DNA of 64,000 nt from Bacteriovoracia bacterium (GCA_050246755.1 JBFWVL010000006.1:96001-160000); one strand, 5' to 3'; shown: positions 1 to 64,000, counted from the first letter of the stretch. Notes: generated by a model not told the origin, from the sequence alone. Numbers and translations are program-made.

Positions 1-135
1 TTCGAACGCAGAGTGTCGTATGTTTCGTGAACTCGCTATTTGATTTCGGAACGCGTTATCGCTTAAAGTAACCGGCGTTCTTTGGTGGGTCGCTACCGTG
101 TAAATAAAAGGTATCGACATTATGGGGGAAAAATA

Positions 136-711
136 ATGGCAACCAAAACGAATAAACCGAAAGCAGCCGCTGTGGTGGCTAAAGCTGCTGGACCTGAAAC
201 TGCAAAAACCGTCGAAGCAAAGTTGACTCGTTTGCTTCGCCTGCCGAACGAGGCAGAAGCTGAGAAGATCATCAGCGCGCTCAAAGGTCATGGTCTCACC
301 AAAACTCAGGTAGTTGCTTTAGTAGAAGCGATTCGCCGGGAAGAACAAGAGATCATCTACGGTGACAAAGTAATCCGGGGCGAGCTCCAAACGAATCAAG
401 AAGATTTAATGGACGAAGCCGACCTTGCGTCGAGCGATATCGATCAGGGCATGAAGATGCGCATGGCGAACCGCGAGAACTTCAAAGTGAAACGCTTGCA
501 CCGTGCCTTAGATAAAATCAAAGACGGCAGTTATGGGGAGTGTGACGGCTGTGGATCTGATATCGGATTCGCCCGCTTATCGGCTCGTACGATTGCCGAG
601 CTTTGCATCGCCTGCAAAGAAGACGAAGAGCGGAAAGAGAACCTCTCCGCCGTTGGCCGCAAACCCAAGAGCATGGGACATACCCTCGGCTCCAAGCTTA
701 CGGTTAGCTAG
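136..711 (+). CDS. dksA: DksA/TraR family C4 zinc-finger transcription factor
   Basis: DEADLA coiled-coil tip motif and CDGC-x17-CIAC zinc finger; ATG at 136 after a GGGGA RBS. Confidence 0.85.
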   Translation: MATKTNKPKAAAVVAKAAGPETAKTVEAKLTRLLRLPNEAEAEKIISALKGHGLTKTQVVALVEAIRREEQEIIYGDKVIRGELQTNQEDLMDEADLASSDIDQGMKMRMANRENFKVKRLHRALDKIKDGSYGECDGCGSDIGFARLSARTIAELCIACKEDEERKENLSAVGRKPKSMGHTLGSKLTVS

Positions 712-728
712 TTTTTCGCACCAGAAAG

Positions 729-772
729 AGAAGGCCGGTGCCCGTTTAGGGGATCGGCCTTTTTTATTTTTT
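729..772 (+). terminator. Intrinsic terminator
   Basis: AAGGCCGGT...ATCGGCCTT hairpin followed by a T-run, between convergent genes. Confidence 0.7.
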
Positions 773-1819
773 AGAAAAGAGAGAGCGGAAAAACTTTTGG
801 CAGCTTCCGCTCCACGACTGCAAGTGTTCCGGCAGTAACTTCCGCATCTCGCCCCAATCCATACCCATTTCCGTAACGTAGTTGCGGAAAGCGGCCACTA
901 TCTCCGCCCTGTTCTTGGGAATAGGGCGATTTAGGCGGTAGGGAATCAGTGTCTTCGCGTTACGGATAAAATCCAGCCGGCCCTCGATCAGCTCGAGCTC
1001 CAGTATAAATTCGGCGGCGTCTTTCTGTGGGCGAATCGCGCGGATTTCCACGGTGCGGTAGGCCTCATTCATGGGCTCGGTAACGCGGGTCAGGCAAACG
1101 GCCTGGTACTTCGCCTTCGCCGACCACTGGCAGGGGGCCCGTAGATAGACATCGTCTCGAACCCTCTCAGAAAAAGTACGCAGATCGGAAATTTTTCCCT
1201 CGTCGAAGTCTTTTACGATCTTCGCGAAGCGCTCGCGCGAATTCTTTCCATGTGAGGCGAGGGAGGGAGAGTTTGGATTGGGATCGGACAAGATTTCCAT
1301 GGCCAATTCCGGATGGTTCGCCATATCCACCATAAAATTCCGGAAAAATTTGGCATCTTTCCCGAAGGCCGTTTCAAGACCGATGTGGATATGCCCGCCG
1401 CCCTCCCGGGAGTGGGGCTTCAAACCGGCATCGGCGGCGGCGTCGAAAAGATCCTGAAGCCGAGAGCGCATGGCTTTGTATTCTTCCTTCGTGGCCGGTT
1501 TTCCCTGAACCTCCACTACCGCCGGATCCACGCTGAGCTGGAGCCAATAGCCGTCGGAATAGTTCACGCGGTAGCCGGCCCCGGATTTCTCTACCACCCA
1601 ATCCACCGTGCAGTCGCCTTTCAGCAGGCATTTCTTTTTCATAGCTTCGGCCAAGGCTTCGCGTCCCGCTTCGTTTTCTGGGGTATAGGTGGTGGTGCTC
1701 TGTCCTCGGCTGCCCCGGATGATGCCGGGGTTAGTAAAGGTGAACTCGAGCCCGTAGGTAGGCGGCCAGGCCCACGCGGGAGCGCAGAGAAATAGCAGGA
1801 ATAAGAAAATAGAGTTCAC
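764..1819 (-). CDS. Secreted amidoligase-like (carboxylate-amine ligase fold) protein
   Basis: Signal peptide (APAWA); motifs YGLEF, VEVQ, GGGHIHIG, KY, TVEIR. Confidence 0.6.
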   Translation of the reverse strand: MNSIFLFLLFLCAPAWAWPPTYGLEFTFTNPGIIRGSRGQSTTTYTPENEAGREALAEAMKKKCLLKGDCTVDWVVEKSGAGYRVNYSDGYWLQLSVDPAVVEVQGKPATKEEYKAMRSRLQDLFDAAADAGLKPHSREGGGHIHIGLETAFGKDAKFFRNFMVDMANHPELAMEILSDPNPNSPSLASHGKNSRERFAKIVKDFDEGKISDLRTFSERVRDDVYLRAPCQWSAKAKYQAVCLTRVTEPMNEAYRTVEIRAIRPQKDAAEFILELELIEGRLDFIRNAKTLIPYRLNRPIPKNRAEIVAAFRNYVTEMGMDWGEMRKLLPEHLQSWSGSCQKFFRSLFSKK

Positions 1820-1857
1820 CCCGGCGTATCGGCCTTCCAGGGAGAAAATCCTACCGG

Positions 1858-3096
1858 TTAGCGGGAGTAGGCGCGCCTAAGCTCGTTCACGTTCTCGGCC
1901 TTCACGTGGCCCTTGCGGCTGCACATGATATTTTCGATATCCAGCTGGTAGTTCACGATCGTTTGCTTCTCGCGCACGTAAAACTCCACGTAGCAATCAG
2001 GGAGGCCGAGCACGTGGCCGAACTCGTGGCGGATCGTCCACTGGGCGTCGTACTCGGTGAGGGGTTGGCTGGCATTCATCGTGATCGTATCGCCGCCGAG
2101 CCCGTTCACGTGAGGCGTGGCACCTTCTTCAAACTCGATATGGGCCAAGCTCGAATCGTTCACGAAGGGCATTTCCAGATGCCAGTCCCCGAATTTCCAC
2201 TCGTCTTCGATATTGAAACGCAGGAAGTGGCGCACGTCCTCGGCCACGGGATCCTGAAACGGAGTGATGAACTGCGAGCCGCCGTTCGCGCCACGTTCCC
2301 AGCGGAATTCCGAGCGCGGGGCCGAAGAGGGAATCGTGAAGTAGCTATCGAAGGTTCTTTTTCCGGCCGCCTGCTTTTGCTGAAAGTAGGCTTCAAGGTC
2401 CTGCTTGGCGGAAATTTTTGCGTCCACCTCGCGCTCGCAATTGGCCAGCGAGCCGCCGCCGTTGAAACAGAGGCCTACGAGCCAGCCGCGGAGATTGGCT
2501 TTCTCCTGGGGATTCTGCACGTCGAAGTTTTTCAGTTTCTCGGCGCGGTTCGTGAGGCGGGAAAGAAAATAATAGCCGCGGATATCTTGGTTGCGGCGCC
2601 CTTCTAGCTGATAGAGGTAGGGAGCCATGGTGCGCCAGCGAGCCGCGGTTTGGTACACGCGGTCCACCTTCCAGCACCACTGGATATAGTCGTCCACGGG
2701 AATCGGCGTATCGTTCGTGAACGGCGCATTTTCGAAAATCACTTTGCGCAGTGGCTCGGGGAGGTCCGTTTTCAGTTTATTGTATTCCGCGAGGGTGAGC
2801 GTGGGATTGTATTCGTTCGGCGCCTCGATCGGATAGCCGCGCTGGGTTTCTTTGGAAGTGAGCGAGAGCTTATCGTTCGCCGGGCGGAAGGAATTGATGT
2901 GCTTGAGCCAATCGAGGTTGCGTGTTCCCATCGCCATCACCGGGCCAAGCCCATCGCTATCGCTGTCTTCGAATTGAAGGAAGAGCTTAGGGCCTTTTTC
3001 GCGGTATTCGATGCCCGCGGCATCGGGTGGAATATCCGGGATTTGCGGAGCGGCGAGGGTGGTGAAGGGTACTAGGGCGAGGAGTAAGAATTTCAT
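1858..3096 (-). CDS. Secreted zinc metalloprotease (metzincin-like)
   Basis: Signal peptide; HEFGHVLGLPD zinc motif followed by an NIM Met-turn. Confidence 0.75.
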   Translation of the reverse strand: MKFLLLALVPFTTLAAPQIPDIPPDAAGIEYREKGPKLFLQFEDSDSDGLGPVMAMGTRNLDWLKHINSFRPANDKLSLTSKETQRGYPIEAPNEYNPTLTLAEYNKLKTDLPEPLRKVIFENAPFTNDTPIPVDDYIQWCWKVDRVYQTAARWRTMAPYLYQLEGRRNQDIRGYYFLSRLTNRAEKLKNFDVQNPQEKANLRGWLVGLCFNGGGSLANCEREVDAKISAKQDLEAYFQQKQAAGKRTFDSYFTIPSSAPRSEFRWERGANGGSQFITPFQDPVAEDVRHFLRFNIEDEWKFGDWHLEMPFVNDSSLAHIEFEEGATPHVNGLGGDTITMNASQPLTEYDAQWTIRHEFGHVLGLPDCYVEFYVREKQTIVNYQLDIENIMCSRKGHVKAENVNELRRAYSR

Positions 3097-3202
3097 GGAG
3101 GTAGACTATGGCGGGAAGGGGCGGAATGCTAGCGTGGTTTCGGGGTAAGCGGTTTTTTATTGCCGCCAATTATTATGATTTCGGCAAAGAGCCGTAAGTT
3201 GC

Positions 3203-4351
3203 TTATTTCGCTCGAATTTTTCTCGCATCCAAAATCCGAACGGTTTCCCTCGCCAGCGCCTCTGCCAATACCCGATTCCCTCTCGCATTCAGCTGCAGCA
3301 TATTCAGCCGGTATGCGGAAAACGAAAATCGTGCCCGCGCAACGGGATCTATTTCCTCCACCCAATCCCCAATCTCGTCGGGCAATGGAGGATGTTTCGA
3401 AAAAACTTCCGCCGTGTCTACGAAGGAAACCGGCCCTTGCGCCAAGCGCACAAAGATTTCCTTCAGGTAAGGCTCCGTAGGAAAGGTTCTCACCAGAATC
3501 ACCGGCACCTTATGCTGTTCGGCCAAATCCAGCATCGCGCCCATCACCTCCTCGAAGTTCTTGGAATGTTCTGCGCGTTTTCTCTGCGCGTAGCCCAGGC
3601 GAAACTGGGTCCATAAAAGCGAGCGCGCGGTGAGCGAAGCCAAGGGCCGAACCAACCAGCGCAAGAGTAAATAGGGCTTGGTGTCGGGGAAGCGCAGGGC
3701 TACCGGAAAAAAGTTATCGTCGAGAACTAAGGTGTCCACGAAGCCGTAGTCCAAAACCAAAGCATCCGGCTTATAGTCGAAAATTTCGAACCGCAGCCGC
3801 GCCAAGCCGATGATCGCGGAAGCCGCGTGCCGGCCTCCATTCCAAACCTCGTACTCACTACCCAAAAGCCGTTCGAGCTGAGCCGGATATGCTTCCTCAT
3901 CTTCCACGCCGTGGCCGAACGCCTGGTAGCTGCCGAGCACGATCACGCGTTTCTTTCCTGCGGGTTTTTCCCGGCTATGTTCCCGGCCCCGAAATCCCAG
4001 TGCGTTGCTGTGGATCGAATAAGGTCCTATGCCTTCGCCCCGGATAAAATCGTAGCTCTTCCAGGAGCGACTGGAAGTAAGCCGCGTGGTCTCGAATATC
4101 TTCCGCAATCGCTCTCCCGAGCCAAAGTCCCGATTCGAGTACACCAAGAAAGGAGGAAGAAAGGGGTCGCTCGTTTCTTGACGCAGCCACTGGCCGTACA
4201 GGCGGGAGTAGACCGCTTGCTGATACTGCTCGGTCTTGGCCTCTACGGGATCTTTAAAAAACATCCCGATCCGTAGCAGCCCTTCCGCCGCGAGCAAAAC
4301 CAAGACCAGGAAGGCCAAAGCGCGGACGAGAAAAAGAAAAGCCCGTTTCAT
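3203..4351 (-). CDS. Membrane-anchored SGNH/GDSL hydrolase-like protein
   Basis: N-terminal TM; NALGFRG, VIVLGSY..FGHGV, YPAQLERLL and C-terminal LNARG motifs, with degenerate catalytic residues. Confidence 0.65.
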   Translation of the reverse strand: MKRAFLFLVRALAFLVLVLLAAEGLLRIGMFFKDPVEAKTEQYQQAVYSRLYGQWLRQETSDPFLPPFLVYSNRDFGSGERLRKIFETTRLTSSRSWKSYDFIRGEGIGPYSIHSNALGFRGREHSREKPAGKKRVIVLGSYQAFGHGVEDEEAYPAQLERLLGSEYEVWNGGRHAASAIIGLARLRFEIFDYKPDALVLDYGFVDTLVLDDNFFPVALRFPDTKPYLLLRWLVRPLASLTARSLLWTQFRLGYAQRKRAEHSKNFEEVMGAMLDLAEQHKVPVILVRTFPTEPYLKEIFVRLAQGPVSFVDTAEVFSKHPPLPDEIGDWVEEIDPVARARFSFSAYRLNMLQLNARGNRVLAEALARETVRILDARKIRAK

Positions 4352-4391
4352 TCAGGCAGTTTCGCGCAACCCACCAAGAGGCGCCACAAAT

Positions 4392-4420
4392 AAAAAAGGC
4401 CCCCTTGCGGGAGCCTCTTC
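4392..4420 (-). terminator. Intrinsic terminator of the tolQ/tolR-like operon
   Basis: Minus strand reads AGGCTCCC-GCAA-GGGGGCCT followed by TTTTTT. Confidence 0.75.
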
Positions 4421-4439
4421 CAAAACATGCCCTAAGAAC

Positions 4440-5027
4440 TTACTCGGCTTGTTTCTCTACAGTTAGGCGGAACGTGCGGTAGCCGGCCATGCCCGCGGTG
4501 AACATTACTTGGCGGATCAAGTCGTAGGAAGCTTCTTTGTCGGCTTGCACCAGCAAATCACCTTTCCACTTCTTGGCCGCTTCCACGGGGTCCGCCGCGC
4601 GGGAAGCAAGGGTATCGAATTCCTCTTTCTTGCGCTGGAGCACGTCGTAGACCGGCATGATCCCGCGATTAGCGGTGGTGCGGTCCACGGCGCCTTCGGG
4701 GATCTTGAACTTATTCTCTTTATAGTCACCCTCGAAGGTGAGCACGGGTTCGCTGTCTACCGTGATCTGGTCTTTCGAGATGATCAGTACGATTCCTTCG
4801 CCGAAGGTTTCCACTGCCTTGGAAACGGGCAATTCGAGCTTATCGGTTTGGGGAACCTGCATCTGCGACAGTCCGTAGCTTTTCAGGAGGAAGATCACGA
4901 TGATGATCAGCACGTCCATCAAGCTCGTCATCTGCAGGCCGAAGGTCTTGTTCTTCCGGCGGCGGGCGTGCCCGCGGCGGTGGCCGGAGGCGCTAGATCC
5001 AGGAGAGGGTATTGATACACCGGACAT
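4440..5027 (-). CDS. ExbD/TolR family protein (AglS-like)
   Basis: MTSLMDVLIIIVIFLL TM with conserved Asp; C-terminal VQADK..Y motif. Confidence 0.85.
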   Translation of the reverse strand: MSGVSIPSPGSSASGHRRGHARRRKNKTFGLQMTSLMDVLIIIVIFLLKSYGLSQMQVPQTDKLELPVSKAVETFGEGIVLIISKDQITVDSEPVLTFEGDYKENKFKIPEGAVDRTTANRGIMPVYDVLQRKKEEFDTLASRAADPVEAAKKWKGDLLVQADKEASYDLIRQVMFTAGMAGYRTFRLTVEKQAE

Positions 5028-5029
5028 AA

Positions 5030-5566
5030 TTAATTCCCACTTATTACGTTGCCGAAAATTACGTTAGCGAAGAGATAAGTTTCGGGCTTATCCACGCCGT
5101 TTGCGTCTTTGGCATAAAACGGAGGATCCGTTTTCAGGAGCAAGCGAACCGTGTCCATGAGCTTCACGAGATCATTGTATTTCACTTCGCCAACCGGCAT
5201 GAACACGATGTTCTGTTCTTTCTGGAACTGTTGCTTGATGGGGATCAGGGCTTCGTGGATTTTATCGAAGGCGTAGTCCTTCTCAATCTTCGGAAATACC
5301 TGAGCCTTGATTTTATTCGAGCCGCTCGAGAGCTTGATCTGCTCTTGCTCGATGGTGAGCGTGAGCGCCAAAGGCTTCTCTTTATTATCATCGGGCATGC
5401 TCGAAACCACCGGCACCGGAGTGTCGATGAGGGTTACGGCCAAGAGCGACGTAGCGAGGAGCAGGAATGCGATCAGGGTCACGAACGCATCCATAATCGG
5501 AACGAGCGGAAGATCGATCTCGCTTGTTCCTCGGCTACGGCGTCGGCTTGATGGGCGCTTTAACAT
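5030..5566 (-). CDS. ExbD/TolR family protein (AglQ-like)
   Basis: LVPIMDAFVTLIAFLL TM; Y..LVKLMD motif. Confidence 0.85.
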   Translation of the reverse strand: MLKRPSSRRRSRGTSEIDLPLVPIMDAFVTLIAFLLLATSLLAVTLIDTPVPVVSSMPDDNKEKPLALTLTIEQEQIKLSSGSNKIKAQVFPKIEKDYAFDKIHEALIPIKQQFQKEQNIVFMPVGEVKYNDLVKLMDTVRLLLKTDPPFYAKDANGVDKPETYLFANVIFGNVISGN

Positions 5567-5578
5567 CGCGTCCGCCGC

Positions 5579-6235
5579 CTATACTTCTTCAGTGGAATGT
5601 TTGTATTTGCGGGCGGAGAGCAGATCGATGAGTTTCACCGAGTATTCGTCGGCTTCTTCGATCAGCGTGGAGGCTTTGGCGCTCAGCCAGGAGTGGAAAA
5701 TCATCGCCGTGATGGCCACGATCAAACCGAAGGCCGTGCAGTTCAGGGCTTCGGCGATACCGGCCGAGAGAACGTTTTGGCGTTCGGCGGCGGGGGCCAC
5801 GGCGAGCTGACCGAAGGAGTAGATAAGGCCGGAGATCGTTCCGAGGAGTCCAAGCAGGGTAGACAAGTTCGCGATCAGGGCTAGGTAGTGCAAGCGCTTC
5901 TCGATTTTTGGAATCACTTCGAGGGAGGCAGCGTCTACGGCGTTCTGGATCTGGTGCTCGTCGCGGGAGGCGCGCTGCAGGCCCGCCTTGATGATACGCG
6001 GGAGAGCGGCGCGGCCGGCTCCGTTGCAAAGGCGAATGGCGCCGTCGATATCGTTGGCGAGCACGTACTTTTGTACTTCGAACATGAAGCTCGTGCCGTC
6101 GATATTAAATTGTAAAACGATCCGTACGAACCGCTCGAGAATGATAGCAATCGTAATCGCGAAGCAAATCGCGATCGCATGCATCATGTGTCCGCCAGCC
6201 TGATACTGCTCAATAATGGTGTTTAGAATGTTCAT
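5579..6235 (-). CDS. MotA/TolQ/ExbB proton channel (AglR-like)
   Basis: TLLGLLGTISGLI and GIAEALNCTAFGL TM motifs. Confidence 0.9.
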   Translation of the reverse strand: MNILNTIIEQYQAGGHMMHAIAICFAITIAIILERFVRIVLQFNIDGTSFMFEVQKYVLANDIDGAIRLCNGAGRAALPRIIKAGLQRASRDEHQIQNAVDAASLEVIPKIEKRLHYLALIANLSTLLGLLGTISGLIYSFGQLAVAPAAERQNVLSAGIAEALNCTAFGLIVAITAMIFHSWLSAKASTLIEEADEYSVKLIDLLSARKYKHSTEEV

Positions 6236-6352
6236 GACCCTCTCCTTGGGAAACGTGACTTCAATTGAACCGTACTAATTTTGGTTATTTTTCCAGCGCT
6301 TCCGGCGTCGGAAAAATGTCAGCACGGCATCTTCCTATGATTTTATTGTACT

Positions 6353-6682
6353 TTACTTCACAACTTTGTCGATAACACCTTTGATCGACTCGCGGGGCTG
6401 GTTGCCCACGAGTTGGTCAACGAGTTGCCCGTCTTTGAAAAAGATCATCGTGGGAATACCGCGTACCTTGTATTGCTGGGGAGCGTTTGGGCTTTCGTCC
6501 ACGTTCACCTTCACGACCTTGATTTTTTCTTTGTACTCGGTGGCGAGGCCGTCGAGTACAGGGCCTAAAGCCTTACACGGTCCGCACCATTCCGCCCAGA
6601 AATCCACCAGTACTGGACCGGGGTGTTGTAAAACCTCTTTTTCAAAGTTTTCATCCGACGCTGTAAATACGAATTCGTTCAT
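6353..6682 (-). CDS. trxA: Thioredoxin
   Basis: VDFWAEWCGPCK motif. Confidence 0.95.
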   Translation of the reverse strand: MNEFVFTASDENFEKEVLQHPGPVLVDFWAEWCGPCKALGPVLDGLATEYKEKIKVVKVNVDESPNAPQQYKVRGIPTMIFFKDGQLVDQLVGNQPRESIKGVIDKVVK

Positions 6683-6803
6683 GCTTTCTCTTCCTTTTTC
6701 GCGGGTTTATCGCTAATTCTCATTGTAGCCTAGATAAGTAAATGGGTAAATGATCCACCCCGGTATTGCGCGGGATGTCATCATGGACTTAGGGGAGTTA
6801 CAC

Positions 6804-7406
6804 ATGAGCGCAGAAGAAAAAGCCCTCCAAAGTTTGAAAAGCCAGGTTTCTGAAGGCCAGCGTGTACGCGAAGAATTTTTCGCGCGGCAAACCGCCGAAG
6901 TGATCGCGATCGCGAAGATCATGGGCGAATGCATTGGCCGCGGAAATAAACTTTTGATCTGCGGAAATGGTGGCTCGGCCGCCGACTCGATTCACTTCTC
7001 CGGCGAAATGGTGGGGCGCATGATGCGCGAACGCCGCCCGTTACCGGCCATCGCATTGGCCGCGGATCTTTCCGCACTTACGGCTATTGGTAATGACTAT
7101 GGCTACGACCACGTTTTTTTGCGCGGCGTAGAAGCGTTCGGGAAGCGTGGTGATATTCTTTTTGCGCTCTCCACCAGCGGAAAATCCCCTAACGTGTTGA
7201 AGGCGGTGGAAGCCGCAAAAAAAATGGGACTCACCGTGATTGCCATGACCGGCGGCACGGGGGGGCCATTGGGAGAGGTGGCCGACCGTCATTTAAATGT
7301 CGCTCTCGGCAAGAACTCTCCCCGAATCCAAGAGGTCCATATTCAGGTGATTCATTTGCTCGTGGATTTAATGGACGAATTTTTTCTACCGGAGAAGCAG
7401 GCCTAG
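6804..7406 (+). CDS. gmhA: D-sedoheptulose-7-phosphate isomerase
   Basis: CGNGGSAADS.H, GNDYGY, STSGKS, RIQEVH motifs; ATG at 6804 after AGGGGAG. Confidence 0.92.
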   Translation: MSAEEKALQSLKSQVSEGQRVREEFFARQTAEVIAIAKIMGECIGRGNKLLICGNGGSAADSIHFSGEMVGRMMRERRPLPAIALAADLSALTAIGNDYGYDHVFLRGVEAFGKRGDILFALSTSGKSPNVLKAVEAAKKMGLTVIAMTGGTGGPLGEVADRHLNVALGKNSPRIQEVHIQVIHLLVDLMDEFFLPEKQA

Positions 7407-7829
7407 ATGCTGCTTTGGAAAAATCCTTTATTCCTGAATCGCCTGATCGGAAAGGCCATCGACCTCATTATCGTGGTGGCTCTCGTTAGTGTTCTTTATC
7501 CTGCCGGCCCTTTAGCCGGGTTTCTCTATATCTTAATCTGCGACGGCCTGAAAAATGGCCGCAGTATTGGCAAGCGGGTGGTGGGGCTGCGCGTAGTTAA
7601 CACGGTGACCGGTAAGCCAGCCGACTTCAAGGATTCGATCGTCAGAAATTCGACGGTGGCCATCCCGACCCTCTTTTCTATGGTGCCCATAGTCGGTTGG
7701 TTTCTTTGGATTGTTATTGGAATTCCAATACTTGCTATCGAGGTATACCTCATGACAAGATTAGATCAGCAAGCTCGACTGGGCGACACGATGGCTGATA
7801 CGAAAGTTTCAGAGTGGGTGGAAGTCTAG
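7407..7829 (+). CDS. RDD family membrane protein
   Basis: R...AID, G.SIGK...GLRVV, RN and RLGD..A.T motifs. Confidence 0.85.
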   Translation: MLLWKNPLFLNRLIGKAIDLIIVVALVSVLYPAGPLAGFLYILICDGLKNGRSIGKRVVGLRVVNTVTGKPADFKDSIVRNSTVAIPTLFSMVPIVGWFLWIVIGIPILAIEVYLMTRLDQQARLGDTMADTKVSEWVEV

Positions 7830-7892
7830 GAGAGAGTGTAAAAGTTCGAGGTTAAGTTCAACGTTAAACGCTTCAAGGAAGGAGCAATTAAG

Positions 7893-8198
7893 ATGAGTGC
7901 AGAGAAATTAGGACCCTGGGACGCAGAATCCATCAGACGTGCACGGAAGGCACGCAATTTGACTCAGGCAGAGTTGGCTGAGGGACTCGGCTGTCGTCAA
8001 CAGACGATCAGCGAGTGGGAGCTTGGAATGTACGCACCGAAAAACGCGTACCAAAAGTTGCTCACGATGTTCTTCGGATCCGCTCCTGTAGTGGCCGAGG
8101 CTATGCCTACGCAAGCCGTGTGGAGCAACGATTCAGAAATTCTGAACGTAGCTATCCCATCCACTTCGAGTGAAGCTCTTCTCTCCGAGAAGAACTAA
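7893..8198 (+). CDS. XRE-family HTH regulator
   Basis: LTQAELAEGLGCRQQTISEWELG motif. Confidence 0.85.
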   Translation: MSAEKLGPWDAESIRRARKARNLTQAELAEGLGCRQQTISEWELGMYAPKNAYQKLLTMFFGSAPVVAEAMPTQAVWSNDSEILNVAIPSTSSEALLSEKN

Positions 8199-8221
8199 AT
8201 TCCTTAGCGTTTGAGATTCGT

Positions 8222-8256
8222 AAGGGCAGCCGGTAACGGTTGCCCTTTTTTCTTTT
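8222..8256 (+). terminator. Intrinsic terminator
   Basis: AAGGGCAGCC-GGTAAC-GGTTGCCCTT followed by a T-run. Confidence 0.8.
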
Positions 8257-8280
8257 GGTAGAGTGTAAAATTTAAAAAAC

Positions 8281-8317
8281 AAAAAAAGCCTGAGCAACAC
8301 TGCTCAGGCTTTTTTTT
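8281..8317. terminator. Bidirectional intrinsic terminator
   Basis: A7-GCCTGAGCA-ACAC-TGCTCAGGC-T8. Confidence 0.85.
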
Positions 8318-8342
8318 GTTTTATCCGGTGGAGTGAAGCGGG

Positions 8343-9572
8343 CTAGTCGGCGGAGCCGCTTTCCGATTTATCGGAAGAATCATCCGATGCGGATTCATTG
8401 TCGTGGGCTTCTTCGGCTTCTTCTTTCGACATCGGTGCATGAATATTCGTCGCGTCGGTGCAGATTCGGTTCATGCGTTCGGCGTCGTTGAACTGGTAAT
8501 ATTTATTCCAGAACAAGCGGCGCGCTACCGTGAGCTCGTAGTGTCCCATGTCCACGTGCTCTCCCGGCTCGCCGCAGCTCATGGCGCCCAAGCGGCATTC
8601 GCGGCTGTTAAAATCGGCAAAGATCGCTGCCGTGATGGAAGCCATTCGGTTGGCCGCCATTGCTTCTACGTAGTACTTGGTGGAAAAACCGTGTCCTTGC
8701 TCTCGCTCGAATTGTTCTTTTACTTCCTTGGAGGCCGAGCGAAGTAAGGCGGGGCTCAGGCGTTGGTCGATCGAGGCAAATGCTTTTTTCATCTGCGCTA
8801 CTTGCGCCTCGCTGCTGGCATTGCTTCCGCAAATTTCTTTCGTGCGGGCGATGAATTTTTCCAGGCGGCCATCGATATCGGCCTTAGACAAGGTTCGGGC
8901 TTGGGATTTAATTTTCATGTCCCCGTCGATTTGGTCTTTCGTTTTGTAAGCGCTGGCTTCCAGGCCGATGCCAGTGAAGCCGAAGTCCAGGAGAGCCTGG
9001 CGTAGTTCCACTTGGCTGGGTTTCCATTGGCGCTGATTCATGAAGGCGATGAGCTGGTGCACTTTTTGATCGTCTTTATCCGGAAGCATCATCATCAGGG
9101 CTTCGTGGAAATAAAGTTTTCCGCGGGTTTCTTTTCCTTCGGCTTTTCCGAGAGCGGTATCGGAGGTGAGCTCTTTGCTCACGTACACTTCTCTCCCGCT
9201 TTGGCAGGCGCCTTTGGAGCCTACGAGACGGGTTTTCGGTTCGATCTTCGCGCAAGGATCTTTGCCGGGAAGGGCGAACCAAGAAATAGGTCTAATGCGC
9301 TCATTCACGTCGGGTTCAGAGCTGGGATCTACCACCTGGCGCAGAATGGCGCCGAATCTAGGAATGCGCTCTTCAAAAGCGCGGATATACGTATCCGTTA
9401 CGTCGAAGTCGGGAAGATCTTTGGCGTGCACGGCGTGGTCTTCCGCGAGTTTTTTATTTATCAAAAGGCCGCCGCCGGTGCTGGCGCCGCCTTCGGCCCA
9501 GGCGCTAGAGGCGCAGGCAAAAGTGGTAAGGGTGAGGGCGATCACTTGTTTGAGCGTTAACTGTTTCATCAC
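8343..9572 (-). CDS. Secreted hypothetical protein with N-terminal GGxSxGGG motif
   Basis: Signal peptide SSAWA then EGGASTGGG; LYFHEALM motif; acidic tail. Confidence 0.7.
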   Translation of the reverse strand: MMKQLTLKQVIALTLTTFACASSAWAEGGASTGGGLLINKKLAEDHAVHAKDLPDFDVTDTYIRAFEERIPRFGAILRQVVDPSSEPDVNERIRPISWFALPGKDPCAKIEPKTRLVGSKGACQSGREVYVSKELTSDTALGKAEGKETRGKLYFHEALMMMLPDKDDQKVHQLIAFMNQRQWKPSQVELRQALLDFGFTGIGLEASAYKTKDQIDGDMKIKSQARTLSKADIDGRLEKFIARTKEICGSNASSEAQVAQMKKAFASIDQRLSPALLRSASKEVKEQFEREQGHGFSTKYYVEAMAANRMASITAAIFADFNSRECRLGAMSCGEPGEHVDMGHYELTVARRLFWNKYYQFNDAERMNRICTDATNIHAPMSKEEAEEAHDNESASDDSSDKSESGSAD

Positions 9573-9694
9573 TAACTCCTGTATCGGTTTATTTTGATCA
9601 ACTATTAAGATGATTATGCAGGAGAGGCAGAGGCGAAAATAGGTTTAATTAATTAAAAAGTACGCTATAATTTAATCAAATGGATAATTTATAA

Positions 9695-10516
9695 GTGCCT
9701 AATACTACTAAGCAAATCTCCTGTTTTGCCTATTTGGACTACCGGAACTACCTAAAAGACCGCCTCCCGGTGACCGGAACTACCCGAGGGCAGCGTTCTA
9801 AGCTCGCGGCCGCCCTTGGTCTCCAAACGGCTTTCGTTTCTCGCGTGCTCCACGGAGAAGCCGAGTTCAGTCTCGAGCACGCCATGACGATCAACCGCTT
9901 TCTCGGGCATACCGAGGGCGAAAGCGAGTTCTTCGTTTTGCTGATCCAGTGGGGCAGGGCGGGCACCGCCGAACTGAAGGCTTACTGGAAAAGGAAACTC
10001 GACGCGATCCTCGAGCAACGCCAAATCGTGGCCGAGAGAATCCAAATCAAAGAAACCTTAAATTCCGAAGACCAGATGACCTATTACAGCGCCTGGTACT
10101 TCTCCGCCGTCCACATCATGCTGATGGTCCCTCGCTGGCAAACGGCTTCCGCCCTCGCGGAGTATTTGCAGCTTCCTCTCGCGCAGGTGAATCGCGTGCT
10201 CGAGTTTCTGGTGGGGGTAAGCCTTGCCAAGGAGGAGGCTGGAAAATTTACGATCGGAAAAAATCGAATTCACCTTGGGAAAAATTCTCCTATTTTGCCT
10301 CGGCATCATAGTAATTGGCGCATGCGCGGGATGCAGAGCATGGAGAGATTTTCGGGGGAGGATCTTTTTTACTCCGGGCCGATATCGCTTTCGGAGGCCG
10401 ACGCAAAAAAAATACGCGAGATGCTGCTCTCTTTCTTGGAGCAGAAGGAGAAGTTGATTGAGCCTTCGCCTGAGGAAACGGTGTTTTGCTTGGGGATCGA
10501 TTACTTTCGGCTCTGA
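9695..10516 (+). CDS. TIGR02147/DUF4423-like HTH protein
   Basis: F.Y.DYR.YL start, HTH, YYSAWY, H.NWR, EETVFCLGIDYF terminus; paralog of 46232..47047. Confidence 0.8.
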   Translation: MPNTTKQISCFAYLDYRNYLKDRLPVTGTTRGQRSKLAAALGLQTAFVSRVLHGEAEFSLEHAMTINRFLGHTEGESEFFVLLIQWGRAGTAELKAYWKRKLDAILEQRQIVAERIQIKETLNSEDQMTYYSAWYFSAVHIMLMVPRWQTASALAEYLQLPLAQVNRVLEFLVGVSLAKEEAGKFTIGKNRIHLGKNSPILPRHHSNWRMRGMQSMERFSGEDLFYSGPISLSEADAKKIREMLLSFLEQKEKLIEPSPEETVFCLGIDYFRL

Positions 10517-10608
10517 TTGGTGTCTGACACCTTTTGGTGAGGCGTGCGTCAATTCGGGCCACCCGTTCGCTTGCCAGGCAGGGCACTCCCGGCTAAATTA
10601 ACCGCCTC

Positions 10609-13455
10609 ATGCCAGATAAAAAACCTCTCCTCTGCCTCATCGATGCTTCCGGATTTATTTTCCGCGCTTTCTACGCGGTTCGCCACTTGAGCAATAAATC
10701 GGGACTACCCACCAACGCCGTATTCGGTTTCGCGAATATGATCCTGAAGGTTTTAGAAGATGTTCGTCCCACCCACATCGCGGTGATCTACGATACGAAG
10801 CACCCGAGCTTCCGCAAAGAAATGTATACGGAGTACAAGGCGAACCGCTCGGCCGTGCCCGAAGATCTCGTGCCCCAATTTCCTTACATCAAAAAATTCG
10901 TGAAGACCCTCGGCTTGCCGGCCTTCGAGCAGGAGGGTTTCGAGGCCGATGATCTGATCGCCACCTTCGCGCACCAGGCGGCGGATCTTTCGCAGGAGCA
11001 CCCCGACGTTTGCATCGTATCGAGCGACAAAGATTTGATGCAGTTGGTGACCGACAAAATCTACCTCTACGACACGATGAAGGACCAGCGTTACTATCCG
11101 CAGGAAGTGAAAGAAAAGCTCGGCGTGCTGCCGGAGCTCGTGCCGGATTACCTCGGTATCGTGGGCGATACCTCCGACAATATTCCTGGCGTAAAAGGCA
11201 TCGGGCCCAAGGGCGCGGTGGCCCTGCTCGAACAATTCGGTTCGATGGAAGGCATCTACGAGAATATCGAAGCGGTAAAAAAGGAAGGCCAGCGCAAGAC
11301 GCTGATCGATTGCAAAGACCAGGCGATTCTTTCCAAGCAGCTCGCCACCGTGAAGCGCGACATGAAAATCCCCACCGATTGGCATTCCCTGCGCTGCGAG
11401 CCCAAGGCCAGCGAAGAGTTTTTTACTCTTCTTCAGGAGCTGGATTTTCAGAATCTCGAAAAAAAGATGCGGGCCTGGGCCATGCCCGAAGGTTCCCGTT
11501 CTTCCCGCCACGAGCCGGGAAAAGCCAATAATGCCGTGATCGCGCCGGCTCCTCCCTTCGATCCGGAAATGGATTCCGCATCCGGCGATTCGGCCGTTTC
11601 CCATTCCGCTTCCACGAGCGACGAAGTGGCCGCCGCCAAAAAAGAGTACGTGGTGGTGAAAGACCTTACCGCGCTCGAAAAAATCTTCAAAAGCCTCGCT
11701 GCGGTGAAAGAAATCGCCATCGATACCGAAACCACCTCCTTGGAGGTGCACGACGCCGCCGTGGTGGGATTCTCTTTCTGCGCCGACGGCGCCACCGCTT
11801 ACTACGTGCCCGTGGGCCACTTGGTGGCGGGCACCGACTACCGCTGCGAAGGCCAGTGCGACGCAGAGGACGCCCTCGCGCTCTTCGCGAAATTCCTCGA
11901 AGGCAAAAAGATCGTGGGCCAGAACCTGAAGTACGACCTGAACGTATTGCGCGCGGCTGGGATCCAGCTCAAGCCGGAGCAGATCGCCTTCGACACGATG
12001 ATCGCTTCGTATATCTTAACCCCGGATGGCCGCCATAACTTGGACCTGCTTTCCGAAAAATACCTCGGCCACCGCAATATTAAATTTGAAGACGTGGTGG
12101 GCGAGGGCAAGGCGCAGATTCCCTTCGCCCAATCCGCGATTGAAACCGCCGGCGAATACGCTGCCGAGGACGCGCACGTGGCTTATTTGCTCACGCAGAA
12201 GCTGCGTGCCCAGCTAGCGGCCCTTCCCGCCCAGGAAAAAGTTTTCCGCGAAATCGATATGCCGCTCCTCTGCGTGCTGGCCGCGATGGAATGGGAGGGG
12301 GTGGCGATCGACGTTCCGCTCCTCAGGGAGCTTTCCGAGAAGTTTGCGGTTACGCTCAAGGAGCTTGAAAAAGAAGCGCATAAGCTGGCCGGCGGGGAAT
12401 TCAATCTCGCGAGCCCTAAGCAATTGCAGAAAATTCTCTTCGAAGATTTGAAGCTGCCCGCCATGAGGAAAACCAAAACCGGTTTTTCTACCGACGTGGA
12501 TGTGTTGCAAAAACTTAGCAGCCTCCATGCGTTGCCCGCTCTGATTCTCGAGGTTCGGGAGCTTTCAAAGCTCAAGGGAACTTACGTGGACGTATTGCCC
12601 ACGCTGGTACATCCCAAGACTGGGCGTGTGCACGCGCACTTCAATCAAACCGTGGCCGCCACGGGGCGCCTCTCGAGCTCGGATCCCAACCTGCAAAATA
12701 TTCCGATCCGTACCGAGAGCGGGAAGCTCGTGCGCAAGGCCTTCATCGCGAGGCCGGGATGGAGCTTGATCGGCGCCGACTATAGCCAGATTGAGCTGCG
12801 TATCCTGGCTTCCATGAGCGGGGACGAATTGCTCACCAAGGCTTTTAGCGAAGGACAAGACGTGCATGCGCTCACCGCTTCCCAGCTCTTTTCGGTGGAC
12901 CTCAAAAAAGTGGATCCCGACCAGCGCCGGAAGGCGAAGGCGATCAACTTCGGCTTGCTCTATGGCAAGGGCGTCTTCGCGCTCGCCGAGGACTTGAATA
13001 TTTCCCGCACCGAAGCTTCGGACATCATTAAGCGCTATTTCGAGCGCTACCCCACGATCCGTGGATTCCTCGACGGCCTCAAGGCGGAGGCCAAGCGCAC
13101 CGGTTACGCCGAAACGCTCTTCGGCCGCCGCCGTTATATCGAGGGAATCAATTCCCAGAATAAAATGATCGCCGCGGGTGCTGAGCGCGTGGCGGTAAAC
13201 GCTCCTATCCAGGGCACCGCCGCCGACATCGTGAAGATCGCCATGGACCATCTGGCCGCGGCCCTCACGAAGGAAAAACTGAGAACGCGGCTGACGCTGC
13301 AGGTGCACGACGAATTGGTGCTCGAGGCCCCGGCCGACGAGATCGACGAGGCCAAGCGCCTCATCAAGCTACATATGGAAAGCGCCGGCGAGGGCAAGAT
13401 CAAGGTACCGCTCACCGTGGATATCGGCGTGGCTAAGAACTGGCTGGATCTCTAG
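10609..13455 (+). CDS. polA: DNA polymerase I
   Basis: 5'-3' exonuclease (FRAFYA, EADD, GDTSDNIPGV), 3'-5' exonuclease (DTET, NLKYD, YAAED), polymerase motifs DYSQIELR, KAINFGLLYG, QVHDE. Confidence 0.98.
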   Translation: MPDKKPLLCLIDASGFIFRAFYAVRHLSNKSGLPTNAVFGFANMILKVLEDVRPTHIAVIYDTKHPSFRKEMYTEYKANRSAVPEDLVPQFPYIKKFVKTLGLPAFEQEGFEADDLIATFAHQAADLSQEHPDVCIVSSDKDLMQLVTDKIYLYDTMKDQRYYPQEVKEKLGVLPELVPDYLGIVGDTSDNIPGVKGIGPKGAVALLEQFGSMEGIYENIEAVKKEGQRKTLIDCKDQAILSKQLATVKRDMKIPTDWHSLRCEPKASEEFFTLLQELDFQNLEKKMRAWAMPEGSRSSRHEPGKANNAVIAPAPPFDPEMDSASGDSAVSHSASTSDEVAAAKKEYVVVKDLTALEKIFKSLAAVKEIAIDTETTSLEVHDAAVVGFSFCADGATAYYVPVGHLVAGTDYRCEGQCDAEDALALFAKFLEGKKIVGQNLKYDLNVLRAAGIQLKPEQIAFDTMIASYILTPDGRHNLDLLSEKYLGHRNIKFEDVVGEGKAQIPFAQSAIETAGEYAAEDAHVAYLLTQKLRAQLAALPAQEKVFREIDMPLLCVLAAMEWEGVAIDVPLLRELSEKFAVTLKELEKEAHKLAGGEFNLASPKQLQKILFEDLKLPAMRKTKTGFSTDVDVLQKLSSLHALPALILEVRELSKLKGTYVDVLPTLVHPKTGRVHAHFNQTVAATGRLSSSDPNLQNIPIRTESGKLVRKAFIARPGWSLIGADYSQIELRILASMSGDELLTKAFSEGQDVHALTASQLFSVDLKKVDPDQRRKAKAINFGLLYGKGVFALAEDLNISRTEASDIIKRYFERYPTIRGFLDGLKAEAKRTGYAETLFGRRRYIEGINSQNKMIAAGAERVAVNAPIQGTAADIVKIAMDHLAAALTKEKLRTRLTLQVHDELVLEAPADEIDEAKRLIKLHMESAGEGKIKVPLTVDIGVAKNWLDL

Positions 13456-13458
13456 CTT

Positions 13459-15291
13459 TTACTTTAAGCTAGCAGGGCTACCGATCGCCGGGCTTAGGCC
13501 TTTTAGCTGGCGATCCAGCTCTCTGAACATGAATTCCGTTGCGCGATAAGGCGTGGTGATCCGGCGATCCAGATTATCGTTGAGGGTGATATGCACGCCA
13601 TCGCGGCCGGCCATCTGGTGGCACTGGGCGCAACTCACGCGGTGGAACGTGAGCGTGTTTGCATCGTGGCGGCGTGGATCGCGGTAGAATTCGGGCGTGA
13701 GGTCCTTGAGGATCTGCTCGAGCTCCGCCTTGCGCTTGCCCTTGCTGCGCTTGATTTCTTCCCGGAAGAGCACGGTATCGTAGGCCGTGGAATAAAAACC
13801 GAGATCGATACCCGCGCGCACCACCCGCATCGGTTCGAGGCGGCGCGCTTCGTTATAGGAGCGGGTGAGGGTGCCGAAAACCCAGATGCCGGTGAGCGAA
13901 GAAGAGAAGGCGATGGTTTGCACCGGGCGCTGGGTGAATTCGCGCACGAAGGCGATCGTGGCGGCTTCGGCATTGGCCGCGCTTTCCTTTTCGCGTACCT
14001 CGGTGAGCTTATCGAGGCGGGTTAAAAAATACCGGAGCTGTTCTTGGCGCTGCTCTGGTTTTGCGAGGCGATCCACGGCGTCGAACATCAGATGGATATA
14101 AAGCTGTTCGTAGGCGTGTTTGCCGGCCGGATCCATCAGTTGAAAAATGAAGCGGACCTGCGGGGTTTTCTCTTCGCCCGAAAAATGGATGTCGGTTTCT
14201 GGCTCATAAGGACGGGAGAGGATCGAGACCAATTTATAGCGGGCGGGATCCGAAACATCGGCGGCCACATTGGTGATGGGGAAGATATCCAGGCCCGAAG
14301 TGTAGAGGTTTTTCGTGGTTACGTCGGAGAGCTTGAGCGTGTCGTTGCCGGGTTCCGAGGCTTCATTGAAGTCGGGGGTCGGTTTTCCGTTTAGGAAACC
14401 AAGAAACTTTTCCCAGCCCTCGCTGCCCATGAGGTTAGTAAGGGGGAATTCTTTCGCCGTGGCGGGAGTGGCATCGAATACCAGCTGGCGGGGCTTATTT
14501 AGGAATTCCAGCCCAGGCTGGGGGCGGGGCTCCGAGATGCCATAGTCCGGCAGGAATCCATCCGGGTAGAACCACATGGAATTTTCGCGCAGGGAATACA
14601 CATCGCCGTAGCGGGGCCACTTGGTGCGGCTGAACTCTTCCGTCACGAGCTTGAGAATTCCTACCTTGGCTTCATATTTTTCGAGGAGAGCCGGAGGAAT
14701 ATCCGCGAAGGTGCGGAAAGAGTCAGCATAGGGATCGATTTCTTTGAACGCGTCGAAATCGGAAGCCTCGTGGGCGAAGTGTTTTCCGCACTGAGCGTCG
14801 GGGCGGGTCTTCACATAGTAGTCGAAGCTGATGTCCACCAGCGTATAGCCGGCGGCTCTCTCTTCGGCGTACATGTCGGGGAATTCGTTGATATGCCGAA
14901 CCCAGTAGGTGGATTTTACTTCGCAGCCTTCCGGCGTGGCCCCGATGGAAGCGTGGTCGATATGGCGATTTTCTCCGGAAACTCCCGATTTAATCAGCTG
15001 CGCCCAGCTCCGCTGGTAGCCGCTTTGGTAAACGGGATAGATCGGATCGGCGGCTCCGAGGCCGGTATCGTAGAAAAAATAATTGAATTGAGGGCGGGAA
15101 AAGCCGAAGTTTTCTTCGAAGTAAGTATTGATATCGTAGATCGAGCCCGGGCGAAGTGCCGCATGGTTACTTTCGGTGATCTTTTCTTGCCAGCGGTGAC
15201 GCACCACCGACATCGGATATTTATTCTCGATGGCCATGGCCTCGGCCGCAAAGATAGACGTAAGTACCAGCGCCGCGATTATAAATTTCAT
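13459..15291 (-). CDS. Secreted hypothetical protein with a single CxxCH motif
   Basis: Signal peptide; SCAQCH near the C-terminus. Confidence 0.6.
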   Translation of the reverse strand: MKFIIAALVLTSIFAAEAMAIENKYPMSVVRHRWQEKITESNHAALRPGSIYDINTYFEENFGFSRPQFNYFFYDTGLGAADPIYPVYQSGYQRSWAQLIKSGVSGENRHIDHASIGATPEGCEVKSTYWVRHINEFPDMYAEERAAGYTLVDISFDYYVKTRPDAQCGKHFAHEASDFDAFKEIDPYADSFRTFADIPPALLEKYEAKVGILKLVTEEFSRTKWPRYGDVYSLRENSMWFYPDGFLPDYGISEPRPQPGLEFLNKPRQLVFDATPATAKEFPLTNLMGSEGWEKFLGFLNGKPTPDFNEASEPGNDTLKLSDVTTKNLYTSGLDIFPITNVAADVSDPARYKLVSILSRPYEPETDIHFSGEEKTPQVRFIFQLMDPAGKHAYEQLYIHLMFDAVDRLAKPEQRQEQLRYFLTRLDKLTEVREKESAANAEAATIAFVREFTQRPVQTIAFSSSLTGIWVFGTLTRSYNEARRLEPMRVVRAGIDLGFYSTAYDTVLFREEIKRSKGKRKAELEQILKDLTPEFYRDPRRHDANTLTFHRVSCAQCHQMAGRDGVHITLNDNLDRRITTPYRATEFMFRELDRQLKGLSPAIGSPASLK

Positions 15292-15358
15292 TTTCGTCCC
15301 TCTAGTATTGCGAGGAAATTTACTACATTTACGCGATAAACGAAATATCTAGATGCGC

Positions 15359-16429
15359 CTAAGGAAGCGCGAGGGTGCGGGTGGCCTGTAGCTCTTTTCC
15401 GATCTCTTCGGCCCATATTCTCGAAGCCTGCGCGTTCAGGTGGCTATCCCAGCCTAAGCCGTAGCTTTGCAGCGCTTCATCCCAGGATTCCACATGGAGA
15501 GCGGCGTAGGCGTCCACGCAGGGGATATGCTGGCTCGCGCAAAGATCGCGGTAGGCTTTCAGGTATTCGGCCTTTCCTTCCAGATAAATGAGGAGGAAGG
15601 GCAACTTCTTTTTCCGCGCGGCTTCGATGGCGCGTCGAATGGGACGGATGGTAGAGGTATGCACGAACTCAGGGGATGCGGCGTCGGGAAGGTAGGGGAC
15701 GTTTGTATTGTCTCCGCGATTAACGTCCACGCTGACTTTTCTCCAATGGCCCAGCAAGTAATTATAGGAGAGAACCATCGCGCTTACGGTTTTTGATCGC
15801 AGGAGCCACGCGGGCGAATTGCGAAGAGCGAAGGCGGCAAAATCGGGGGAGTGATGGGTAATACCGGTATTCTTATTTACCAGCCAGTGTTCGGGCGTGG
15901 CCGCGCGCGCCGCCTCGTCGTCGTTGCTGTTCGCAAAGTACACCACCAGGTTCGGTCGGTAGGCGAGGGCCAATTTTTCCAGGACCGCGGTTTTTTGTAC
16001 GGCGTTATAGCCCAGAACCGCAAAGTTCAGCGTTTCGGCGTCTAGCCCGAACCTTAGCTTCAGGGGGGACCGCATTGCTTCGCCTAGAGAATCGACAAAA
16101 GGCAGGCCGAACCCCATCGCGTGCGAATCGCCCACCAGCGCCACGCGAAACTTCCCCGCCGGCGGCGTGGGCGCCCACTCGTCTCCCCGGAATCCAAGGG
16201 AATTTATTTTTAGAAAAGTTCCGGTGGCGAAACCGCGAAAATTAGGCACCAGGGTATAGCCGACTTCGGGATCGGAGTGCCGTGCGTATATGTTTTCGGG
16301 CGGCGAAAAAAAAGCGGGAGGCAAAATCATGCGGATGCTGATTTCCAGGAGGAGAAGGGTGCCCGTTAAGAGAAGAAGGCCGATGATGAGCCAGTGCGAC
16401 CAACCGAAAACCTGGGGCCCGGCTTTCAT
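15359..16429 (-). CDS. SGNH/GDSL hydrolase family protein
   Basis: INSLGFRG, VGDSHAMG, N.AV.GY, SND and DSHLN motifs. Confidence 0.8.
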   Translation of the reverse strand: MKAGPQVFGWSHWLIIGLLLLTGTLLLLEISIRMILPPAFFSPPENIYARHSDPEVGYTLVPNFRGFATGTFLKINSLGFRGDEWAPTPPAGKFRVALVGDSHAMGFGLPFVDSLGEAMRSPLKLRFGLDAETLNFAVLGYNAVQKTAVLEKLALAYRPNLVVYFANSNDDEAARAATPEHWLVNKNTGITHHSPDFAAFALRNSPAWLLRSKTVSAMVLSYNYLLGHWRKVSVDVNRGDNTNVPYLPDAASPEFVHTSTIRPIRRAIEAARKKKLPFLLIYLEGKAEYLKAYRDLCASQHIPCVDAYAALHVESWDEALQSYGLGWDSHLNAQASRIWAEEIGKELQATRTLALP

Positions 16430-17170
16430 TCAAAGCTTTCCGAGCTTCACTCTGGGCATGATTTCTTTGATTCGCTGTTTCAGCGCCGCACGGGAGTGGG
16501 TTGGCGCGGCTACCCAGGCCCAAACCTTTAAGTGACGGCTACCTTCGGGAGAAATAAAGGGTAGGAAGTTCACCACCAAGCCGCGACCAAACTCCGGCGA
16601 AAGCAGAGCTTCGTTGAGCTGGGTTCTCCAAAGAGCCACTTCATCAAGCAGGATTTCATCTTCCACCACGCAGTGGTTGAGATGGAGGAGATCCAGTTCT
16701 CTGGCCTTCTTGGTAACGAGCTCGCTCACGTGGAAAAGATGCAGGGGCACTCTTTTACGCCGTTCCTCGTGCGTTTCGTCTTCCGTATAGAGTTCCTTAA
16801 AGGAGTTCAGCCACTGGTGCAGGCTCGAGAGAGGAATTCTTTCCAGCTCGGTATCCAGCAGCTCGGCGAGTTTCATGAATGCCTGGCCCGCCTCTTTGGT
16901 GCGCCGACAGATGAATTTTCCCTGCAGGGCCAAATTGAGGGAATCATTTAGATCGACGATGAACTGCGCGAGCAGTTCCGGGCAGCTCAAGATTTTTAGC
17001 ACGCCTTTTAGCGAATGCACGCTGGCGTAGAGGTCTTCCCAGTAGGGAAGGTAAGATTGGGTTTGACTGGCTTGGGCGAGATCGCGCCCGACTTGGCGCA
17101 GGGCCAAGATCAAATCGGGAAGGCGATCGGAAAATTTCGGGAGCTCAGGGCTCGCGGATAACTCTGCCAT
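16430..17170 (-). CDS. HPt-like domain protein
   Basis: LYASVHSLKG resembles the HPt phospho-His motif; likely ATG at 17170. Confidence 0.55.
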   Translation of the reverse strand: MAELSASPELPKFSDRLPDLILALRQVGRDLAQASQTQSYLPYWEDLYASVHSLKGVLKILSCPELLAQFIVDLNDSLNLALQGKFICRRTKEAGQAFMKLAELLDTELERIPLSSLHQWLNSFKELYTEDETHEERRKRVPLHLFHVSELVTKKARELDLLHLNHCVVEDEILLDEVALWRTQLNEALLSPEFGRGLVVNFLPFISPEGSRHLKVWAWVAAPTHSRAALKQRIKEIMPRVKLGKL

Positions 17171-17444
17171 TGGCCATTCTGCTTTGGTGAGAGGCCCGCA
17201 ATTTCTGCAGGGCACTCGTGAGGGCTTCGGCGCGGGCTTGGTCTTCGTAGTTTGCGCGGTTCATGCGGGAGGCAACCGAATAGGGGGCGGGAGGCGCTTC
17301 GGTTTTTTTGGCGGTGAGAGTTTCGGGTTCGCCGAAGGCGGCGCGAATCGTTTGCTCGAGGTCGAAAAAATTTTCCAATTTTTTTCGGCGATTAGCGCTG
17401 GGGGGGATATCGAGTAGAAATAGGGCCTGATCCGCAATGCTCAT
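17145..17444 (-). CDS. Hypothetical protein
   Basis: ORF tightly packed in the nrdR-nusB operon. Confidence 0.55.
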   Translation of the reverse strand: MSIADQALFLLDIPPSANRRKKLENFFDLEQTIRAAFGEPETLTAKKTEAPPAPYSVASRMNRANYEDQARAEALTSALQKLRASHQSRMANGRVIREP

Positions 17445-17447
17445 CAG

Positions 17448-17867
17448 TTACGACTCCAACTTTGTCCAACGACTGCCTTCTTTCATTAAAGTTTGCTTGA
17501 GTTTGCGGCAAAAGTCTTCGGGAAAAGTTGTCTCGGCCACGCTCACGTCTTTGACCGATAGTTTGCGCAAATAGTCCGCGGCGATTTTGGCGTCGGGCTG
17601 CGCGCCGAACTGAAACGCGAGGAAGCTGGGGCGCTGGCAGCTGGGATCACCAGGTATCACGCAGAAGCCATCAGCCGGGAAAAGACCGCGCGCGAGGAGG
17701 CGCGACACTTGGCCGTGTACGTTCCAGTCGATAAGCCCGGCAATTCCTTCCATGCGTTCCGCGAGCGAAATGCGTGAGGCATCGATGCCGAAAAGAACCC
17801 ACGGAGCTTTCACCGCCGCCAAGGCCGCCGCGATCTCGCGTTTCTGTTCCGTGCTGAGATTCGCCAA
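17448..17867 (-). CDS. M17 aminopeptidase N-terminal-like stand-alone protein
   Basis: GIAGLIDW..HG.VSRLL motif; abuts nusB. Confidence 0.5.
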   Translation of the reverse strand: MANLSTEQKREIAAALAAVKAPWVLFGIDASRISLAERMEGIAGLIDWNVHGQVSRLLARGLFPADGFCVIPGDPSCQRPSFLAFQFGAQPDAKIAADYLRKLSVKDVSVAETTFPEDFCRKLKQTLMKEGSRWTKLES

Positions 17868-18317
17868 TTAGTCCTCCGTGCGCCCAAGCAAGGTACGTGC
17901 TTTATCTAGGATTCCGTTTATAAAAGCGGAAGAATCTTCGGTGCCGAATCGTTTTGCCAGCTCCACGCATTCATCGAGCGTAACTTTCGAGGGGATGTCT
18001 TTGAAATTTTTGAGCTCCTCCACGCCGATGCGGAGGATATTGCGGTCGATCTTCGTCATGCGGTAGAGCTTCCAGTGCTCGCTGTAACGTACGATCTCCT
18101 GGTCGATATTGTCGAGCTCCGCGCAGATGCCGGTTACCAGGCGTTGGAGGTAAGGAATATCGGTAACTTCTTCTGCATTTTTGGGGCCGAAATTGGTGAT
18201 GTAGGAGGAAACGGCCAATGGAACCGAAGAAGGATCGGGAGCGAATTCGCCTTCGGATTGATTTTCGAGGGCGAATAATATTTGCAGGGCGAATTCACGC
18301 GATTTTCTTCTACGCAT
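17868..18317 (-). CDS. nusB: Transcription antitermination factor NusB
   Basis: RRKSREFALQ, DRNILR, ELAKRFG..S..FINGILD motifs. Confidence 0.95.
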   Translation of the reverse strand: MRRRKSREFALQILFALENQSEGEFAPDPSSVPLAVSSYITNFGPKNAEEVTDIPYLQRLVTGICAELDNIDQEIVRYSEHWKLYRMTKIDRNILRIGVEELKNFKDIPSKVTLDECVELAKRFGTEDSSAFINGILDKARTLLGRTED

Positions 18318-18330
18318 CTCAATAAACCTT

Positions 18331-18810
18331 TTAAAGAACGAACGGCCGCGCCTCAGGAGCTTCTAGGCTCTCTTTTTTCAATTCCGTGAGAAATTCTTCC
18401 ACGTCCTTGAATTCACGATAAACGGAGGCAAAACGGATATAGGCCACTTTATCGCGCCTATGCAAGACCTCCATAACATATTGGCCAATCTCCCGGGAGG
18501 ATAGCTCGCGTACCCCTAAGCTTTGGATACGGCGTTCTACGTCGCGGGTCATATCTTCGAAGTCGGAGGCGGTAAAATCGCGCTTGCGGCAGGCAATACG
18601 AATGCCTTCGCTGATTTTTTCGCGATCGAATTCTTCACGCCGGCCATCTTTCTTCACCACGAGGGGCATCAGCTCTTCCACCCGTTCGTAGGTAGTAAAG
18701 CGTCCATCGCATTCTAAGCACTCGCGCCTGCGCCGGGTGATGTCTCCACTTTGGCTAATCCGGGAGTCGACCACCTTATTTTCTATATGACCGCAGAAAG
18801 GACACTTCAT
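18331..18810 (-). CDS. nrdR: Transcriptional repressor NrdR
   Basis: MKCPFC, RRRREC..C..RFTTYE, ATP cone, AYIRFASVY. Confidence 0.97.
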   Translation of the reverse strand: MKCPFCGHIENKVVDSRISQSGDITRRRRECLECDGRFTTYERVEELMPLVVKKDGRREEFDREKISEGIRIACRKRDFTASDFEDMTRDVERRIQSLGVRELSSREIGQYVMEVLHRRDKVAYIRFASVYREFKDVEEFLTELKKESLEAPEARPFVL

Positions 18811-18900
18811 TGTAATCCTCCTAACCATCCGAAAAAATTGGCTTTTTCTGCTTTCTTGAAAATTCTAGCACCTAGGAGGTAGCCGCGCCCGTGTTTTTTT

Positions 18901-18927
18901 TAAGGGTGGGCAATAAAGTGCCGATAG
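18901..18927 (+). promoter_or_regulatory. Sigma-28 (FliA)-type promoter
   Basis: TAAG-N15-GCCGATAG versus consensus TAAA-N15-GCCGATAA, 21 bp before the PilZ gene. Confidence 0.7.
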
Positions 18928-18948
18928 GGAGGTGGGAGAATTAGCCCT

Positions 18949-19632
18949 ATGGCCGATATAAAAAAGTCGAGTATTCAGAAAAAAAGTGGCTGTTACCTGC
19001 TGAATATCAAGCAGCCGGAACGCACGTTCAAGCGGCTGAAACTCAGCTTCCAACGCATCTCGGTGACCATCAGCACGCTGAAGAGCGAGCGTAAGGTAGA
19101 GGCTGCCGTGGGTATCGTGGACCTCTCTGAGACCGGCGCCGGCTTCTTTACGGCCGAGCTATTGTCCAAGGGCTGCGGCGTGGAAGTTTGCTTTACGGAT
19201 CCTATGATCCTCAAAGTAAGGGCGATCGTAGCTTGGTCGATCCCGATCGAATCGGGGCTGCAAGAAGCTCGTTTCCCCTGCCGCTCCGGTCTTCAGTTTA
19301 TGTACGACAACGAGGCTCAGCGCCATGCCGTGGTCGACTTCATTGAAAAGATCTCGGCCAATCCGATGGACAATTACCGCCGTACTTTCTCGGCTCCCGC
19401 GACCGGTGTAGCGGAGCCTGCTCCGGCGGCTACGCCCACGACGGCGGCCCCCGTGGATCCTGCCGCCGCGGCTCCCGGCGAAGCTCCCGCACCCGTAGCA
19501 GCCGAGACCGCTCCCGCGGTGGCCGCTGTTCCTGAGCCAGCGCCGGCAGCAGAGGCTGCCCCGGCGCCTGCGGCCGAAGCTACTCCCGTGAAAACGGAAG
19601 GCGACGGCAGTGGCGAATCTCAGGCCGCTTAG
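18949..19632 (+). CDS. PilZ domain protein with Ala/Pro-rich tail
   Basis: RTFKR (RxxxR) and DLSETG (DxSxxG) motifs; GLQF. Confidence 0.75.
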   Translation: MADIKKSSIQKKSGCYLLNIKQPERTFKRLKLSFQRISVTISTLKSERKVEAAVGIVDLSETGAGFFTAELLSKGCGVEVCFTDPMILKVRAIVAWSIPIESGLQEARFPCRSGLQFMYDNEAQRHAVVDFIEKISANPMDNYRRTFSAPATGVAEPAPAATPTTAAPVDPAAAAPGEAPAPVAAETAPAVAAVPEPAPAAEAAPAPAAEATPVKTEGDGSGESQAA

Positions 19633-19642
19633 CTAAGAATTA

Positions 19643-20950
19643 TTAAGAACGATAGATTGGAAATCGCTCGCAGAGCGATTTCACTTCCGCGCGAATTTTT
19701 TCGGCCGTGGCTGGGGGCAGGTTTTTTGTTTCCGCGGTTTGCTCTTTGAGCGCTTTGCAGATCTGCGAAACCCAGCCCGAGATTTGCTTCATCTCGGGAA
19801 TGCCCAGGCCGCGCGAAGTCACGGCCGGAGTGCCCAAGCGAATTCCGCTCGTCACGAACGGAGAGCGCGTCTCGAAGGGAATGGTATTCTTGTTCACCGT
19901 GATATGCGCGAGATCGAGGGCCGCTTCCACTTCCTTGCCGGTGAGTCCATAGGAGCCTACGTCGAGGAGCATGAGGTGGTTATCGGTTCCGCCCGAAACG
20001 ATCCGTAAGCCCTCTTTGGCGAGCCCTTCGGCCAAAGCCTTTGCATTCTCCATCACCTTCTTCTGGTAAACGGCGAATTCCGGTTTCAGCGCTTCACCGA
20101 AGGCCACGGCTTTCGCGGCGATCACGTGCATGAGGGGACCGCCCTGCATGCCGGGAAACACGGCCGAGTTAATTTGCTTTGCGAATTCCGGGCGTGAAAG
20201 AACGAAGCCGCCGCGGGGGCCGCGCAAGGTTTTATGCGTAGTGCTCGTCACGAAATGCGCATGGGGAATCGGCGAAGGATGCAGGCCCGCCGCCACGAGA
20301 CCCGCGATATGGGCCATGTCCACGAGCAGGTACGCACCCACTTCCTCGGCGATTTTTCCGAGGCGGGCGAAATCTAAGGTACGCGGATAAGCGCTGGCGC
20401 CGGCGATAATCAGTTTCGGCTGCACTTGCTGTGCTTTCGCCCGGATTAATTCGTAGTCAAGACGCTCGCTCTCTTTCTCCACCGTATAGTGATGGGCCTG
20501 GTAGAGCTTGCCGGAGAAATTCACGGGAGAGCCGTGAGTGAGGTGCCCGCCGTGGGAAAGGTCCATGCCGAGAATGGCATCGCCCGGTTTGAGCACGGCG
20601 AGAAATACTGCCATATTTGCCTGCGCGCCGGAATGCGGCTGCACGTTGGCGTGGTAGGGCGTGGGGGAGGAATCATCGCAGCCGAAGAGTTTGCGCAGGC
20701 GCGAAAGCGCGAGGTTCTCGGCTTCGTCCACGTAGGTGCAACCGCCGTAGTAGCGTTTGCCGGGGTAACCTTCGGCGTATTTATTGGTGAGCACGCTGCC
20801 CTGGGCGGCCATTACGGCGGCGGAAACGTAGTTCTCGGAAGCGATTAATTCCAGGCCGTCTTCCTGACGTTTCAATTCTCTGGAAATGGCGCCCTGGATC
20901 TCGGGATCAGCGGCTAAAACTTCGGGAACCCGGTACTGAAAACTTTGCAT
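19643..20950 (-). CDS. glyA: Serine hydroxymethyltransferase
   Basis: [32 protein letters not shown] motifs. Confidence 0.98.
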
Positions 20951-21384
20951 TACTTTCCTTCCAGCGCGGAAATTTTATCCACGCGTTTTTGGTGGCGGCT
21001 CTCAAATTTTGCATTTAGCCAGGCGCGGGCCATCGCGAGCGCATGGGTGGCGCCCGTGACGCGCTCGCCGAGGCAGAGCACGTTGGCATTATTGTGTTCG
21101 GTGGCGAACTGGGCGGTGAAGATGGATTCCACGTGAGCCGCGCGGATGCCCTTCAGCTTATTGGCGGAAATACTCATGCCGAGGCCGGTTCCGCAGATAA
21201 GAATGGCCTTTGCGCACTTTCCCGAGGTAACGGCGGCGCAGGCTTTCTCGGCGAAGTCGGGATAGTCCACCGAATCAGTGGTTTCGGGCCCGAAGTCGGT
21301 GAATTCCACTTCTTTCATTTCCTGAATTAAATATTTTTTGAGCTGGAGGCCGGCGTGATCAGACGCGATCGCTAGTTTCAGCAT
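20950..21384 (-). CDS. rpiB: Ribose-5-phosphate isomerase B
   Basis: SDHAG, DYPD, CGTGLG, HNNAN motifs. Confidence 0.95.
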
Positions 21385-21428
21385 GAATCCCTCCCGGAAA
21401 AATGAATTGGAACAGGGAAAAGGTAGCC

Positions 21429-22706
21429 TTAGACCTTGCTGAAAACAAGGGTAGCGTTCGTGCCACCGAAGCCGAAGCTATTGCTCATTACGGACTGCAT
21501 CGTTTTGCGGCTCGCGTGATGCGCAGAGTAATTCAGGCGGCAGTTTTCACTCGGATTATCGAGGTTGATGGTGGGAGGAATATCTCCGGTATTGAGCGCC
21601 ATCAGCGAAATCGCGGCTTCTAGCGCACCCGCGCCGCCGAGGAGGTGGCCGGTCATGCTCTTGGTGGATCCCATGATTAGATTTTTCGCGTGGGAGCCGA
21701 ATACGCGCTCTACCGCCATCGATTCGTTTTCGTCGCCGGCGGGCGTGGAGGTGCCGTGAGCGTTTACGTAGCCCACGGAGGTGGGATCGATTTTCCCGCG
21801 CTCCAGCGCGAGCTTCATGCTGCGCCCGGCGCCTTCGCCTTCGGGAGCGGGGGAAGTCATGTGAAACGCATCCGAGGTAGCGGCGTAGCCCGTTACTTCG
21901 CCGTAAATCTTGGCGCCGCGTTTTTTCGCGCGCTCGTAGTCTTCCAGGATCAAAGCGCCGCCGCCTTCACCGATCACGAAACCATCGCGGTCGCGGTCGA
22001 ATGGCCGGGAAGCTTTCGTGGGGTCTTCATTACGCGTGGAGAGCGCCTTCATCGCATTGAAGCCGCCCACGCCGCTGGCGCAAACTACGCTCTCGGATCC
22101 GCCGGCGATCATCACGTCGGCATCACCGCGAGAAATCATCATCGCCGCTTCGCCCACGGAGTGCGCCGAAGAAGCGCAGGCCGTTACGGTGCAAAGGTTG
22201 GGGCCCTTTGCATTCAGCATGATGGAGAGGTGGCCGCTGATCATATTGGGGATCACGGAAGGAATGAAAAAAGGAGTGATGCGTCTCGGGCCTTTTCCAC
22301 GGATCGTGTCCACGGTGTCTTCGATGTCCGAGAGGCTTCCCATACCGGCCGACATCAACGTGCCGAACGTTTCGGGGTCTACATTATTGCCGTTCTCATC
22401 GGCGCGGCCTTTGAAGCCGGCATCTTCCCAGGCGTGCATGGCTGCCACGAGCCCGAGGTGGATGAAGCGGCCCATCTTGCGCTGTTCTTTAACATTGATA
22501 TACGCGTCGGCAGAAAAGCCCTTCACCTCGCAGGCGAAGTGGGTCGCGTATTCTTTCGCGTCGAATAGGGTAATAGGGGCGGCGCCAGATTTTCCTGCGA
22601 GCAGGGCGGGCCACGTCTCTTTAAGCGAAAGGCCGAGAGGTGAAACCACCCCTAGGCCCGTTACTACTACTCTGCGCTTTAGATTTGGCCAGTTGGCGAG
22701 GCTCAT
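21429..22706 (-). CDS. fabF: Beta-ketoacyl-ACP synthase II
   Basis: TACASS, NAHGTST, KSMTGHLLG, SNSFGFGG motifs. Confidence 0.97.
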   Translation of the reverse strand: MSLANWPNLKRRVVVTGLGVVSPLGLSLKETWPALLAGKSGAAPITLFDAKEYATHFACEVKGFSADAYINVKEQRKMGRFIHLGLVAAMHAWEDAGFKGRADENGNNVDPETFGTLMSAGMGSLSDIEDTVDTIRGKGPRRITPFFIPSVIPNMISGHLSIMLNAKGPNLCTVTACASSAHSVGEAAMMISRGDADVMIAGGSESVVCASGVGGFNAMKALSTRNEDPTKASRPFDRDRDGFVIGEGGGALILEDYERAKKRGAKIYGEVTGYAATSDAFHMTSPAPEGEGAGRSMKLALERGKIDPTSVGYVNAHGTSTPAGDENESMAVERVFGSHAKNLIMGSTKSMTGHLLGGAGALEAAISLMALNTGDIPPTINLDNPSENCRLNYSAHHASRKTMQSVMSNSFGFGGTNATLVFSKV

Positions 22707-22722
22707 TCGGACCCCTTAGGGC

Positions 22723-22959
22723 TTACGCGCCCTTTTTGGTTTTAATATAATTAGTAACGTCGCCTACCGTTTTCATTTTTTCGGCGTCTTCATCAGGAAT
22801 ATCGAGTTCGAACTCTTCTTCCATGGTCATCACTAGCTCAACGATATCGAGACTGTCCGCGCCGAGATCATCAATGAAAGAAGCCGTGTCGGTTACTTTT
22901 TCCGCTTCGACAGCGAGCTGGTCACAAATGATGTTTTTTACGCGTTCTTGAATATTCAT
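22723..22959 (-). CDS. acpP: Acyl carrier protein
   Basis: DLGADSLD motif. Confidence 0.97.
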
Positions 22960-23181
22960 AAATCCTCTTTCGTTGGTGATGCCTCGATTTATACAGAAAC
23001 CACCTATGGTTTACCACCGCTTTTTTCACCCGGCAACGGATGGAAGACGGAATTAGTTGGTGATGACGCTAAGCGCTGCTGCGGGGCTGCATTTTCGGAA
23101 AGTTGTCGACGAAGGATCGTTGAAAATAAAAAATATTTAGATAGGTTCTTTGCCTTGGTTTAGGCGTCCGGTTCAAGTCTC

Positions 23182-23197
23182 CTTCCGCCGCGGAAGT
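23182..23197. repeat. Palindromic repeat CTTCCGC-N-GCGGAAG, copy 1
   Basis: cttccgccgcggaagt; 15/16 identical to 26525..26540. Confidence 0.6.
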
Positions 23198-23266
23198 TAC
23201 GCCGCGTTAATCGTCGAGACAAAAATCCCTCTGTCGGCATGACTCCCTTTGTGCTTTTCTTTGGTC

Positions 23267-24775
23267 GTGGAAACCCAAGTGATCATCGTCGGAGCAGGCC
23301 CAACCGGCCTCGTGCTTGCCCTCTATTTAACCAAGCTCGGCATTCGCGTGAGAATTTTCGACGCCGCGAAAGAAGCCGGCAGCACCTCCCGCGCCCTCGT
23401 GGTGCACGCGCGCACCTTGGAATTTTACCGCTGGCTCGGTATCGCAGACGAAGTGGTGAAGCGCGGCCACCCGGCGAAAGCCCTTCGCCTCTGGGCTAAA
23501 GGCAAGCAAGTAACGCAAGTGCCGGTGGGAGAAATCGGCCAAGGGCTAAGTCCCTATCCGTACCTTTTATTTTTTCCCCAGGACGAGCACGAGCGCTTGT
23601 TGATCGAGGCGCTTAGCGCGGCTGGCATAGTGGTGGAGCGGGAAAAAAATTTTTTGGATTTTCAGGAGAATGCGCAGGGAGTGAGTGCGCGTTTTCTCGC
23701 GGCGGGCGGAATAGAAGAAAGCTACCGTGCCGATTTTATCGCGGGCTGTGATGGCGCTCACTCCCGGATGCGGGAGCTTTTGCACACGGGCTTTCCTGGT
23801 TCTACCTATAATCAGCTTTTCTACGTGGCCGATGTGCAAGCTTCCGGTCCGGCGATCAATGGCGATCTCAATCTTGCGCTCGACAATGCGGACTTTCTCG
23901 CCGTTTTCCCGATGAAGGGCGAGGGGAGAGTGCGCCTGATCGGCACGGTGGAATCCTCCGCTGAAGGCAAGAAAATCGAATGGACCGACGTAAAGCACGC
24001 CGCGATCGATCACCTCAATGTGAAAGTAGAGCGCGTGAATTGGTTCTCGAGCTACCGCGTGCACCACCGCGTGACGGAGCATACCCGCAAAGGGCGCGCT
24101 TTTCTCCTCGGCGATGCCGCGCATATCCATAGCCCCGTGGGCGGGCAGGGGATGAATACCGGCATCGGCGACGCGATCAATTTGGGCTGGAAGCTCGCGA
24201 TGGTGGTCAAGGGCCAAGCAAAAGATTCCTTGCTCGATACCTACGAAGTGGAGCGCATCGCCTTTGCTAAACAACTAGTGAATACCACCGACCGGGCATT
24301 TACTTTTATTACGAGAAACGGGCCGATCGCGCGCTATGTTCGGTTAAATATCGTGCCGGCCTTGGTGAAGGTATTGTTCCGCCTTCAAGGCCTCCGGGTT
24401 TTTATGTTCCGCACGGTTTCGCAGATCAATATTCATTACCGGATGAGTAGGCTCAGCGAAGGATCGGCCGGCACGGTAAATGCCGGAGACCGGATGCCCT
24501 GGGTGAAATTTGCGGATGGCACGGATAATTTTCAAGTGCTCGAGGGCATGAGGTGGCAGGTGCAGGTGTATGGCGAAGTAAGTGCCGAGCTCCTGAATTT
24601 TTGCGAAAAGACCGGCCTGGAATTGAGGGCCTTTCCCTGGAGCGCGGAAACGCAAAAAGTTGGCTTCATGCGGGATGTGGTTTATTTGCTGAGGCCGGAT
24701 GGGTACTTAGCTTTTATTTGCGCGAATGCGAGCGCTGCAAGCTTGGAGAAATATGTGGCCCGATGGTTGGGGTAG
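23267..24775 (+). CDS. FAD-dependent monooxygenase (PheA/TfdB-like aromatic hydroxylase family)
   Basis: GAGPTG, GCDGAHS, GDAAH.HSP.GGQGMN, RPDG motifs; start codon uncertain (23249 or 23267). Confidence 0.9.
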   Translation: METQVIIVGAGPTGLVLALYLTKLGIRVRIFDAAKEAGSTSRALVVHARTLEFYRWLGIADEVVKRGHPAKALRLWAKGKQVTQVPVGEIGQGLSPYPYLLFFPQDEHERLLIEALSAAGIVVEREKNFLDFQENAQGVSARFLAAGGIEESYRADFIAGCDGAHSRMRELLHTGFPGSTYNQLFYVADVQASGPAINGDLNLALDNADFLAVFPMKGEGRVRLIGTVESSAEGKKIEWTDVKHAAIDHLNVKVERVNWFSSYRVHHRVTEHTRKGRAFLLGDAAHIHSPVGGQGMNTGIGDAINLGWKLAMVVKGQAKDSLLDTYEVERIAFAKQLVNTTDRAFTFITRNGPIARYVRLNIVPALVKVLFRLQGLRVFMFRTVSQINIHYRMSRLSEGSAGTVNAGDRMPWVKFADGTDNFQVLEGMRWQVQVYGEVSAELLNFCEKTGLELRAFPWSAETQKVGFMRDVVYLLRPDGYLAFICANASAASLEKYVARWLG

Positions 24776-24902
24776 AAGTTATACGTCTAGTTTTTAAATA
24801 TTCGCCTATCGATAAGGTATTGTAATTTCGGTGGTTTCTTGAACGAAAAAACCTTTCCTGTGGCCGCTTTACTTTAGGTCTCCCGCGCTCTAATAAGACC
24901 CC

Positions 24903-26504
24903 ATGAGAACGCTGCTCCTATTGGCGATGCATTTGGCGAGTCTCCCAGCCTTCGCGGATCCTGATATCCGTTTATTTCCCTATCGCCAGAAGATCGGTCT
25001 CTTTTCTTTTTCGCCATCGTCCTCCGATAAATTGCCCAAGCAAGCTTTGGATCTTTTGCGGAAGCACCCTGTTTGGCAAACGGTGGCGGGCCTGAGCATT
25101 CCGGGTTTTTCGCCCTTACTATCGGCGAATCGGCGTTGGATCGTGGATGGTTCGGGTTCCAGTTTGAAGCTTATCGAGCAAAGCGAGCTTTCTCTTTCGC
25201 AGGATTGCGCCACGAAAAAATACACAAGATGGGGATCCGCCAAGCTGGAACTCAGCGGCTCCGTGAGGCCGATGGACTTTATTATCGGCGGCCCAGATTT
25301 TTGCGCGCCCACGAAGCCCGCTGCCTTTACGGTAACTTTTCTTGGTGAAGATCGCTTCGTGATAAAGCCTGCCGAGGCCGGGATCGCCGTTCTTTTCTTT
25401 CCGGCGCAGAATCTTGCGGTTCGTGGCTCGAAGAAGATTCTCGATGCCGTTCACGTGTTTACGGCGCCGGTTGGCCCCACCACTCTCGGCAGCTCCACGG
25501 GCTTGGAGATTCCAAGGTCGGATTATTTTCACCACGACTTGAGTCGCCCCATGCCGGTCGTTTTGGATAAGAGCTTTCCGGATGCGTTCTTGGCGATTTT
25601 GGAGAGTTCATTGTCTAAGTGGAACGCGGCTCTGGGCACCAATTTCTTTCGGCTCCAAGCGCAGAAGGAAGAAGTGGATCCCTACGATTGCCTGTCTTCT
25701 AGGAAACTCTGCTTTTTGTGGAATGGGTCTACGGAAATTTCTTTTTTAGGGGCCGGTGGAATAACGGGAATGGTTTTCGATCCGATTTCCGGGCAGATCC
25801 AGGGCGGCTATATAGGAATAGATGCGGACTCCCGCGAAAATCTTCCCGCGGTGCCCCTAACTCCGGAAATTCTGAAATTTGAGAGCGAACAGGCCTCCGT
25901 AGAGGATGCGGCGGTGCTTTTTTCCAGGAGGGATGAGCTCGCGCAGTTCCGGCATCCAAAACCATCCTGGCAGCTTGGCTATGTTTTTACGCATGAGCTC
26001 GGGCATTTCAACGGCTTAGGCCATAATTTTCTCGGCAGCTACCGCGGAAGTTCTTTCCACAAAACGGATTCGGTTATGGATTATGCCGCGTTTTCGGCGG
26101 TGGATTCCAAAAGCAGTGAACTGGGCAAGTTTGATCTGGAGGCCGTGGCGCTCATCTATAAAAACGAGAAACCCGGGCTTGATTATTTATATTGCGGCGA
26201 CGACGAATCCAACCTTGAGGGCGTTTCGAAAAATCCAAACTGCAATAAATTCGATCTGGGCCGCCCGGATCGCTGGTTCATTACGCTGGCGAAGATTGCT
26301 CCTGAAGGGGTATTTGCGAAGCACCCGCGCTTCGAAGGGATAAACTTGGATTACCTAGGTTCTTTCCTGGAAGCCAATAAGCCAGGGGTTATGGCGGGCC
26401 AAACGGATAACGTGCAGGGTTTTCTCTGCGCCAATTATTCCGCCGATCGGAGAGTTTACGAGTACCTCCAGGCGAATAATGCCATTCGGCTCGAGTGTAG
26501 ATAA
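24903..26504 (+). CDS. Secreted zinc-dependent metalloprotease
   Basis: Signal peptide; HELGHFNGLGHNF and SVMDY Met-turn. Confidence 0.8.
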   Translation: MRTLLLLAMHLASLPAFADPDIRLFPYRQKIGLFSFSPSSSDKLPKQALDLLRKHPVWQTVAGLSIPGFSPLLSANRRWIVDGSGSSLKLIEQSELSLSQDCATKKYTRWGSAKLELSGSVRPMDFIIGGPDFCAPTKPAAFTVTFLGEDRFVIKPAEAGIAVLFFPAQNLAVRGSKKILDAVHVFTAPVGPTTLGSSTGLEIPRSDYFHHDLSRPMPVVLDKSFPDAFLAILESSLSKWNAALGTNFFRLQAQKEEVDPYDCLSSRKLCFLWNGSTEISFLGAGGITGMVFDPISGQIQGGYIGIDADSRENLPAVPLTPEILKFESEQASVEDAAVLFSRRDELAQFRHPKPSWQLGYVFTHELGHFNGLGHNFLGSYRGSSFHKTDSVMDYAAFSAVDSKSSELGKFDLEAVALIYKNEKPGLDYLYCGDDESNLEGVSKNPNCNKFDLGRPDRWFITLAKIAPEGVFAKHPRFEGINLDYLGSFLEANKPGVMAGQTDNVQGFLCANYSADRRVYEYLQANNAIRLECR

Positions 26505-26519
26505 AAATATTTGATGCGA

Positions 26520-26595
26520 CGCTACTTCCGCTGCGGAAGTAGCGGTGTTCGAATCTCGAGCGGGTAAGCATTATTTCCGACGTCGGAGGTAGCGC
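26520..26595. repeat. REP-like palindromes, including copy 2 of CTTCCGC-N-GCGGAAG
   Basis: cgctacttccgc-t-gcggaagtagcg, plus a related unit atttccgacgtcggaggtagcg. Confidence 0.55.
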
Positions 26596-26606
26596 CCCAT
26601 CAAGCG

Positions 26607-27356
26607 CTAAACGTACATCCCGCCGTTCACGGCGATCACTTGCCCCGTCACGTAGGAGCTGGCCGGAGAAGCGAGCCAGAGTACGGCTTCGGCGATTTCT
26701 TTGCCTGAGCCCATGCGTCCCATGGGAATATTCGCGAGCATCGCCGTCTTGGCGGCCTCGGGAAGGTCGGTAGTCATCTCGGTATCGATAAAGCCAGGGG
26801 CCACCACGTTCACGCGAATATTGCGAGAAGCGAGTTCTTTAGCGAGAGTCTTCGACAGGCCAATCAAGCCCGCCTTCGAAGCGGAGTAAGCGGCCTGGCC
26901 GGCATTGCCCATTTGGCCCACCACGGAGCTCATATTGATAATGGCGCCTTCGCGGGCCTTCATCATGGGGCGCACCACGGCGCGGGCGCAGAGGGCGGCG
27001 CCTTTCAAATTCGTATTGAGGGTATCGTCCCACTCTTCGTCCTTCATGCGCATAAAGAGGGAATCCTTGGCGATGCCGGCGTTATTCACGAGAATATGAA
27101 TCGCGCCCTTGGCTTTGATCACTTCGTCTACGGCGGTATCCACCGCGGCGGAGTCGGAAACGGAAAAAGGCTTTACGAGGCCATCTCCGCCGGCCGATTT
27201 GATCTCGGCGAGCACGGCTTCAGCTTTTTCTACGCCGCGGGAAGTGCAGTTCAGCACCACGAAGGCGCCGGCAGAAGCCAAGCGAAGGGCCACTTCCCGG
27301 CCGATGCCGCGGGAGGCGCCGGTCACGAGGGCTACTTTTCCGTTGAGAGTGCTCAT
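26607..27356 (-). CDS. fabG: 3-oxoacyl-ACP reductase
   Basis: TGASRGIG, NNAGI, YSASK, VNGGM motifs; fab context. Confidence 0.95.
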   Translation of the reverse strand: MSTLNGKVALVTGASRGIGREVALRLASAGAFVVLNCTSRGVEKAEAVLAEIKSAGGDGLVKPFSVSDSAAVDTAVDEVIKAKGAIHILVNNAGIAKDSLFMRMKDEEWDDTLNTNLKGAALCARAVVRPMMKAREGAIINMSSVVGQMGNAGQAAYSASKAGLIGLSKTLAKELASRNIRVNVVAPGFIDTEMTTDLPEAAKTAMLANIPMGRMGSGKEIAEAVLWLASPASSYVTGQVIAVNGGMYV

Positions 27357-27372
27357 TTGAAATCTCCTAAAA

Positions 27373-28371
27373 TTACCAGCGCATCACGCCGGCGGCCCAA
27401 GTGAGGCCTCCGCCAAAAGTGGTCATCAAAACGAGGTCGCCCTTTTTGATTTTTCCCGCTTTTACGTATTCGTCGAAGCAAGTGGGGATTGTGGCCGAAG
27501 AAGTATTGCCGTATTTCTGCAGGTTGAGGGCAACTTTTTCCATCGGGAAGCTCAGTCGCTTGCCAATGGTTTCGATGATGCGCAGATTGGCTTGGTGAGG
27601 CACGAACCAGTCGATATCGCTGACCTTGAGATTTTGCTTTTCCAGCACTTCCTCACAAGCGGCCACCATGTTTTTCACGGCGTGCTTATAGATTTCCTGG
27701 CCGTTCATGCGGATGAACTGCATGTTTTTGTCCACGGTTTCGTGGGTGGGAGGGAACTGGCTGCCCCCGCCCGGCATGTCGAGAAGATCGCCGAGGCGGC
27801 CGTCGGCATGCACGGCGAGTTCTAAGATCTCTCCGGGGTCTCCGGCTTTGCAGGGCTGCACGAGCGAAGCGCCGGCGCCGTCGCCGAAGAGCACGCAGGT
27901 AGTGCGGTCTTTCCAGTTCACGAAGCGAGAAAGCGCTTCGCTGCCGATCACGAGCACGTTCTTGTACTGCCCGGTGCGCACGAGGGCATCGGCCACCTGC
28001 AGGCCGGCCATCCAGCCCGCGCAGGCGCTAAAGAGATCGTAGGCGCCGCCGCCAGTATGGCAGCCGATTTTCGCCTGCACGGTGGCGGCAAGCGAGGGCA
28101 TGAAGCGGTCGGGGGAGGTGGTGCAGCCGATAATGAGATCCACTTCTTCGGGTTTCACGCCGGCTTTTTTTAGGGCATCCAGGCAGGCGGTGGCGGCGAT
28201 ATCGCTGTTTTGCTCATCGGGGCCAAGCTTGCGGCGCTCACGGATACCCGTGCGCTCGGTGATCCACTGGTCGGAAGTGTCCACGATTTTTTCCATGTCG
28301 TGGTTAGTGACTATTTTTTCGGGGAAGCCGGTGCCGAAGGCGGCGATGCGGGCGCGAGTTGTTTTAGGCAT
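27373..28371 (-). CDS. fabH: Beta-ketoacyl-ACP synthase III
   Basis: WITERTGI, SACAG, PHQAN.RI, GNTSSA, FGGGLTW motifs. Confidence 0.95.
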   Translation of the reverse strand: MPKTTRARIAAFGTGFPEKIVTNHDMEKIVDTSDQWITERTGIRERRKLGPDEQNSDIAATACLDALKKAGVKPEEVDLIIGCTTSPDRFMPSLAATVQAKIGCHTGGGAYDLFSACAGWMAGLQVADALVRTGQYKNVLVIGSEALSRFVNWKDRTTCVLFGDGAGASLVQPCKAGDPGEILELAVHADGRLGDLLDMPGGGSQFPPTHETVDKNMQFIRMNGQEIYKHAVKNMVAACEEVLEKQNLKVSDIDWFVPHQANLRIIETIGKRLSFPMEKVALNLQKYGNTSSATIPTCFDEYVKAGKIKKGDLVLMTTFGGGLTWAAGVMRW

Positions 28372-28381
28372 ATTGAATTCC

Positions 28382-29461
28382 TCAATCTTTTTCCAGAGCG
28401 CCAATCTTCGTGTCGGACTCCTGAATTACTTGGCGCAGCACGGAAGGCAGGTCAGTTTTAGCACTCTCCGCTGCGCGCAAGATACCATTTTTTATTGCTT
28501 TTGCCGTGGAGCGGCCATGGGAAATAAAGGCATGCCCGTCAATCCCAATAAGCGGCGCGGCCCCCACTTCCGCGTAGTCGGTGCGGCGTTTGAGTTTTTT
28601 TAGGGCACGCATGGCGAAGGCGGCCCCCACCACGGCCAGCCAGTCGCTTTTAATTTCTTTTTTGAGCAAATCGGTTACGGCGGTGGCGAGGCCCTCTAAA
28701 CTCTTTAGTACGATATTTCCCGTGAACCCGTCGCAGACCACCACATCGCAGTTCCCATGAAACAGGCGCCCGCCCTCTACGTAGCCTTGGTACACCCCTT
28801 TACCAAACACTTTTTGTTCTTGGAGCTTCTTGAGCACGCTATTGGTTTCGCGGGTGAGATCGGTGCCCTTGGAATCCTCTCCGCCGTTGGAGAGCACGCC
28901 CACGCTTCCCTTAGTGCCGGGAAATAGGGAGCGAAAATATTCCGATCCCAGCAGCGCCCACTGCACGAGGTGAATGGGTTTGCAGACGGTATTGGCGCCG
29001 GCATCGAGCAAGAGCAGGAATCCACGGGTGGTGGGAAGGGGTACGGCGATCGCGGGCCGCTCCACGCCGGCAATGCGTTTCATGTAGAGCACGGCGGAAG
29101 CTAGGGCCGCACCCGAGTTGCCGGCACTGAGGAAGGCGGCGTGGGGCTCTTTTGCGGCGAGACGCATGGCCACATTGAGGGAGGCTTCTTTTTTTTGGCG
29201 CACGGCCGAAGCGGGGTGATCGTCCATCTCAATCCATTCGGGCGTATGGTGAATGGATATTTGGTGGAGGCGGGCTTTTTTTTCTTTTTTTGCCTCAGAA
29301 TCGAGGAGGGGGCGAAGCTTGGTTTCATCGCCGACTAGCACAATACGAATATCATCACGCTCGATCGAAACCCAAAGCGCTCCCCGCACGTTTACCTTGG
29401 GGGCGAGGTCGCCGCCCATCGCATCAACGTATACGGTGGACAAGTGTCGCTTGGACTTCAT
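28382..29461 (-). CDS. plsX: Phosphate acyltransferase PlsX
   Basis: DAMGGD.AP, SAGNSGA, LDAGAN, DGFTGN, HGRS motifs. Confidence 0.95.
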   Translation of the reverse strand: MKSKRHLSTVYVDAMGGDLAPKVNVRGALWVSIERDDIRIVLVGDETKLRPLLDSEAKKEKKARLHQISIHHTPEWIEMDDHPASAVRQKKEASLNVAMRLAAKEPHAAFLSAGNSGAALASAVLYMKRIAGVERPAIAVPLPTTRGFLLLLDAGANTVCKPIHLVQWALLGSEYFRSLFPGTKGSVGVLSNGGEDSKGTDLTRETNSVLKKLQEQKVFGKGVYQGYVEGGRLFHGNCDVVVCDGFTGNIVLKSLEGLATAVTDLLKKEIKSDWLAVVGAAFAMRALKKLKRRTDYAEVGAAPLIGIDGHAFISHGRSTAKAIKNGILRAAESAKTDLPSVLRQVIQESDTKIGALEKD

Positions 29462-29495
29462 CGAGAAAAACTATTTAGCTGTTTTAGCTAGTGGA

Positions 29496-29690
29496 TCAGG
29501 CTTCTGCAGCTGCAGCGGCCATTACCTGTTTTCCGTTATAGTGCCCGCAGCTACCGCAAATACGGTGAGAAAGGGCGGGGGCATTGCAATTGGAGCAACG
29601 CATGGTGTTTGCGGCCTCCATGCGGTATGCGCTGGAAAATCTGCGTAGGTCGCGACGGGAGCGGGTCTGTCTCTTCTTTGGTACTGCCAT
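29496..29690 (-). CDS. rpmF: 50S ribosomal protein L32
   Basis: MAVPKK start; CSNC and CGSCG zinc ribbon. Confidence 0.95.
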   Translation of the reverse strand: MAVPKKRQTRSRRDLRRFSSAYRMEAANTMRCSNCNAPALSHRICGSCGHYNGKQVMAAAAAEA

Positions 29691-29922
29691 AGTGGGGGAA
29701 ACATAGTGGAAAAGATTTGGAAATTCCACTCCTTTTTCACTCTTTCCCGGGCGCCATATTGCAGTGAATCATTTCTTTGGGGAGGTTTTCTGAAATGCTC
29801 GCTTAAGGATGAAGCGTTTGAAATCTAAAAGGTTTTTATTCCAGTACTTGATTTCCTTTCCTTGCCCTCTCTGCGGCGTTTGCTACAATCTTAGATGAGA
29901 GAGGTTTTACACGGAGGTCCTC

Positions 29923-30744
29923 TTGTCTGATTTATCCTATTTTGTCTCCCACGCGGGAAAGCAGCAGGGACCCTTTTCCCAGCAAGACCTCAAGAAGAAG
30001 CTTAAGGGCGGCGATCTCACGTATACTGATTACCTTTGGCATCCCGACAATCAATCGTGGGTGATGCTGGCGAGCTTCTTCGCCACGGAATTTACTCCCC
30101 CGAAAGATCCTCCCACCGGCGTGAAAGTAGACGAGGCGAAGCTCAAGGAACGCGAATTCGCCTCCGAAACTTTTTCTCAGGATCTCGGCATTTCCAACGA
30201 GCCGATTTGGTTTCTCTACCGCGACAATACGAAGTTCGGCCCGTACCGCTACCTCGAGCTGGTGCGCCTGCTGCAAACGAATGCGTGCGCGCCCGACGAT
30301 TTTATCTGGAAGCCGGGATTCGAAGACTGGACCAGGCTGCGGCATTGCCCGGAGTTTGAAGATCCCGTGCTCAAGAAGCTGGTGCACCTGCGGAATTTTG
30401 GCACCGAGAAAATTTTCGTGCAGCGCCGTTTCCCGCGCGTTCCCTACGAGAGCGAAGTTATTCTCCACGACGAAAAACGCGTGATCTTCGGCGCGGCCCG
30501 TTCCTTATCGGAAGGCGGCGCGTTCCTCGAGGTGAACAAGCTGACCCACGTGAAGGGCGATCGTATCAAGGTGCACTTTACGCCGGGTGGGGTGGGCGTG
30601 CCATTCAATTGCATCGCCGAAGTTACCCAGGTTTCTAAAGGGCCGCCGGCCGGCTATAACGTAAAATTCATTTACTTAGAGGAAGAGGATCGCAAGCGGA
30701 TCGCGCAGTATACGGACTCAATAGTTTCGGCTACGGCGGGATGA
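29923..30744 (+). CDS. Tandem GYF_2 (DUF4339) plus PilZ protein
   Basis: Two GPF/GPY...W GYF-like units; QRRFPR and SLSEGG PilZ motifs. Confidence 0.75.
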   Translation: MSDLSYFVSHAGKQQGPFSQQDLKKKLKGGDLTYTDYLWHPDNQSWVMLASFFATEFTPPKDPPTGVKVDEAKLKEREFASETFSQDLGISNEPIWFLYRDNTKFGPYRYLELVRLLQTNACAPDDFIWKPGFEDWTRLRHCPEFEDPVLKKLVHLRNFGTEKIFVQRRFPRVPYESEVILHDEKRVIFGAARSLSEGGAFLEVNKLTHVKGDRIKVHFTPGGVGVPFNCIAEVTQVSKGPPAGYNVKFIYLEEEDRKRIAQYTDSIVSATAG

Positions 30745-30763
30745 TAGGCAGTTGCAGCGATAA

Positions 30764-32140
30764 ATGACGGAACAAATAAATTTTCTCCTACGTAAGGTTA
30801 CAGGCGACCAAGCGGTGGGGACCGAACAAAATCTGCGCGATCTGCTTCAGAAGGGGCAATGCAAGCCTGCGGATCTTCTCTTTGATTTTTCCTCCGCACG
30901 CTGGTGCCGCGTGGGCGATCATAAAGCCCTGGCGGATCTTTTCCGCGTGAAGCCTTCGCAAATTCCCGACCGCAAGATCATTTACTATATGGGCCCTGGC
31001 TCTTCGGGCATCATGCAGGGGCCGCACAGCACCAAGGAAATTCAAGCGCGGATTCAGTCGCGGGAGATCTGTGAGTCCACCTGGATTTTCGTGGATGGCG
31101 ATAAAGAGTGGCGCCAAGTGCGCAACGTGAAGATTCTCTTCGAGATGCTTCCGGCGCTTCCCAGTGAAGCTCCCGTCAAGCCGGCACCCGAGGCTCCCGA
31201 GCCGGCCGCTGTCCCGGACCTAGAGATTTCGTTTCCGGAACCTGGCGATGGAGACCGCGCCTCCCTTACGAACGCCTTGGAGGGGTTGGAGCTTTCTTCA
31301 CTTTCCACCAAAGCGGATACGGGCACCGATTCCGGCTTTTCCCTTAGCCTCGGCGAAGATCCCGCCGTGGATCAGGAAGATCCCACGAAGGCATTTTCCA
31401 CGCTCGGCTTGTCCGCCGAGCTTTCTGCGCCTCCGCCCATGAAGGCCACGCCGCCGGCGCCGCCTTCTTCGGCTCCCCCCGCGCCACCGCGGGCCCCCGC
31501 TGCTCCGGTGGCTACGGTCCAGCCTGAGCCCGAGAGGGACACGGGCAGTTTCGACGGCATCACCGCGCAGATCCCGATGGAACCTATCTGGCTCGTGAAG
31601 CGGGGGAACGTGGAAACGGTCGCCGGCCCCTTTCGCTTCCTCGAGGTGATAAAGCTGCTCGAAGAGGGCAAGCTGAATAAAAACGATAAAATTTCGCGCG
31701 AAGGCACGAACCGTTTCGTGAAAATCCAGCAACAGTACGAATTCAACGTGAAGTTCGTGGTGGAGACCGTGGTCGAGAGCGGCGTGGAGCGCCAGCGGAT
31801 CGTGATCAAGCGGCGCCATCCTCGTGTGTCTTACATGACGGAAGTCCAGATCACCAGCAAGGCGGGCGTGCAAGTGGCGGCCTGCGTGAACGTGAGCGCG
31901 GGCGGTATCCTGATCGAGATGCCCAAGGGCGACTTCACGCTCGGCGAGGTTATTGATATCAAGATGCTGCCGAGCCTGATCAACAAGACGATTGTTTGCC
32001 AGGCGATGGTGATCGGCAAGATCCCGAAGATCCCTCCGGGCTTCGCCCTCAAATTCGAAAACCTAAAACAAGAAGACAAGGAGGCCATCGAGTTTTTCGT
32101 TACGGAATCGTTAAAGCGGGAAATGCAGATAAACAGCTGA
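30764..32140 (+). CDS. GYF_2 repeats, Pro-rich linker and PilZ protein
   Basis: QGPH and AGPF GYF-like units; RRHPR and NVSAGG PilZ motifs. Confidence 0.7.
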   Translation: MTEQINFLLRKVTGDQAVGTEQNLRDLLQKGQCKPADLLFDFSSARWCRVGDHKALADLFRVKPSQIPDRKIIYYMGPGSSGIMQGPHSTKEIQARIQSREICESTWIFVDGDKEWRQVRNVKILFEMLPALPSEAPVKPAPEAPEPAAVPDLEISFPEPGDGDRASLTNALEGLELSSLSTKADTGTDSGFSLSLGEDPAVDQEDPTKAFSTLGLSAELSAPPPMKATPPAPPSSAPPAPPRAPAAPVATVQPEPERDTGSFDGITAQIPMEPIWLVKRGNVETVAGPFRFLEVIKLLEEGKLNKNDKISREGTNRFVKIQQQYEFNVKFVVETVVESGVERQRIVIKRRHPRVSYMTEVQITSKAGVQVAACVNVSAGGILIEMPKGDFTLGEVIDIKMLPSLINKTIVCQAMVIGKIPKIPPGFALKFENLKQEDKEAIEFFVTESLKREMQINS

Positions 32141-32192
32141 AAGAGCCAGCCGCAGTTACTATAATTAATTGGCTCTTAGACCGGGAGTTAGC

Positions 32193-33539
32193 TTGGACAA
32201 AAGAAAAGTATTCGTCATCGACACCAACGTGGTTCTCTTCGATCCCCATTCAATTTATAAGTTCGCCGAGCACGACCTCATCATTCCCATCGTGGTGGTG
32301 GAAGAAATCGATAAATTCAAGCGCGATATGTCGGAAAACGGCCGGAACGCGCGCACCTTCTCCCGCTTTATCGATGAGCTAAGAGCGAAGGGCGCCCTTT
32401 CGAAAGGCGTTCCGCTGAAGAGCGGCGGCAAACTGTTCGTCGACGTTGGCATGAACGAAAAAATTCCGGAGCTTCCCGACCTTGACATGAGCAAGGCCGA
32501 CAACCAGATGCTCGGGATGGCCAAGCGCTACGCGCGCATGAATAAGGATGCCGAGGTCCGCTTCATTTCCAAGGATATCAATCTCCGGATTAAAGCGGAC
32601 GCCTGCGGAATCCGCGCCGAGGATTACGAGCCTTCGAAATACGAAGTGGACGACGAGTTTTATACGGGAACCTCTTCGATCACGGTGAAGGGCGAGCTGA
32701 TCGACGAGTTCTACGCCAAGCGGAAGCTTTCTTACGAGAACCCGGAAAAAAAGCTCCACCCCAATCAGTTCATTTTCATTCGTGACGAAGCCAATCCTAA
32801 CCATACGGCTATTGGCCGGTTCGATGGCCCGCAGAACTGCTTGGTGCCCGTGTTCAAGCCGGCCGAGGGGTTATGGGGAGTGTATCCCCGCAACGCGGAA
32901 CAGGCGTTTGCCATCGATTTGCTTCTAAACGACGAGATCAAGCTCGTGAGCCTGGTGGGCAAAGCTGGAACCGGAAAAACCTTACTGGCGATCGCGGCGG
33001 GGCTTTCCAAGACGGTGGACGAGGGATTGTATTCCCGTCTGCTCGTGAGCCGGCCGGTGATGCCGATGGGCAATGATATCGGCTTCTTGCCGGGAACCGT
33101 GGAAGAGAAGCTGAATCCTTATATGCAGCCCATCTTCGACAATATCGATTTCCTCTTCGGCGTGAGCGCCGTAGCGAAAACGAACCGCCGGGGGGCCGGT
33201 AAAGGAACCCAGGAATTGATCAACCAGGGATTGCTCAGCATCGAGCCGCTCACCTATATCCGGGGCCGTTCGATTCCGAATCAGTTTATGATCGTGGATG
33301 AGGCGCAAAACCTCACCCCCCACGAGATCAAGACCATAATCACGCGCGCGGGCGAGGGCACAAAGATCGTGCTCACCGGGGATACGATGCAGATCGACCA
33401 CCCCTACCTCGACAGCATGAACAACGGTTTGGCTTCGGTGGTGGAGTGCTTCAAAAATGAAGCCATCGCCGGCCACGTGACCATGGTAAAAGGGGAGAGA
33501 TCGAAGCTCTCGGAGCTTGCCACGCAACTAATGCAATAG
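32193..33539 (+). CDS. PIN-PhoH (PhoH2-type) ATPase/RNase
   Basis: PIN motifs IDTNV and SKD.NLR; GKAGTGKT, GFLPG, RGRS, DEAQN; TTG start after GGGAG. Confidence 0.9.
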   Translation: MDKRKVFVIDTNVVLFDPHSIYKFAEHDLIIPIVVVEEIDKFKRDMSENGRNARTFSRFIDELRAKGALSKGVPLKSGGKLFVDVGMNEKIPELPDLDMSKADNQMLGMAKRYARMNKDAEVRFISKDINLRIKADACGIRAEDYEPSKYEVDDEFYTGTSSITVKGELIDEFYAKRKLSYENPEKKLHPNQFIFIRDEANPNHTAIGRFDGPQNCLVPVFKPAEGLWGVYPRNAEQAFAIDLLLNDEIKLVSLVGKAGTGKTLLAIAAGLSKTVDEGLYSRLLVSRPVMPMGNDIGFLPGTVEEKLNPYMQPIFDNIDFLFGVSAVAKTNRRGAGKGTQELINQGLLSIEPLTYIRGRSIPNQFMIVDEAQNLTPHEIKTIITRAGEGTKIVLTGDTMQIDHPYLDSMNNGLASVVECFKNEAIAGHVTMVKGERSKLSELATQLMQ

Positions 33540-33602
33540 TTTTTGTCATCTTTGTGGTGAATAGGCCCGGAGCTTTGACAACCAATCGCTTCGGGCTTTT
33601 TT

Positions 33603-34625
33603 ATGGAAAGAAAAAATCCTTACCTCAGCTTCGATCCCGGCTTCCTGCCTCCCAGCGGCGAGAAGCCGCTCGAGGTTTGCCTTCTGCGCGGCACCGCCGT
33701 GGAAAGCCGCCACCGCGTGCACGTGGTGGTACGCGAATCAAAGAAAGGCATCATAGATCGCTGGGGAGATGCAGAATTAAATTTATTCCCCCGTTCTTCC
33801 ATCAAGCTAGTGCAAGCCCTCTCCTGGGTGGCGCCGCGTTTCCACGAGAAATGGAATCTCGGGCCGGAAGAGCTGGCGCTCGCCTGCGGATCTCACCAGG
33901 GCGAATCTTTTCACGTAAAAAAAGTGAAAGAATGGCTGGAGAAACTCGGCCTCGAAGAAAAGGTTTTGGACTGCGGCGCCCACGATCCCTACGATAAAGC
34001 GGCCACCCGGGCCTTGATCCTCGAGGGAAAGGCGCCTTCTCCTCTCCATAATAATTGCTCCGGCAAGCACGCTGGCCTCCTGACCTGCTGCCTCGCACAG
34101 GGCTGGCCTACCGAGGGGTATACCAACTACGATCATCCGGTGCAGGAAAAGATCCGCAAAGTACTCTCCCTATTTTGGGAAAAAGAAGCATCTTCTTTGG
34201 CGTGGGGGATCGACGGCTGCGGGATTCCTACCTATTCCGTCTCGCTGGATTTGCTGGCGCGCGCGATGTGCCTGGCCGCGAATCCCCGCGGGCTACCGGG
34301 GGAAATGCAAGATGCGGTGGAGTTGCTGAACGGCGCGATCGCGGCGAAGTCAGAATATATCGGTGGCACCGAGAGTTTCTGCACCAAGGTTGTGGCCGAA
34401 ACGGAAGGAAGAGTTTTTGCGAAGGTGGGGGCCGAGGGAGTGTACGGAGCGTGGATTCCCGGCGCGAAGATCGGTATCGCGATCAAGTGCGAGGATGGTT
34501 CCTCGCGGGCGGCGGAGGCCGCGCTGGTGGCAGTATTGCGCGATCTTGGTTTTTCCCTGGGCTTCTATAGCCCCCTCGTGCGCCGCTGGGGCGGAGAGGT
34601 GGTTGGCCAATTCTTTTGCGCGTGA
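33603..34625 (+). CDS. Asparaginase II (Rhizobium AnsA-type)
   Basis: RSSIK, CGSH.G, NNCSGKH, DGCG, K.GAEG motifs. Confidence 0.9.
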   Translation: MERKNPYLSFDPGFLPPSGEKPLEVCLLRGTAVESRHRVHVVVRESKKGIIDRWGDAELNLFPRSSIKLVQALSWVAPRFHEKWNLGPEELALACGSHQGESFHVKKVKEWLEKLGLEEKVLDCGAHDPYDKAATRALILEGKAPSPLHNNCSGKHAGLLTCCLAQGWPTEGYTNYDHPVQEKIRKVLSLFWEKEASSLAWGIDGCGIPTYSVSLDLLARAMCLAANPRGLPGEMQDAVELLNGAIAAKSEYIGGTESFCTKVVAETEGRVFAKVGAEGVYGAWIPGAKIGIAIKCEDGSSRAAEAALVAVLRDLGFSLGFYSPLVRRWGGEVVGQFFCA

Positions 34626-34634
34626 TTTCATAAA

Positions 34635-34961
34635 TTAATTTAAGCGGCGGCCGGGAGAGCCGGTCCACTCTTCGTGGAGGCGGCGGTAGACTTCTACTTT
34701 AAGGCGGCGCTCTTCGTTGACCGCGAACGATTTCAGTTCTTCGGTGAGGGAGCGTTCTTTGAGGGCGGCCATCAGGATTTCGCCTTTTACCACCGTGAGA
34801 AGATGGTGAGGGTAGTTCGCCGCTTCTTTGCGGTAGCGATCCAGCTCCTGGAGCAGGTCCACTTTTTCCATTTTGGCCAAGCGGGCGCGATAGCCTTGGA
34901 ATAAGCGCTGGCATTCTTTTAGGGTGCGATAGGCTTTGAGGGAGACTACGTTTTCACTCAT
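34635..34961 (-). CDS. Hypothetical protein
   Basis: ATG ORF with helical composition; NVVSL..YR start. Confidence 0.6.
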   Translation of the reverse strand: MSENVVSLKAYRTLKECQRLFQGYRARLAKMEKVDLLQELDRYRKEAANYPHHLLTVVKGEILMAALKERSLTEELKSFAVNEERRLKVEVYRRLHEEWTGSPGRRLN

Positions 34962-35121
34962 AGATAATTGGCCTGCTCGATTCGTTCAGAGACGTTTCCC
35001 TGGAGTTATCCCCAGGCCGTGCATTCTAATAAATATGACGCGTTAAGTCAAGAATGAAGGGCGTTTCGATAAGACATTGATTTTATGTAGATTTTCAGTG
35101 CTTTCACTCTATCATAGAGGA

Positions 35122-35757
35122 ATGAAAACCCTATTATTTACGCTATTTTGCCTTCTTCCCCTCGCGCACGGGGCCGCTCCTCAACTTAGCCCCGGAGATC
35201 AGAAAATTGAGGATATCGCCCTTAGTGATACCGGGGATTTTCCCGTCCGCTCGGGAACGGTGAAGCTGCAGAGAATCTCGGCGGGCCTTCGCTACAAGAA
35301 AGTAGTGTTCGTAAAAGCGAAAGTATACGTGGCCCAGCTTTTCGGAAGTGATCCGGGAAAATTTAAGCGCAGTGAAACGGACGCGCTGCCTTCCCTGAAG
35401 GAGCAGAAGAATGTGGCCATCCATCTCACTTTCCTGCGCGGCGTGGATGCGGAAACCATCCAGAAAGCTTATCTGGATGGCGTGAGGGAAAATGGCTTTT
35501 CCGCCGAGGAGCCGGGAGTGAAAGAATTTTTGGCGGCTGCCGGCGCGGGTGGCGATGGGAAAGAGGGAAGCATCATCGCGATTTCGGCCGAGCGAATGAA
35601 AGACGGCACGGAACATATTTCTTACGTAGGCCCTAATGGAAAAACTTCCGAGATCGACGGACCCGCAGGCCTGATCGCGAAAGTTTTTTCCATTTTCCTC
35701 GGCAAGACCACGGATTCCGGGCTCGAAAGCCTGAAAAAAGACCTTACCGCCAACTAA
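35122..35757 (+). CDS. Secreted chalcone-isomerase-like protein
   Basis: Signal peptide; GLR.K.V....VYV..L, L.FLR.V, IFLG motifs. Confidence 0.75.
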   Translation: MKTLLFTLFCLLPLAHGAAPQLSPGDQKIEDIALSDTGDFPVRSGTVKLQRISAGLRYKKVVFVKAKVYVAQLFGSDPGKFKRSETDALPSLKEQKNVAIHLTFLRGVDAETIQKAYLDGVRENGFSAEEPGVKEFLAAAGAGGDGKEGSIIAISAERMKDGTEHISYVGPNGKTSEIDGPAGLIAKVFSIFLGKTTDSGLESLKKDLTAN

Positions 35758-36174
35758 CTATTTCTTCAGCAGGTCGCGGATCTGGCGAAGCAGAAGAATA
35801 TCTTCCGGTGTAGCGGCAGGGGCCGCCGCGGGGGCTTCGCGGCGCAGGCGATTGATTTGGCTTACCGCCAGAAAGATCGCGAAGGCCACGATAACGAAGT
35901 CCACCACGTTATTGATAAAGAGGCCGTAGTTGATCGTGGCGAGCCCGAGTTGCTTAGCTTCCGCGAGAGAAGCGGCCGGCGTGGCAGTGAGGTTGATAAA
36001 TTTATTGGAGAAGTCCAGGCCGCCCGTGATGCGCCCCAAAGGCGGCATCAAGATATCCGCCACGAAAGACTGCACGATTTTTCCAAAAGCCGCTCCGATG
36101 ATCACCCCGATGGCGAGATCGATCACGTTTCCCTTAATCGCGAAAGTTTTGAATTCCTGAAAAAATTTACCCAT
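35758..36174 (-). CDS. mscL: Large-conductance mechanosensitive channel
   Basis: [20 protein letters not shown] and LL..IRDLL motifs; ATG at 36174 after CAGGAG. Confidence 0.96.
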
Positions 36175-36286
36175 CGCCGTCTCCTGATTTTTAGTTTCGT
36201 TTCTCATAACAGGGGGACGATTGCCTCGACAAGGGGCTTTTTTTCCGGATTCACGCGGTTTGCGTTGGTTTTGGCGTGATTTACGC

Positions 36287-36301
36287 TGGCACAGGCGTTG
36301 C
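36287..36301 (+). promoter_or_regulatory. Sigma-54 -24/-12 promoter
   Basis: TGGCAC-AGGCG-TTGC, an exact match to TGGCAC-N5-TTGC, upstream of the porin-like gene. Confidence 0.75.
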
Positions 36302-36365
36302 TCTTCTCCTTTGAGGTTGTGCCTAGCCGGCGAACCGAAAACACAATTTGAGGAGCGCAGCATAT

Positions 36366-36974
36366 ATGAAAGCAATGATCGTATTTTTGGTGGTGGGAAT
36401 CTTAGCCAGCATTAGTCCGCACGCGATGGCCGCCGAATCGGGCGACGGAAGATTCGCTTTTGGTCCTCAGGGTGGGGCGGTTTGGCCGAATTTCTCGTTT
36501 AAGAATTCCAGCGTAAATAAAGACAACGTGAACGGCTACCTTGCCGGGGCGTTCGTGGAGCTCGGCATCTGGGCCATTACGCTGCGGCCGGAAGTGAACT
36601 ACGTGGAAAAAGGCTATCGCCTGAACGGAGTGGCGGAAGTGAAGCACCACTACCTGGAGATTCCCGTGCTCCTGAAGTTTAATCCCTTCAACGACGCGGT
36701 GGTTTCTCCCTTCATCGTGGTGGGACCGTCTTGGTCGAAGCACCTAGATTCCAAGGTAACGCTCCTCGGCGCTACCACTACCTACAACGACACCGCCGAT
36801 CGCTGGGACGTGGCCGGAGTGGGCGGCGCGGGGATTGAGTTCAATCTCTCGGAGCACGTAGGCATCAACCTGCAGGCTCGCTATAACTTCGGGTTCCGTG
36901 ATCTGGATAGCTCCGCCACGGAGATCCGCTCCCGCGGCCTCTATGGAATGGGCGGTTTGGCGTTCACACTCTAA
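36366..36974 (+). CDS. Outer-membrane beta-barrel (porin family) protein
   Basis: Signal peptide; PEVNY..KG, YLEIPVL, ARYNFG, aromatic C-terminal strand. Confidence 0.8.
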
Positions 36975-36986
36975 TCCTTGGGCTTA

Positions 36987-37034
36987 AAATAGGACCGGGC
37001 AGCGAAGGAGTTACCTCGCTGCCCGGTCCTATTT
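36987..37034. terminator. Strong hairpin between convergent genes
   Basis: 19-bp perfect inverted repeat AAATAGGACCGGGCAGCGA. Confidence 0.75.
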
Positions 37035-37048
37035 AGTGAGAGCCGTTT

Positions 37049-38113
37049 CTATTGCGCGTAGTTTTTTAGGGCGCTCAGAAATGCCTGCTGCGCGGGGGTG
37101 CCGGAAGCTTCGGATACCACCCCGTCGCTGTCCTTGCTTGAAATCGACGGTAAATTCTCGATGCGCGCGTGGCTGTAGATGCTTTTAATCGAAGGATCGA
37201 GCTCTTCTGGCAGGCCTAACTGCGAGAGAAAGTCGCGGGCACGGCGGGCTTCCGAGAGACGGAACCTGGCGAGATTCAGTTCCGCTTCGTTTAGTTTGGT
37301 AAAGTCGATCGCCCATTGGCTACCTAAAAATTTATACTTAAATCCTTCGAGCTTATTCTGGCCGATCTTTGTGAGCTGGGTAAGCACTACCAGCCCGAGC
37401 ATCTGGTGCCGCGCGCGCAGGAGGCGGATCGCATTTTTCTCGTGGGCGAGGATCATCTCCACGTAGGCCGGATAGTCGCGAAGCTGGCTTTTGCCTTCAC
37501 GCATATCTTTTCCCGCGAGCAGCGCCGTTTCGATCATGCTAAGCATATTGATCGCATTTTTTCCCGTAATGGCATTCATGTGCAGCTGTTTGCGGTTCAT
37601 TTCTTCCAGCACGATCGATAGCGCATTAAACGACATTTCCTCGTTCGCCGAAGCGCTTGGGCTGAATAGGCCTTTGCCGGCGAAGGGATTCACCTCGTCG
37701 GTATGGGAAATATCCAAGAGGTGGCAAAAAAATTCTTTCGCGGCGTCGTACATGAAAACTTCGCGTTGGCTCGTGAGCTTATCGAGGCCGAGATTATTCC
37801 AGAGCTGAAATTCGAAGGCCTGAAAGTAGAGGCCGGCGTTGGTGCTTTTTTGCTCGAGAGATTTGCCGTTTACCACGTCGTCCCAGCGCTTGCTGCGGAG
37901 ATCGAGGGCGGCGCCTTGGCGGCCGGAATCCATCACTTCGTTCATCGTGTTCGCCATGTCCTCGGTAATCTTGGCCATTCTCGCGGTAGTGGCGTTCATT
38001 TCCGAAGTGGTTCCATTCATCGATAGGGTGGCGTCGTGCATATCGTCCACTTTCGAACAGGACGATATGGCCAGGAGAGTGCAGAGGAGGGGAAAGTATT
38101 TTATTGGTGCCAC
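37049..38113 (-). CDS. Hypothetical lipoprotein
   Basis: Lipobox-like ISSC; Met/Thr-rich coiled segment. Confidence 0.7.
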   Translation of the reverse strand: MAPIKYFPLLCTLLAISSCSKVDDMHDATLSMNGTTSEMNATTARMAKITEDMANTMNEVMDSGRQGAALDLRSKRWDDVVNGKSLEQKSTNAGLYFQAFEFQLWNNLGLDKLTSQREVFMYDAAKEFFCHLLDISHTDEVNPFAGKGLFSPSASANEEMSFNALSIVLEEMNRKQLHMNAITGKNAINMLSMIETALLAGKDMREGKSQLRDYPAYVEMILAHEKNAIRLLRARHQMLGLVVLTQLTKIGQNKLEGFKYKFLGSQWAIDFTKLNEAELNLARFRLSEARRARDFLSQLGLPEELDPSIKSIYSHARIENLPSISSKDSDGVVSEASGTPAQQAFLSALKNYAQ

Positions 38114-38220
38114 GGGAACCTCGAGTGATTTTTCCGAGGGCCTATTTTGCTTCAGGGAAACCAGGGTGGCAAGAAGTATTTGATCAAATTAGTTTATTAT
38201 TAATTTTATAATAAAAATAA

Positions 38221-39252
38221 CTAGTTAGTGGCGTAAGGGTCTCGGGGTAGGCCGATGGCTAAGGTGCTTGTTTCCGCGATCGTGCCGTCAAAATCATTCA
38301 TCCCGCAGTAGGGCATGCGGAAATGTTTGTCGGCGAGATAGATAGGGGCTTGGTTCTCGTTTAAATTTGGAATGTAGGGAAAGCCACGGAGCGCGCACCC
38401 CGCGAGATCTTCCCCCGGGCGGCATTCTACCAAAGAGAATAAAAGATTAGCTTCCGGATTTCCTTTTTTAGGAATGGAAAAGGCCGCCGAGCCGGACGAA
38501 AAATCCAGAAATTGATAGTGAAGAAAGTTTTTGTTTAATTGTTCCCGGGAGATTTTTTCCTGGAAGAAAGAAGCATTTTCTTGATTCTCTTCCCACACGG
38601 AGAAGGCGATTTTTAGCTTGCGCCAATCTTTTTTCGAACCGGCCGCGGGAGTAAATTTTCCCGACACCAGATTTTTAGCGGAGGCGCAGCTGGGGGATGG
38701 CCGCTCGTGATAAACTCTAAAAAACGATACACTTCCCGCCTCGATTTGTGGCGGAATCTTTGCTTCCCCGGACGAGTCGATGGGAACGGAAATACGCTGG
38801 GAAGCCAGGGTGATTCGCTGCTTAGAATCGAGGGGATTAGAGATTGGGGGCACCGGAGACTGGTAATAGTGCGCGGTTACGGTGACGTATTTTTGGTCCT
38901 TTTGGGCCAAAAATGCTTCTCGGTTCACTTGCACCGAGAATTTGAGCGGGAAAATTGGATTGGGAAAAATCTTTATTTCGGAAGCGTTAGAGTTAAAGGC
39001 CTGTTCGGTGCCGGGGTTTATCCCGAAGGCCGCAATTTGCACGAAGCCGGCTCCATTTTTTACGGTGGAAGCAAGGGCCGGAGGCACGATTAAGGTTCCC
39101 GAAACGGTAAACATATTCTCGTTTGCCGCAGTGGGAGAGGTCCCTTCTTGGGTAGAAACGGCGCTGTCTTGGCCGAATAAATAAAAGAGGACGCCTACCG
39201 CCACCAAGATCGCCGCTAAAATTCCGCCTAAAAGCACCATGAAGGTTTTCAT
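38221..39252 (-). CDS. Membrane-anchored hypothetical protein
   Basis: Single N-terminal TM; long ORF. Confidence 0.6.
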   Translation of the reverse strand: MKTFMVLLGGILAAILVAVGVLFYLFGQDSAVSTQEGTSPTAANENMFTVSGTLIVPPALASTVKNGAGFVQIAAFGINPGTEQAFNSNASEIKIFPNPIFPLKFSVQVNREAFLAQKDQKYVTVTAHYYQSPVPPISNPLDSKQRITLASQRISVPIDSSGEAKIPPQIEAGSVSFFRVYHERPSPSCASAKNLVSGKFTPAAGSKKDWRKLKIAFSVWEENQENASFFQEKISREQLNKNFLHYQFLDFSSGSAAFSIPKKGNPEANLLFSLVECRPGEDLAGCALRGFPYIPNLNENQAPIYLADKHFRMPYCGMNDFDGTIAETSTLAIGLPRDPYATN

Positions 39253-39847
39253 GTTAGGAAGACTAAAATTTTTTTTTGGAGATAACAAGGGGCGAGGCTG
39301 CGCCGGCTACGGCTTGAAAATTGGCGAGCCTCAGACGCCATTGTCCGAACGCCTGTATCCTATTGATACTAAAGCGTTTATTTTGAAAGAGTCAAATAGA
39401 ATTTCCCCTGAAATTGTCGATCTATACAAAAAAGGCTGGTCTTTGCGTGACATCGCTCGGGAATACGGGTGCTCAAGACACAAGGTCTACTCCCAGGTAA
39501 AAAAAGCTGGAGTAAAGCTCCGAGAAAATTCCGCTCAAGCAACGCCCAATCGAAAAAACGGCGTTAAGCAGAATGTCTTGCCCTACTATGGGTTTTGCTA
39601 CTTCGAGGGACGCATTACTCCTGATCCCCGAGAGTTCCCTGCTTTGAAACTCATTCATCGTTTATGGAAGGATCAACGCACTATCCATCAAATTACCCTT
39701 GAGCTAAACCGAGTTAAAATTCCGTCCCGTCAACGGAAGCAATGGAGTTGGGCGGCGGTGAAGAATATCGTGCAGAGGTTTGAACAGGGCATCGTTACCC
39801 TTCATGGCGGAAGCCGTTATAAACTAAACAGCTTTTCAAAAAAATAG
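39239..39847 (+). CDS. HTH plus serine-recombinase DNA-binding 'recombinase' domain protein, with no catalytic domain
   Basis: G.SLRDIARE HTH; PYYGF, I..ELN...IPSR..K.W....V.NI; true start uncertain. Confidence 0.65.
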   Translation: MKVFMLGRLKFFFGDNKGRGCAGYGLKIGEPQTPLSERLYPIDTKAFILKESNRISPEIVDLYKKGWSLRDIAREYGCSRHKVYSQVKKAGVKLRENSAQATPNRKNGVKQNVLPYYGFCYFEGRITPDPREFPALKLIHRLWKDQRTIHQITLELNRVKIPSRQRKQWSWAAVKNIVQRFEQGIVTLHGGSRYKLNSFSKK

Positions 39848-39866
39848 ACATTGAGGAGAAAACACG

Positions 39867-40097
39867 ATGAACGCAGTTAATGGAATCTTTGTTGCTCTCG
39901 CTTTGGTCTTTGGTGGTGGCTACGCCCTGGATAAAATCTATGTTTCTGTGAAAGCGGCGGCAATCGAACGCATTCACAGAGGTCAACCCTCTTTAGGGCA
40001 ATTTACAAATCGGCTGACTTGCTCGAAGTTCACGCCGTCCGGCGAATATGTCGCAACGAAATGCGGGCGTACAAAAATAAAGCGGGAAATTCATTAG
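39867..40097 (+). CDS. Small membrane protein
   Basis: GAGGAG RBS; N-terminal TM. Confidence 0.6.
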   Translation: MNAVNGIFVALALVFGGGYALDKIYVSVKAAAIERIHRGQPSLGQFTNRLTCSKFTPSGEYVATKCGRTKIKREIH

Positions 40098-40163
40098 GAG
40101 CATGTATCTGCTTGAACATTGACCGCCTCGGTTTATGCGATAGAATTTTTCAAGGAGTTGTGT

Positions 40164-40652
40164 ATGCAAATAATACGAAGAGCGAAGCCTGATGATTCTT
40201 TTGGAATCCACGAGGCACACATGCGTTCAATTTGTGAAGTTTGCTCGAAAGATCATTCGCCGGACGAGATTCGAGGCTGGGGGCATCGGCCCTCTCGTGA
40301 AGATCAAAGGCTTAATGCTATACAGAATCAGTTCGTGTGGGTCGTCGATAACGGTGGGAAAATTGAAGGCTATGGACACTTAGCTTTGATTTCAGAAAAC
40401 GGTCATACTCGCGGTCACATCATGGGCCTCTATTTGGTTCCCGAAGCCAATGGCAAGGGGCTGGGTACAGCAATCGCTCGTGAAATGCTTGCTGAAGCCA
40501 AAAGACAAAACGCTATTGCAGTTAGCCTTGAATCAACACTCACTGCTCATAGCTTTTATGAGAAAATGGGATTCACGGATTCGGGGGACCAAGCAACTAT
40601 CGAACTTGGCGGGTCGAAGATTCGATACATTCCGATGAAACTGGTTTTGTAA
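40164..40652 (+). CDS. GNAT N-acetyltransferase
   Basis: LYL.PE..GKGLG and STL.A..FYEKMGF motifs. Confidence 0.88.
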   Translation: MQIIRRAKPDDSFGIHEAHMRSICEVCSKDHSPDEIRGWGHRPSREDQRLNAIQNQFVWVVDNGGKIEGYGHLALISENGHTRGHIMGLYLVPEANGKGLGTAIAREMLAEAKRQNAIAVSLESTLTAHSFYEKMGFTDSGDQATIELGGSKIRYIPMKLVL

Positions 40653-40847
40653 TGGCTACAAGCAGTGAGTTGGGATCACTTACCGAGCGAGGCTTTTAGA
40701 GGCCGGATTCGGAGAACTTGATCGACCGCTAGCCCCTTTCAGGGTCCAAAAGGCTGCATTGGGAATGATCGCACCCATGACAGAACGATTCCTTTCTGAG
40801 GCGCTTGTTCCGCTAAGTTTATCGGATCTCAGCCGACGATTCGTTAA

Positions 40848-42173
40848 CGTATTGAACCATAGCTAAATGCTACCGAGGAGCGGGGAGTCAAGATCCGACC
40901 TCCCGCGACTGCTTTTTACGTATATCGACGATCCGGAAGAACCACTTTAGTTTTTTCTCTAACTCCGCCTTAAGCCGGAACGGGTTGAGATGCTGGCGAC
41001 GGGCGAGGAGTGCTTGCTTTTGCTCTTGAGAGACATGCTCGCAGTTGATGATCCGTGCAAACGGGGTCTGAGGTTCATCGTGCACTTTTACGATCCTTCC
41101 TCCAACTCGGGTTTTGGATTTTAATTTCATAACCGGCGTAAAGAAGTTCCACAGCGGAAGCCAGTAGTTCACGTACATGTCGTTAATGTAGTCGACGTCC
41201 CACTGGAGATCCAAGCGATCGTAGCCGAGCAGTTGTCTCACATGCGTCCAGTTCTTTTGTTCGACGTGCGCGTTGTCGTTTTTCTTGTAAGGACGACGTC
41301 TGACGAAGTGGACTTTCTCTGGGCGTTTGTCGAAGTACGTGAACAGATCGTTATTCAAGAACTCATTGCCATTGTCTGACGCAAAACCTTTGACCTTGAA
41401 CGGTAGCGTTGTCTCGATCCCTTTGACGGCATCTAGCACCGCCTCTGCTCGCTTGCCCCACACGGCCCTGAGCTCGGTCCAACCCGAGAAGATGTCGGTT
41501 ACTGTGAGCGTGTTGACGAACTCTCCCGCCATCGAGGTGCCGCAGTGGGCGACCGTGTCGGCTTCAACGAACCCAGGCTCGACAATACCGGCTTCGAGTA
41601 ACTTGATTGGGATCTTGTTTTTGATCAGCGAGGGACTTGTAAGCGATCGACCCTTCGCTACCAGCTCCCGATGTCCTCGCAATATCCGATCGATCGTGGA
41701 GCTTGAGACTTTCGTTAATAAAAATCTCGTCTCGTCCGAGATGCCCTCGTAATACGGCAGCCAAAGCTTGATTGCGCCGACCATTTTCTTCGAGCAAAGC
41801 CTACCGCAAGACTCCCACAAAATGACGACATGCCTTCGAACATCCTCGCCATATTTGTACTTCGGCCCAGGGTGCTCTCGGTGCGATTTTATCTCGTTGT
41901 TTAGAAGTCTTATCGCGTGCTTACGTGACAACTCCGTGGTGGCGCAAAACTCGTCCAAAATCAAAGTTTTCTGCCGTCTTGAACCTTTCAGATACCTAAG
42001 CTTCAACTTCTGCAATAAGATGCGCTTAACCCCGTTAGGCATGGTCCCCCTCCTGAATTTGTTTCCGCAAAAACAATCTTAGAGTGTGGTCGGACCATGA
42101 CTCAACGGGGGGTCTAGTGTGCCCCTCGTGATTCAACTGCCCCCGTCGGTATCATTTAATGTGATTCAATTCG
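40848..42173 (-). mobile_element. Insertion sequence, 1326 bp, with imperfect ~29-bp terminal IRs and TTAA on both flanks
   Basis: Left cgtattgaaccatagctaaatgctaccga versus right tcggtatcatttaatgtgattcaattcg; TTAA at 40844-47 and 42174-77. Confidence 0.85.
40888..42042 (-). CDS. DDE (rve integrase core) transposase
   Basis: EADTVAHCG, SDNGNEF, RPYKKNDNAHVEQKN motifs. Confidence 0.92.
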   Translation of the reverse strand: MPNGVKRILLQKLKLRYLKGSRRQKTLILDEFCATTELSRKHAIRLLNNEIKSHREHPGPKYKYGEDVRRHVVILWESCGRLCSKKMVGAIKLWLPYYEGISDETRFLLTKVSSSTIDRILRGHRELVAKGRSLTSPSLIKNKIPIKLLEAGIVEPGFVEADTVAHCGTSMAGEFVNTLTVTDIFSGWTELRAVWGKRAEAVLDAVKGIETTLPFKVKGFASDNGNEFLNNDLFTYFDKRPEKVHFVRRRPYKKNDNAHVEQKNWTHVRQLLGYDRLDLQWDVDYINDMYVNYWLPLWNFFTPVMKLKSKTRVGGRIVKVHDEPQTPFARIINCEHVSQEQKQALLARRQHLNPFRLKAELEKKLKWFFRIVDIRKKQSREVGS

Positions 42174-42186
42174 TTAATGTGGAACC

Positions 42187-42201
42187 TGGCATGGTATTAG
42201 C
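42187..42201 (+). promoter_or_regulatory. Putative sigma-54 promoter
   Basis: TGGCAT-GGTAT-TAGC with GG-N10-GC spacing, upstream of the gene at 42227. Confidence 0.5.
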
Positions 42202-42226
42202 TTAGCTAGTAGGTTTGGAGGCTCTT

Positions 42227-42709
42227 ATGCAATACGTGCGAAGCATGACGCTCTTTTTGGCGTTATCCGGGACATTAATTGGCTCTTTGGCCGAAGCCGC
42301 CGAATCCGGATTCGATACCAATCAGCGTATTCACATATACGAGTCCGTTTTGGCGAAGCATGGATATCTCATTAACAATGTTGAGCGCGAATCCAGCATC
42401 GGCGTGAGCACGATCTTATATCCGCTGACATCAACGGTAGCTTACTTTTTCGCCCCCAAGGGATGGTATCAAAATTCGCCTGAGCGAATCTCATTTGTGA
42501 CCGACAAGACTGAGCGAGTCGTTTGCGATTGGGCACTCATTACCGTTCAGGCAGCCGGAAGTAAGCCCACTGTTCAAATTGGTAACTGCACGGGAGCCGC
42601 CGGTTTTCAGAAACTCACTACTGAACAGAAAATTGGAAACGTCCTACGCATGGACGGCCCGAGTATCGATATTCTTATTGATGAGGCCGTGGATACCTCT
42701 AATGATTAA
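42227..42709 (+). CDS. Secreted hypothetical protein
   Basis: GGAGG RBS; signal peptide. Confidence 0.65.
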   Translation: MQYVRSMTLFLALSGTLIGSLAEAAESGFDTNQRIHIYESVLAKHGYLINNVERESSIGVSTILYPLTSTVAYFFAPKGWYQNSPERISFVTDKTERVVCDWALITVQAAGSKPTVQIGNCTGAAGFQKLTTEQKIGNVLRMDGPSIDILIDEAVDTSND

Positions 42710-42771
42710 CCTCTCGGCCGCTTGAGCACTGGCTCGGTGCGAAGTTTCTGATTTGGCAGCAAGGGCAAAAT

Positions 42772-43875
42772 ATGATTCGAAGTTTGGCGTTGATGTTTAT
42801 TAGCCTGAGTTTTTGCGGCCCTGCCTTGGCAGCGGGTGTTCGTACCTTTAATACAGCGGGCGTTTGCCTTTCTACCCCAGAAGTTCCTCGCGACCCGGTT
42901 GATGCGAAGGCGCTGCTGTCTTGCGTTTTGCCCAATCCTCAGAAACTCCCGAAAATAATCATTGCGGGTGAGATTCACGCTTATGCCATAGCCGCTCCAA
43001 GCATAGCGGGACAAGCCTATGTCAAATCAGCCAAAAACTCGGAAGACTATTTCAAAAAAGTTTTGAGTCGTGCCCTAAAGTCAGAAGTCCTTTTCGCTAG
43101 CGAAGGATTCAGTGCCACGCTGGATGCCAAGCCTTTTCAGATAAAAACTTTCAAAGACCTGGATGCGGCCGGGTATGGTCGTTTACCCCTCGAGGGCGAA
43201 CTTGAGTTGGCTCTGGGTGGAATGATTCACTTCTCAACTTTCAATCTTTACCAATCCATGAGCAAAGACGACCCGGATTACGGCATCTACCTTGACGGTC
43301 GTGTCGATAATCTGCTGCTGACATTTGCGCGCAACAATTATCTCCAAATGGCATTTAAAAAAATCCCTCGACCCTATAAAGAAGACTCTCGTGAGTTTAT
43401 TGCGCAGCTTTTTGATAAGCTTGAGTGCTTCGAAGATCCTCGCGTCTTAATCGAATATCTGCGCAAAAATTTATATCCTCAATGGGGGCCTGAGCTTCAG
43501 CCTCGCATTCGTCAGGCCTTTATCGACGTCTTTGGTGACATTTACCAAAACTTAGCCGCAATCGCTGAACAGCGACTAACCGATAAAGAACTGGGACAAC
43601 AGATGCACGGTCTTATTTCAGGAAAAGGCTTTGAAAAAGACAGCAATAAATTCCAAGACCAATTCATGCCGCTAGTGAACCAAGTCCGTAACGAGCGCAT
43701 GAGTGACAATCTAGAAATGCTCTACTGCGCGCTAGCGCAGAAATCGAAAGACATTTATGTTCAAGTGGGTGCCGTACACGCACTTCCTTTGGCCGCGAAA
43801 ATGCGTGAGCTTTTTACCCAGCGCGGACTCGACCCTAAACTGGTTGAGGTTGTCGACACCACCCAGGCGCCTTAA
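42772..43875 (+). CDS. Secreted hypothetical protein (possibly TraB/ChaN-like fold)
   Basis: Signal peptide; GEIH, SEG, RNERM, VGAVH motifs. Confidence 0.6.
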   Translation: MIRSLALMFISLSFCGPALAAGVRTFNTAGVCLSTPEVPRDPVDAKALLSCVLPNPQKLPKIIIAGEIHAYAIAAPSIAGQAYVKSAKNSEDYFKKVLSRALKSEVLFASEGFSATLDAKPFQIKTFKDLDAAGYGRLPLEGELELALGGMIHFSTFNLYQSMSKDDPDYGIYLDGRVDNLLLTFARNNYLQMAFKKIPRPYKEDSREFIAQLFDKLECFEDPRVLIEYLRKNLYPQWGPELQPRIRQAFIDVFGDIYQNLAAIAEQRLTDKELGQQMHGLISGKGFEKDSNKFQDQFMPLVNQVRNERMSDNLEMLYCALAQKSKDIYVQVGAVHALPLAAKMRELFTQRGLDPKLVEVVDTTQAP

Positions 43876-43960
43876 TTACTCCGTTACTGGATAAAACCAC
43901 TGGTCATTGGGTCGGGCGATCATCAACAAAGTTCAGGAAAATAATCATTTTTCTAGAGAG

Positions 43961-43995
43961 AAAAAGCTCGGAGGCTGCCGAGCTTTTTATTTTTT
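43961..43995. terminator. Bidirectional terminator
   Basis: AAAAAGCTCGG-AGGCTG-CCGAGCTTTTT. Confidence 0.8.
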
Positions 43996-44016
43996 GAGGC
44001 CGTCAATTCGCCAGGG

Positions 44017-44283
44017 CTACTGGCACACCTTGGGGTAGAGCCTAACATTGCTCTCTACAATCAGAGCGCTCATTGTGCAGCCGCCCGAGGTGACAATTTG
44101 ATAGCCAAATCTATCACCCGATTGGATTCTGTGAATTGTCCAAAGGTCGCCAGCCTTTTCTAATTCTTGCTTCACTTGTGAATCCGATAAGATGGCCGCA
44201 AGTTCCTGAGCTGTGGATTTAAAATCTGCGTGCACAGTCGTAGCTCCGAAAACCGCAAGAAAAACGAATACAAGTTTTATCAT
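44017..44283 (-). CDS. Small secreted protein
   Basis: GAGG RBS; signal peptide MIKLVFVFLAVFGATTVHA. Confidence 0.6.
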   Translation of the reverse strand: MIKLVFVFLAVFGATTVHADFKSTAQELAAILSDSQVKQELEKAGDLWTIHRIQSGDRFGYQIVTSGGCTMSALIVESNVRLYPKVCQ

Positions 44284-44327
44284 TTTATGCCTCAAAATAA
44301 AATTTGGATTGATGGGCTTGGTTGTGA

Positions 44328-44750
44328 TCAGCGGCTCAATTTTCCCTTGGAAGACATGTGCCACATTTGATTTTGCGAGTCGTAGCAATTCACGCCCCAA
44401 AATTCAAAACGCGAGCATCCTCCTCCATCGCAATCGACGTTCGGAATGAGGGCTTCGCAGGCAAGTCCGTTGTTCGTGCTGAAGTGAACTAAGTTTGCAT
44501 TCAACATCGAGGCGGAAAAGGTCAAGTTCGAGACATAGGATATATGGGCAACGCCCCCGTGGGGGCGGGCCATTCGGCTGACGAGAACATTTACGCGAGC
44601 TTTGATTTGGGGTTTCATATTGGCCCAGTAGACTTGCGCTTGACGATCACTCTGCGCACGGGCGGCATCCTCCCGATTCGTGAAGAGATCAGCCTTCGCA
44701 ACGGTTCCACAAAGCAACGACACCATAATAAAAAGCATACTTTTATTCAT
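44328..44750 (-). CDS. Secreted Cys-containing hypothetical protein
   Basis: AGGAG RBS; signal peptide. Confidence 0.65.
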   Translation of the reverse strand: MNKSMLFIMVSLLCGTVAKADLFTNREDAARAQSDRQAQVYWANMKPQIKARVNVLVSRMARPHGGVAHISYVSNLTFSASMLNANLVHFSTNNGLACEALIPNVDCDGGGCSRFEFWGVNCYDSQNQMWHMSSKGKLSR

Positions 44751-44763
44751 TTGATTCTCCTTT

Positions 44764-45174
44764 TCACTTATTTAAATTAGCGGAGCAGTCCCCAATGAGT
44801 CTCTCGCATTGGGTAGCGAAGTTTTTCCCCTCGCAGGAACTTAGAAGCTGCCAGCTCGTTTGTGTCTGTTCGGTGAGGCTGCGCTTACAGAAAAAGTCTC
44901 CAAAGTCGAACACACGACCGCCATTGGGCGCATAACTGATCGTTGTCGAGATTGTTCGCATGGCATTACCGGGTGAAGTGATCCACAAGGTCGGCTGCGC
45001 GCCCATGCGGCGTCCATTATCAATGGAAAACTCACGGAATTGAATTTTCGTACCCTGGCAGTCCAAAGTTACCATCGGCATGCCCATGCCCCCGCCGCTG
45101 TTGTCCACTCCAGTACGCGCCCATGCTGTGGGCGCGAGCGATAAAAGAACTGTTAAAAGCAAAGTCATTTTCAT
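44764..45174 (-). CDS. Secreted protein with GVDNSGGG motif
   Basis: Signal peptide AWA then RTGVDNSGGG. Confidence 0.65.
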   Translation of the reverse strand: MKMTLLLTVLLSLAPTAWARTGVDNSGGGMGMPMVTLDCQGTKIQFREFSIDNGRRMGAQPTLWITSPGNAMRTISTTISYAPNGGRVFDFGDFFCKRSLTEQTQTSWQLLSSCEGKNFATQCERLIGDCSANLNK

Positions 45175-45203
45175 AAAACACCTCGTAAAACTAATAAAAA
45201 AGT

Positions 45204-46136
45204 TCATCTAGCTAAAGTTCCGTAGCAATAGCGGTAGCCCATTGCTTCTGTCGCAGAACGGCGATCCTTCTCAATAGACAGCTCGACACGTCGGTAAGAG
45301 CCGGGGCCGATCCCAACTTCTCCAACAATGAGGTCGAACGTGAAAGCCGTTACCCCTTCAGCATCACCTTGTTTATTTTTAAATACCAAAACGGAATTGC
45401 GATCTTCGCAGCTTAAGCGGCCACCCGCCGCCCAAACACAGCTTGTTTCTGGGACATTGAGTTCCAAGACGGAATAAATTTTCTCTTTAGGAAGTCCCAG
45501 TTTTTCGGCAATCACTAGCCGGTCTACATAACCCAAGGCTTCAAATCGCAGAAAAATTTTTCCGTCTTTGATTCGAGCTGAAAATGAGCTGGTATATGTG
45601 TCCGTGCAATCCATCAGGTCCGTTCCCGTTGCTTTCGGCTTAATGGCGAGCTTCGTGACTACGGTTTGTTCCAGAAATTCCGTAAGCTGATTGGAAATTT
45701 CATAATGGGAAACTTCTCCTTCGCTGACTTCCAATCCCGCCAGGCTTGCGTATTCGTGATGAATAAGGACGTATTGATCCGCGAAACTAGAAGAGGACAT
45801 TCTTGAGGCATTGCACCGAATCCTAGTTTCTCCCTGTTCGGTTGAATTGATGCATGTTTTTTCCGAGCTGCCGATACGCAAAGTTTCATCTACGCAAGAA
45901 ACCTTCGCGCTTCCCAATGCGCTTTGCATGGCCGAGAGATACCGCTCTTCGGAGATGCCTGAAGGGAGAAGCAGCTCTTTGTATCCGCCGCCGCTAACCC
46001 ATGCCGAAATATCGTTTCGTATGTCGTAAATCCGAGACTCGCAAAGATCGCCACCGCCGCTATTATCCACGCCGATTCTGGCCCAAGCCGATGCGCTAAC
46101 ACTGAAGATCCCAAGTAGAAGTAAGACCGTTTTCAT
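45204..46136 (-). CDS. Secreted protein with GVDNSGGG motif and HE motif
   Basis: Signal peptide AWA then RIGVDNSGGG; LIHHEYA. Confidence 0.7.
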   Translation of the reverse strand: MKTVLLLLGIFSVSASAWARIGVDNSGGGDLCESRIYDIRNDISAWVSGGGYKELLLPSGISEERYLSAMQSALGSAKVSCVDETLRIGSSEKTCINSTEQGETRIRCNASRMSSSSFADQYVLIHHEYASLAGLEVSEGEVSHYEISNQLTEFLEQTVVTKLAIKPKATGTDLMDCTDTYTSSFSARIKDGKIFLRFEALGYVDRLVIAEKLGLPKEKIYSVLELNVPETSCVWAAGGRLSCEDRNSVLVFKNKQGDAEGVTAFTFDLIVGEVGIGPGSYRRVELSIEKDRRSATEAMGYRYCYGTLAR

Positions 46137-46231
46137 AAAGAAATTCCCCTAATTGGCGGCACCTTATAAGTATGTTGTGCGTTGCGCAACGTAAAATTAA
46201 TTAGCAAATAGAATTTTCACTAACTATAAGT

Positions 46232-47047
46232 ATGCAAATGCGAACCCTCTATTCGTTTACGAACTACAAGGACTATCTCAACGCCAAACTCGATGAACTC
46301 GACGATGGAGGGCGAGGTGCCCGGGCGCAAATGTCTCGCTCTATAGGCTGCCAAACGGCCTATACAGCCCGCGTACTGCGGGGAGACGCCCACTTTAGCT
46401 TGGAACAAGCGGAGGCTATCAACGACTTCCTGGGGCATCCTGAAGAGCAAGGGCATTACTTCCTGCTTCTCGTCCAGCACACCAAAGCGGGGTCGCCCAA
46501 GCTGCGCGCGCGATTTCAGAAAATGATTCAGCAAGTGCAAGATGGGCAAAGTCTTCTCAAAAACCGCTTAGGAACCAAAGAAAATCTGGATGAGCGAGAT
46601 AGAATCATGTTCTACAGCTCTTGGATTTATCCAGCGATCCATGCACTGATTTCGATTCCTGGACACGAAACTCCCGAAAAAATTGCTCATCGCCTCAAGC
46701 TCGGGACCAAACAAGCTGTTTCCGGCGTTGAGTTTCTACTGGAAACGGGCCTTGTTGAGCGAAGCAAAAATGGAGCCCTAAGCGTGGGCAAAAGACAGAC
46801 GCACCTGGGGGCGGATTCGCCACTCATAGCTAAATACCATACTAGCTGGCGGGTGCAGGCGCTCAGGGCAATCGAGGAAGACCCCCAGCAAGGACTTCAT
46901 TATTCTTCTGTCGTGTCCATTTCTCGCCTGGATTTTGAATCTTTAAAGGAAGAGTTCATCGACTCCATTAGGCGAGCTAAAGAAGTCATTCGCAAATCTC
47001 CCGAAGAAGAACTTTGCGGGCTCTCTTTAGACTTCTACAAAATTTAA
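46232..47047 (+). CDS. TIGR02147/DUF4423-like HTH protein
   Basis: Paralog of 9695..10516 (GAR..., QTAY..RVLRG.A.FSLE.A, FYSSW, HLG..SP...H..WR). Confidence 0.8.
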   Translation: MQMRTLYSFTNYKDYLNAKLDELDDGGRGARAQMSRSIGCQTAYTARVLRGDAHFSLEQAEAINDFLGHPEEQGHYFLLLVQHTKAGSPKLRARFQKMIQQVQDGQSLLKNRLGTKENLDERDRIMFYSSWIYPAIHALISIPGHETPEKIAHRLKLGTKQAVSGVEFLLETGLVERSKNGALSVGKRQTHLGADSPLIAKYHTSWRVQALRAIEEDPQQGLHYSSVVSISRLDFESLKEEFIDSIRRAKEVIRKSPEEELCGLSLDFYKI

Positions 47048-47221
47048 AGCGCTTGACCTGAAAAAGTGTAGGCATTCAGCTTGTCGAGAAAGTCCTGAAC
47101 CTCTTGTTGGCGTGGAGCCGCCAGCTTTTCGCAAGTCTTCAAACTACATTTACCCGCCATGATTTGCGCAAAGGAGTTTATTTTCCCACTTACAGGCTGG
47201 CGATAAAGCAACAAGACAGAT

Positions 47222-48091
47222 TCAGATTTTGGCGCAAACTTTCGACAGCCAGGATTCAAGTTGAGAGGCTCTCTGTCTGGCGCGAATTGAGTTTCGTTGC
47301 CACCAGAGGCAAACATTCCGATCCATTTTTGTCCGATGCTCAATCTCGATAAGGGAGCCGTTTTCAATTTCCTCTTTCACCAAGAGAGTCGGGACAAAGC
47401 TCCAACCTGCTCCATGAATCAGGGCGGACCTTACGCCAATCAGGTTGTCCATCGAAGCGAAGAACATATTGGGAGGAGGCGATTCGAGCGATAAGGTGGC
47501 AGCAGAGTTCATTCCATGATGTTGAATGAACGGAAGCTGTAGGAAGTCTTGTAAAGTAACGCCTTTGCGGCCGGAAAAGTTCTTTTTGAAAAGAGGTTCC
47601 GAAATGACGAGGGACCATTTTTCTTGGCAGATTCTTTTATGGGCGATGGCTGGATTTTCTGGTGGATGACAGACAACAACAAAATCACAATCTCCTTCGA
47701 GAAGGGCGCTCTCAAAACCAGAGTCTGGGATGCTGAACTGAATGTCAGTCGTTTTCAGTTGGCGATGGAGAGTGAGGACTTCAGGGATCAAAAGACGTTC
47801 GGCGAACCAAGTGGTAGCGGCGATTCGTATAGTGGTTTCGGATAGAAGAAGTCGTTTTTGTCCTAAGATATTCTCTTGGGTCCAGCTCACTAAGGCCAGC
47901 CCCTTATTTGTCAACTCCCAGCGACCTTGGTTCTTCCTCAAAACGTCATGTTCTGACGCGATTTTCTGCACTTTGCGCAAGAGCCCTCCAGGATCACAAT
48001 CCAAGTTCCTTGCCGCCTCTCTTAATGATGAGGAGTTGTGGAGGGCAAGCAAGATCAGGCAATCATCTGAGGAAATAAGATATTTATCCAT
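47222..48091 (-). CDS. LysR family transcriptional regulator
   Basis: SSLREAA..L HTH, LT.KG, substrate-binding domain with G.GWSFVP. Confidence 0.8.
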   Translation of the reverse strand: MDKYLISSDDCLILLALHNSSSLREAARNLDCDPGGLLRKVQKIASEHDVLRKNQGRWELTNKGLALVSWTQENILGQKRLLLSETTIRIAATTWFAERLLIPEVLTLHRQLKTTDIQFSIPDSGFESALLEGDCDFVVVCHPPENPAIAHKRICQEKWSLVISEPLFKKNFSGRKGVTLQDFLQLPFIQHHGMNSAATLSLESPPPNMFFASMDNLIGVRSALIHGAGWSFVPTLLVKEEIENGSLIEIEHRTKMDRNVCLWWQRNSIRARQRASQLESWLSKVCAKI

Positions 48092-48149
48092 GTTGATAAA
48101 TTTATAGATTGTCTGTTGCTTTATATCAACAGACATCTTTATCAACATC
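48090..48149. promoter_or_regulatory. Nested palindromes, candidate LysR operator
   Basis: ATGTTGATAAA...TTTATCAACAT enclosing TGTCTGTTG-N8-CAACAGACA, which contains T-N11-A. Confidence 0.55.
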
Positions 48150-48211
48150 GCATAAAAAATAAAAAGCGGAGGACGACTCGTTCTTCTGCTTATTTTTAAG
48201 GGGAGGAAGAA

Positions 48212-48619
48212 ATGTTTCGTGCCGCAATTTTTATGCTTTTCACATTTTCAGGGGTGAATACGTTTGCCGGAGCTATGCCATCTCCGGAGAAGCTATGTTT
48301 TGATGCCTGCATTGGAGAGTCCCCCAATAATGTCAATGCGTGTTTAGATAAATGCTATGGAGAAAACCATATTTATCGCAACGATTCCAGCGGCATTTTT
48401 ATCGTGGAAGCCAGAGGAAAATGCTCGTTTGTATTTGATCCCGATTGTCAGCGGCTGGTGGAAAATCTCAAAACTCAAAATTACTCGGTGGCTCAGTCCG
48501 AGTGTCGCAGATCACGGGTCCACCAACTCAGCGACTTTGTCATGCGCCATAGGGTTACTATGAGAGACGACAACAGCGAAGTGCTGTGGATCTCTGTAAA
48601 GTATCAGTGCGGCCTCTAG
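48212..48619 (+). CDS. Secreted Cys-rich small protein
   Basis: GGAGGA RBS; signal peptide; 8 Cys. Confidence 0.65.
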   Translation: MFRAAIFMLFTFSGVNTFAGAMPSPEKLCFDACIGESPNNVNACLDKCYGENHIYRNDSSGIFIVEARGKCSFVFDPDCQRLVENLKTQNYSVAQSECRRSRVHQLSDFVMRHRVTMRDDNSEVLWISVKYQCGL

Positions 48620-48807
48620 TGGTAACGGGTAGAAACAAGATCGGAATATCACGTCTTTTTATTTAAATCGCTCGTTTGGATATTGCTGACGAAAAGTTAA
48701 TTTTATCGCTCCAAATTAATTACTAAAATCTGGACCGAATAATTAGCCGCTTCTATAAAAAGGCTCGGGCAAGTCCCGGCGAAGTTGAGATAACAAAGGG
48801 GGAACAC

Positions 48808-49239
48808 ATGAAAACAATTTTATTTATTTTTTCAGCCATGCTTATGCAACCGGCTCTCAGTTGGGCGGGATGCAATCCTTGCGTTTGCGGACCAGGCAAT
48901 GGACAGCCCATTGACGAGGTTGGCTGTAAGGGAGTTCAGCCCAGCCAAGTGCTCTACTGCCAAGGCGGGCCGGGCGCTGCATCTGCTATTTTGGAACTCT
49001 ATCCGGCTTCGGGAAATCAGAGAATCGCTAAAATGACTCTAAAAAACGCCGCCTTTCCGCGAGGAATCAGAGGCACCTATGAATTATATCAAGGAAGCTC
49101 AAAGAGCTCTTACGGTAACGGGGTGTTGGGAGCATTGGATAGCAACATTATTTTTACTCCGCCAAATCATCTGAGTGTATATGCCCAAGGAAATTACGAT
49201 ATTGAATTTGGCTATGGAGTCCATTTTATCTGTCAGTAG
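48808..49239 (+). CDS. Secreted Cys-rich small protein
   Basis: Signal peptide then GCNPCVCGPG. Confidence 0.65.
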   Translation: MKTILFIFSAMLMQPALSWAGCNPCVCGPGNGQPIDEVGCKGVQPSQVLYCQGGPGAASAILELYPASGNQRIAKMTLKNAAFPRGIRGTYELYQGSSKSSYGNGVLGALDSNIIFTPPNHLSVYAQGNYDIEFGYGVHFICQ

Positions 49240-49322
49240 GAGTTTCAAATTAAAAAAGGCCAACTGAGGCTCGACTCTTAAGAGCGAGCCCCTGTGGTTT
49301 TTTCTATAACGATAGGCTGCGG

Positions 49323-49610
49323 GTGACATGGTTTGTGAAATTCAACGAGCGTCTAAAACAATTTCGAGTTCTAGCAAAGCTTTCACAAAGAGAGGCCGCT
49401 CATCGTATCGGGGTTCCTGAATCCACCTATCGAGAATGGGAATATGGCAACGCCATACTTGGAGAACCATATCCTCGTGTTGCCAAAGTTTTCAACGTCA
49501 CACTAAACGAACTATTTGGCGTAAGCGACAGCATGGAAAGGTCAGCTACGGAAGAAATTGATAAAATCATCATGGAGCTTCAATTTTTGAAATCCAAGCT
49601 GCCTAAATAG
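49323..49610 (+). CDS. XRE-family HTH regulator
   Basis: LSQREAAHRIGVPESTYREWEYG motif. Confidence 0.85.
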   Translation: MTWFVKFNERLKQFRVLAKLSQREAAHRIGVPESTYREWEYGNAILGEPYPRVAKVFNVTLNELFGVSDSMERSATEEIDKIIMELQFLKSKLPK

Positions 49611-49770
49611 CGGTCCTCCGTTTTTAAAAACGTAAGTCCATTATCACATTTAAATTGTTTACGATCTGCGATAGTCATTCGGCAGCGAAACTTCTGCCGG
49701 GATGAAAGACACCTAAAACACTCAGCGCCGACACCAAGGAGAGAATAGTCCCGCAATTTTGGAGGCTTCC

Positions 49771-51147
49771 GTGCAACATACATTACTCCTCGTAGATGAC
49801 AAGAGCGAAAATCTCGACTTCCTACGCTCGATCCTGAAGCCCCAAGGTTACAATATCTTCCCCGCTGATAGCGTGGATTATGGTGCAAGCCTCCTCAAAA
49901 GATATAAAGGAAAAGTCTCTCTCGCGCTGATCGACCACAGTATGCCAGGAAAAAACGGCGATGAGGCGATTCGGCTTTTCAAGAGCATCGACCCTGACCT
50001 TCAGTGCCTCACGATCACCGGCGAGCCCACGGAAGAAACGATCCAAAAGCACATGGAAGCAGGCTCTTACTCCGTATTGAGTCGCACGTTACAGGCCGAA
50101 ACTCTGAAATCTGTGGTCAGTAGCTATTGCCGAAAGTTCGAGACGAAAACAGCTCTTTCCGTCATCGCCACGCCCGACGGCGCCAAAGAAAGCATTATTG
50201 CGGCCCATGATTTTGTTGGGGCTTCAGACCATCTTGCGGAGCTTTGCCAGTTGATCGACCGTTATGCGAAGACGGAGGAATCCGTGCTCATTCGCGGAGA
50301 GAACGGTACCGGCAAAGAGCGCGTGGCGCGGGCCATCCACTCACATTCCACGGTAGAATCCGGCCCCTTCATCGCCGTCAACTGCGCCGCCATCAGCGAG
50401 GGCGTCATCGAAAGTGAACTCTTCGGACACGTCAAAGGCTCGTTTACGGGAGCCATGCGCGACCGCAACGGATATTTTCGGGATGCGAACGGCGGGACAC
50501 TTTTCTTGGATGAGATCGGCGACATGCCATTATCGGCCCAGGCGAAGCTTCTGCGGGCCTTGCAGGAAAAAGAAGTCGTGCCGGTCGGTGCTACGAAGCC
50601 CATCAAGATTCGGACCCGCATTATCGCGGCCACCAACACGAAGTTGGAAGACGCCGTAAAAGCGGGCCGCTTCCGCGAGGATCTTTATTACCGTCTCAAC
50701 GTCATGCCGATTCAAATTCTACCGCTCAAGGATCGACCCGAAGACATTGAGCCGTTGGTGCATTTTTCTCTTACTCGATGGAACAAAAAGACCGGACAGA
50801 GAAAAGAAGTCCGCGCCCGCACCATTTCGGCCCTCAAAGCCTACTCGTGGCCTGGCAACATTCGAGAACTTGAGGCGGTCATGGCTCGGGTGCTCGCGCG
50901 AACGGAAGCATCCATTATCGAGCCCGAACACTTGGACGAAAATATCCGCTTCTTAGTCTCAGAGACGGACACCGATTTTTCGGAAAGCTATCGGTGCTTG
51001 AAAGAGCGGCACGATACGGAGGAGCGAAAATTTTTGTCGGAGCTTTTGAAAAAATTCGGATCACTCGGCAAGGCGGCGCTCGCCTTGAACGTGGCGAAGG
51101 CAACACTTCACGGACGAATAAAAAAATTAGGAATCCAAACCAAGTAA
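49771..51147 (+). CDS. Sigma-54-dependent NtrC-family response regulator (REC-AAA+-Fis HTH)
   Basis: LLVDD, IDHSMPG; GENGTGKE, ESELFGHVKGSFTGA, FLDEIG, WPGNIREL; GTG start after GGAGG. Confidence 0.93.
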   Translation: MQHTLLLVDDKSENLDFLRSILKPQGYNIFPADSVDYGASLLKRYKGKVSLALIDHSMPGKNGDEAIRLFKSIDPDLQCLTITGEPTEETIQKHMEAGSYSVLSRTLQAETLKSVVSSYCRKFETKTALSVIATPDGAKESIIAAHDFVGASDHLAELCQLIDRYAKTEESVLIRGENGTGKERVARAIHSHSTVESGPFIAVNCAAISEGVIESELFGHVKGSFTGAMRDRNGYFRDANGGTLFLDEIGDMPLSAQAKLLRALQEKEVVPVGATKPIKIRTRIIAATNTKLEDAVKAGRFREDLYYRLNVMPIQILPLKDRPEDIEPLVHFSLTRWNKKTGQRKEVRARTISALKAYSWPGNIRELEAVMARVLARTEASIIEPEHLDENIRFLVSETDTDFSESYRCLKERHDTEERKFLSELLKKFGSLGKAALALNVAKATLHGRIKKLGIQTK

Positions 51148-51170
51148 ACCAAAGAAGAAGGGGGTCAAAT

Positions 51171-51449
51171 ATGAAAATGAAAACTGTCATGCTCGTTGCG
51201 CTTTTTACCGCTCTCAGCCAAGGCGCGTTGGCGGAGCCGCTAACCGTTGGTCAAATTCAAATGCCTGCGGAGATTCAGCCGCTCACTCAGGAACAGACTC
51301 AACAGGCCATTGCGACTTTGCTCCAAGAAGGTATCATTGAATGGGTGGATGGACATTTTGTGGTCAAAGACCAAAATGCGCTTGAGCAGCTTCGGCAGCG
51401 CGGTCGCGTGGATCTACAAGCCGCCGCCTATTCGGTTATCTGTTACTGA
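51171..51449 (+). CDS. 92-aa secreted peptide, candidate RiPP/pheromone precursor
   Basis: Signal peptide ending QGALA; C-terminus GRVDLQAAAYSVICY; in an operon with YcaO. Confidence 0.6.
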   Translation: MKMKTVMLVALFTALSQGALAEPLTVGQIQMPAEIQPLTQEQTQQAIATLLQEGIIEWVDGHFVVKDQNALEQLRQRGRVDLQAAAYSVICY

Positions 51450-51463
51450 GGCGACAGACCAAG

Positions 51464-53008
51464 GTGAAATCACTTGTCTGGATCATGGCCCCACTGCTGC
51501 TTACAATAGCAGCAGTGGGATTTTTAAAATGGGGAAAGGAAAAAGTCATGCCGTCAGAAATTAGGGTCGCTTTCCCTTACAATAAGCCAGCTAAATTTTA
51601 TGAGCCCACCCGCATCCATCTTGCGCCCGAATATATTTTTTTGGAGAACACCTATAGCCCGTTGGTTGAAGTATCGCCAAAGGACGCAAGTCTTCTCCCC
51701 GGCGTCGCGGAAAGTTGGAAATGGGACGGCGAAGTGCTGACCCTCAAAATCAGAGACAACCTCAAGACCGTTGACGGCATTCCGATCACCGCCAAGGACG
51801 CCGAGTTTTCTTTAAAGCGCGTCCTGGTTCGTACCGGCAACACACACGGGAACTTTCAAAGCCTTGTCTGCGGAGCGGCCCAGCTCAAAAGCATTGACGA
51901 TAAGTGCGCGGGGCTTTGGACCGAGGGCAATCGGCTCTTTATCAAAGTCATGGGAAAATCGGCCTTCATTCTTCCCATGCTCTCGGGAATTGATTTTGCC
52001 ATCATTCCGAAAAACTCAGTCGATCCTAAAACACTCGACATTGTGGACTATCGCAATACCTCGGGGCCGTATTTTGTCGAAACTGATAGCGAACAGGGCC
52101 GCATCGTCTTGAGGGAGAATCCAAACCACTATCACGCGAGCAAAGAAATTCCAGAAACTATCCGCCTCGTCCCGGTCGAGAAGTCTAACAAGACCGCCTC
52201 ACTTGATCTTTTTGAAAAAGGCGGTGTGGACTTTATCACAACCATCGACGGAGCAAAGCCCGAAGACGTGATCGCCTACTCAAGAAATCACTCGGATTCT
52301 GTGCTGCATACGACGGCGAACATTCGCACGATCGTTCTTGTCTTTACCGAGCGAGGCTTGAAAGAGCTTTCCGAACACGAGCGCCTCTTGATCGGAAAGA
52401 GAGTGAAAGAGGCTCTTTGGCCGTACTTCTCAAAACTTCCCGGCTATGAATCCATGGATCAGTATTTCCCGTCCTTCAGCTATGGCGCTTTGGATGAATC
52501 CACGATTGAGAAAATCAAGTCAGAGCTACCTTCGGGAAATCTTGACTTGAAAGGGAAAACCTTGAAGCTCACGACCGTTCGCGTGGGCGACGTGACAGCT
52601 CTTCGCCCGCTTATTGAGGGCGCGATCCCAGGCAGCCAAGTGGAGGAAGGCGCGAACGTCCCGGCCTTTTCCAAGTACGAAAAGACGGAGGACATGCCTT
52701 ACGCCTTTATCGGCGGGCCGGATACCGGCTATCACGAAGACATCAGCCTTATTTCCTATATGCTGGTATCGGGAACCTTTGGAATGACGAAGGAGGAGCG
52801 GGCCTCATGGCTTGCAAAGTACATGGCGGTCCCAGAACAGGCCGACCGCCTCAAGCTGCTAAAATCCATTCACGAAGAATCACTCCGAAAAGGCGTGCTC
52901 ATGCCGCTTGCGTCGTGCCCTTATGTGGCACTTGCCAAGAAGGGGTGGAAAATTGAGCTGTCGCAGCTCTTTGCGAATAATCCGATATGGCTCATCAAGC
53001 GCAACTGA
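51464..53008 (+). CDS. Orphan family-5 (OppA/DppA-like) solute-binding protein
   Basis: N-terminal anchor; YSPLV, PGVAESW.W, DG.PITAKDA.FSLKR, SGPY, N..H motifs. Confidence 0.85.
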   Translation: MKSLVWIMAPLLLTIAAVGFLKWGKEKVMPSEIRVAFPYNKPAKFYEPTRIHLAPEYIFLENTYSPLVEVSPKDASLLPGVAESWKWDGEVLTLKIRDNLKTVDGIPITAKDAEFSLKRVLVRTGNTHGNFQSLVCGAAQLKSIDDKCAGLWTEGNRLFIKVMGKSAFILPMLSGIDFAIIPKNSVDPKTLDIVDYRNTSGPYFVETDSEQGRIVLRENPNHYHASKEIPETIRLVPVEKSNKTASLDLFEKGGVDFITTIDGAKPEDVIAYSRNHSDSVLHTTANIRTIVLVFTERGLKELSEHERLLIGKRVKEALWPYFSKLPGYESMDQYFPSFSYGALDESTIEKIKSELPSGNLDLKGKTLKLTTVRVGDVTALRPLIEGAIPGSQVEEGANVPAFSKYEKTEDMPYAFIGGPDTGYHEDISLISYMLVSGTFGMTKEERASWLAKYMAVPEQADRLKLLKSIHEESLRKGVLMPLASCPYVALAKKGWKIELSQLFANNPIWLIKRN

Positions 53009-53838
53009 CGGAGTGGATTCTCCGAAACGACGAGCGTTTGAATCTTCAGGTGCAAGAGCTTTCCTGGATCAAGTCTATTTTTCCGAACTGGTATGATCTT
53101 CAGGCTTCAATCTCCGTCTTTGGCGAGCGGTTCATCGGGCGCGGCTCCGATTCCGATGCGCACACGGCGCTTGGAAAAGCCGTGTGCGAAGCCGTGGAAC
53201 GGGCCACTTGCTTTCGTCACGGCATTTCTTCGCTCGGTGTTGCGGGCCATCTGAGCTTGGAGCTTGCACAAGCAAACGCAAGACTCGAATACATCGAGCG
53301 GTTTTGCATGAGCCGTCAGGTCGAGGAAAGGATTTTTCTTGCGAAACTTTCAGACTCCAAAGCGATCTGCGAGCGAAACGAAAAACGCGGGGTCGCGGTT
53401 CGTTTTTACCGTTTAGCCTCGCCAGAAAAAACACCAGTTGTTCTTTGCCTTGCCAACGGTGAGAACGCCGATCCACCTTTTGGCGGCATCCTGGGTCTTG
53501 GGGCCGCGTTGAGCGAAGGGGCGGCTTACGAAAAGGCCCTCCTAGAGTGTCTGAGAAACCTAGAGTTTTACTTTCACGCGAAACCCGCATCCTTAGCGTC
53601 TGCGGATTTTCAAAAAATTGCAAAACCAAAAGCCCAAGACCGGCAAGCTCTTCTGCGGGATCTGACTTATTTTCGACAGCTCATGGCATCCTTGGACCAA
53701 CCGGCCCCAGTGGGCTTGACGGTCCCTGAAGGAAAATTTGAGGGCCTTTCGTTAGACGCCGCCTTCGGGGATTGCCCGCTTGTTTTCACCCGCTATTCGG
53801 CCTCAGTACCGCTCGCGCAACCGGAGTTTCTTGCATGA
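52987..53838 (+). CDS. Compact YcaO-like protein
   Basis: GRG.....A..KA..EAVER, S.GVA.H....A...A..E..ER, GLGA......A..KALLE; C-terminus QPEFLA. Confidence 0.72.
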   Translation: MAHQAQLTEWILRNDERLNLQVQELSWIKSIFPNWYDLQASISVFGERFIGRGSDSDAHTALGKAVCEAVERATCFRHGISSLGVAGHLSLELAQANARLEYIERFCMSRQVEERIFLAKLSDSKAICERNEKRGVAVRFYRLASPEKTPVVLCLANGENADPPFGGILGLGAALSEGAAYEKALLECLRNLEFYFHAKPASLASADFQKIAKPKAQDRQALLRDLTYFRQLMASLDQPAPVGLTVPEGKFEGLSLDAAFGDCPLVFTRYSASVPLAQPEFLA

Positions 53839-55394
53839 GCCGGATACTCACTGACTTTGACCACGCCTTTCGCCGCCTGATGCGCCGTTATCTCTTGTCC
53901 GCGACACTCTTGCTTTTTGCGAGCATCGGCACCTCCGTCATTTGGAATCGCTCGATCAAGCAAGAGCTTGCGGATCAAGCGACCCTCTCGATACGAAGGA
54001 ATCTCCAAGCCGGAGATACGCGGGGCGAGTTGCAAGTCTTAAGCGGCATCCGTTTTAACGCCTTCCAGAGCCTCACGCAGTATGATCGCCAAGGCCGAAG
54101 GATCGTCACTCTTCCGCCCACGGTCGCGCCCATCGAGTACAAAGACCGAAGCCTTTGGGATCAAATTTTTTTAGGCGAAGTCCGATCCGCTATTCGCTTT
54201 GACGACGAAAAAGAAACGCCCATCGGTGAAGTCTCGTTCATCTATTCGCGCTTTGAATTGGCCGGATATGCGGCGCTGGCCTGGTTTGCACTTGTCGCCT
54301 TAGTCGCCATGACATTTTCTGGTGCAAAGACAAAGCTCCGCAAGGAAATGGAAAAGGAAATCGCGGTGCAAAACGCGAAGGTCTTAAAAGACCTCGTGGG
54401 GAAGGTTCGCCACAATATCCGCGCCCCGCTTGCAGTGCTCAATGCTTATTTTACGGCCTCCACGGAGGAGTCGGCGGCGCTGAAAAGTCAGGGACATCGT
54501 GCTGCCGGACGTATTGAAGAAATCCTTGCGGAGATGGAAGACGAAAGAGGAGTGCAGGCGCGCCCGGAAGAGCAAAAGCCCGTTGCGATCTTCGATGCTG
54601 TGGCCCTGGCCCGCCAGATCGTTGAAGAGAAGTCTCTTTTTCAATCCAGAGTCAGGCTTACGATCAAGAGCAACGGACCTTGCGCTTTTTCCCGCATTGA
54701 CGGCGCGGAATTGAAGGCGACCTTTTCAAACCTCTTAGACAACGCCCTGCAAGCCGTGGGCGAAAACGGCCAGATCCTCTTAGAAATCGAATCGGACGGT
54801 CATCTTGTTGCGGCGTCGATCCAGGACAACGGCAAAGGCATTGCGCCGGAGTTATTATCCAAAGTCCGTGAAAAGGGCTTTAGCTCAGGGAAGGAAAACG
54901 GTTCGGGTCTTGGCCTCTACTACGCGGAAAAACTCATGGACGACGCTAAAGGGAGTCTAACCATCGAGTCCGCGCTGGGCCAAGGAACCAAGATCACGCT
55001 TTTATTTCCGCAAGTGCCCACGCCGATCTGGTTTTGTAATGGGCTCGCGGTGCCGCCGAAAGGGACGCTTTATATCTGTGACGATCAAGAGTACATCTTA
55101 CAAGCCTGGAAGCTTAAGCTTCCCGAAAATCTGCTTAAGCGTGTGAAACTCTGCGCGGCCACGGAGCTACTGCCCGAAGCCGTTGACCCGAGCGACCGCT
55201 TTCTTATCGACTATGACTTCGGCAAAGGTAAACGCACGGGCCTGGAGGCGATTAGAGAGCTTCCAAGCCCCGCCCATGCGGTTTTGGTGACAGGCATGGC
55301 GTTTGAGGCTAGCGTGCAGGCCGAGTGCGCGGTGGTGGGCTGTAAGCTCCTCTCAAAAGACTTGCTCGCCTCGTTCCCTGTCACGACGGCCTAG
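53835..55394 (+). CDS. Membrane hybrid sensor histidine kinase with C-terminal receiver-like domain
   Basis: Two TMs around a periplasmic domain; HNIRAPL, NLLDNA, DNGKG, GSGLGL; ICDD...LIDYD...LVTG; ATGA overlap with ycaO. Confidence 0.9.
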   Translation: MSRILTDFDHAFRRLMRRYLLSATLLLFASIGTSVIWNRSIKQELADQATLSIRRNLQAGDTRGELQVLSGIRFNAFQSLTQYDRQGRRIVTLPPTVAPIEYKDRSLWDQIFLGEVRSAIRFDDEKETPIGEVSFIYSRFELAGYAALAWFALVALVAMTFSGAKTKLRKEMEKEIAVQNAKVLKDLVGKVRHNIRAPLAVLNAYFTASTEESAALKSQGHRAAGRIEEILAEMEDERGVQARPEEQKPVAIFDAVALARQIVEEKSLFQSRVRLTIKSNGPCAFSRIDGAELKATFSNLLDNALQAVGENGQILLEIESDGHLVAASIQDNGKGIAPELLSKVREKGFSSGKENGSGLGLYYAEKLMDDAKGSLTIESALGQGTKITLLFPQVPTPIWFCNGLAVPPKGTLYICDDQEYILQAWKLKLPENLLKRVKLCAATELLPEAVDPSDRFLIDYDFGKGKRTGLEAIRELPSPAHAVLVTGMAFEASVQAECAVVGCKLLSKDLLASFPVTTA

Positions 55395-55400
55395 ATCATC

Positions 55401-55495
55401 GTTCGGATTTCCGAACACCCTTCTTTTTCTTGAACGACAAGCTAACTCCTTATCTCACCGTGATTTTTCAAAAAAAACCGTTCGGATTCCCGAAC
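55401..55495. promoter_or_regulatory. Two palindromic enhancer-like sites GTTCGG-ATT(T/C)-CCGAAC
   Basis: gttcggatttccgaac at 55401-55416 and gttcggattcccgaac at 55480-55495. Confidence 0.75.
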
Positions 55496-55543
55496 GATTT
55501 TGAAATTCCGCGGTTGGAGTTGAAAACAGAAATTTCCATTCTG

Positions 55544-55556
55544 AATTAACTACTTA
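55544..55556 (+). promoter_or_regulatory. IHF-like site
   Basis: AATTAACTACTTA versus WATCAANNNNTTR (one mismatch), with an AT-rich upstream tract. Confidence 0.45.
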
Positions 55557-55584
55557 AGCCCATTTTTTCGCCGTCAAAAATCTC

Positions 55585-55599
55585 TGGCATTCTTCATGC
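55585..55599 (+). promoter_or_regulatory. Sigma-54 -24/-12 promoter of the transfer operon
   Basis: TGGCAT-TCTTC-ATGC with GG-N10-GC spacing, 27 bp before the first ATG. Confidence 0.7.
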
Positions 55600-55626
55600 C
55601 CTATAGGAAGGCAGGAGGACCGAAAA

Positions 55627-55899
55627 ATGATGAGTCTACAACTGCAACAGAGACAAGAAAAAGTCCCGCGCAAGTCGCTAGCGAAGCGGACCCAGTGCCC
55701 GAAGTGCAGATCCGCGAATCTGCTGAATGAAGGGCCGGACCAATTTTGCTGTGACTGTGATTGGGATACCTGCGCCGAGTACGTCGAGCGCGGCTTGATG
55801 AACAACCTAGACCTTGCTTTCCGTGAGCATTTTCCGAAGCAGGGCATCCAAAACCAGGAGCAAGAGCGCAAGCTCCAAAAATTAGAAAGGACCGCATGA
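55627..55899 (+). CDS. Small zinc-ribbon protein
   Basis: AGGAGG RBS; CPKC-x14-CDC. Confidence 0.65.
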   Translation: MMSLQLQQRQEKVPRKSLAKRTQCPKCRSANLLNEGPDQFCCDCDWDTCAEYVERGLMNNLDLAFREHFPKQGIQNQEQERKLQKLERTA

Positions 55900-56045
55900 T
55901 TATGAAAGCCATTAGCAAGGCGTTAGGCCGCGTAAGGTCTTCGCGTATTTATCACAAACTCTTTATCGCCCAGATCGACCATCAGCAGGTCGAGGAGCGA
56001 AAAACAGAAATGATGCTGAAATACCATGACAGGAGGTTTTTTTGA
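55896..56045 (+). CDS. 49-aa coupled small ORF (not in the ORF track)
   Basis: AAGGA RBS; ATGA overlap upstream and TTGA overlap downstream. Confidence 0.45.
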   Translation: MIMKAISKALGRVRSSRIYHKLFIAQIDHQQVEERKTEMMLKYHDRRFF

Positions 56046-56407
56046 AAGTCATCGACCTAGAGCTGCGTAGAAGAATTTTGCGGTTTTCATCTGAAGTGGA
56101 TGAAAAGGCGCTAGGCCGCGAGCTGGAGGCTGTCGCCGCGATTCCGCAAGGAGAGATTACGAGACGCGAGCGGGAGCGTCTGCTCGTGAGAAAAGCCGTT
56201 ATGCGTTTGCCGCAAAATGCCCGCGTGATTGTTTTTCTAAAATTTTGGGAAGGCGAAACGCTCGAAGAAATCGCTAGGCTGCTCGCCCTGCCACTTGAAG
56301 AGGCGCGTATCGAATACGTCTCGGCGCTTTCGTATCTTGAAAAAGTGCTGAAGCCCTATGTTTTGGAACCTAGCTTTTTTGTGAGGGGAAACGCTGGCGC
56401 AGTTTAA
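56042..56407 (+). CDS. Stand-alone sigma-70 region 4 protein
   Basis: A..RLP..AR....L.FWEG.TLEEIARLL motif; AGGAGG RBS. Confidence 0.75.
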   Translation: MKVIDLELRRRILRFSSEVDEKALGRELEAVAAIPQGEITRRERERLLVRKAVMRLPQNARVIVFLKFWEGETLEEIARLLALPLEEARIEYVSALSYLEKVLKPYVLEPSFFVRGNAGAV

Positions 56408-56458
56408 GCGAATCCTTGGAATGAATCGGAATGTGTTTCGCTGTTTCAAAGGATTTTT

Positions 56459-56791
56459 ATGAATACTCAAACAAGTCAAAAACTAAATCTTCATTGGATT
56501 GATACGCAGACGGGAAAGAAATATCCCGCAGGCGTTGGATTTTTTCTCGCCGAATACGGAGAGTTTCGGCTCAAGCTCGATGGCCTTGGTGGTGAGCAGT
56601 ATTTTGCCAAGCCCGTGAGCGGAAATGACGACCGCGTGAATTACCGCGTGGAAGTCGTCGTGAAGAACAAAGGCAAGTTCGCCCGCCGCGCCGAGATCGG
56701 CACGGGCTACATGGATAAGAACACGGGCGGCATTCTCTACATGGACATTGGCCCGTTCTCGCGCTGCCTGGCCTTGGAAGTCGAAGCCTAG
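56459..56791 (+). CDS. Hypothetical beta-rich protein
   Basis: AAGGA RBS; two similar halves (AGVGF and IGTGY). Confidence 0.6.
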   Translation: MNTQTSQKLNLHWIDTQTGKKYPAGVGFFLAEYGEFRLKLDGLGGEQYFAKPVSGNDDRVNYRVEVVVKNKGKFARRAEIGTGYMDKNTGGILYMDIGPFSRCLALEVEA

Positions 56792-56795
56792 CCAT

Positions 56796-57107
56796 TTGAA
56801 TAAAAAAACAACTTGGTTTGTGGTCATGGTGGTGGCGTTTGCCCTCGTCATGACTTTGGTGCCGGAGCTTGCCTTTGCCGACTACGGCGGGGGCGAGTTT
56901 CAGAGCCGCATGAGCGGCCTTACACGGAACCTTGTAAACGTCCTTCTGCCCGCCGCTTCGATTTTGGGCCTCGTTTGGGCCGCAATCTTGGCTGCGATGG
57001 GAGACGAAAGTAGCAAGGGCCGGATGGTACTCGTGGCGGTGGCTTCCGTGGTGGGCTTCCTGGCCCCGATCCTGATTCGCTGGCTTCAGTCGATTGCGGG
57101 CGGATAA
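56796..57107 (+). CDS. VirB2/TrbC-like pilin
   Basis: Signal ending PELAFA, two hydrophobic helices; directly before virB3/virB4-like genes. Confidence 0.72.
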   Translation: MNKKTTWFVVMVVAFALVMTLVPELAFADYGGGEFQSRMSGLTRNLVNVLLPAASILGLVWAAILAAMGDESSKGRMVLVAVASVVGFLAPILIRWLQSIAGG

Positions 57108-57424
57108 TGGAAATTCAAACTTCGAGCATCCACCGCAAGCTCGATGCAAAGCTGAAGATCGCGGGGCTTGAAGCCCCCGATCTTCTCTTTGTTCTCATCT
57201 TTGCGGCGGTGATGAACCTGTTTTTCGGGAGAACAAGCCTCGCCCTTCCGCTCGTGTTTGCTCTCCCGGCTGTCATGCTGGTTACGCTCTATATTGGCAA
57301 ACGGGATAAGCCGGATGGTTTCTTAGTCCACTTGGCGCGGTTTTACTTAACACCTGGATTTTTTAGCGCAGGAGAAGAGTCCAAATTTGAAGAAAAAATG
57401 AGGAAAACCATTTTTGGTAAGTAA
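57107..57424 (+). CDS. VirB3/TraL-like membrane protein
   Basis: LD...KI.GLE..D, two TMs, K..KPDGFL.H. Confidence 0.7.
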   Translation: MEIQTSSIHRKLDAKLKIAGLEAPDLLFVLIFAAVMNLFFGRTSLALPLVFALPAVMLVTLYIGKRDKPDGFLVHLARFYLTPGFFSAGEESKFEEKMRKTIFGK

Positions 57425-59846
57425 GTCCTTGAGCGAGCGGCTTCCGTTCTGGCACTTGGACGAGGATTTGACCGTTTTCAATGATGGCTCGCTTGGAGCG
57501 GGCTTTCGCCTTGGGGGTTACGACATATCGTGCGCAAGCCCCGAGGAGATTAACCGATTCAGCCGGAACGTGGAGCACTTGCTTGTATCCTGCCCGGAAG
57601 GGGTTAGGCTTCAGCTCTTTTACCGCCTAAGCCCGAACGTCGAAGGCGTTTTAAAAAAACATGAAGAGGTTTCCGCAGAGTGTCCCCCCGTTTACCAGGA
57701 GGTGCGCGGGGCAAGGCTCAATTTCTTGCGCGAAACGGCTAGGAATAGCGGCTTTTTCGTTCCTGAAATTTACCTGTTCGTGAGGAGCGAAGCCCTACTC
57801 TTAAAGAAAAAGAAGCTGTTTGAGAAACAAGCGCAGTATGAGCAGGTCACGCGCGGGCGCTATGAGGAACATAAAGAAAAGTTCTCAAGGCTCCTCAATC
57901 AGCTCGAATCGTCCTTGAAGGCTTGCAGGGTTGAACCCTCAAGGATCGGTAAAGAAGAGTGGTTCGCCCTCGTGTTTTCCTATCTCAATTTTTCGAGAGC
58001 GGAATCCCTTGGGGTGCCGGAGCTGAAAGTGTCAACGGGGCCGCTCGCGCAATCGGTGGCAAGCCAGCTTGTGCTTACCGATGCGGAAGTGAAGCGAAAC
58101 GCGGTTCAGATCGGAGAGCATTTCTTTCGGGTGCTCACGCTTAAAACCCTGCCCGAAGGCCAAACGATGGCCGCAATGGTGGATGAGTTCACAAAATTGC
58201 CGTTTCATTTTTGGGTTAGCCAAAACATTTCCGTTTTGAACCAGCGAAAGGAAATCGAAAAGCTAGAAATGAGTCGCCGTGTGGCGCACTCGATGGCAAG
58301 CGGCGCGAAGAATGTTTCCGACTTAGAGAGCGAATCAAAGCTATCGCAGATCGAGGAATTATTGCGCGAGCTTTTGGAGGGCTCGGAGCGCCTGGTTTCG
58401 ATGGATTTTAACGTCGTTCTTTGGGCAAATGACGCCTCCGAATTGGAAGAAAAAACGGACGAGGTGCTAAAAGCCTTTCGGAGCATGGGGCAAGCGGAAG
58501 GGCTTGTGGAGACGCTTGCGGGTTTTGACGCGTTTTTGGCTGCGGCCCCGAGTGTTTGCGCGGGGTTTCGGCATAAAAAACTCAAATCCTCGAACGCGGC
58601 CCACTTGATGCCGCTTTATTCCTGTTGGAACGGGAACGAGCGGCCCGTCTGTGTGCTGCCAAACCGCGAGGGCTCGATCTGCTCGATTGATCCCTTCGCG
58701 CCCGAGCTTCCGGCTTGGAACGGTTTGGTGTTCGGTCAAACGGGCTCAGGGAAAAGCTTTACCCTCTGCCAGCTCATGCTCCAGTTCTACGGGCAAAACC
58801 CGCGCCCGCGCATCGTATGGATCGACAACGGAGCCTCTTCCGAGCGGCTGCTGGAAGTGCTGGGCGGCGAGTTCATCGACCTAACGCTGGAGTCTGGAAT
58901 AACGATGAATATGTTTGACCTTGAGCCGGGGGAAAAAGAGCCCTCCTCAAGTAAGATCAAGCTCATTCTCGCCGTTCTCGAATTGATCTTGAAGGACCAA
59001 GAGCAAAAGGGTCTGCCCAAGCGAGAGAAGGCACTTTTAGAGGAGGCGATTTTCGAGGTTTACAAACGAACCGGAGAAAGAATCCCGACTTTAAGTGATT
59101 TGAAACTGCTGCTTGAAAACCATGCGGCTATAGAGATGAAGCGTTATGCGCAGATTCTCTTTTCTTGGACCGGAAACACGGCATACGGAAAGATGCTGGA
59201 TCGGCCTACGAACATCCGTTTGACCCGCGATCTTGTCACCATCGAGATCAAGGGGCTTACGAACCACAGCGAGCTAAAGGATATTCTGCTCTTGCTTCTC
59301 ACCTCGTTTATTCAGGACGCGGCGGCAAGCGATATGACCCGGCCATATCTCATGATTTGCGACGAAGCGGAACGCTTCTTTAAGAGTGGCGAGCTTTCAA
59401 AGCAGTTTATTATCACCTGCTACCGAACTTGGAGGAAGTACCGGGCGAGCATCTACTGTTTGAGCCAAAATTATAGGGACTTCTTGGCTGACCCGGAGCT
59501 GGCCGACGCGCTTTTGCCGAACACCACGAGCGTCATCATCTTGCGCCAGCGGAAAATCGACTGGAAGGACTTTCAAGAGGCGTTTGACTTCAACGATGCG
59601 CAAGTGGAAGCGGTGAAAAGCCTTGAAATCGTCAAAGGGAAATACTCAGAGTTTTTCTATATGCAAGACGAGAATCAGGCAATCTTGCGCCTCGTGCCCG
59701 AGCCTTTGAGCTATTGGATTTGCACGACGGATGGAAACGACAAAGCGCGTATTCAAGAAATGGAACAAAAATATCCGGGCCTTCCCAAAATCGAGATTTT
59801 AAAAAAACTCGCCTTTGGGGATACGGAAGAAAGGAGGGCTGCATAG
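57414..59846 (+). CDS. VirB4/TraC-like conjugation ATPase
   Basis: 810 aa; GQTGSGKS Walker A, IDNG.S, ICDEA, RKY.A....SQN. Confidence 0.9.
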   Translation: MVSKSLSERLPFWHLDEDLTVFNDGSLGAGFRLGGYDISCASPEEINRFSRNVEHLLVSCPEGVRLQLFYRLSPNVEGVLKKHEEVSAECPPVYQEVRGARLNFLRETARNSGFFVPEIYLFVRSEALLLKKKKLFEKQAQYEQVTRGRYEEHKEKFSRLLNQLESSLKACRVEPSRIGKEEWFALVFSYLNFSRAESLGVPELKVSTGPLAQSVASQLVLTDAEVKRNAVQIGEHFFRVLTLKTLPEGQTMAAMVDEFTKLPFHFWVSQNISVLNQRKEIEKLEMSRRVAHSMASGAKNVSDLESESKLSQIEELLRELLEGSERLVSMDFNVVLWANDASELEEKTDEVLKAFRSMGQAEGLVETLAGFDAFLAAAPSVCAGFRHKKLKSSNAAHLMPLYSCWNGNERPVCVLPNREGSICSIDPFAPELPAWNGLVFGQTGSGKSFTLCQLMLQFYGQNPRPRIVWIDNGASSERLLEVLGGEFIDLTLESGITMNMFDLEPGEKEPSSSKIKLILAVLELILKDQEQKGLPKREKALLEEAIFEVYKRTGERIPTLSDLKLLLENHAAIEMKRYAQILFSWTGNTAYGKMLDRPTNIRLTRDLVTIEIKGLTNHSELKDILLLLLTSFIQDAAASDMTRPYLMICDEAERFFKSGELSKQFIITCYRTWRKYRASIYCLSQNYRDFLADPELADALLPNTTSVIILRQRKIDWKDFQEAFDFNDAQVEAVKSLEIVKGKYSEFFYMQDENQAILRLVPEPLSYWICTTDGNDKARIQEMEQKYPGLPKIEILKKLAFGDTEERRAA

Positions 59847-62627
59847 CCTTTCACTTAGGAAAAATAGGGCTTGTTCTTGCGCTATTCATCGGAGGCCAGC
59901 CCGCGAGGGCCGACCTCTTTGGTGGTGACGGCGTGCCAAGAAACGCACGCGTGTAGGTGGTTGAAATGTACCACCCTCAGAAATTGGCCATTTATCTGAG
60001 TAGCTACCATGACGGCGTAGGCCGCAAGGCGGGGAAAACCCCTTCTACGTCGAAGCTCATGGGAAAATGGAGTGTTCAGGTGGCTTCGGTTTTGCTCGAA
60101 AGAGTGAGCCGTTGTCCGTCTCTGTCAGGAACACCCGCAAGTATCCAGGCCGCAACGAAAGTGAACCGCTGTCTAAGCGTCGTAACCAAAGCCAACGATC
60201 GTACAGAGTTTGTTGGTGATAGAGAGGTCGAGCCGGTCGTCTCCTGGCGAAGACTAAAATCAGTGTGGAAGCAATGGTCGAATGCACACACTGGCTCTCT
60301 CGGCGTTAAGGCGGGCGGCATGGATACATACACGCATGCGCAAACTTGGGATCTCCCTAGCGGTCCTAGTAGCACAATCCAGTGCGACTGGGAAGTCCGA
60401 CGTATAAGCACACAGTGCGAAAGCGAAGGAAACGCCGTTTTAGGGAAGTCGGATGAGGCAATAGTAGTGATGATGCCGAGGACATTACAACCTCGGCGGA
60501 GCGAAGTGCCTCTGCTTTTGAATACGTTTCCTCAAAGAAAGGGGGATGCATGATTGTCCAAAAGACTGAAAACGTGCGTGAGCGAAAGCTCACCAAGTCC
60601 CGCCTTCTGCAAAGGAAACTTTATTGTGCGGCCAAGGCCGACGGAAATCGTCGCTTTGGCATTCTGTTCGATAAGGTCTACCGCTGGGACATCCTGGAAG
60701 TGGCTTGGAAAATGATCCGAGCCAACCGGGGTGCATCCGGCATAGACCGGCAGTCCTTCGATGACATCGAAACGTATGGTGTCGAGAAGTTCTTGCGGGA
60801 ACTCCAAGAAGAGTTGCAATCGGGGAAATACCGTCCACAGCCAGTGCGACGAGTGATGATCCCGAAGGCCAATGGCAAATCGCGTCCGCTGGGAATCCCC
60901 ACGATCAAAGATCGTGTGGCCCAAATGGCTGTGAAACTTGTCATTGAGCCGCTCTTCGAAGCAGACTTTCAAGACTTCTCGTATGGGTTCCGTCCTCAAC
61001 GGAGCGCCCACCAAGCAATCAAAGAGGTACGCAAGTACATCAACTTTGGTTGCGAACATGTCATCGAAGTGGATCTTAAGTCCTTCTTCGACAGCATACC
61101 GCAGGACAAGCTGATGGATTTAGTTGCGCGTCGGATCTCTGATCCGCGCGTGCTGAAGATCATCAAGAGCTGGTTAACTGCGGGTGTTGCGACAGAAGCC
61201 GGAATTACTCGCTCGGTGATTGGGACTCCGCAGGGAGGTGTGATCTCGCCGTTACTGGCCAACATCTTCTTGAATGAGTTGGATCGTGAGTGGAGCAAAC
61301 GGGATTATGCAACTCGCAAGTGCGATGCGCATTTAGTCCGCTACGCCGACGACATGGTCGTCGCGTGTAAGTGGCGCCCGGAGTTCTACTACAAACAACT
61401 CATCGAGATCTTGAACACTCTTGGGGTGGAGGTCAACGCGGAGAAAACCCGCGTTGTACACGCGAGCGAGGGATTTGACTTTCTCGGCATTCATTTCAGG
61501 TTGGCCCCGTCTTATGCGGGCAAGATGAATTGCTATTACTGGCCATCACACAAGTCGGTTACGAACTTCAAGAAAACGATTCGCGAAATGGTGAACAACC
61601 GTTGCGCCGTCGATTTTGAGAAGATCATCGTGGCCGTCAATCCTGTGATCAGAGGCTGGGGCAATTACTTCGCCATCACGAATGCCGGAAAGTGCATGTG
61701 GGACTTAGATCGTTTTATCTGTGAGCGGTTTAACCGCGTTATCGCACGGGCCCGTAAGGTCCGTGGAGCTCATCAATCCGTTATGAGTGCAAAAGTTTTG
61801 TACGAACAATTTGGATTGATTGATCTTTACGGCCTAGCGAAGAAGGAGGCTGAATGCCGCACAATGAATTTCAATCGGTAAGCCGTATGAAGGAAAACTT
61901 CACGTACGGTTTGACGGGAAGGGATTGGAAATCTGTCTACGATTTGGTTAATAAGTCACTCCGCAACCGAAAGGGCGGAGCAACAGGATACCAAGTCTAC
62001 GAGATAAGGCGCCAATTCTTTACCCTACTGGCGGTGCTCACTCAGATTCTCGCCGAGAGCATCAAGCAGTATTACCAGCTTAAAGAAATCATCGGCCAGG
62101 GCCGCGATCAGGCGGATTTTTTGCGAAACCTCAATTCCGGTATTGAAAATTCAATCGGCCTTTTGCAATCGCTCCCCGTAAGGGATGAAAAAATCCTCGC
62201 CGAGCTGCGGGAATTTCAAGGGGCACTGAAAACCATTTCGGACGTTTATGGGATTATCCCTAAGAGCCGCGAGGCGACCATGCAGGCCCTTCACGATCAA
62301 ACGATTGCGGAGAGCCTTCGCATGATTACTTCGTTTAAGGAGTATTCAGAAAAGCAGGAGGAAAACTCCATCATGATCGCGGTGCAGAGCCGGGAGGCGT
62401 CGCCCAAGGGAGCGGCCCGGATGCAGGCCGAGACAAGCGCGGAGATTCTGCGCAGCCTCTCGCAGCTCATTCGGCTAAATACGCAGATGCTCAAGATGCA
62501 AAGTGAGCAATTTGCCATGCACAACAAAATGGGTAAAGACAGCGTGGGGAATTTTCAGCGTGTGAATCAAGACCTGGGCCGCAGCTTCCAGGGCTTCAAG
62601 TCGGAAATGGGACTCGTTAAATTCTAG
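59843..62627 (+). CDS. VirB5/TrbJ-like secreted protein split by a group II intron (exons ~59843..59930 and 62029..62627)
   Basis: Joining gives in-frame ...PARA-DLFGGD-V-AVLTQIL...; start codon uncertain (possibly ATA). Confidence 0.75.
59931..62028 (+). mobile_element. Group II intron, 2098 bp
   Basis: 5' GCGTG; RT ORF; domain V AGCCGTATG-AAGGAAAACTT-CACGTACGGTT at 61881; 3' end ACCCTAC; removal restores the host frame. Confidence 0.92.
60550..61881 (+). CDS. ltrA: Group II intron reverse transcriptase/maturase, no endonuclease domain
   Basis: N.GA.GID, RPLGIPT..DR, SYGFRP, GTPQGGVISPLLAN, RYADD, FDFLG, RGWGNYF. Confidence 0.95.
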   Translation: MIVQKTENVRERKLTKSRLLQRKLYCAAKADGNRRFGILFDKVYRWDILEVAWKMIRANRGASGIDRQSFDDIETYGVEKFLRELQEELQSGKYRPQPVRRVMIPKANGKSRPLGIPTIKDRVAQMAVKLVIEPLFEADFQDFSYGFRPQRSAHQAIKEVRKYINFGCEHVIEVDLKSFFDSIPQDKLMDLVARRISDPRVLKIIKSWLTAGVATEAGITRSVIGTPQGGVISPLLANIFLNELDREWSKRDYATRKCDAHLVRYADDMVVACKWRPEFYYKQLIEILNTLGVEVNAEKTRVVHASEGFDFLGIHFRLAPSYAGKMNCYYWPSHKSVTNFKKTIREMVNNRCAVDFEKIIVAVNPVIRGWGNYFAITNAGKCMWDLDRFICERFNRVIARARKVRGAHQSVMSAKVLYEQFGLIDLYGLAKKEAECRTMNFNR

Positions 62628-63617
62628 GTGTTCGACTACCTCCCCGAAGTGGGAAGGCAGCTCCGGGGCGAGCTGATCGGGGTATATTGGACCTTGCTCG
62701 TCCCGTTTGTTGTACTTCTGATTATCCTGGAATTTTTCAAAGAAGAACCGCCAAACGTAAGAGAGATTTTTCGCAGAGTCGTTATTTCGATTATCATGCT
62801 CTATTCGTTTGATTACGTTATCAGCGCGATTGCCTTGGTTGGTGACGGGATCACGGAACGGATCGACGGGATTCAAAAGCTCTGGGACGTGATGAAAAAT
62901 CTAGGGCCGAATTACAACAATTCAACCGGCGACTGGTTTAGCCTAAGAGAAACTGCCATCTACTTTTTCGGTATCGCGGCCTATATCATTTCCTACCTTG
63001 GATTTTTTGTGGCCACGGCGTTGATTCATTTCGTGTGGACGGTTCTCTATATTTGCTCGCCCTTGATGATTCTTATGTACGTCTCGAAGGGCACGGCCTA
63101 CGTCACAAAAAGCCTTTACACAGGGTTGATCCAAGTCGTGACCTGGAAAGTGCTCTACTCGATTCTTGGGGTCTTGCTTTTGAAGCTCGCTATGAATCCG
63201 CAAGTGACCGGCATGGAGGATTACCTTATGTCGATCATCATAAACTTGTGCATTGGGGTTTCAATGCTCTTTATCCCGTTCGCTACAAAATCGTTCCTCA
63301 ATGATGGATTGCAAGGCGCGGCCTCCGCACTTGCGGCAGTGCCGACAATGGCGGCGGGTGTAGCAATCAAGGGTGCGGCATTGGCTGCGAGTAAGAAGCT
63401 CGCCGCGAAAGGCATGGCAGCAGGCAATTTCTTAAGCCTTCCTGCGCAGAACTGGACCGGAGCCAAGATCGACAAGATGCGAGCGCGGTTTAGCCCTGCT
63501 ATCGCAAAAGCACAGAACATGAAGCAGCAATGGAAAGATTTGGGACTAGCGACAAGAACAAATGCCTTTGGGCATAGTGAAAAAATAAGGAGAAATAGAG
63601 ATAGAAGCAAAAAATGA
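62628..63617 (+). CDS. VirB6/TrbL-like polytopic membrane protein
   Basis: Multiple TMs, SPL motif, Ala-rich C-terminal tail; T4SS context. Confidence 0.75.
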   Translation: MFDYLPEVGRQLRGELIGVYWTLLVPFVVLLIILEFFKEEPPNVREIFRRVVISIIMLYSFDYVISAIALVGDGITERIDGIQKLWDVMKNLGPNYNNSTGDWFSLRETAIYFFGIAAYIISYLGFFVATALIHFVWTVLYICSPLMILMYVSKGTAYVTKSLYTGLIQVVTWKVLYSILGVLLLKLAMNPQVTGMEDYLMSIIINLCIGVSMLFIPFATKSFLNDGLQGAASALAAVPTMAAGVAIKGAALAASKKLAAKGMAAGNFLSLPAQNWTGAKIDKMRARFSPAIAKAQNMKQQWKDLGLATRTNAFGHSEKIRRNRDRSKK

Positions 63618-64000
63618 GGAAAGAAAGCCCGTTGACCAGTGGCTTGCACTCAATCAAATGCTGCACCTTCACCGCGCCTTGAATTTCGTGGCGGGTGGCG
63701 TGGTCGCGGTGTTGATTGGAGTGATCGTAATGATGGCTTTCCAATCGCCGCTGGTGATTTTGACGAGCAGCCAGGAAAAGCATTACTACCAAACGGAAAG
63801 AAAGCCCGACACCATCACGGAAAAGGACGTGGAGAATTTTGTCCGTGATTTTTTGGAACAGCTTTTTACCTGGGACGATCTTGCGCCGGAGGTGATTCTA
63901 AAGCGGGTTACGCCGCTTGTGACCTCCGGCCTGCTTGATCGCATACGGCAAGAGCTGATCCAGAAAACGCAGAAGGACTTTAAGGGAAAAACCCTTTCGC
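63601..64000 (+). CDS. VirB8/TraE-like bitopic protein, truncated by the window end (not in the ORF track)
   Basis: Open frame ...DQWLALNQMLHLHRALNFVAGGVVAVLIG...DVENFVRDFLEQLFTWD...; start at ATA 63601 or ATG 63658. Confidence 0.7.
   Translation, partial: MEAKNEERKPVDQWLALNQMLHLHRALNFVAGGVVAVLIGVIVMMAFQSPLVILTSSQEKHYYQTERKPDTITEKDVENFVRDFLEQLFTWDDLAPEVILKRVTPLVTSGLLDRIRQELIQKTQKDFKGKTLS

Follow-up and report, generated by a model that had tools for sequence, protein, structure and literature searches.

A YcaO-containing five-gene cassette of Bdellovibrionota as a candidate modified-peptide signalling circuit ahead of a type IV secretion operon

Introduction

In a Bacteriovoracia bacterium, an organism of predatory type, five genes on a mobile element (49759-55394 of the 64,000-nucleotide stretch of DNA analysed, hereafter the window) encode a putative peptide-modifying enzyme, a small peptide with a Sec-type signal, a binding protein and a two-component system, and stand before genes of a type IV secretion system (T4SS). 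The initial annotation read them as a peptide-pheromone circuit controlling conjugation of an integrative and conjugative element (ICE). Our analysis indicates that the five genes probably form a self-contained RiPP-signal/sigma-54 circuit gating the T4SS operon of the ICE. The gene set, the YcaO fold, the conservation of the cassette and a predicted placement of the peptide tail on YcaO all favoured that interpretation, but its ICE specificity was not borne out.

Organization of the cassette

The genes of the cassette and its upstream neighbour are as follows.

49323..49610, plus strand, Xre-type HTH gene immediately preceding the cassette (Pfam HTH_3, 7.8e-10)
49759..51147, plus strand, NtrC-type response regulator (RR), a sigma-54 enhancer-binding protein (Response_reg, Sigma54_activat, AAA_lid_14)
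51171..51449, plus strand, 92-aa precursor peptide with a Sec-type signal, a small folded leader domain and a flexible tail ending SVICY
51464..53008, plus strand, orphan OppA/NikA-family solute-binding protein (SBP) bearing a membrane anchor or signal at its N-terminus (SBP_bac_5, 6.3e-17)
52987..53838, plus strand, minimal 283-aa YcaO-fold enzyme, putative peptide maturase (PF02624, 9.7e-13)
53835..55394, plus strand, two-TM hybrid sensor histidine kinase (HK; HATPase_c, 2.1e-19)

As initially described, all five genes (order RR-peptide-SBP-YcaO-HK) are co-oriented and tightly packed in the reading frames of the window, with gaps of 23 nt between RR and peptide and 14 nt between peptide and SBP, a 22-nt overlap of SBP and YcaO, and an ATGA overlap of the YcaO stop with the likely HK start. 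The RR start lies at 49759, the earlier 49771 being an alternative GTG. The HK frame is open from 53772, with ATG 53835 as the likely start, and alignments of its homologues begin no earlier than HK residue 17-39. The Xre-type gene has a 49%-identical homologue at the same position in locus L003.

YcaO enzyme

The Pfam match of the enzyme (48.6 bits, cut-off 25.7) covers only profile positions 115-254 of 325. Its AF2 model reached a pLDDT of 92.9, and the top Foldseek matches were YcaO structures throughout (6pe3 at E 8.6e-11, 6ci7 with a TMq of 0.63), which confirmed the YcaO fold proposed for this gene. The ATP/Mg acid residues are conserved: E68, E71, E101 and E104 were kept in 175/175 relatives, R105 in 174/175, R72 in 171/175 and E187 in 170/175, which places the enzyme under catalytic-type constraint. 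The segment E101-x-x-E104-R105 aligns with the ExxER of MJ1094. It also matches the ExxER part of the motif Sx6-7Ex3Qx3ExxER as given in PMC7774982, with Gly and Asn in the window enzyme at the Ser and Gln of that motif.

Even the smallest solved YcaOs are longer than this protein, by about 80-100 residues. The window enzyme has neither an E1-like/ThiF partner nor a dehydrogenase, and it scored 32.7 bits against the SagD family, far under the NCBIfam cut-off of 219 bits. The archaeal McrA-thioamidation YcaOs (6pe3, 6ci7) are its best structural matches, and these and the bottromycin YcaOs, which are minimal, stand-alone enzymes, likewise have ExxER and no fused E1-like domain. In addition to its smaller size, the window enzyme differs from such minimal YcaOs in having no TfuA nearby, in that its substrate would be a Sec-signal peptide, and in that leader recognition is predicted on its own N-terminal helix and strand.

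Precursor peptide and its tail

The secreted 92-aa peptide proposed initially was recovered as an ORF with a canonical Sec signal (judged by eye) and a mature part ending SVICY; it matched no family in Pfam or NCBIfam. Among 19 homologues (mean column identity 22%), L74 and C91 were invariant and G78 was at least 90% conserved. The AF2 model contained a helix-hairpin-helix at 40-76 (pLDDT about 83-88), and the tail (pLDDT 29-51) was disordered when folded alone. Modelling YcaO together with the mature peptide gave a complex score of 0.82, against 0.00 for the best of three controls; this mark was reached by 58/80 solved complexes and 2/110 mismatched pairs, a calibration that holds only roughly here since the alignments were custom-built. 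With a partner pLDDT of at least 68 and contacts agreeing between runs to at least 92%, the peptide tail is predicted to sit on YcaO, through peptide residues 69-74, 77 and 79-91 and YcaO residues 8-27, 58-62, R105, 169-171, E187, 190-200 and 282-283.

The peptide tail tracks the type of maturase. Cys occurred within the last 25 residues of 36/40 YcaO-linked peptides, of which 21/36 had Ile at -1 and 21/36 Ser/Thr at -2. The window genome also holds a sister cassette in which a radical-SAM enzyme replaces YcaO, and in peptides of such radical-SAM/SPASM cassettes Cys was present in the last 25 residues in 0/12 (Fisher p = 9e-9, overstated because the peptide sequences are related). The four YcaO-linked peptides (4/40) without such a Cys, namely those of L086-L088 with Gly-rich, Cys-free tails and that of L089 with its Cys 27 residues from the end, imply that thiazoline formation cannot be universal.

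From signal and sequence, the exported product is predicted to be periplasmic and about 71 aa long. The cassette genes include no exporter, protease or outer-membrane route for it, and signalling between cells by a Sec product of this size without an evident path across the outer membrane is therefore doubtful.

Binding protein, kinase and response regulator

The RR contains Response_reg (1.1e-13), Sigma54_activat (1.2e-69) and AAA_lid_14 domains and a GSFTGA loop, in agreement with the NtrC-type sigma-54 activator proposed earlier; HTH_50 (4.8e-4) fell below the Pfam cut-off, and every NCBIfam equivalog, LuxO (1.9e-74) among them, below its own. Other sigma-54 activators are also encoded in the genome (RR-like match, L062).

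Of the cassette proteins, the SBP shows the strongest conservation (54-80% identity in L003-L010); its residues 1-23 form a hydrophobic segment. A scan of 10 of the 15 upstream ORFs of at least 100 aa (38-49.6 kb) and of the genes downstream of the cassette revealed no ABC permease or ATPase, consistent with the proposed OppA-like protein lacking transporter partners.

The kinase has hydrophobic segments at residues 19-37 and 140-165 (numbered from ATG 53835). Its last 121 residues had no Pfam match, but a profile-profile comparison matched its C-terminal 128 aa to the RR receiver domain (hhalign probability 96.9%, E 1.4e-10) and showed that the kinase keeps the receiver positions DD, D, T and K. 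It is on this match that the kinase is called hybrid, so that the two-TM hybrid kinase of the initial annotation is supported; the cassette contains no Hpt domain, though its kinase is hybrid.

Distribution in Bdellovibrionota

The YcaO profile matched 66/401 genomes of the phylum. The full order RR-peptide-SBP-YcaO-HK was present in 8/8 loci found by search of genome contigs, and the SBP-YcaO-HK core was kept in 40/49 loci; of these 40 core cassettes, 29 had an RR and 38 a signal-peptide ORF before the SBP. The cassette is thus a widespread, Bdellovibrionota-wide general module. Both its conservation and the presence of the YcaO fold were points on which the initial annotation had staked its reading. 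T4SS genes lay beside 16/40 core cassettes within the DNA fetched per locus, and the cassette is not specific to ICEs.

Alternatively, the YcaO-modified, Sec-exported product might be a periplasmic effector (a bufferin-like metal- or redox-binding, antimicrobial or exclusion factor) rather than a sensed ligand, with SBP, kinase and RR sensing another periplasmic cue, or the product as nisin-like feedback, and regulating the cassette. The folded domain of the precursor, the missing exporter, the 24/40 cassettes not adjoining a T4SS and the own sigma-54 promoter of many cassettes favour this alternative, as do bufferins, described in 10.1101/2024.03.18.585515 as protein-like, MNIO-modified RiPPs whose Cys residues are converted in the cytoplasm before Sec export to the periplasm, where they stay. 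Bufferin precursors resemble the window peptide in their N-terminal Sec signal and protein-like size and fold, and differ in relying on MNIO plus DUF2063 enzymes instead of YcaO, in carrying several copper-chelating Cys and in belonging to clusters without SBP, kinase or activator. Against an effector, peptide, SBP and kinase stay together in 38/40 cassettes irrespective of the maturase, and the peptide has a single Cys and no chelating set. Moreover, the tails of paralogous cassettes differ within one genome (GGSICW and DRTICL in G249; NGTVCI and GGTICF in G083), as expected under ligand-receptor specificity. An effector role is hence considered unlikely, and a sensed peptide is preferred.

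Promoter region and T4SS operon

The region downstream of the kinase contains the following features.

55401..55416, no strand assigned, palindrome 1, GTTCGGATTTCCGAAC (GTTCGGA-N3-CCGAAC), candidate RR enhancer site
55480..55495, no strand assigned, palindrome 2, GTTCGGATTCCCGAAC (GTTCGGA-N3-CCGAAC)
55544..55556, plus strand, weak IHF-like site, one mismatch to WATCAANNNNTTR
55585..55600, plus strand, sigma-54 (-24/-12) promoter, TGGCATTCTTCATGCC (TGGCAT-N5-ATGC), strict pattern match
55627..55899, plus strand, promoter-proximal gene of the operon, zinc-ribbon protein of 90 aa (CxxC...CxxC, no Pfam family)
56042..56407, plus strand, 121-aa protein resembling sigma-70 region 4 (Sigma70_r4_2, 3.2e-6)
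56748..57107, plus strand, TrbC/VirB2 pilin (PF04956, 7.8e-8)
57107..57424, plus strand, VirB3-like membrane protein, kept before VirB4 in related loci (no Pfam match)
57414..59846, plus strand, VirB4/TraC T4SS ATPase (TIGR02746, TIGR00929)

The two palindromes noted initially are present, and GTTCGGA-N3-CCGAAC has no further exact match anywhere in the 3.55-Mb assembly; palindrome 2 lies 79 bp past palindrome 1 and about 90 bp ahead of the -24 element. The -24/-12 promoter said to face the VirB operon was also located, about 27 nt upstream of the ATG at 55627, and is one of two strict matches in the window (0.27 expected by chance). A strict CTGGCAY-N5-NTGCC precedes the zinc-ribbon gene in 7/12 related intergenic regions inspected, one of the 12 being cut by a contig end, and rpoN is present in the genome. 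The IHF-like site is weak: the 169-bp region contains one match with a single mismatch, and its shuffled versions are expected to contain 0.36 (not significant). Upstream of the RR the window lacks a strict sigma-54 site, so an autoinduction loop is not seen there. Ten other cassettes (L042, L043, L044, L046, L048, L049, L050, L053, L062 and L063) have a sigma-54 promoter directly before the RR or first cassette gene, which fits self-activation of such cassettes.

Homologues of the zinc-ribbon protein (36-75% identical) occupy the same place in L003, L004, L007, L009, L010, L042 and L045. VirB4/TraC scored 4.2e-85 for TIGR02746 (TraC-F-type) and 3e-60 for TIGR00929, both under cut-off. The genes that follow it, which give the ICE context, encode VirB9-like and TrbI proteins, an FtsK-type ATPase, a Replic_Relax protein and a large serine recombinase, with PNPase beyond. 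In the window's clade, where the contig extends far enough, the cassette precedes a sigma-54 promoter and a zinc-ribbon/TrbC/VirB3/VirB4 operon.

These data also bear on a second alternative, that regulation by the cassette is confined to its own genes or to distant ones, its T4SS adjacency reflecting carriage as cargo on mobile elements and the T4SS promoter answering another activator. The T4SS linkage of a minority of cassettes, the further sigma-54 activators of the genome and the non-T4SS cassette L052, whose downstream genes are a mixed set lacking any coherent target, speak for it. However, the promoter recurs after the kinase in the window's clade wherever the contig reaches it, the genome has no further copy of the palindromes, and 4/4 VirB4 loci of the window genome adjoin a maturase-SBP-HK-RR cassette, and we regard cargo carriage as rather improbable. 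That the YcaO-like protein instead modifies another protein, as the archaeal McrA and ribosomal-protein YcaOs do, or is a non-catalytic scaffold, the small ORF being an unrelated periplasmic protein, has the truncated domain, the incomplete motif and known stand-alone YcaOs acting on proteins (PMC5589413, PMC13063428) in its favour, but is very improbable given the invariant acid residues, the Cys tail that accompanies YcaO but not radical SAM, and the complex score well above its controls.

Proposed circuit and comparison with known systems

The RiPP-signal/sigma-54 circuit is, with fair likelihood, the best reading of a cassette whose gene set, folds, catalytic residues, synteny, tail-maturase link, promoter and rpoN were observed as described above. 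For the modification chemistry, export, binding by SBP and kinase, phosphotransfer and regulatory direction, we infer the following course. The minimal YcaO would bind the precursor in the cytoplasm, the L74/G78-R-V segment pairing with its N-terminal strand, and would modify the C-terminal [S/T]-[I/V]-Cys-hydrophobic tail in an ATP-dependent reaction, most likely cyclodehydration of Ile90-Cys91 to a thiazoline. The modified product would be exported by Sec, lose its signal peptide and be recognized in the periplasm by the membrane-tethered SBP and the kinase. The kinase would then set the phosphorylation state of the activator, which would bind the two palindromes and drive the sigma-54 promoter before the T4SS operon.

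Staphylococcal agrBDCA is a compact cassette of precursor peptide, modifying enzyme, membrane histidine kinase and response regulator, in which the modified residue is a Cys near the core C-terminus, allelic tails differ and AgrB is a membrane protease. The window cassette likewise combines peptide, maturase, kinase and regulator, with a Cys near the C-terminus and differing paralogous tails, but its putative maturase is a cytoplasmic ATP-dependent YcaO (radical-SAM in sister cassettes), it adds Sec-signal export, a putative SBP co-receptor and a sigma-54 enhancer-binding regulator, its host is Gram-negative and its output would be a T4SS. Vibrio LuxP-LuxQ-LuxO shares the orphan periplasmic binding protein, two-TM hybrid kinase and sigma-54-dependent NtrC-type regulator; there, the small molecule AI-2 is the ligand and the Hpt step is provided by LuxU, whereas the presumed ligand here is a gene-encoded modified peptide from the same operon, no Hpt is seen in the cassette and the SBP is of the family 5 (peptide/nickel) type.

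In Gram-positive conjugation controlled by peptides (pCF10 with PrgZ/cCF10, ICEBs1 RapI-PhrI, pLS20), a mobile element similarly times transfer-gene expression by a secreted peptide, and pCF10 also encodes its own OppA-like binding protein. Those peptides are unmodified, Opp-imported and act on cytoplasmic receptors, in contrast to the maturase, kinase and sigma-54 activator, without permease, of the window. Nisin and subtilin, lanthipeptide antibiotics whose Gram-positive systems have their own ABC exporter and protease, are RiPPs sensed by a same-cluster two-component system that activates cluster promoters, but without SBP, sigma-54 or T4SS output. No published description of the present cassette was found in the literature; the family is apparently undescribed and adds to modified-peptide two-component signalling.

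Gene content and conservation of the cassette

The cassette was confirmed by ORF listing and Pfam to consist of five co-oriented, closely packed genes, as the initial annotation had described.

Genes of the cassette, all in the same orientation
49759-51147, NtrC-type response regulator (RR), 462 aa
51171 (ATG)-51449, precursor peptide, 92-aa frame
51464-53008, solute-binding protein (SBP), 514 aa
52987-53838, YcaO enzyme, 283 aa
53772-55394, histidine kinase (HK), 540 aa, likely ATG at 53835

The RR and peptide genes are separated by 23 nt and the peptide and SBP genes by 14 nt, while the SBP and YcaO genes overlap by 22 nt; the likely HK start codon (53835) overlaps with the stop of YcaO, and alignments to HK homologues begin only at residue 17-39. 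Pfam matches of the RR (Response_reg, 1.1e-13; Sigma54_activat, 1.2e-69; an AAA lid; HTH_50, 4.8e-4), together with a GSFTGA (GAFTGA-type) loop visible in its translation, place it by domain content among the NtrC-family bacterial enhancer-binding response regulators, with a predicted receiver, sigma-54 AAA+ domain and C-terminal HTH; no NCBIfam equivalog reached its cut-off. The SBP, which has one hydrophobic segment at its N-terminus, matched SBP_bac_5 (6.3e-17; 62.2 bits against a threshold of 32.4), and the OppA, NikA and CntA equivalogs of NCBIfam all scored far under their cut-offs. The HK has two hydrophobic segments and a HATPase_c domain (2.1e-19), and the NCBIfam AtoS and ZraS models span its residues 168-414. 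Pfam found no match in its periplasmic loop or its C-terminal 121 aa. Comparison of the C-terminal 128 aa with a profile of RR receiver domains by hhalign gave a match (96.9% probability, E = 1.4e-10) retaining the acidic pair, acceptor Asp, Thr and Lys; thus, the proposed hybrid kinase, a transmitter followed by a receiver, held up, with the receiver detected by hhalign and missed by Pfam. No Pfam match above threshold was obtained for the peptide, and none of the five proteins could be assigned to a curated NCBIfam family, all scores being under the cut-offs.

A search with the single YcaO protein returned 29 close relatives (253-293 aa), and its profile returned 947 cluster representatives at E <= 0.001 and 243 at E <= 1e-30, mostly 315-340 aa in length. 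The single protein matched 2 of 61 relatives' genomes and the profile 66 of the 401 genomes sampled across the phylum (46 of 204 genera), with two to five copies in several genomes. Cassettes are present in the complete genomes G249, G241, G170 and G082. The ESM Atlas additionally contained compact YcaO clusters of similar appearance, labelled as Pseudomonadota and Verrucomicrobiota. The window's own sequence is contained in three DNA sequencing runs from a single study, one of which may be its source, and in no RNA run listed.

The order RR-gap-SBP-YcaO-HK was found in all of the first eight loci, all from Bdellovibrionota MAGs, and zinc-ribbon, TrbC, VirB3 and VirB4 genes followed wherever the contig reached. 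The comparison was extended to 49 distinct loci by retrieving a further 40 with 9-kb flanks (two of them repeats of loci already included) and by adding two from the genome of the window. Results revealed an adjacent SBP, YcaO and HK core in 40 of the 49, accompanied by a sigma-54 RR in 29 and by a signal-peptide ORF before the SBP in 38. The remaining loci had no adjacent SBP (L043, L044), no HK match (L057, and L103 at a contig end), YcaO only (L059, L098, L101), or no YcaO match with the queries used (L100, L104). VirB4, VirB3 or TrbC lay within the retrieved DNA in 16 of the 40 core loci, and a further three (L005, L006 and L008) end at contig edges. Thus, conservation of the cassette was upheld, and its link to the type IV secretion system (T4SS) only in part: at the level of the phylum the cassette is a general module, and about four in ten copies adjoin T4SS genes. 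Downstream of one cassette away from T4SS genes (L052), GNATs, a glyoxalase, an inositol phosphatase and similar genes were present, with no coherent target among them.

Precursor peptides and the radical-SAM sister cassettes

The N-terminus of the peptide is charged, then hydrophobic, then rich in small residues, and reads as a Sec signal, while its C-terminal end is SVICY. Every RR-SBP gap examined contained a short ORF whose N-terminus resembles a signal. In an alignment of 19 such peptides the mean identity was 22%, yet L74 and C91 were invariant and G78 nearly so. AlphaFold2 predicted for the peptide alone (pLDDT 64.5) a helix-hairpin-helix core at residues 40-76 (pLDDT ~83-88) and a disordered tail. 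The tails vary around a common theme, as in SVICY, SSICY, SSICFKSK, SAICLKQ, STFCY, GTICF, GSICW, RTICL and PSCWTAPF: 36 of 40 YcaO-linked peptides have Cys within the last 25 residues, penultimate in 13 of those 36, preceded by Ile in 21/36 and with Ser or Thr two residues before it in 21/36. In composition, Cys accounts for 4% of the residues in the tails and 1% in the middle parts. The four exceptions are L089, with its Cys 27 residues from the end, and L086, L087 and L088 (from genomes G348, G256 and G170), which have Gly-rich tails without Cys. These last three also have no adjacent RR match and may form a subfamily with a different modification; they serve as a warning that the modification chemistry varies.

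Four VirB4 loci were identified in the assembly of the window's genome, and a maturase cassette neighbors each of them; the maturase is YcaO in three and a radical-SAM/SPASM (rSAM) enzyme in the fourth.

Maturase cassettes of the window's genome
In the window: YcaO type
Contig C6, 30-46 kb (L064): YcaO, peptide ending PSCWTAPF, SBP, HK
Contig C1 (L062): sigma-54 site, YcaO, peptide ending PSCVGGL, SBP, HK, RR
Contig C5 (L063): sigma-54 site, RR, radical-SAM enzyme, 112-aa signal-peptide ORF ending KIPSEW, SBP, HK

The T4SS on C5 has an 82% identical VirB4. Its radical-SAM enzyme (PF04055, 2.4e-23) is SPASM peptide maturase-like, scoring under every curated cut-off with no NCBIfam family assigned, and relatives of it occur in 19 of the 401 genomes; the order RR-rSAM-peptide-SBP recurs in the 4-kb loci retrieved around them. 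Among the 12 rSAM-linked peptides recovered, none has Cys in its last 25 residues. Set against 36 of 40 for YcaO-linked tails, this indicates that the tail Cys follows YcaO and not the cassette as such (Fisher P = 9e-9, a value overstated because the sequences are related), which is what a substrate-enzyme relation would predict. Some of the rSAM-linked peptides (L065-L079) have Pro/Ser-x-Trp-type ends (KIPSEW, KSPSPWGGG, SAPSAW, PRSWA, TRSVW), and others end in IPPN or IPPQ.

A compact YcaO enzyme and its predicted complex with the peptide

The YcaO fold proposed for 52987..53838 was borne out by profile, model and structure search. The protein matched PF02624 at 48.6 bits (cut-off 25.7; E = 9.7e-13), the match covering only profile positions 115-254 of 325. 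An AlphaFold2 model built from a 27-sequence alignment reached a pLDDT of 92.9 and a pTM of 0.87, and in a Foldseek search of the PDB with this model ranks 1-39, those shown, were all YcaO entries (TMq 0.57-0.63), with 6pe3 as the best match (E = 8.6e-11) and with 6ci7 (TMq 0.63) followed by LynD, TruD, E. coli YcaO and McbD. The only true relative in a profile search of PDB sequences was MJ1094 (E = 8e-4), aligned over residues 84-197, in which E101-x-x-E104-R105 falls on the ExxER of MJ1094. The ATP/Mg-binding motif of YcaO proteins is Sx6-7Ex3Qx3ExxER, as quoted in PMC7774982; relative to this form of the motif, ExxER is kept, and the MJ1094 alignment places G87 at the Ser position and N97 at the Gln/His position. 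N97 is shared by 120 of 175 relatives, and the position of the motif's first Glu is not conserved. In the same 175-relative alignment E68, E71, E101 and E104 are present in 175/175, R105 in 174, R72 in 171, E187 in 170 and H88 in 168. On this conservation pattern, the 283-aa protein is a much shortened YcaO with its acidic center under strict constraint, not a decayed copy.

Azoline-forming TOMM clusters contain an E1-like/Ocin-ThiF leader-binding partner and an FMN dehydrogenase. The cassette differs from the azoline synthetases in that neither of these partner proteins was detected in it or in the neighboring genes scanned, and in that YcaO failed the family test for SagD-type cyclodehydratases (TIGR03604), with 32.7 bits against a cut-off of 219.25.

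A complex was predicted from the YcaO alignment and that of the mature peptide (residues 22-92). It scored 0.82, compared with 0.00 for the best of three controls; 58 of 80 solved complexes and 2 of 110 mismatched pairs score this high, counts that are only roughly valid here because our own alignments were used. The partner pLDDT was at least 68, and at least 92% of contacts agreed between runs. The predicted interface involves peptide residues 69-74, 77 and 79-91 and, on the YcaO side, the N-terminal helix/strand 8-27, residues 58-62, R105, 169-171, E187, 190-200 and the C-terminal 282-283, with the lowest-error contacts between the conserved L74 and the R79-V80 stretch and YcaO strand residues 20-26. 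The prediction supports binding of the peptide by YcaO and suggests that the enzyme may recognize the leader itself, with no E1-like partner needed.

Sigma-54 sites and the T4SS operon

Palindromes, a predicted sigma-54 promoter and the T4SS operon follow the kinase gene.

Features downstream of the kinase gene
55401 and 55480, two 16-bp palindromes
55585-55600, predicted sigma-54 promoter TGGCAT-N5-ATGC, then ribosome-binding site and ATG of a 90-aa zinc-ribbon ORF
60550-61881, reverse transcriptase ORF of a group II intron (RVT_1, 6.7e-41, and GIIM)
61878-62028, Intron_gpII (Rfam RF00029, 46.3 bits)

Apart from these two palindromes, the 3.55-Mb assembly contains no exact match to GTTCGGA-N3-CCGAAC; upstream palindromes are also present in related loci, differing from locus to locus. 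Sigma-54 promoters carry a GG at position -24 and a GC at position -12, in the spacing TGGCAC-N5-TTGC. The element CTGGCAY-N5-NTGCC stands before the zinc-ribbon gene in 7 of 12 regions (the window, L003, L004, L005, L006, L007 and L009). As for the others, L010, L042 and L045 have a good -24 and, by eye, an imperfect -12, L008 is cut by a contig end, and L047 has no element in register. As rpoN is also present in the genome (Sigma54_DBD, 6.7e-64, contig C3), the putative -24/-12 promoter facing the VirB operon was sustained as a sequence element. The IHF-like site reported alongside it was not: one match with one mismatch was found where 0.36 were expected by chance, which is not above chance.

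The RR gene is immediately preceded by a strict sigma-54 site in L042, L043, L044, L046, L048, L049, L050 and L063, as is the first cassette gene in L053 and L062, which is how a self-activating loop would be laid out. In the window, no strict site precedes the RR. At 36287-36302, on the + strand, the window has one other strict sigma-54-like match (TGGCACAGGCGTTGCT).

After the zinc-ribbon ORF, the operon encodes a sigma-70 region 4-like protein, a 110-aa ORF, TrbC/VirB2, a VirB3-like protein and VirB4/TraC. Past the window it continues with a VirB9-like/CagX-like protein (under cut-off), TrbI, an FtsK_SpoIIIE ATPase, Replic_Relax and a large serine recombinase, followed by PNPase. With T4SS genes, an FtsK-type ATPase, Replic_Relax and a large serine recombinase, the element is a candidate ICE; no tRNA was found in the window. 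The T4SS gene after VirB4 is interrupted by the group II intron (~59950-62030): the exon-1 frame ends ...ARADLFGGD near 59940, homology restarts at AVLTQIL near 62031, and the C5 paralogue is uninterrupted.

On the other side of the cassette, GC content drops from ~0.55 to 0.48 at 38 kb, and the stretch concerned (38000-42100) is a possible left boundary of the element or hotspot for insertions. Near the drop, the ORF 39239-39847 encodes an HTH/partial recombinase protein, and 40888-42042 gives a weak match to the rve integrase core. Immediately before the cassette come a DUF4423 protein (46232-47047, 4.2e-24) and two short ORFs (48212-48619 and 48808-49239) that are rich in Cys and have signal-like N-termini. 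An inverted repeat, CGGCAG-N8-CTGCCG (49680-49699), which could be a terminator or an operator, separates an xre gene from the RR start.

Proposed circuit and its implications

The best reading of the cassette is a modified-peptide circuit driving the T4SS operon. The peptide tail would be modified by YcaO in the cytoplasm, most simply to a thiazoline at Ile90-Cys91, and the product would be exported via Sec, read in the periplasm by the tethered SBP and the hybrid kinase, and relayed to the sigma-54 activator, which would then drive the operon. The initial annotation had further cast the product as a pheromone controlling ICE conjugation. Within the cassette, only a Sec signal was seen, with no outer-membrane route, exporter or processing protease encoded and no Hpt. 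'Quorum sensing' is thus the weakest element of this interpretation, as the product would be a periplasmic protein of ~71 aa with no obvious way out. The bufferin study (10.1101/2024.03.18.585515) describes Sec-exported, Cys-modified RiPPs that can remain in the periplasm.

A wider proposal is that Bdellovibrionota carry phylum-wide RiPP-signaling cassettes in which Sec peptides matured by a minimal YcaO or an rSAM/SPASM enzyme, as interchangeable maturases, are true cell-to-cell pheromones read by the SBP, hybrid kinase and sigma-54 activator, giving each conjugative T4SS element of a genome a private peptide channel with which to time its transfer. We consider this proposal tentative and rather doubtful. 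If true, it would provide the first signaling role for a YcaO enzyme, the first Sec-exported YcaO/rSAM RiPPs and the first case of a modified peptide controlling conjugation in a Gram-negative.

The cassette resembles agrBDCA and nisin autoinduction in logic, LuxP-LuxQ-LuxO in receptor layout, the peptide-controlled conjugation of pCF10, ICEBs1 and pLS20 in purpose, and bufferins in export, without belonging to any of them. Modified-peptide signaling via two-component systems is textbook knowledge for Gram-positives; to our knowledge it is almost unknown in Gram-negatives, and the YcaO roles known to us lie in antibiotics and protein thioamidation, not in signaling. Full-text searches, with subscription journals and supplements outside their scope, brought up no paper connecting YcaO with a kinase/SBP cassette, sigma-54, T4SS or Bdellovibrio. 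The circuit would belong to a known kind, modified-peptide two-component signaling, with unusually strong comparative support. It offers a directly testable candidate for both modified-peptide signaling in Gram-negatives and YcaO signaling, with the radical-SAM sister cassette of the same genome as a natural control. Moreover, a minimal 283-aa YcaO that seemingly recognizes its own leader would be of use in enzymology and in the engineering of peptides, and ~40 cassettes with differing tails provide material for specificity studies. For the biology of these organisms, the findings suggest that mobile elements of predatory bacteria may time their transfer by private peptide channels.
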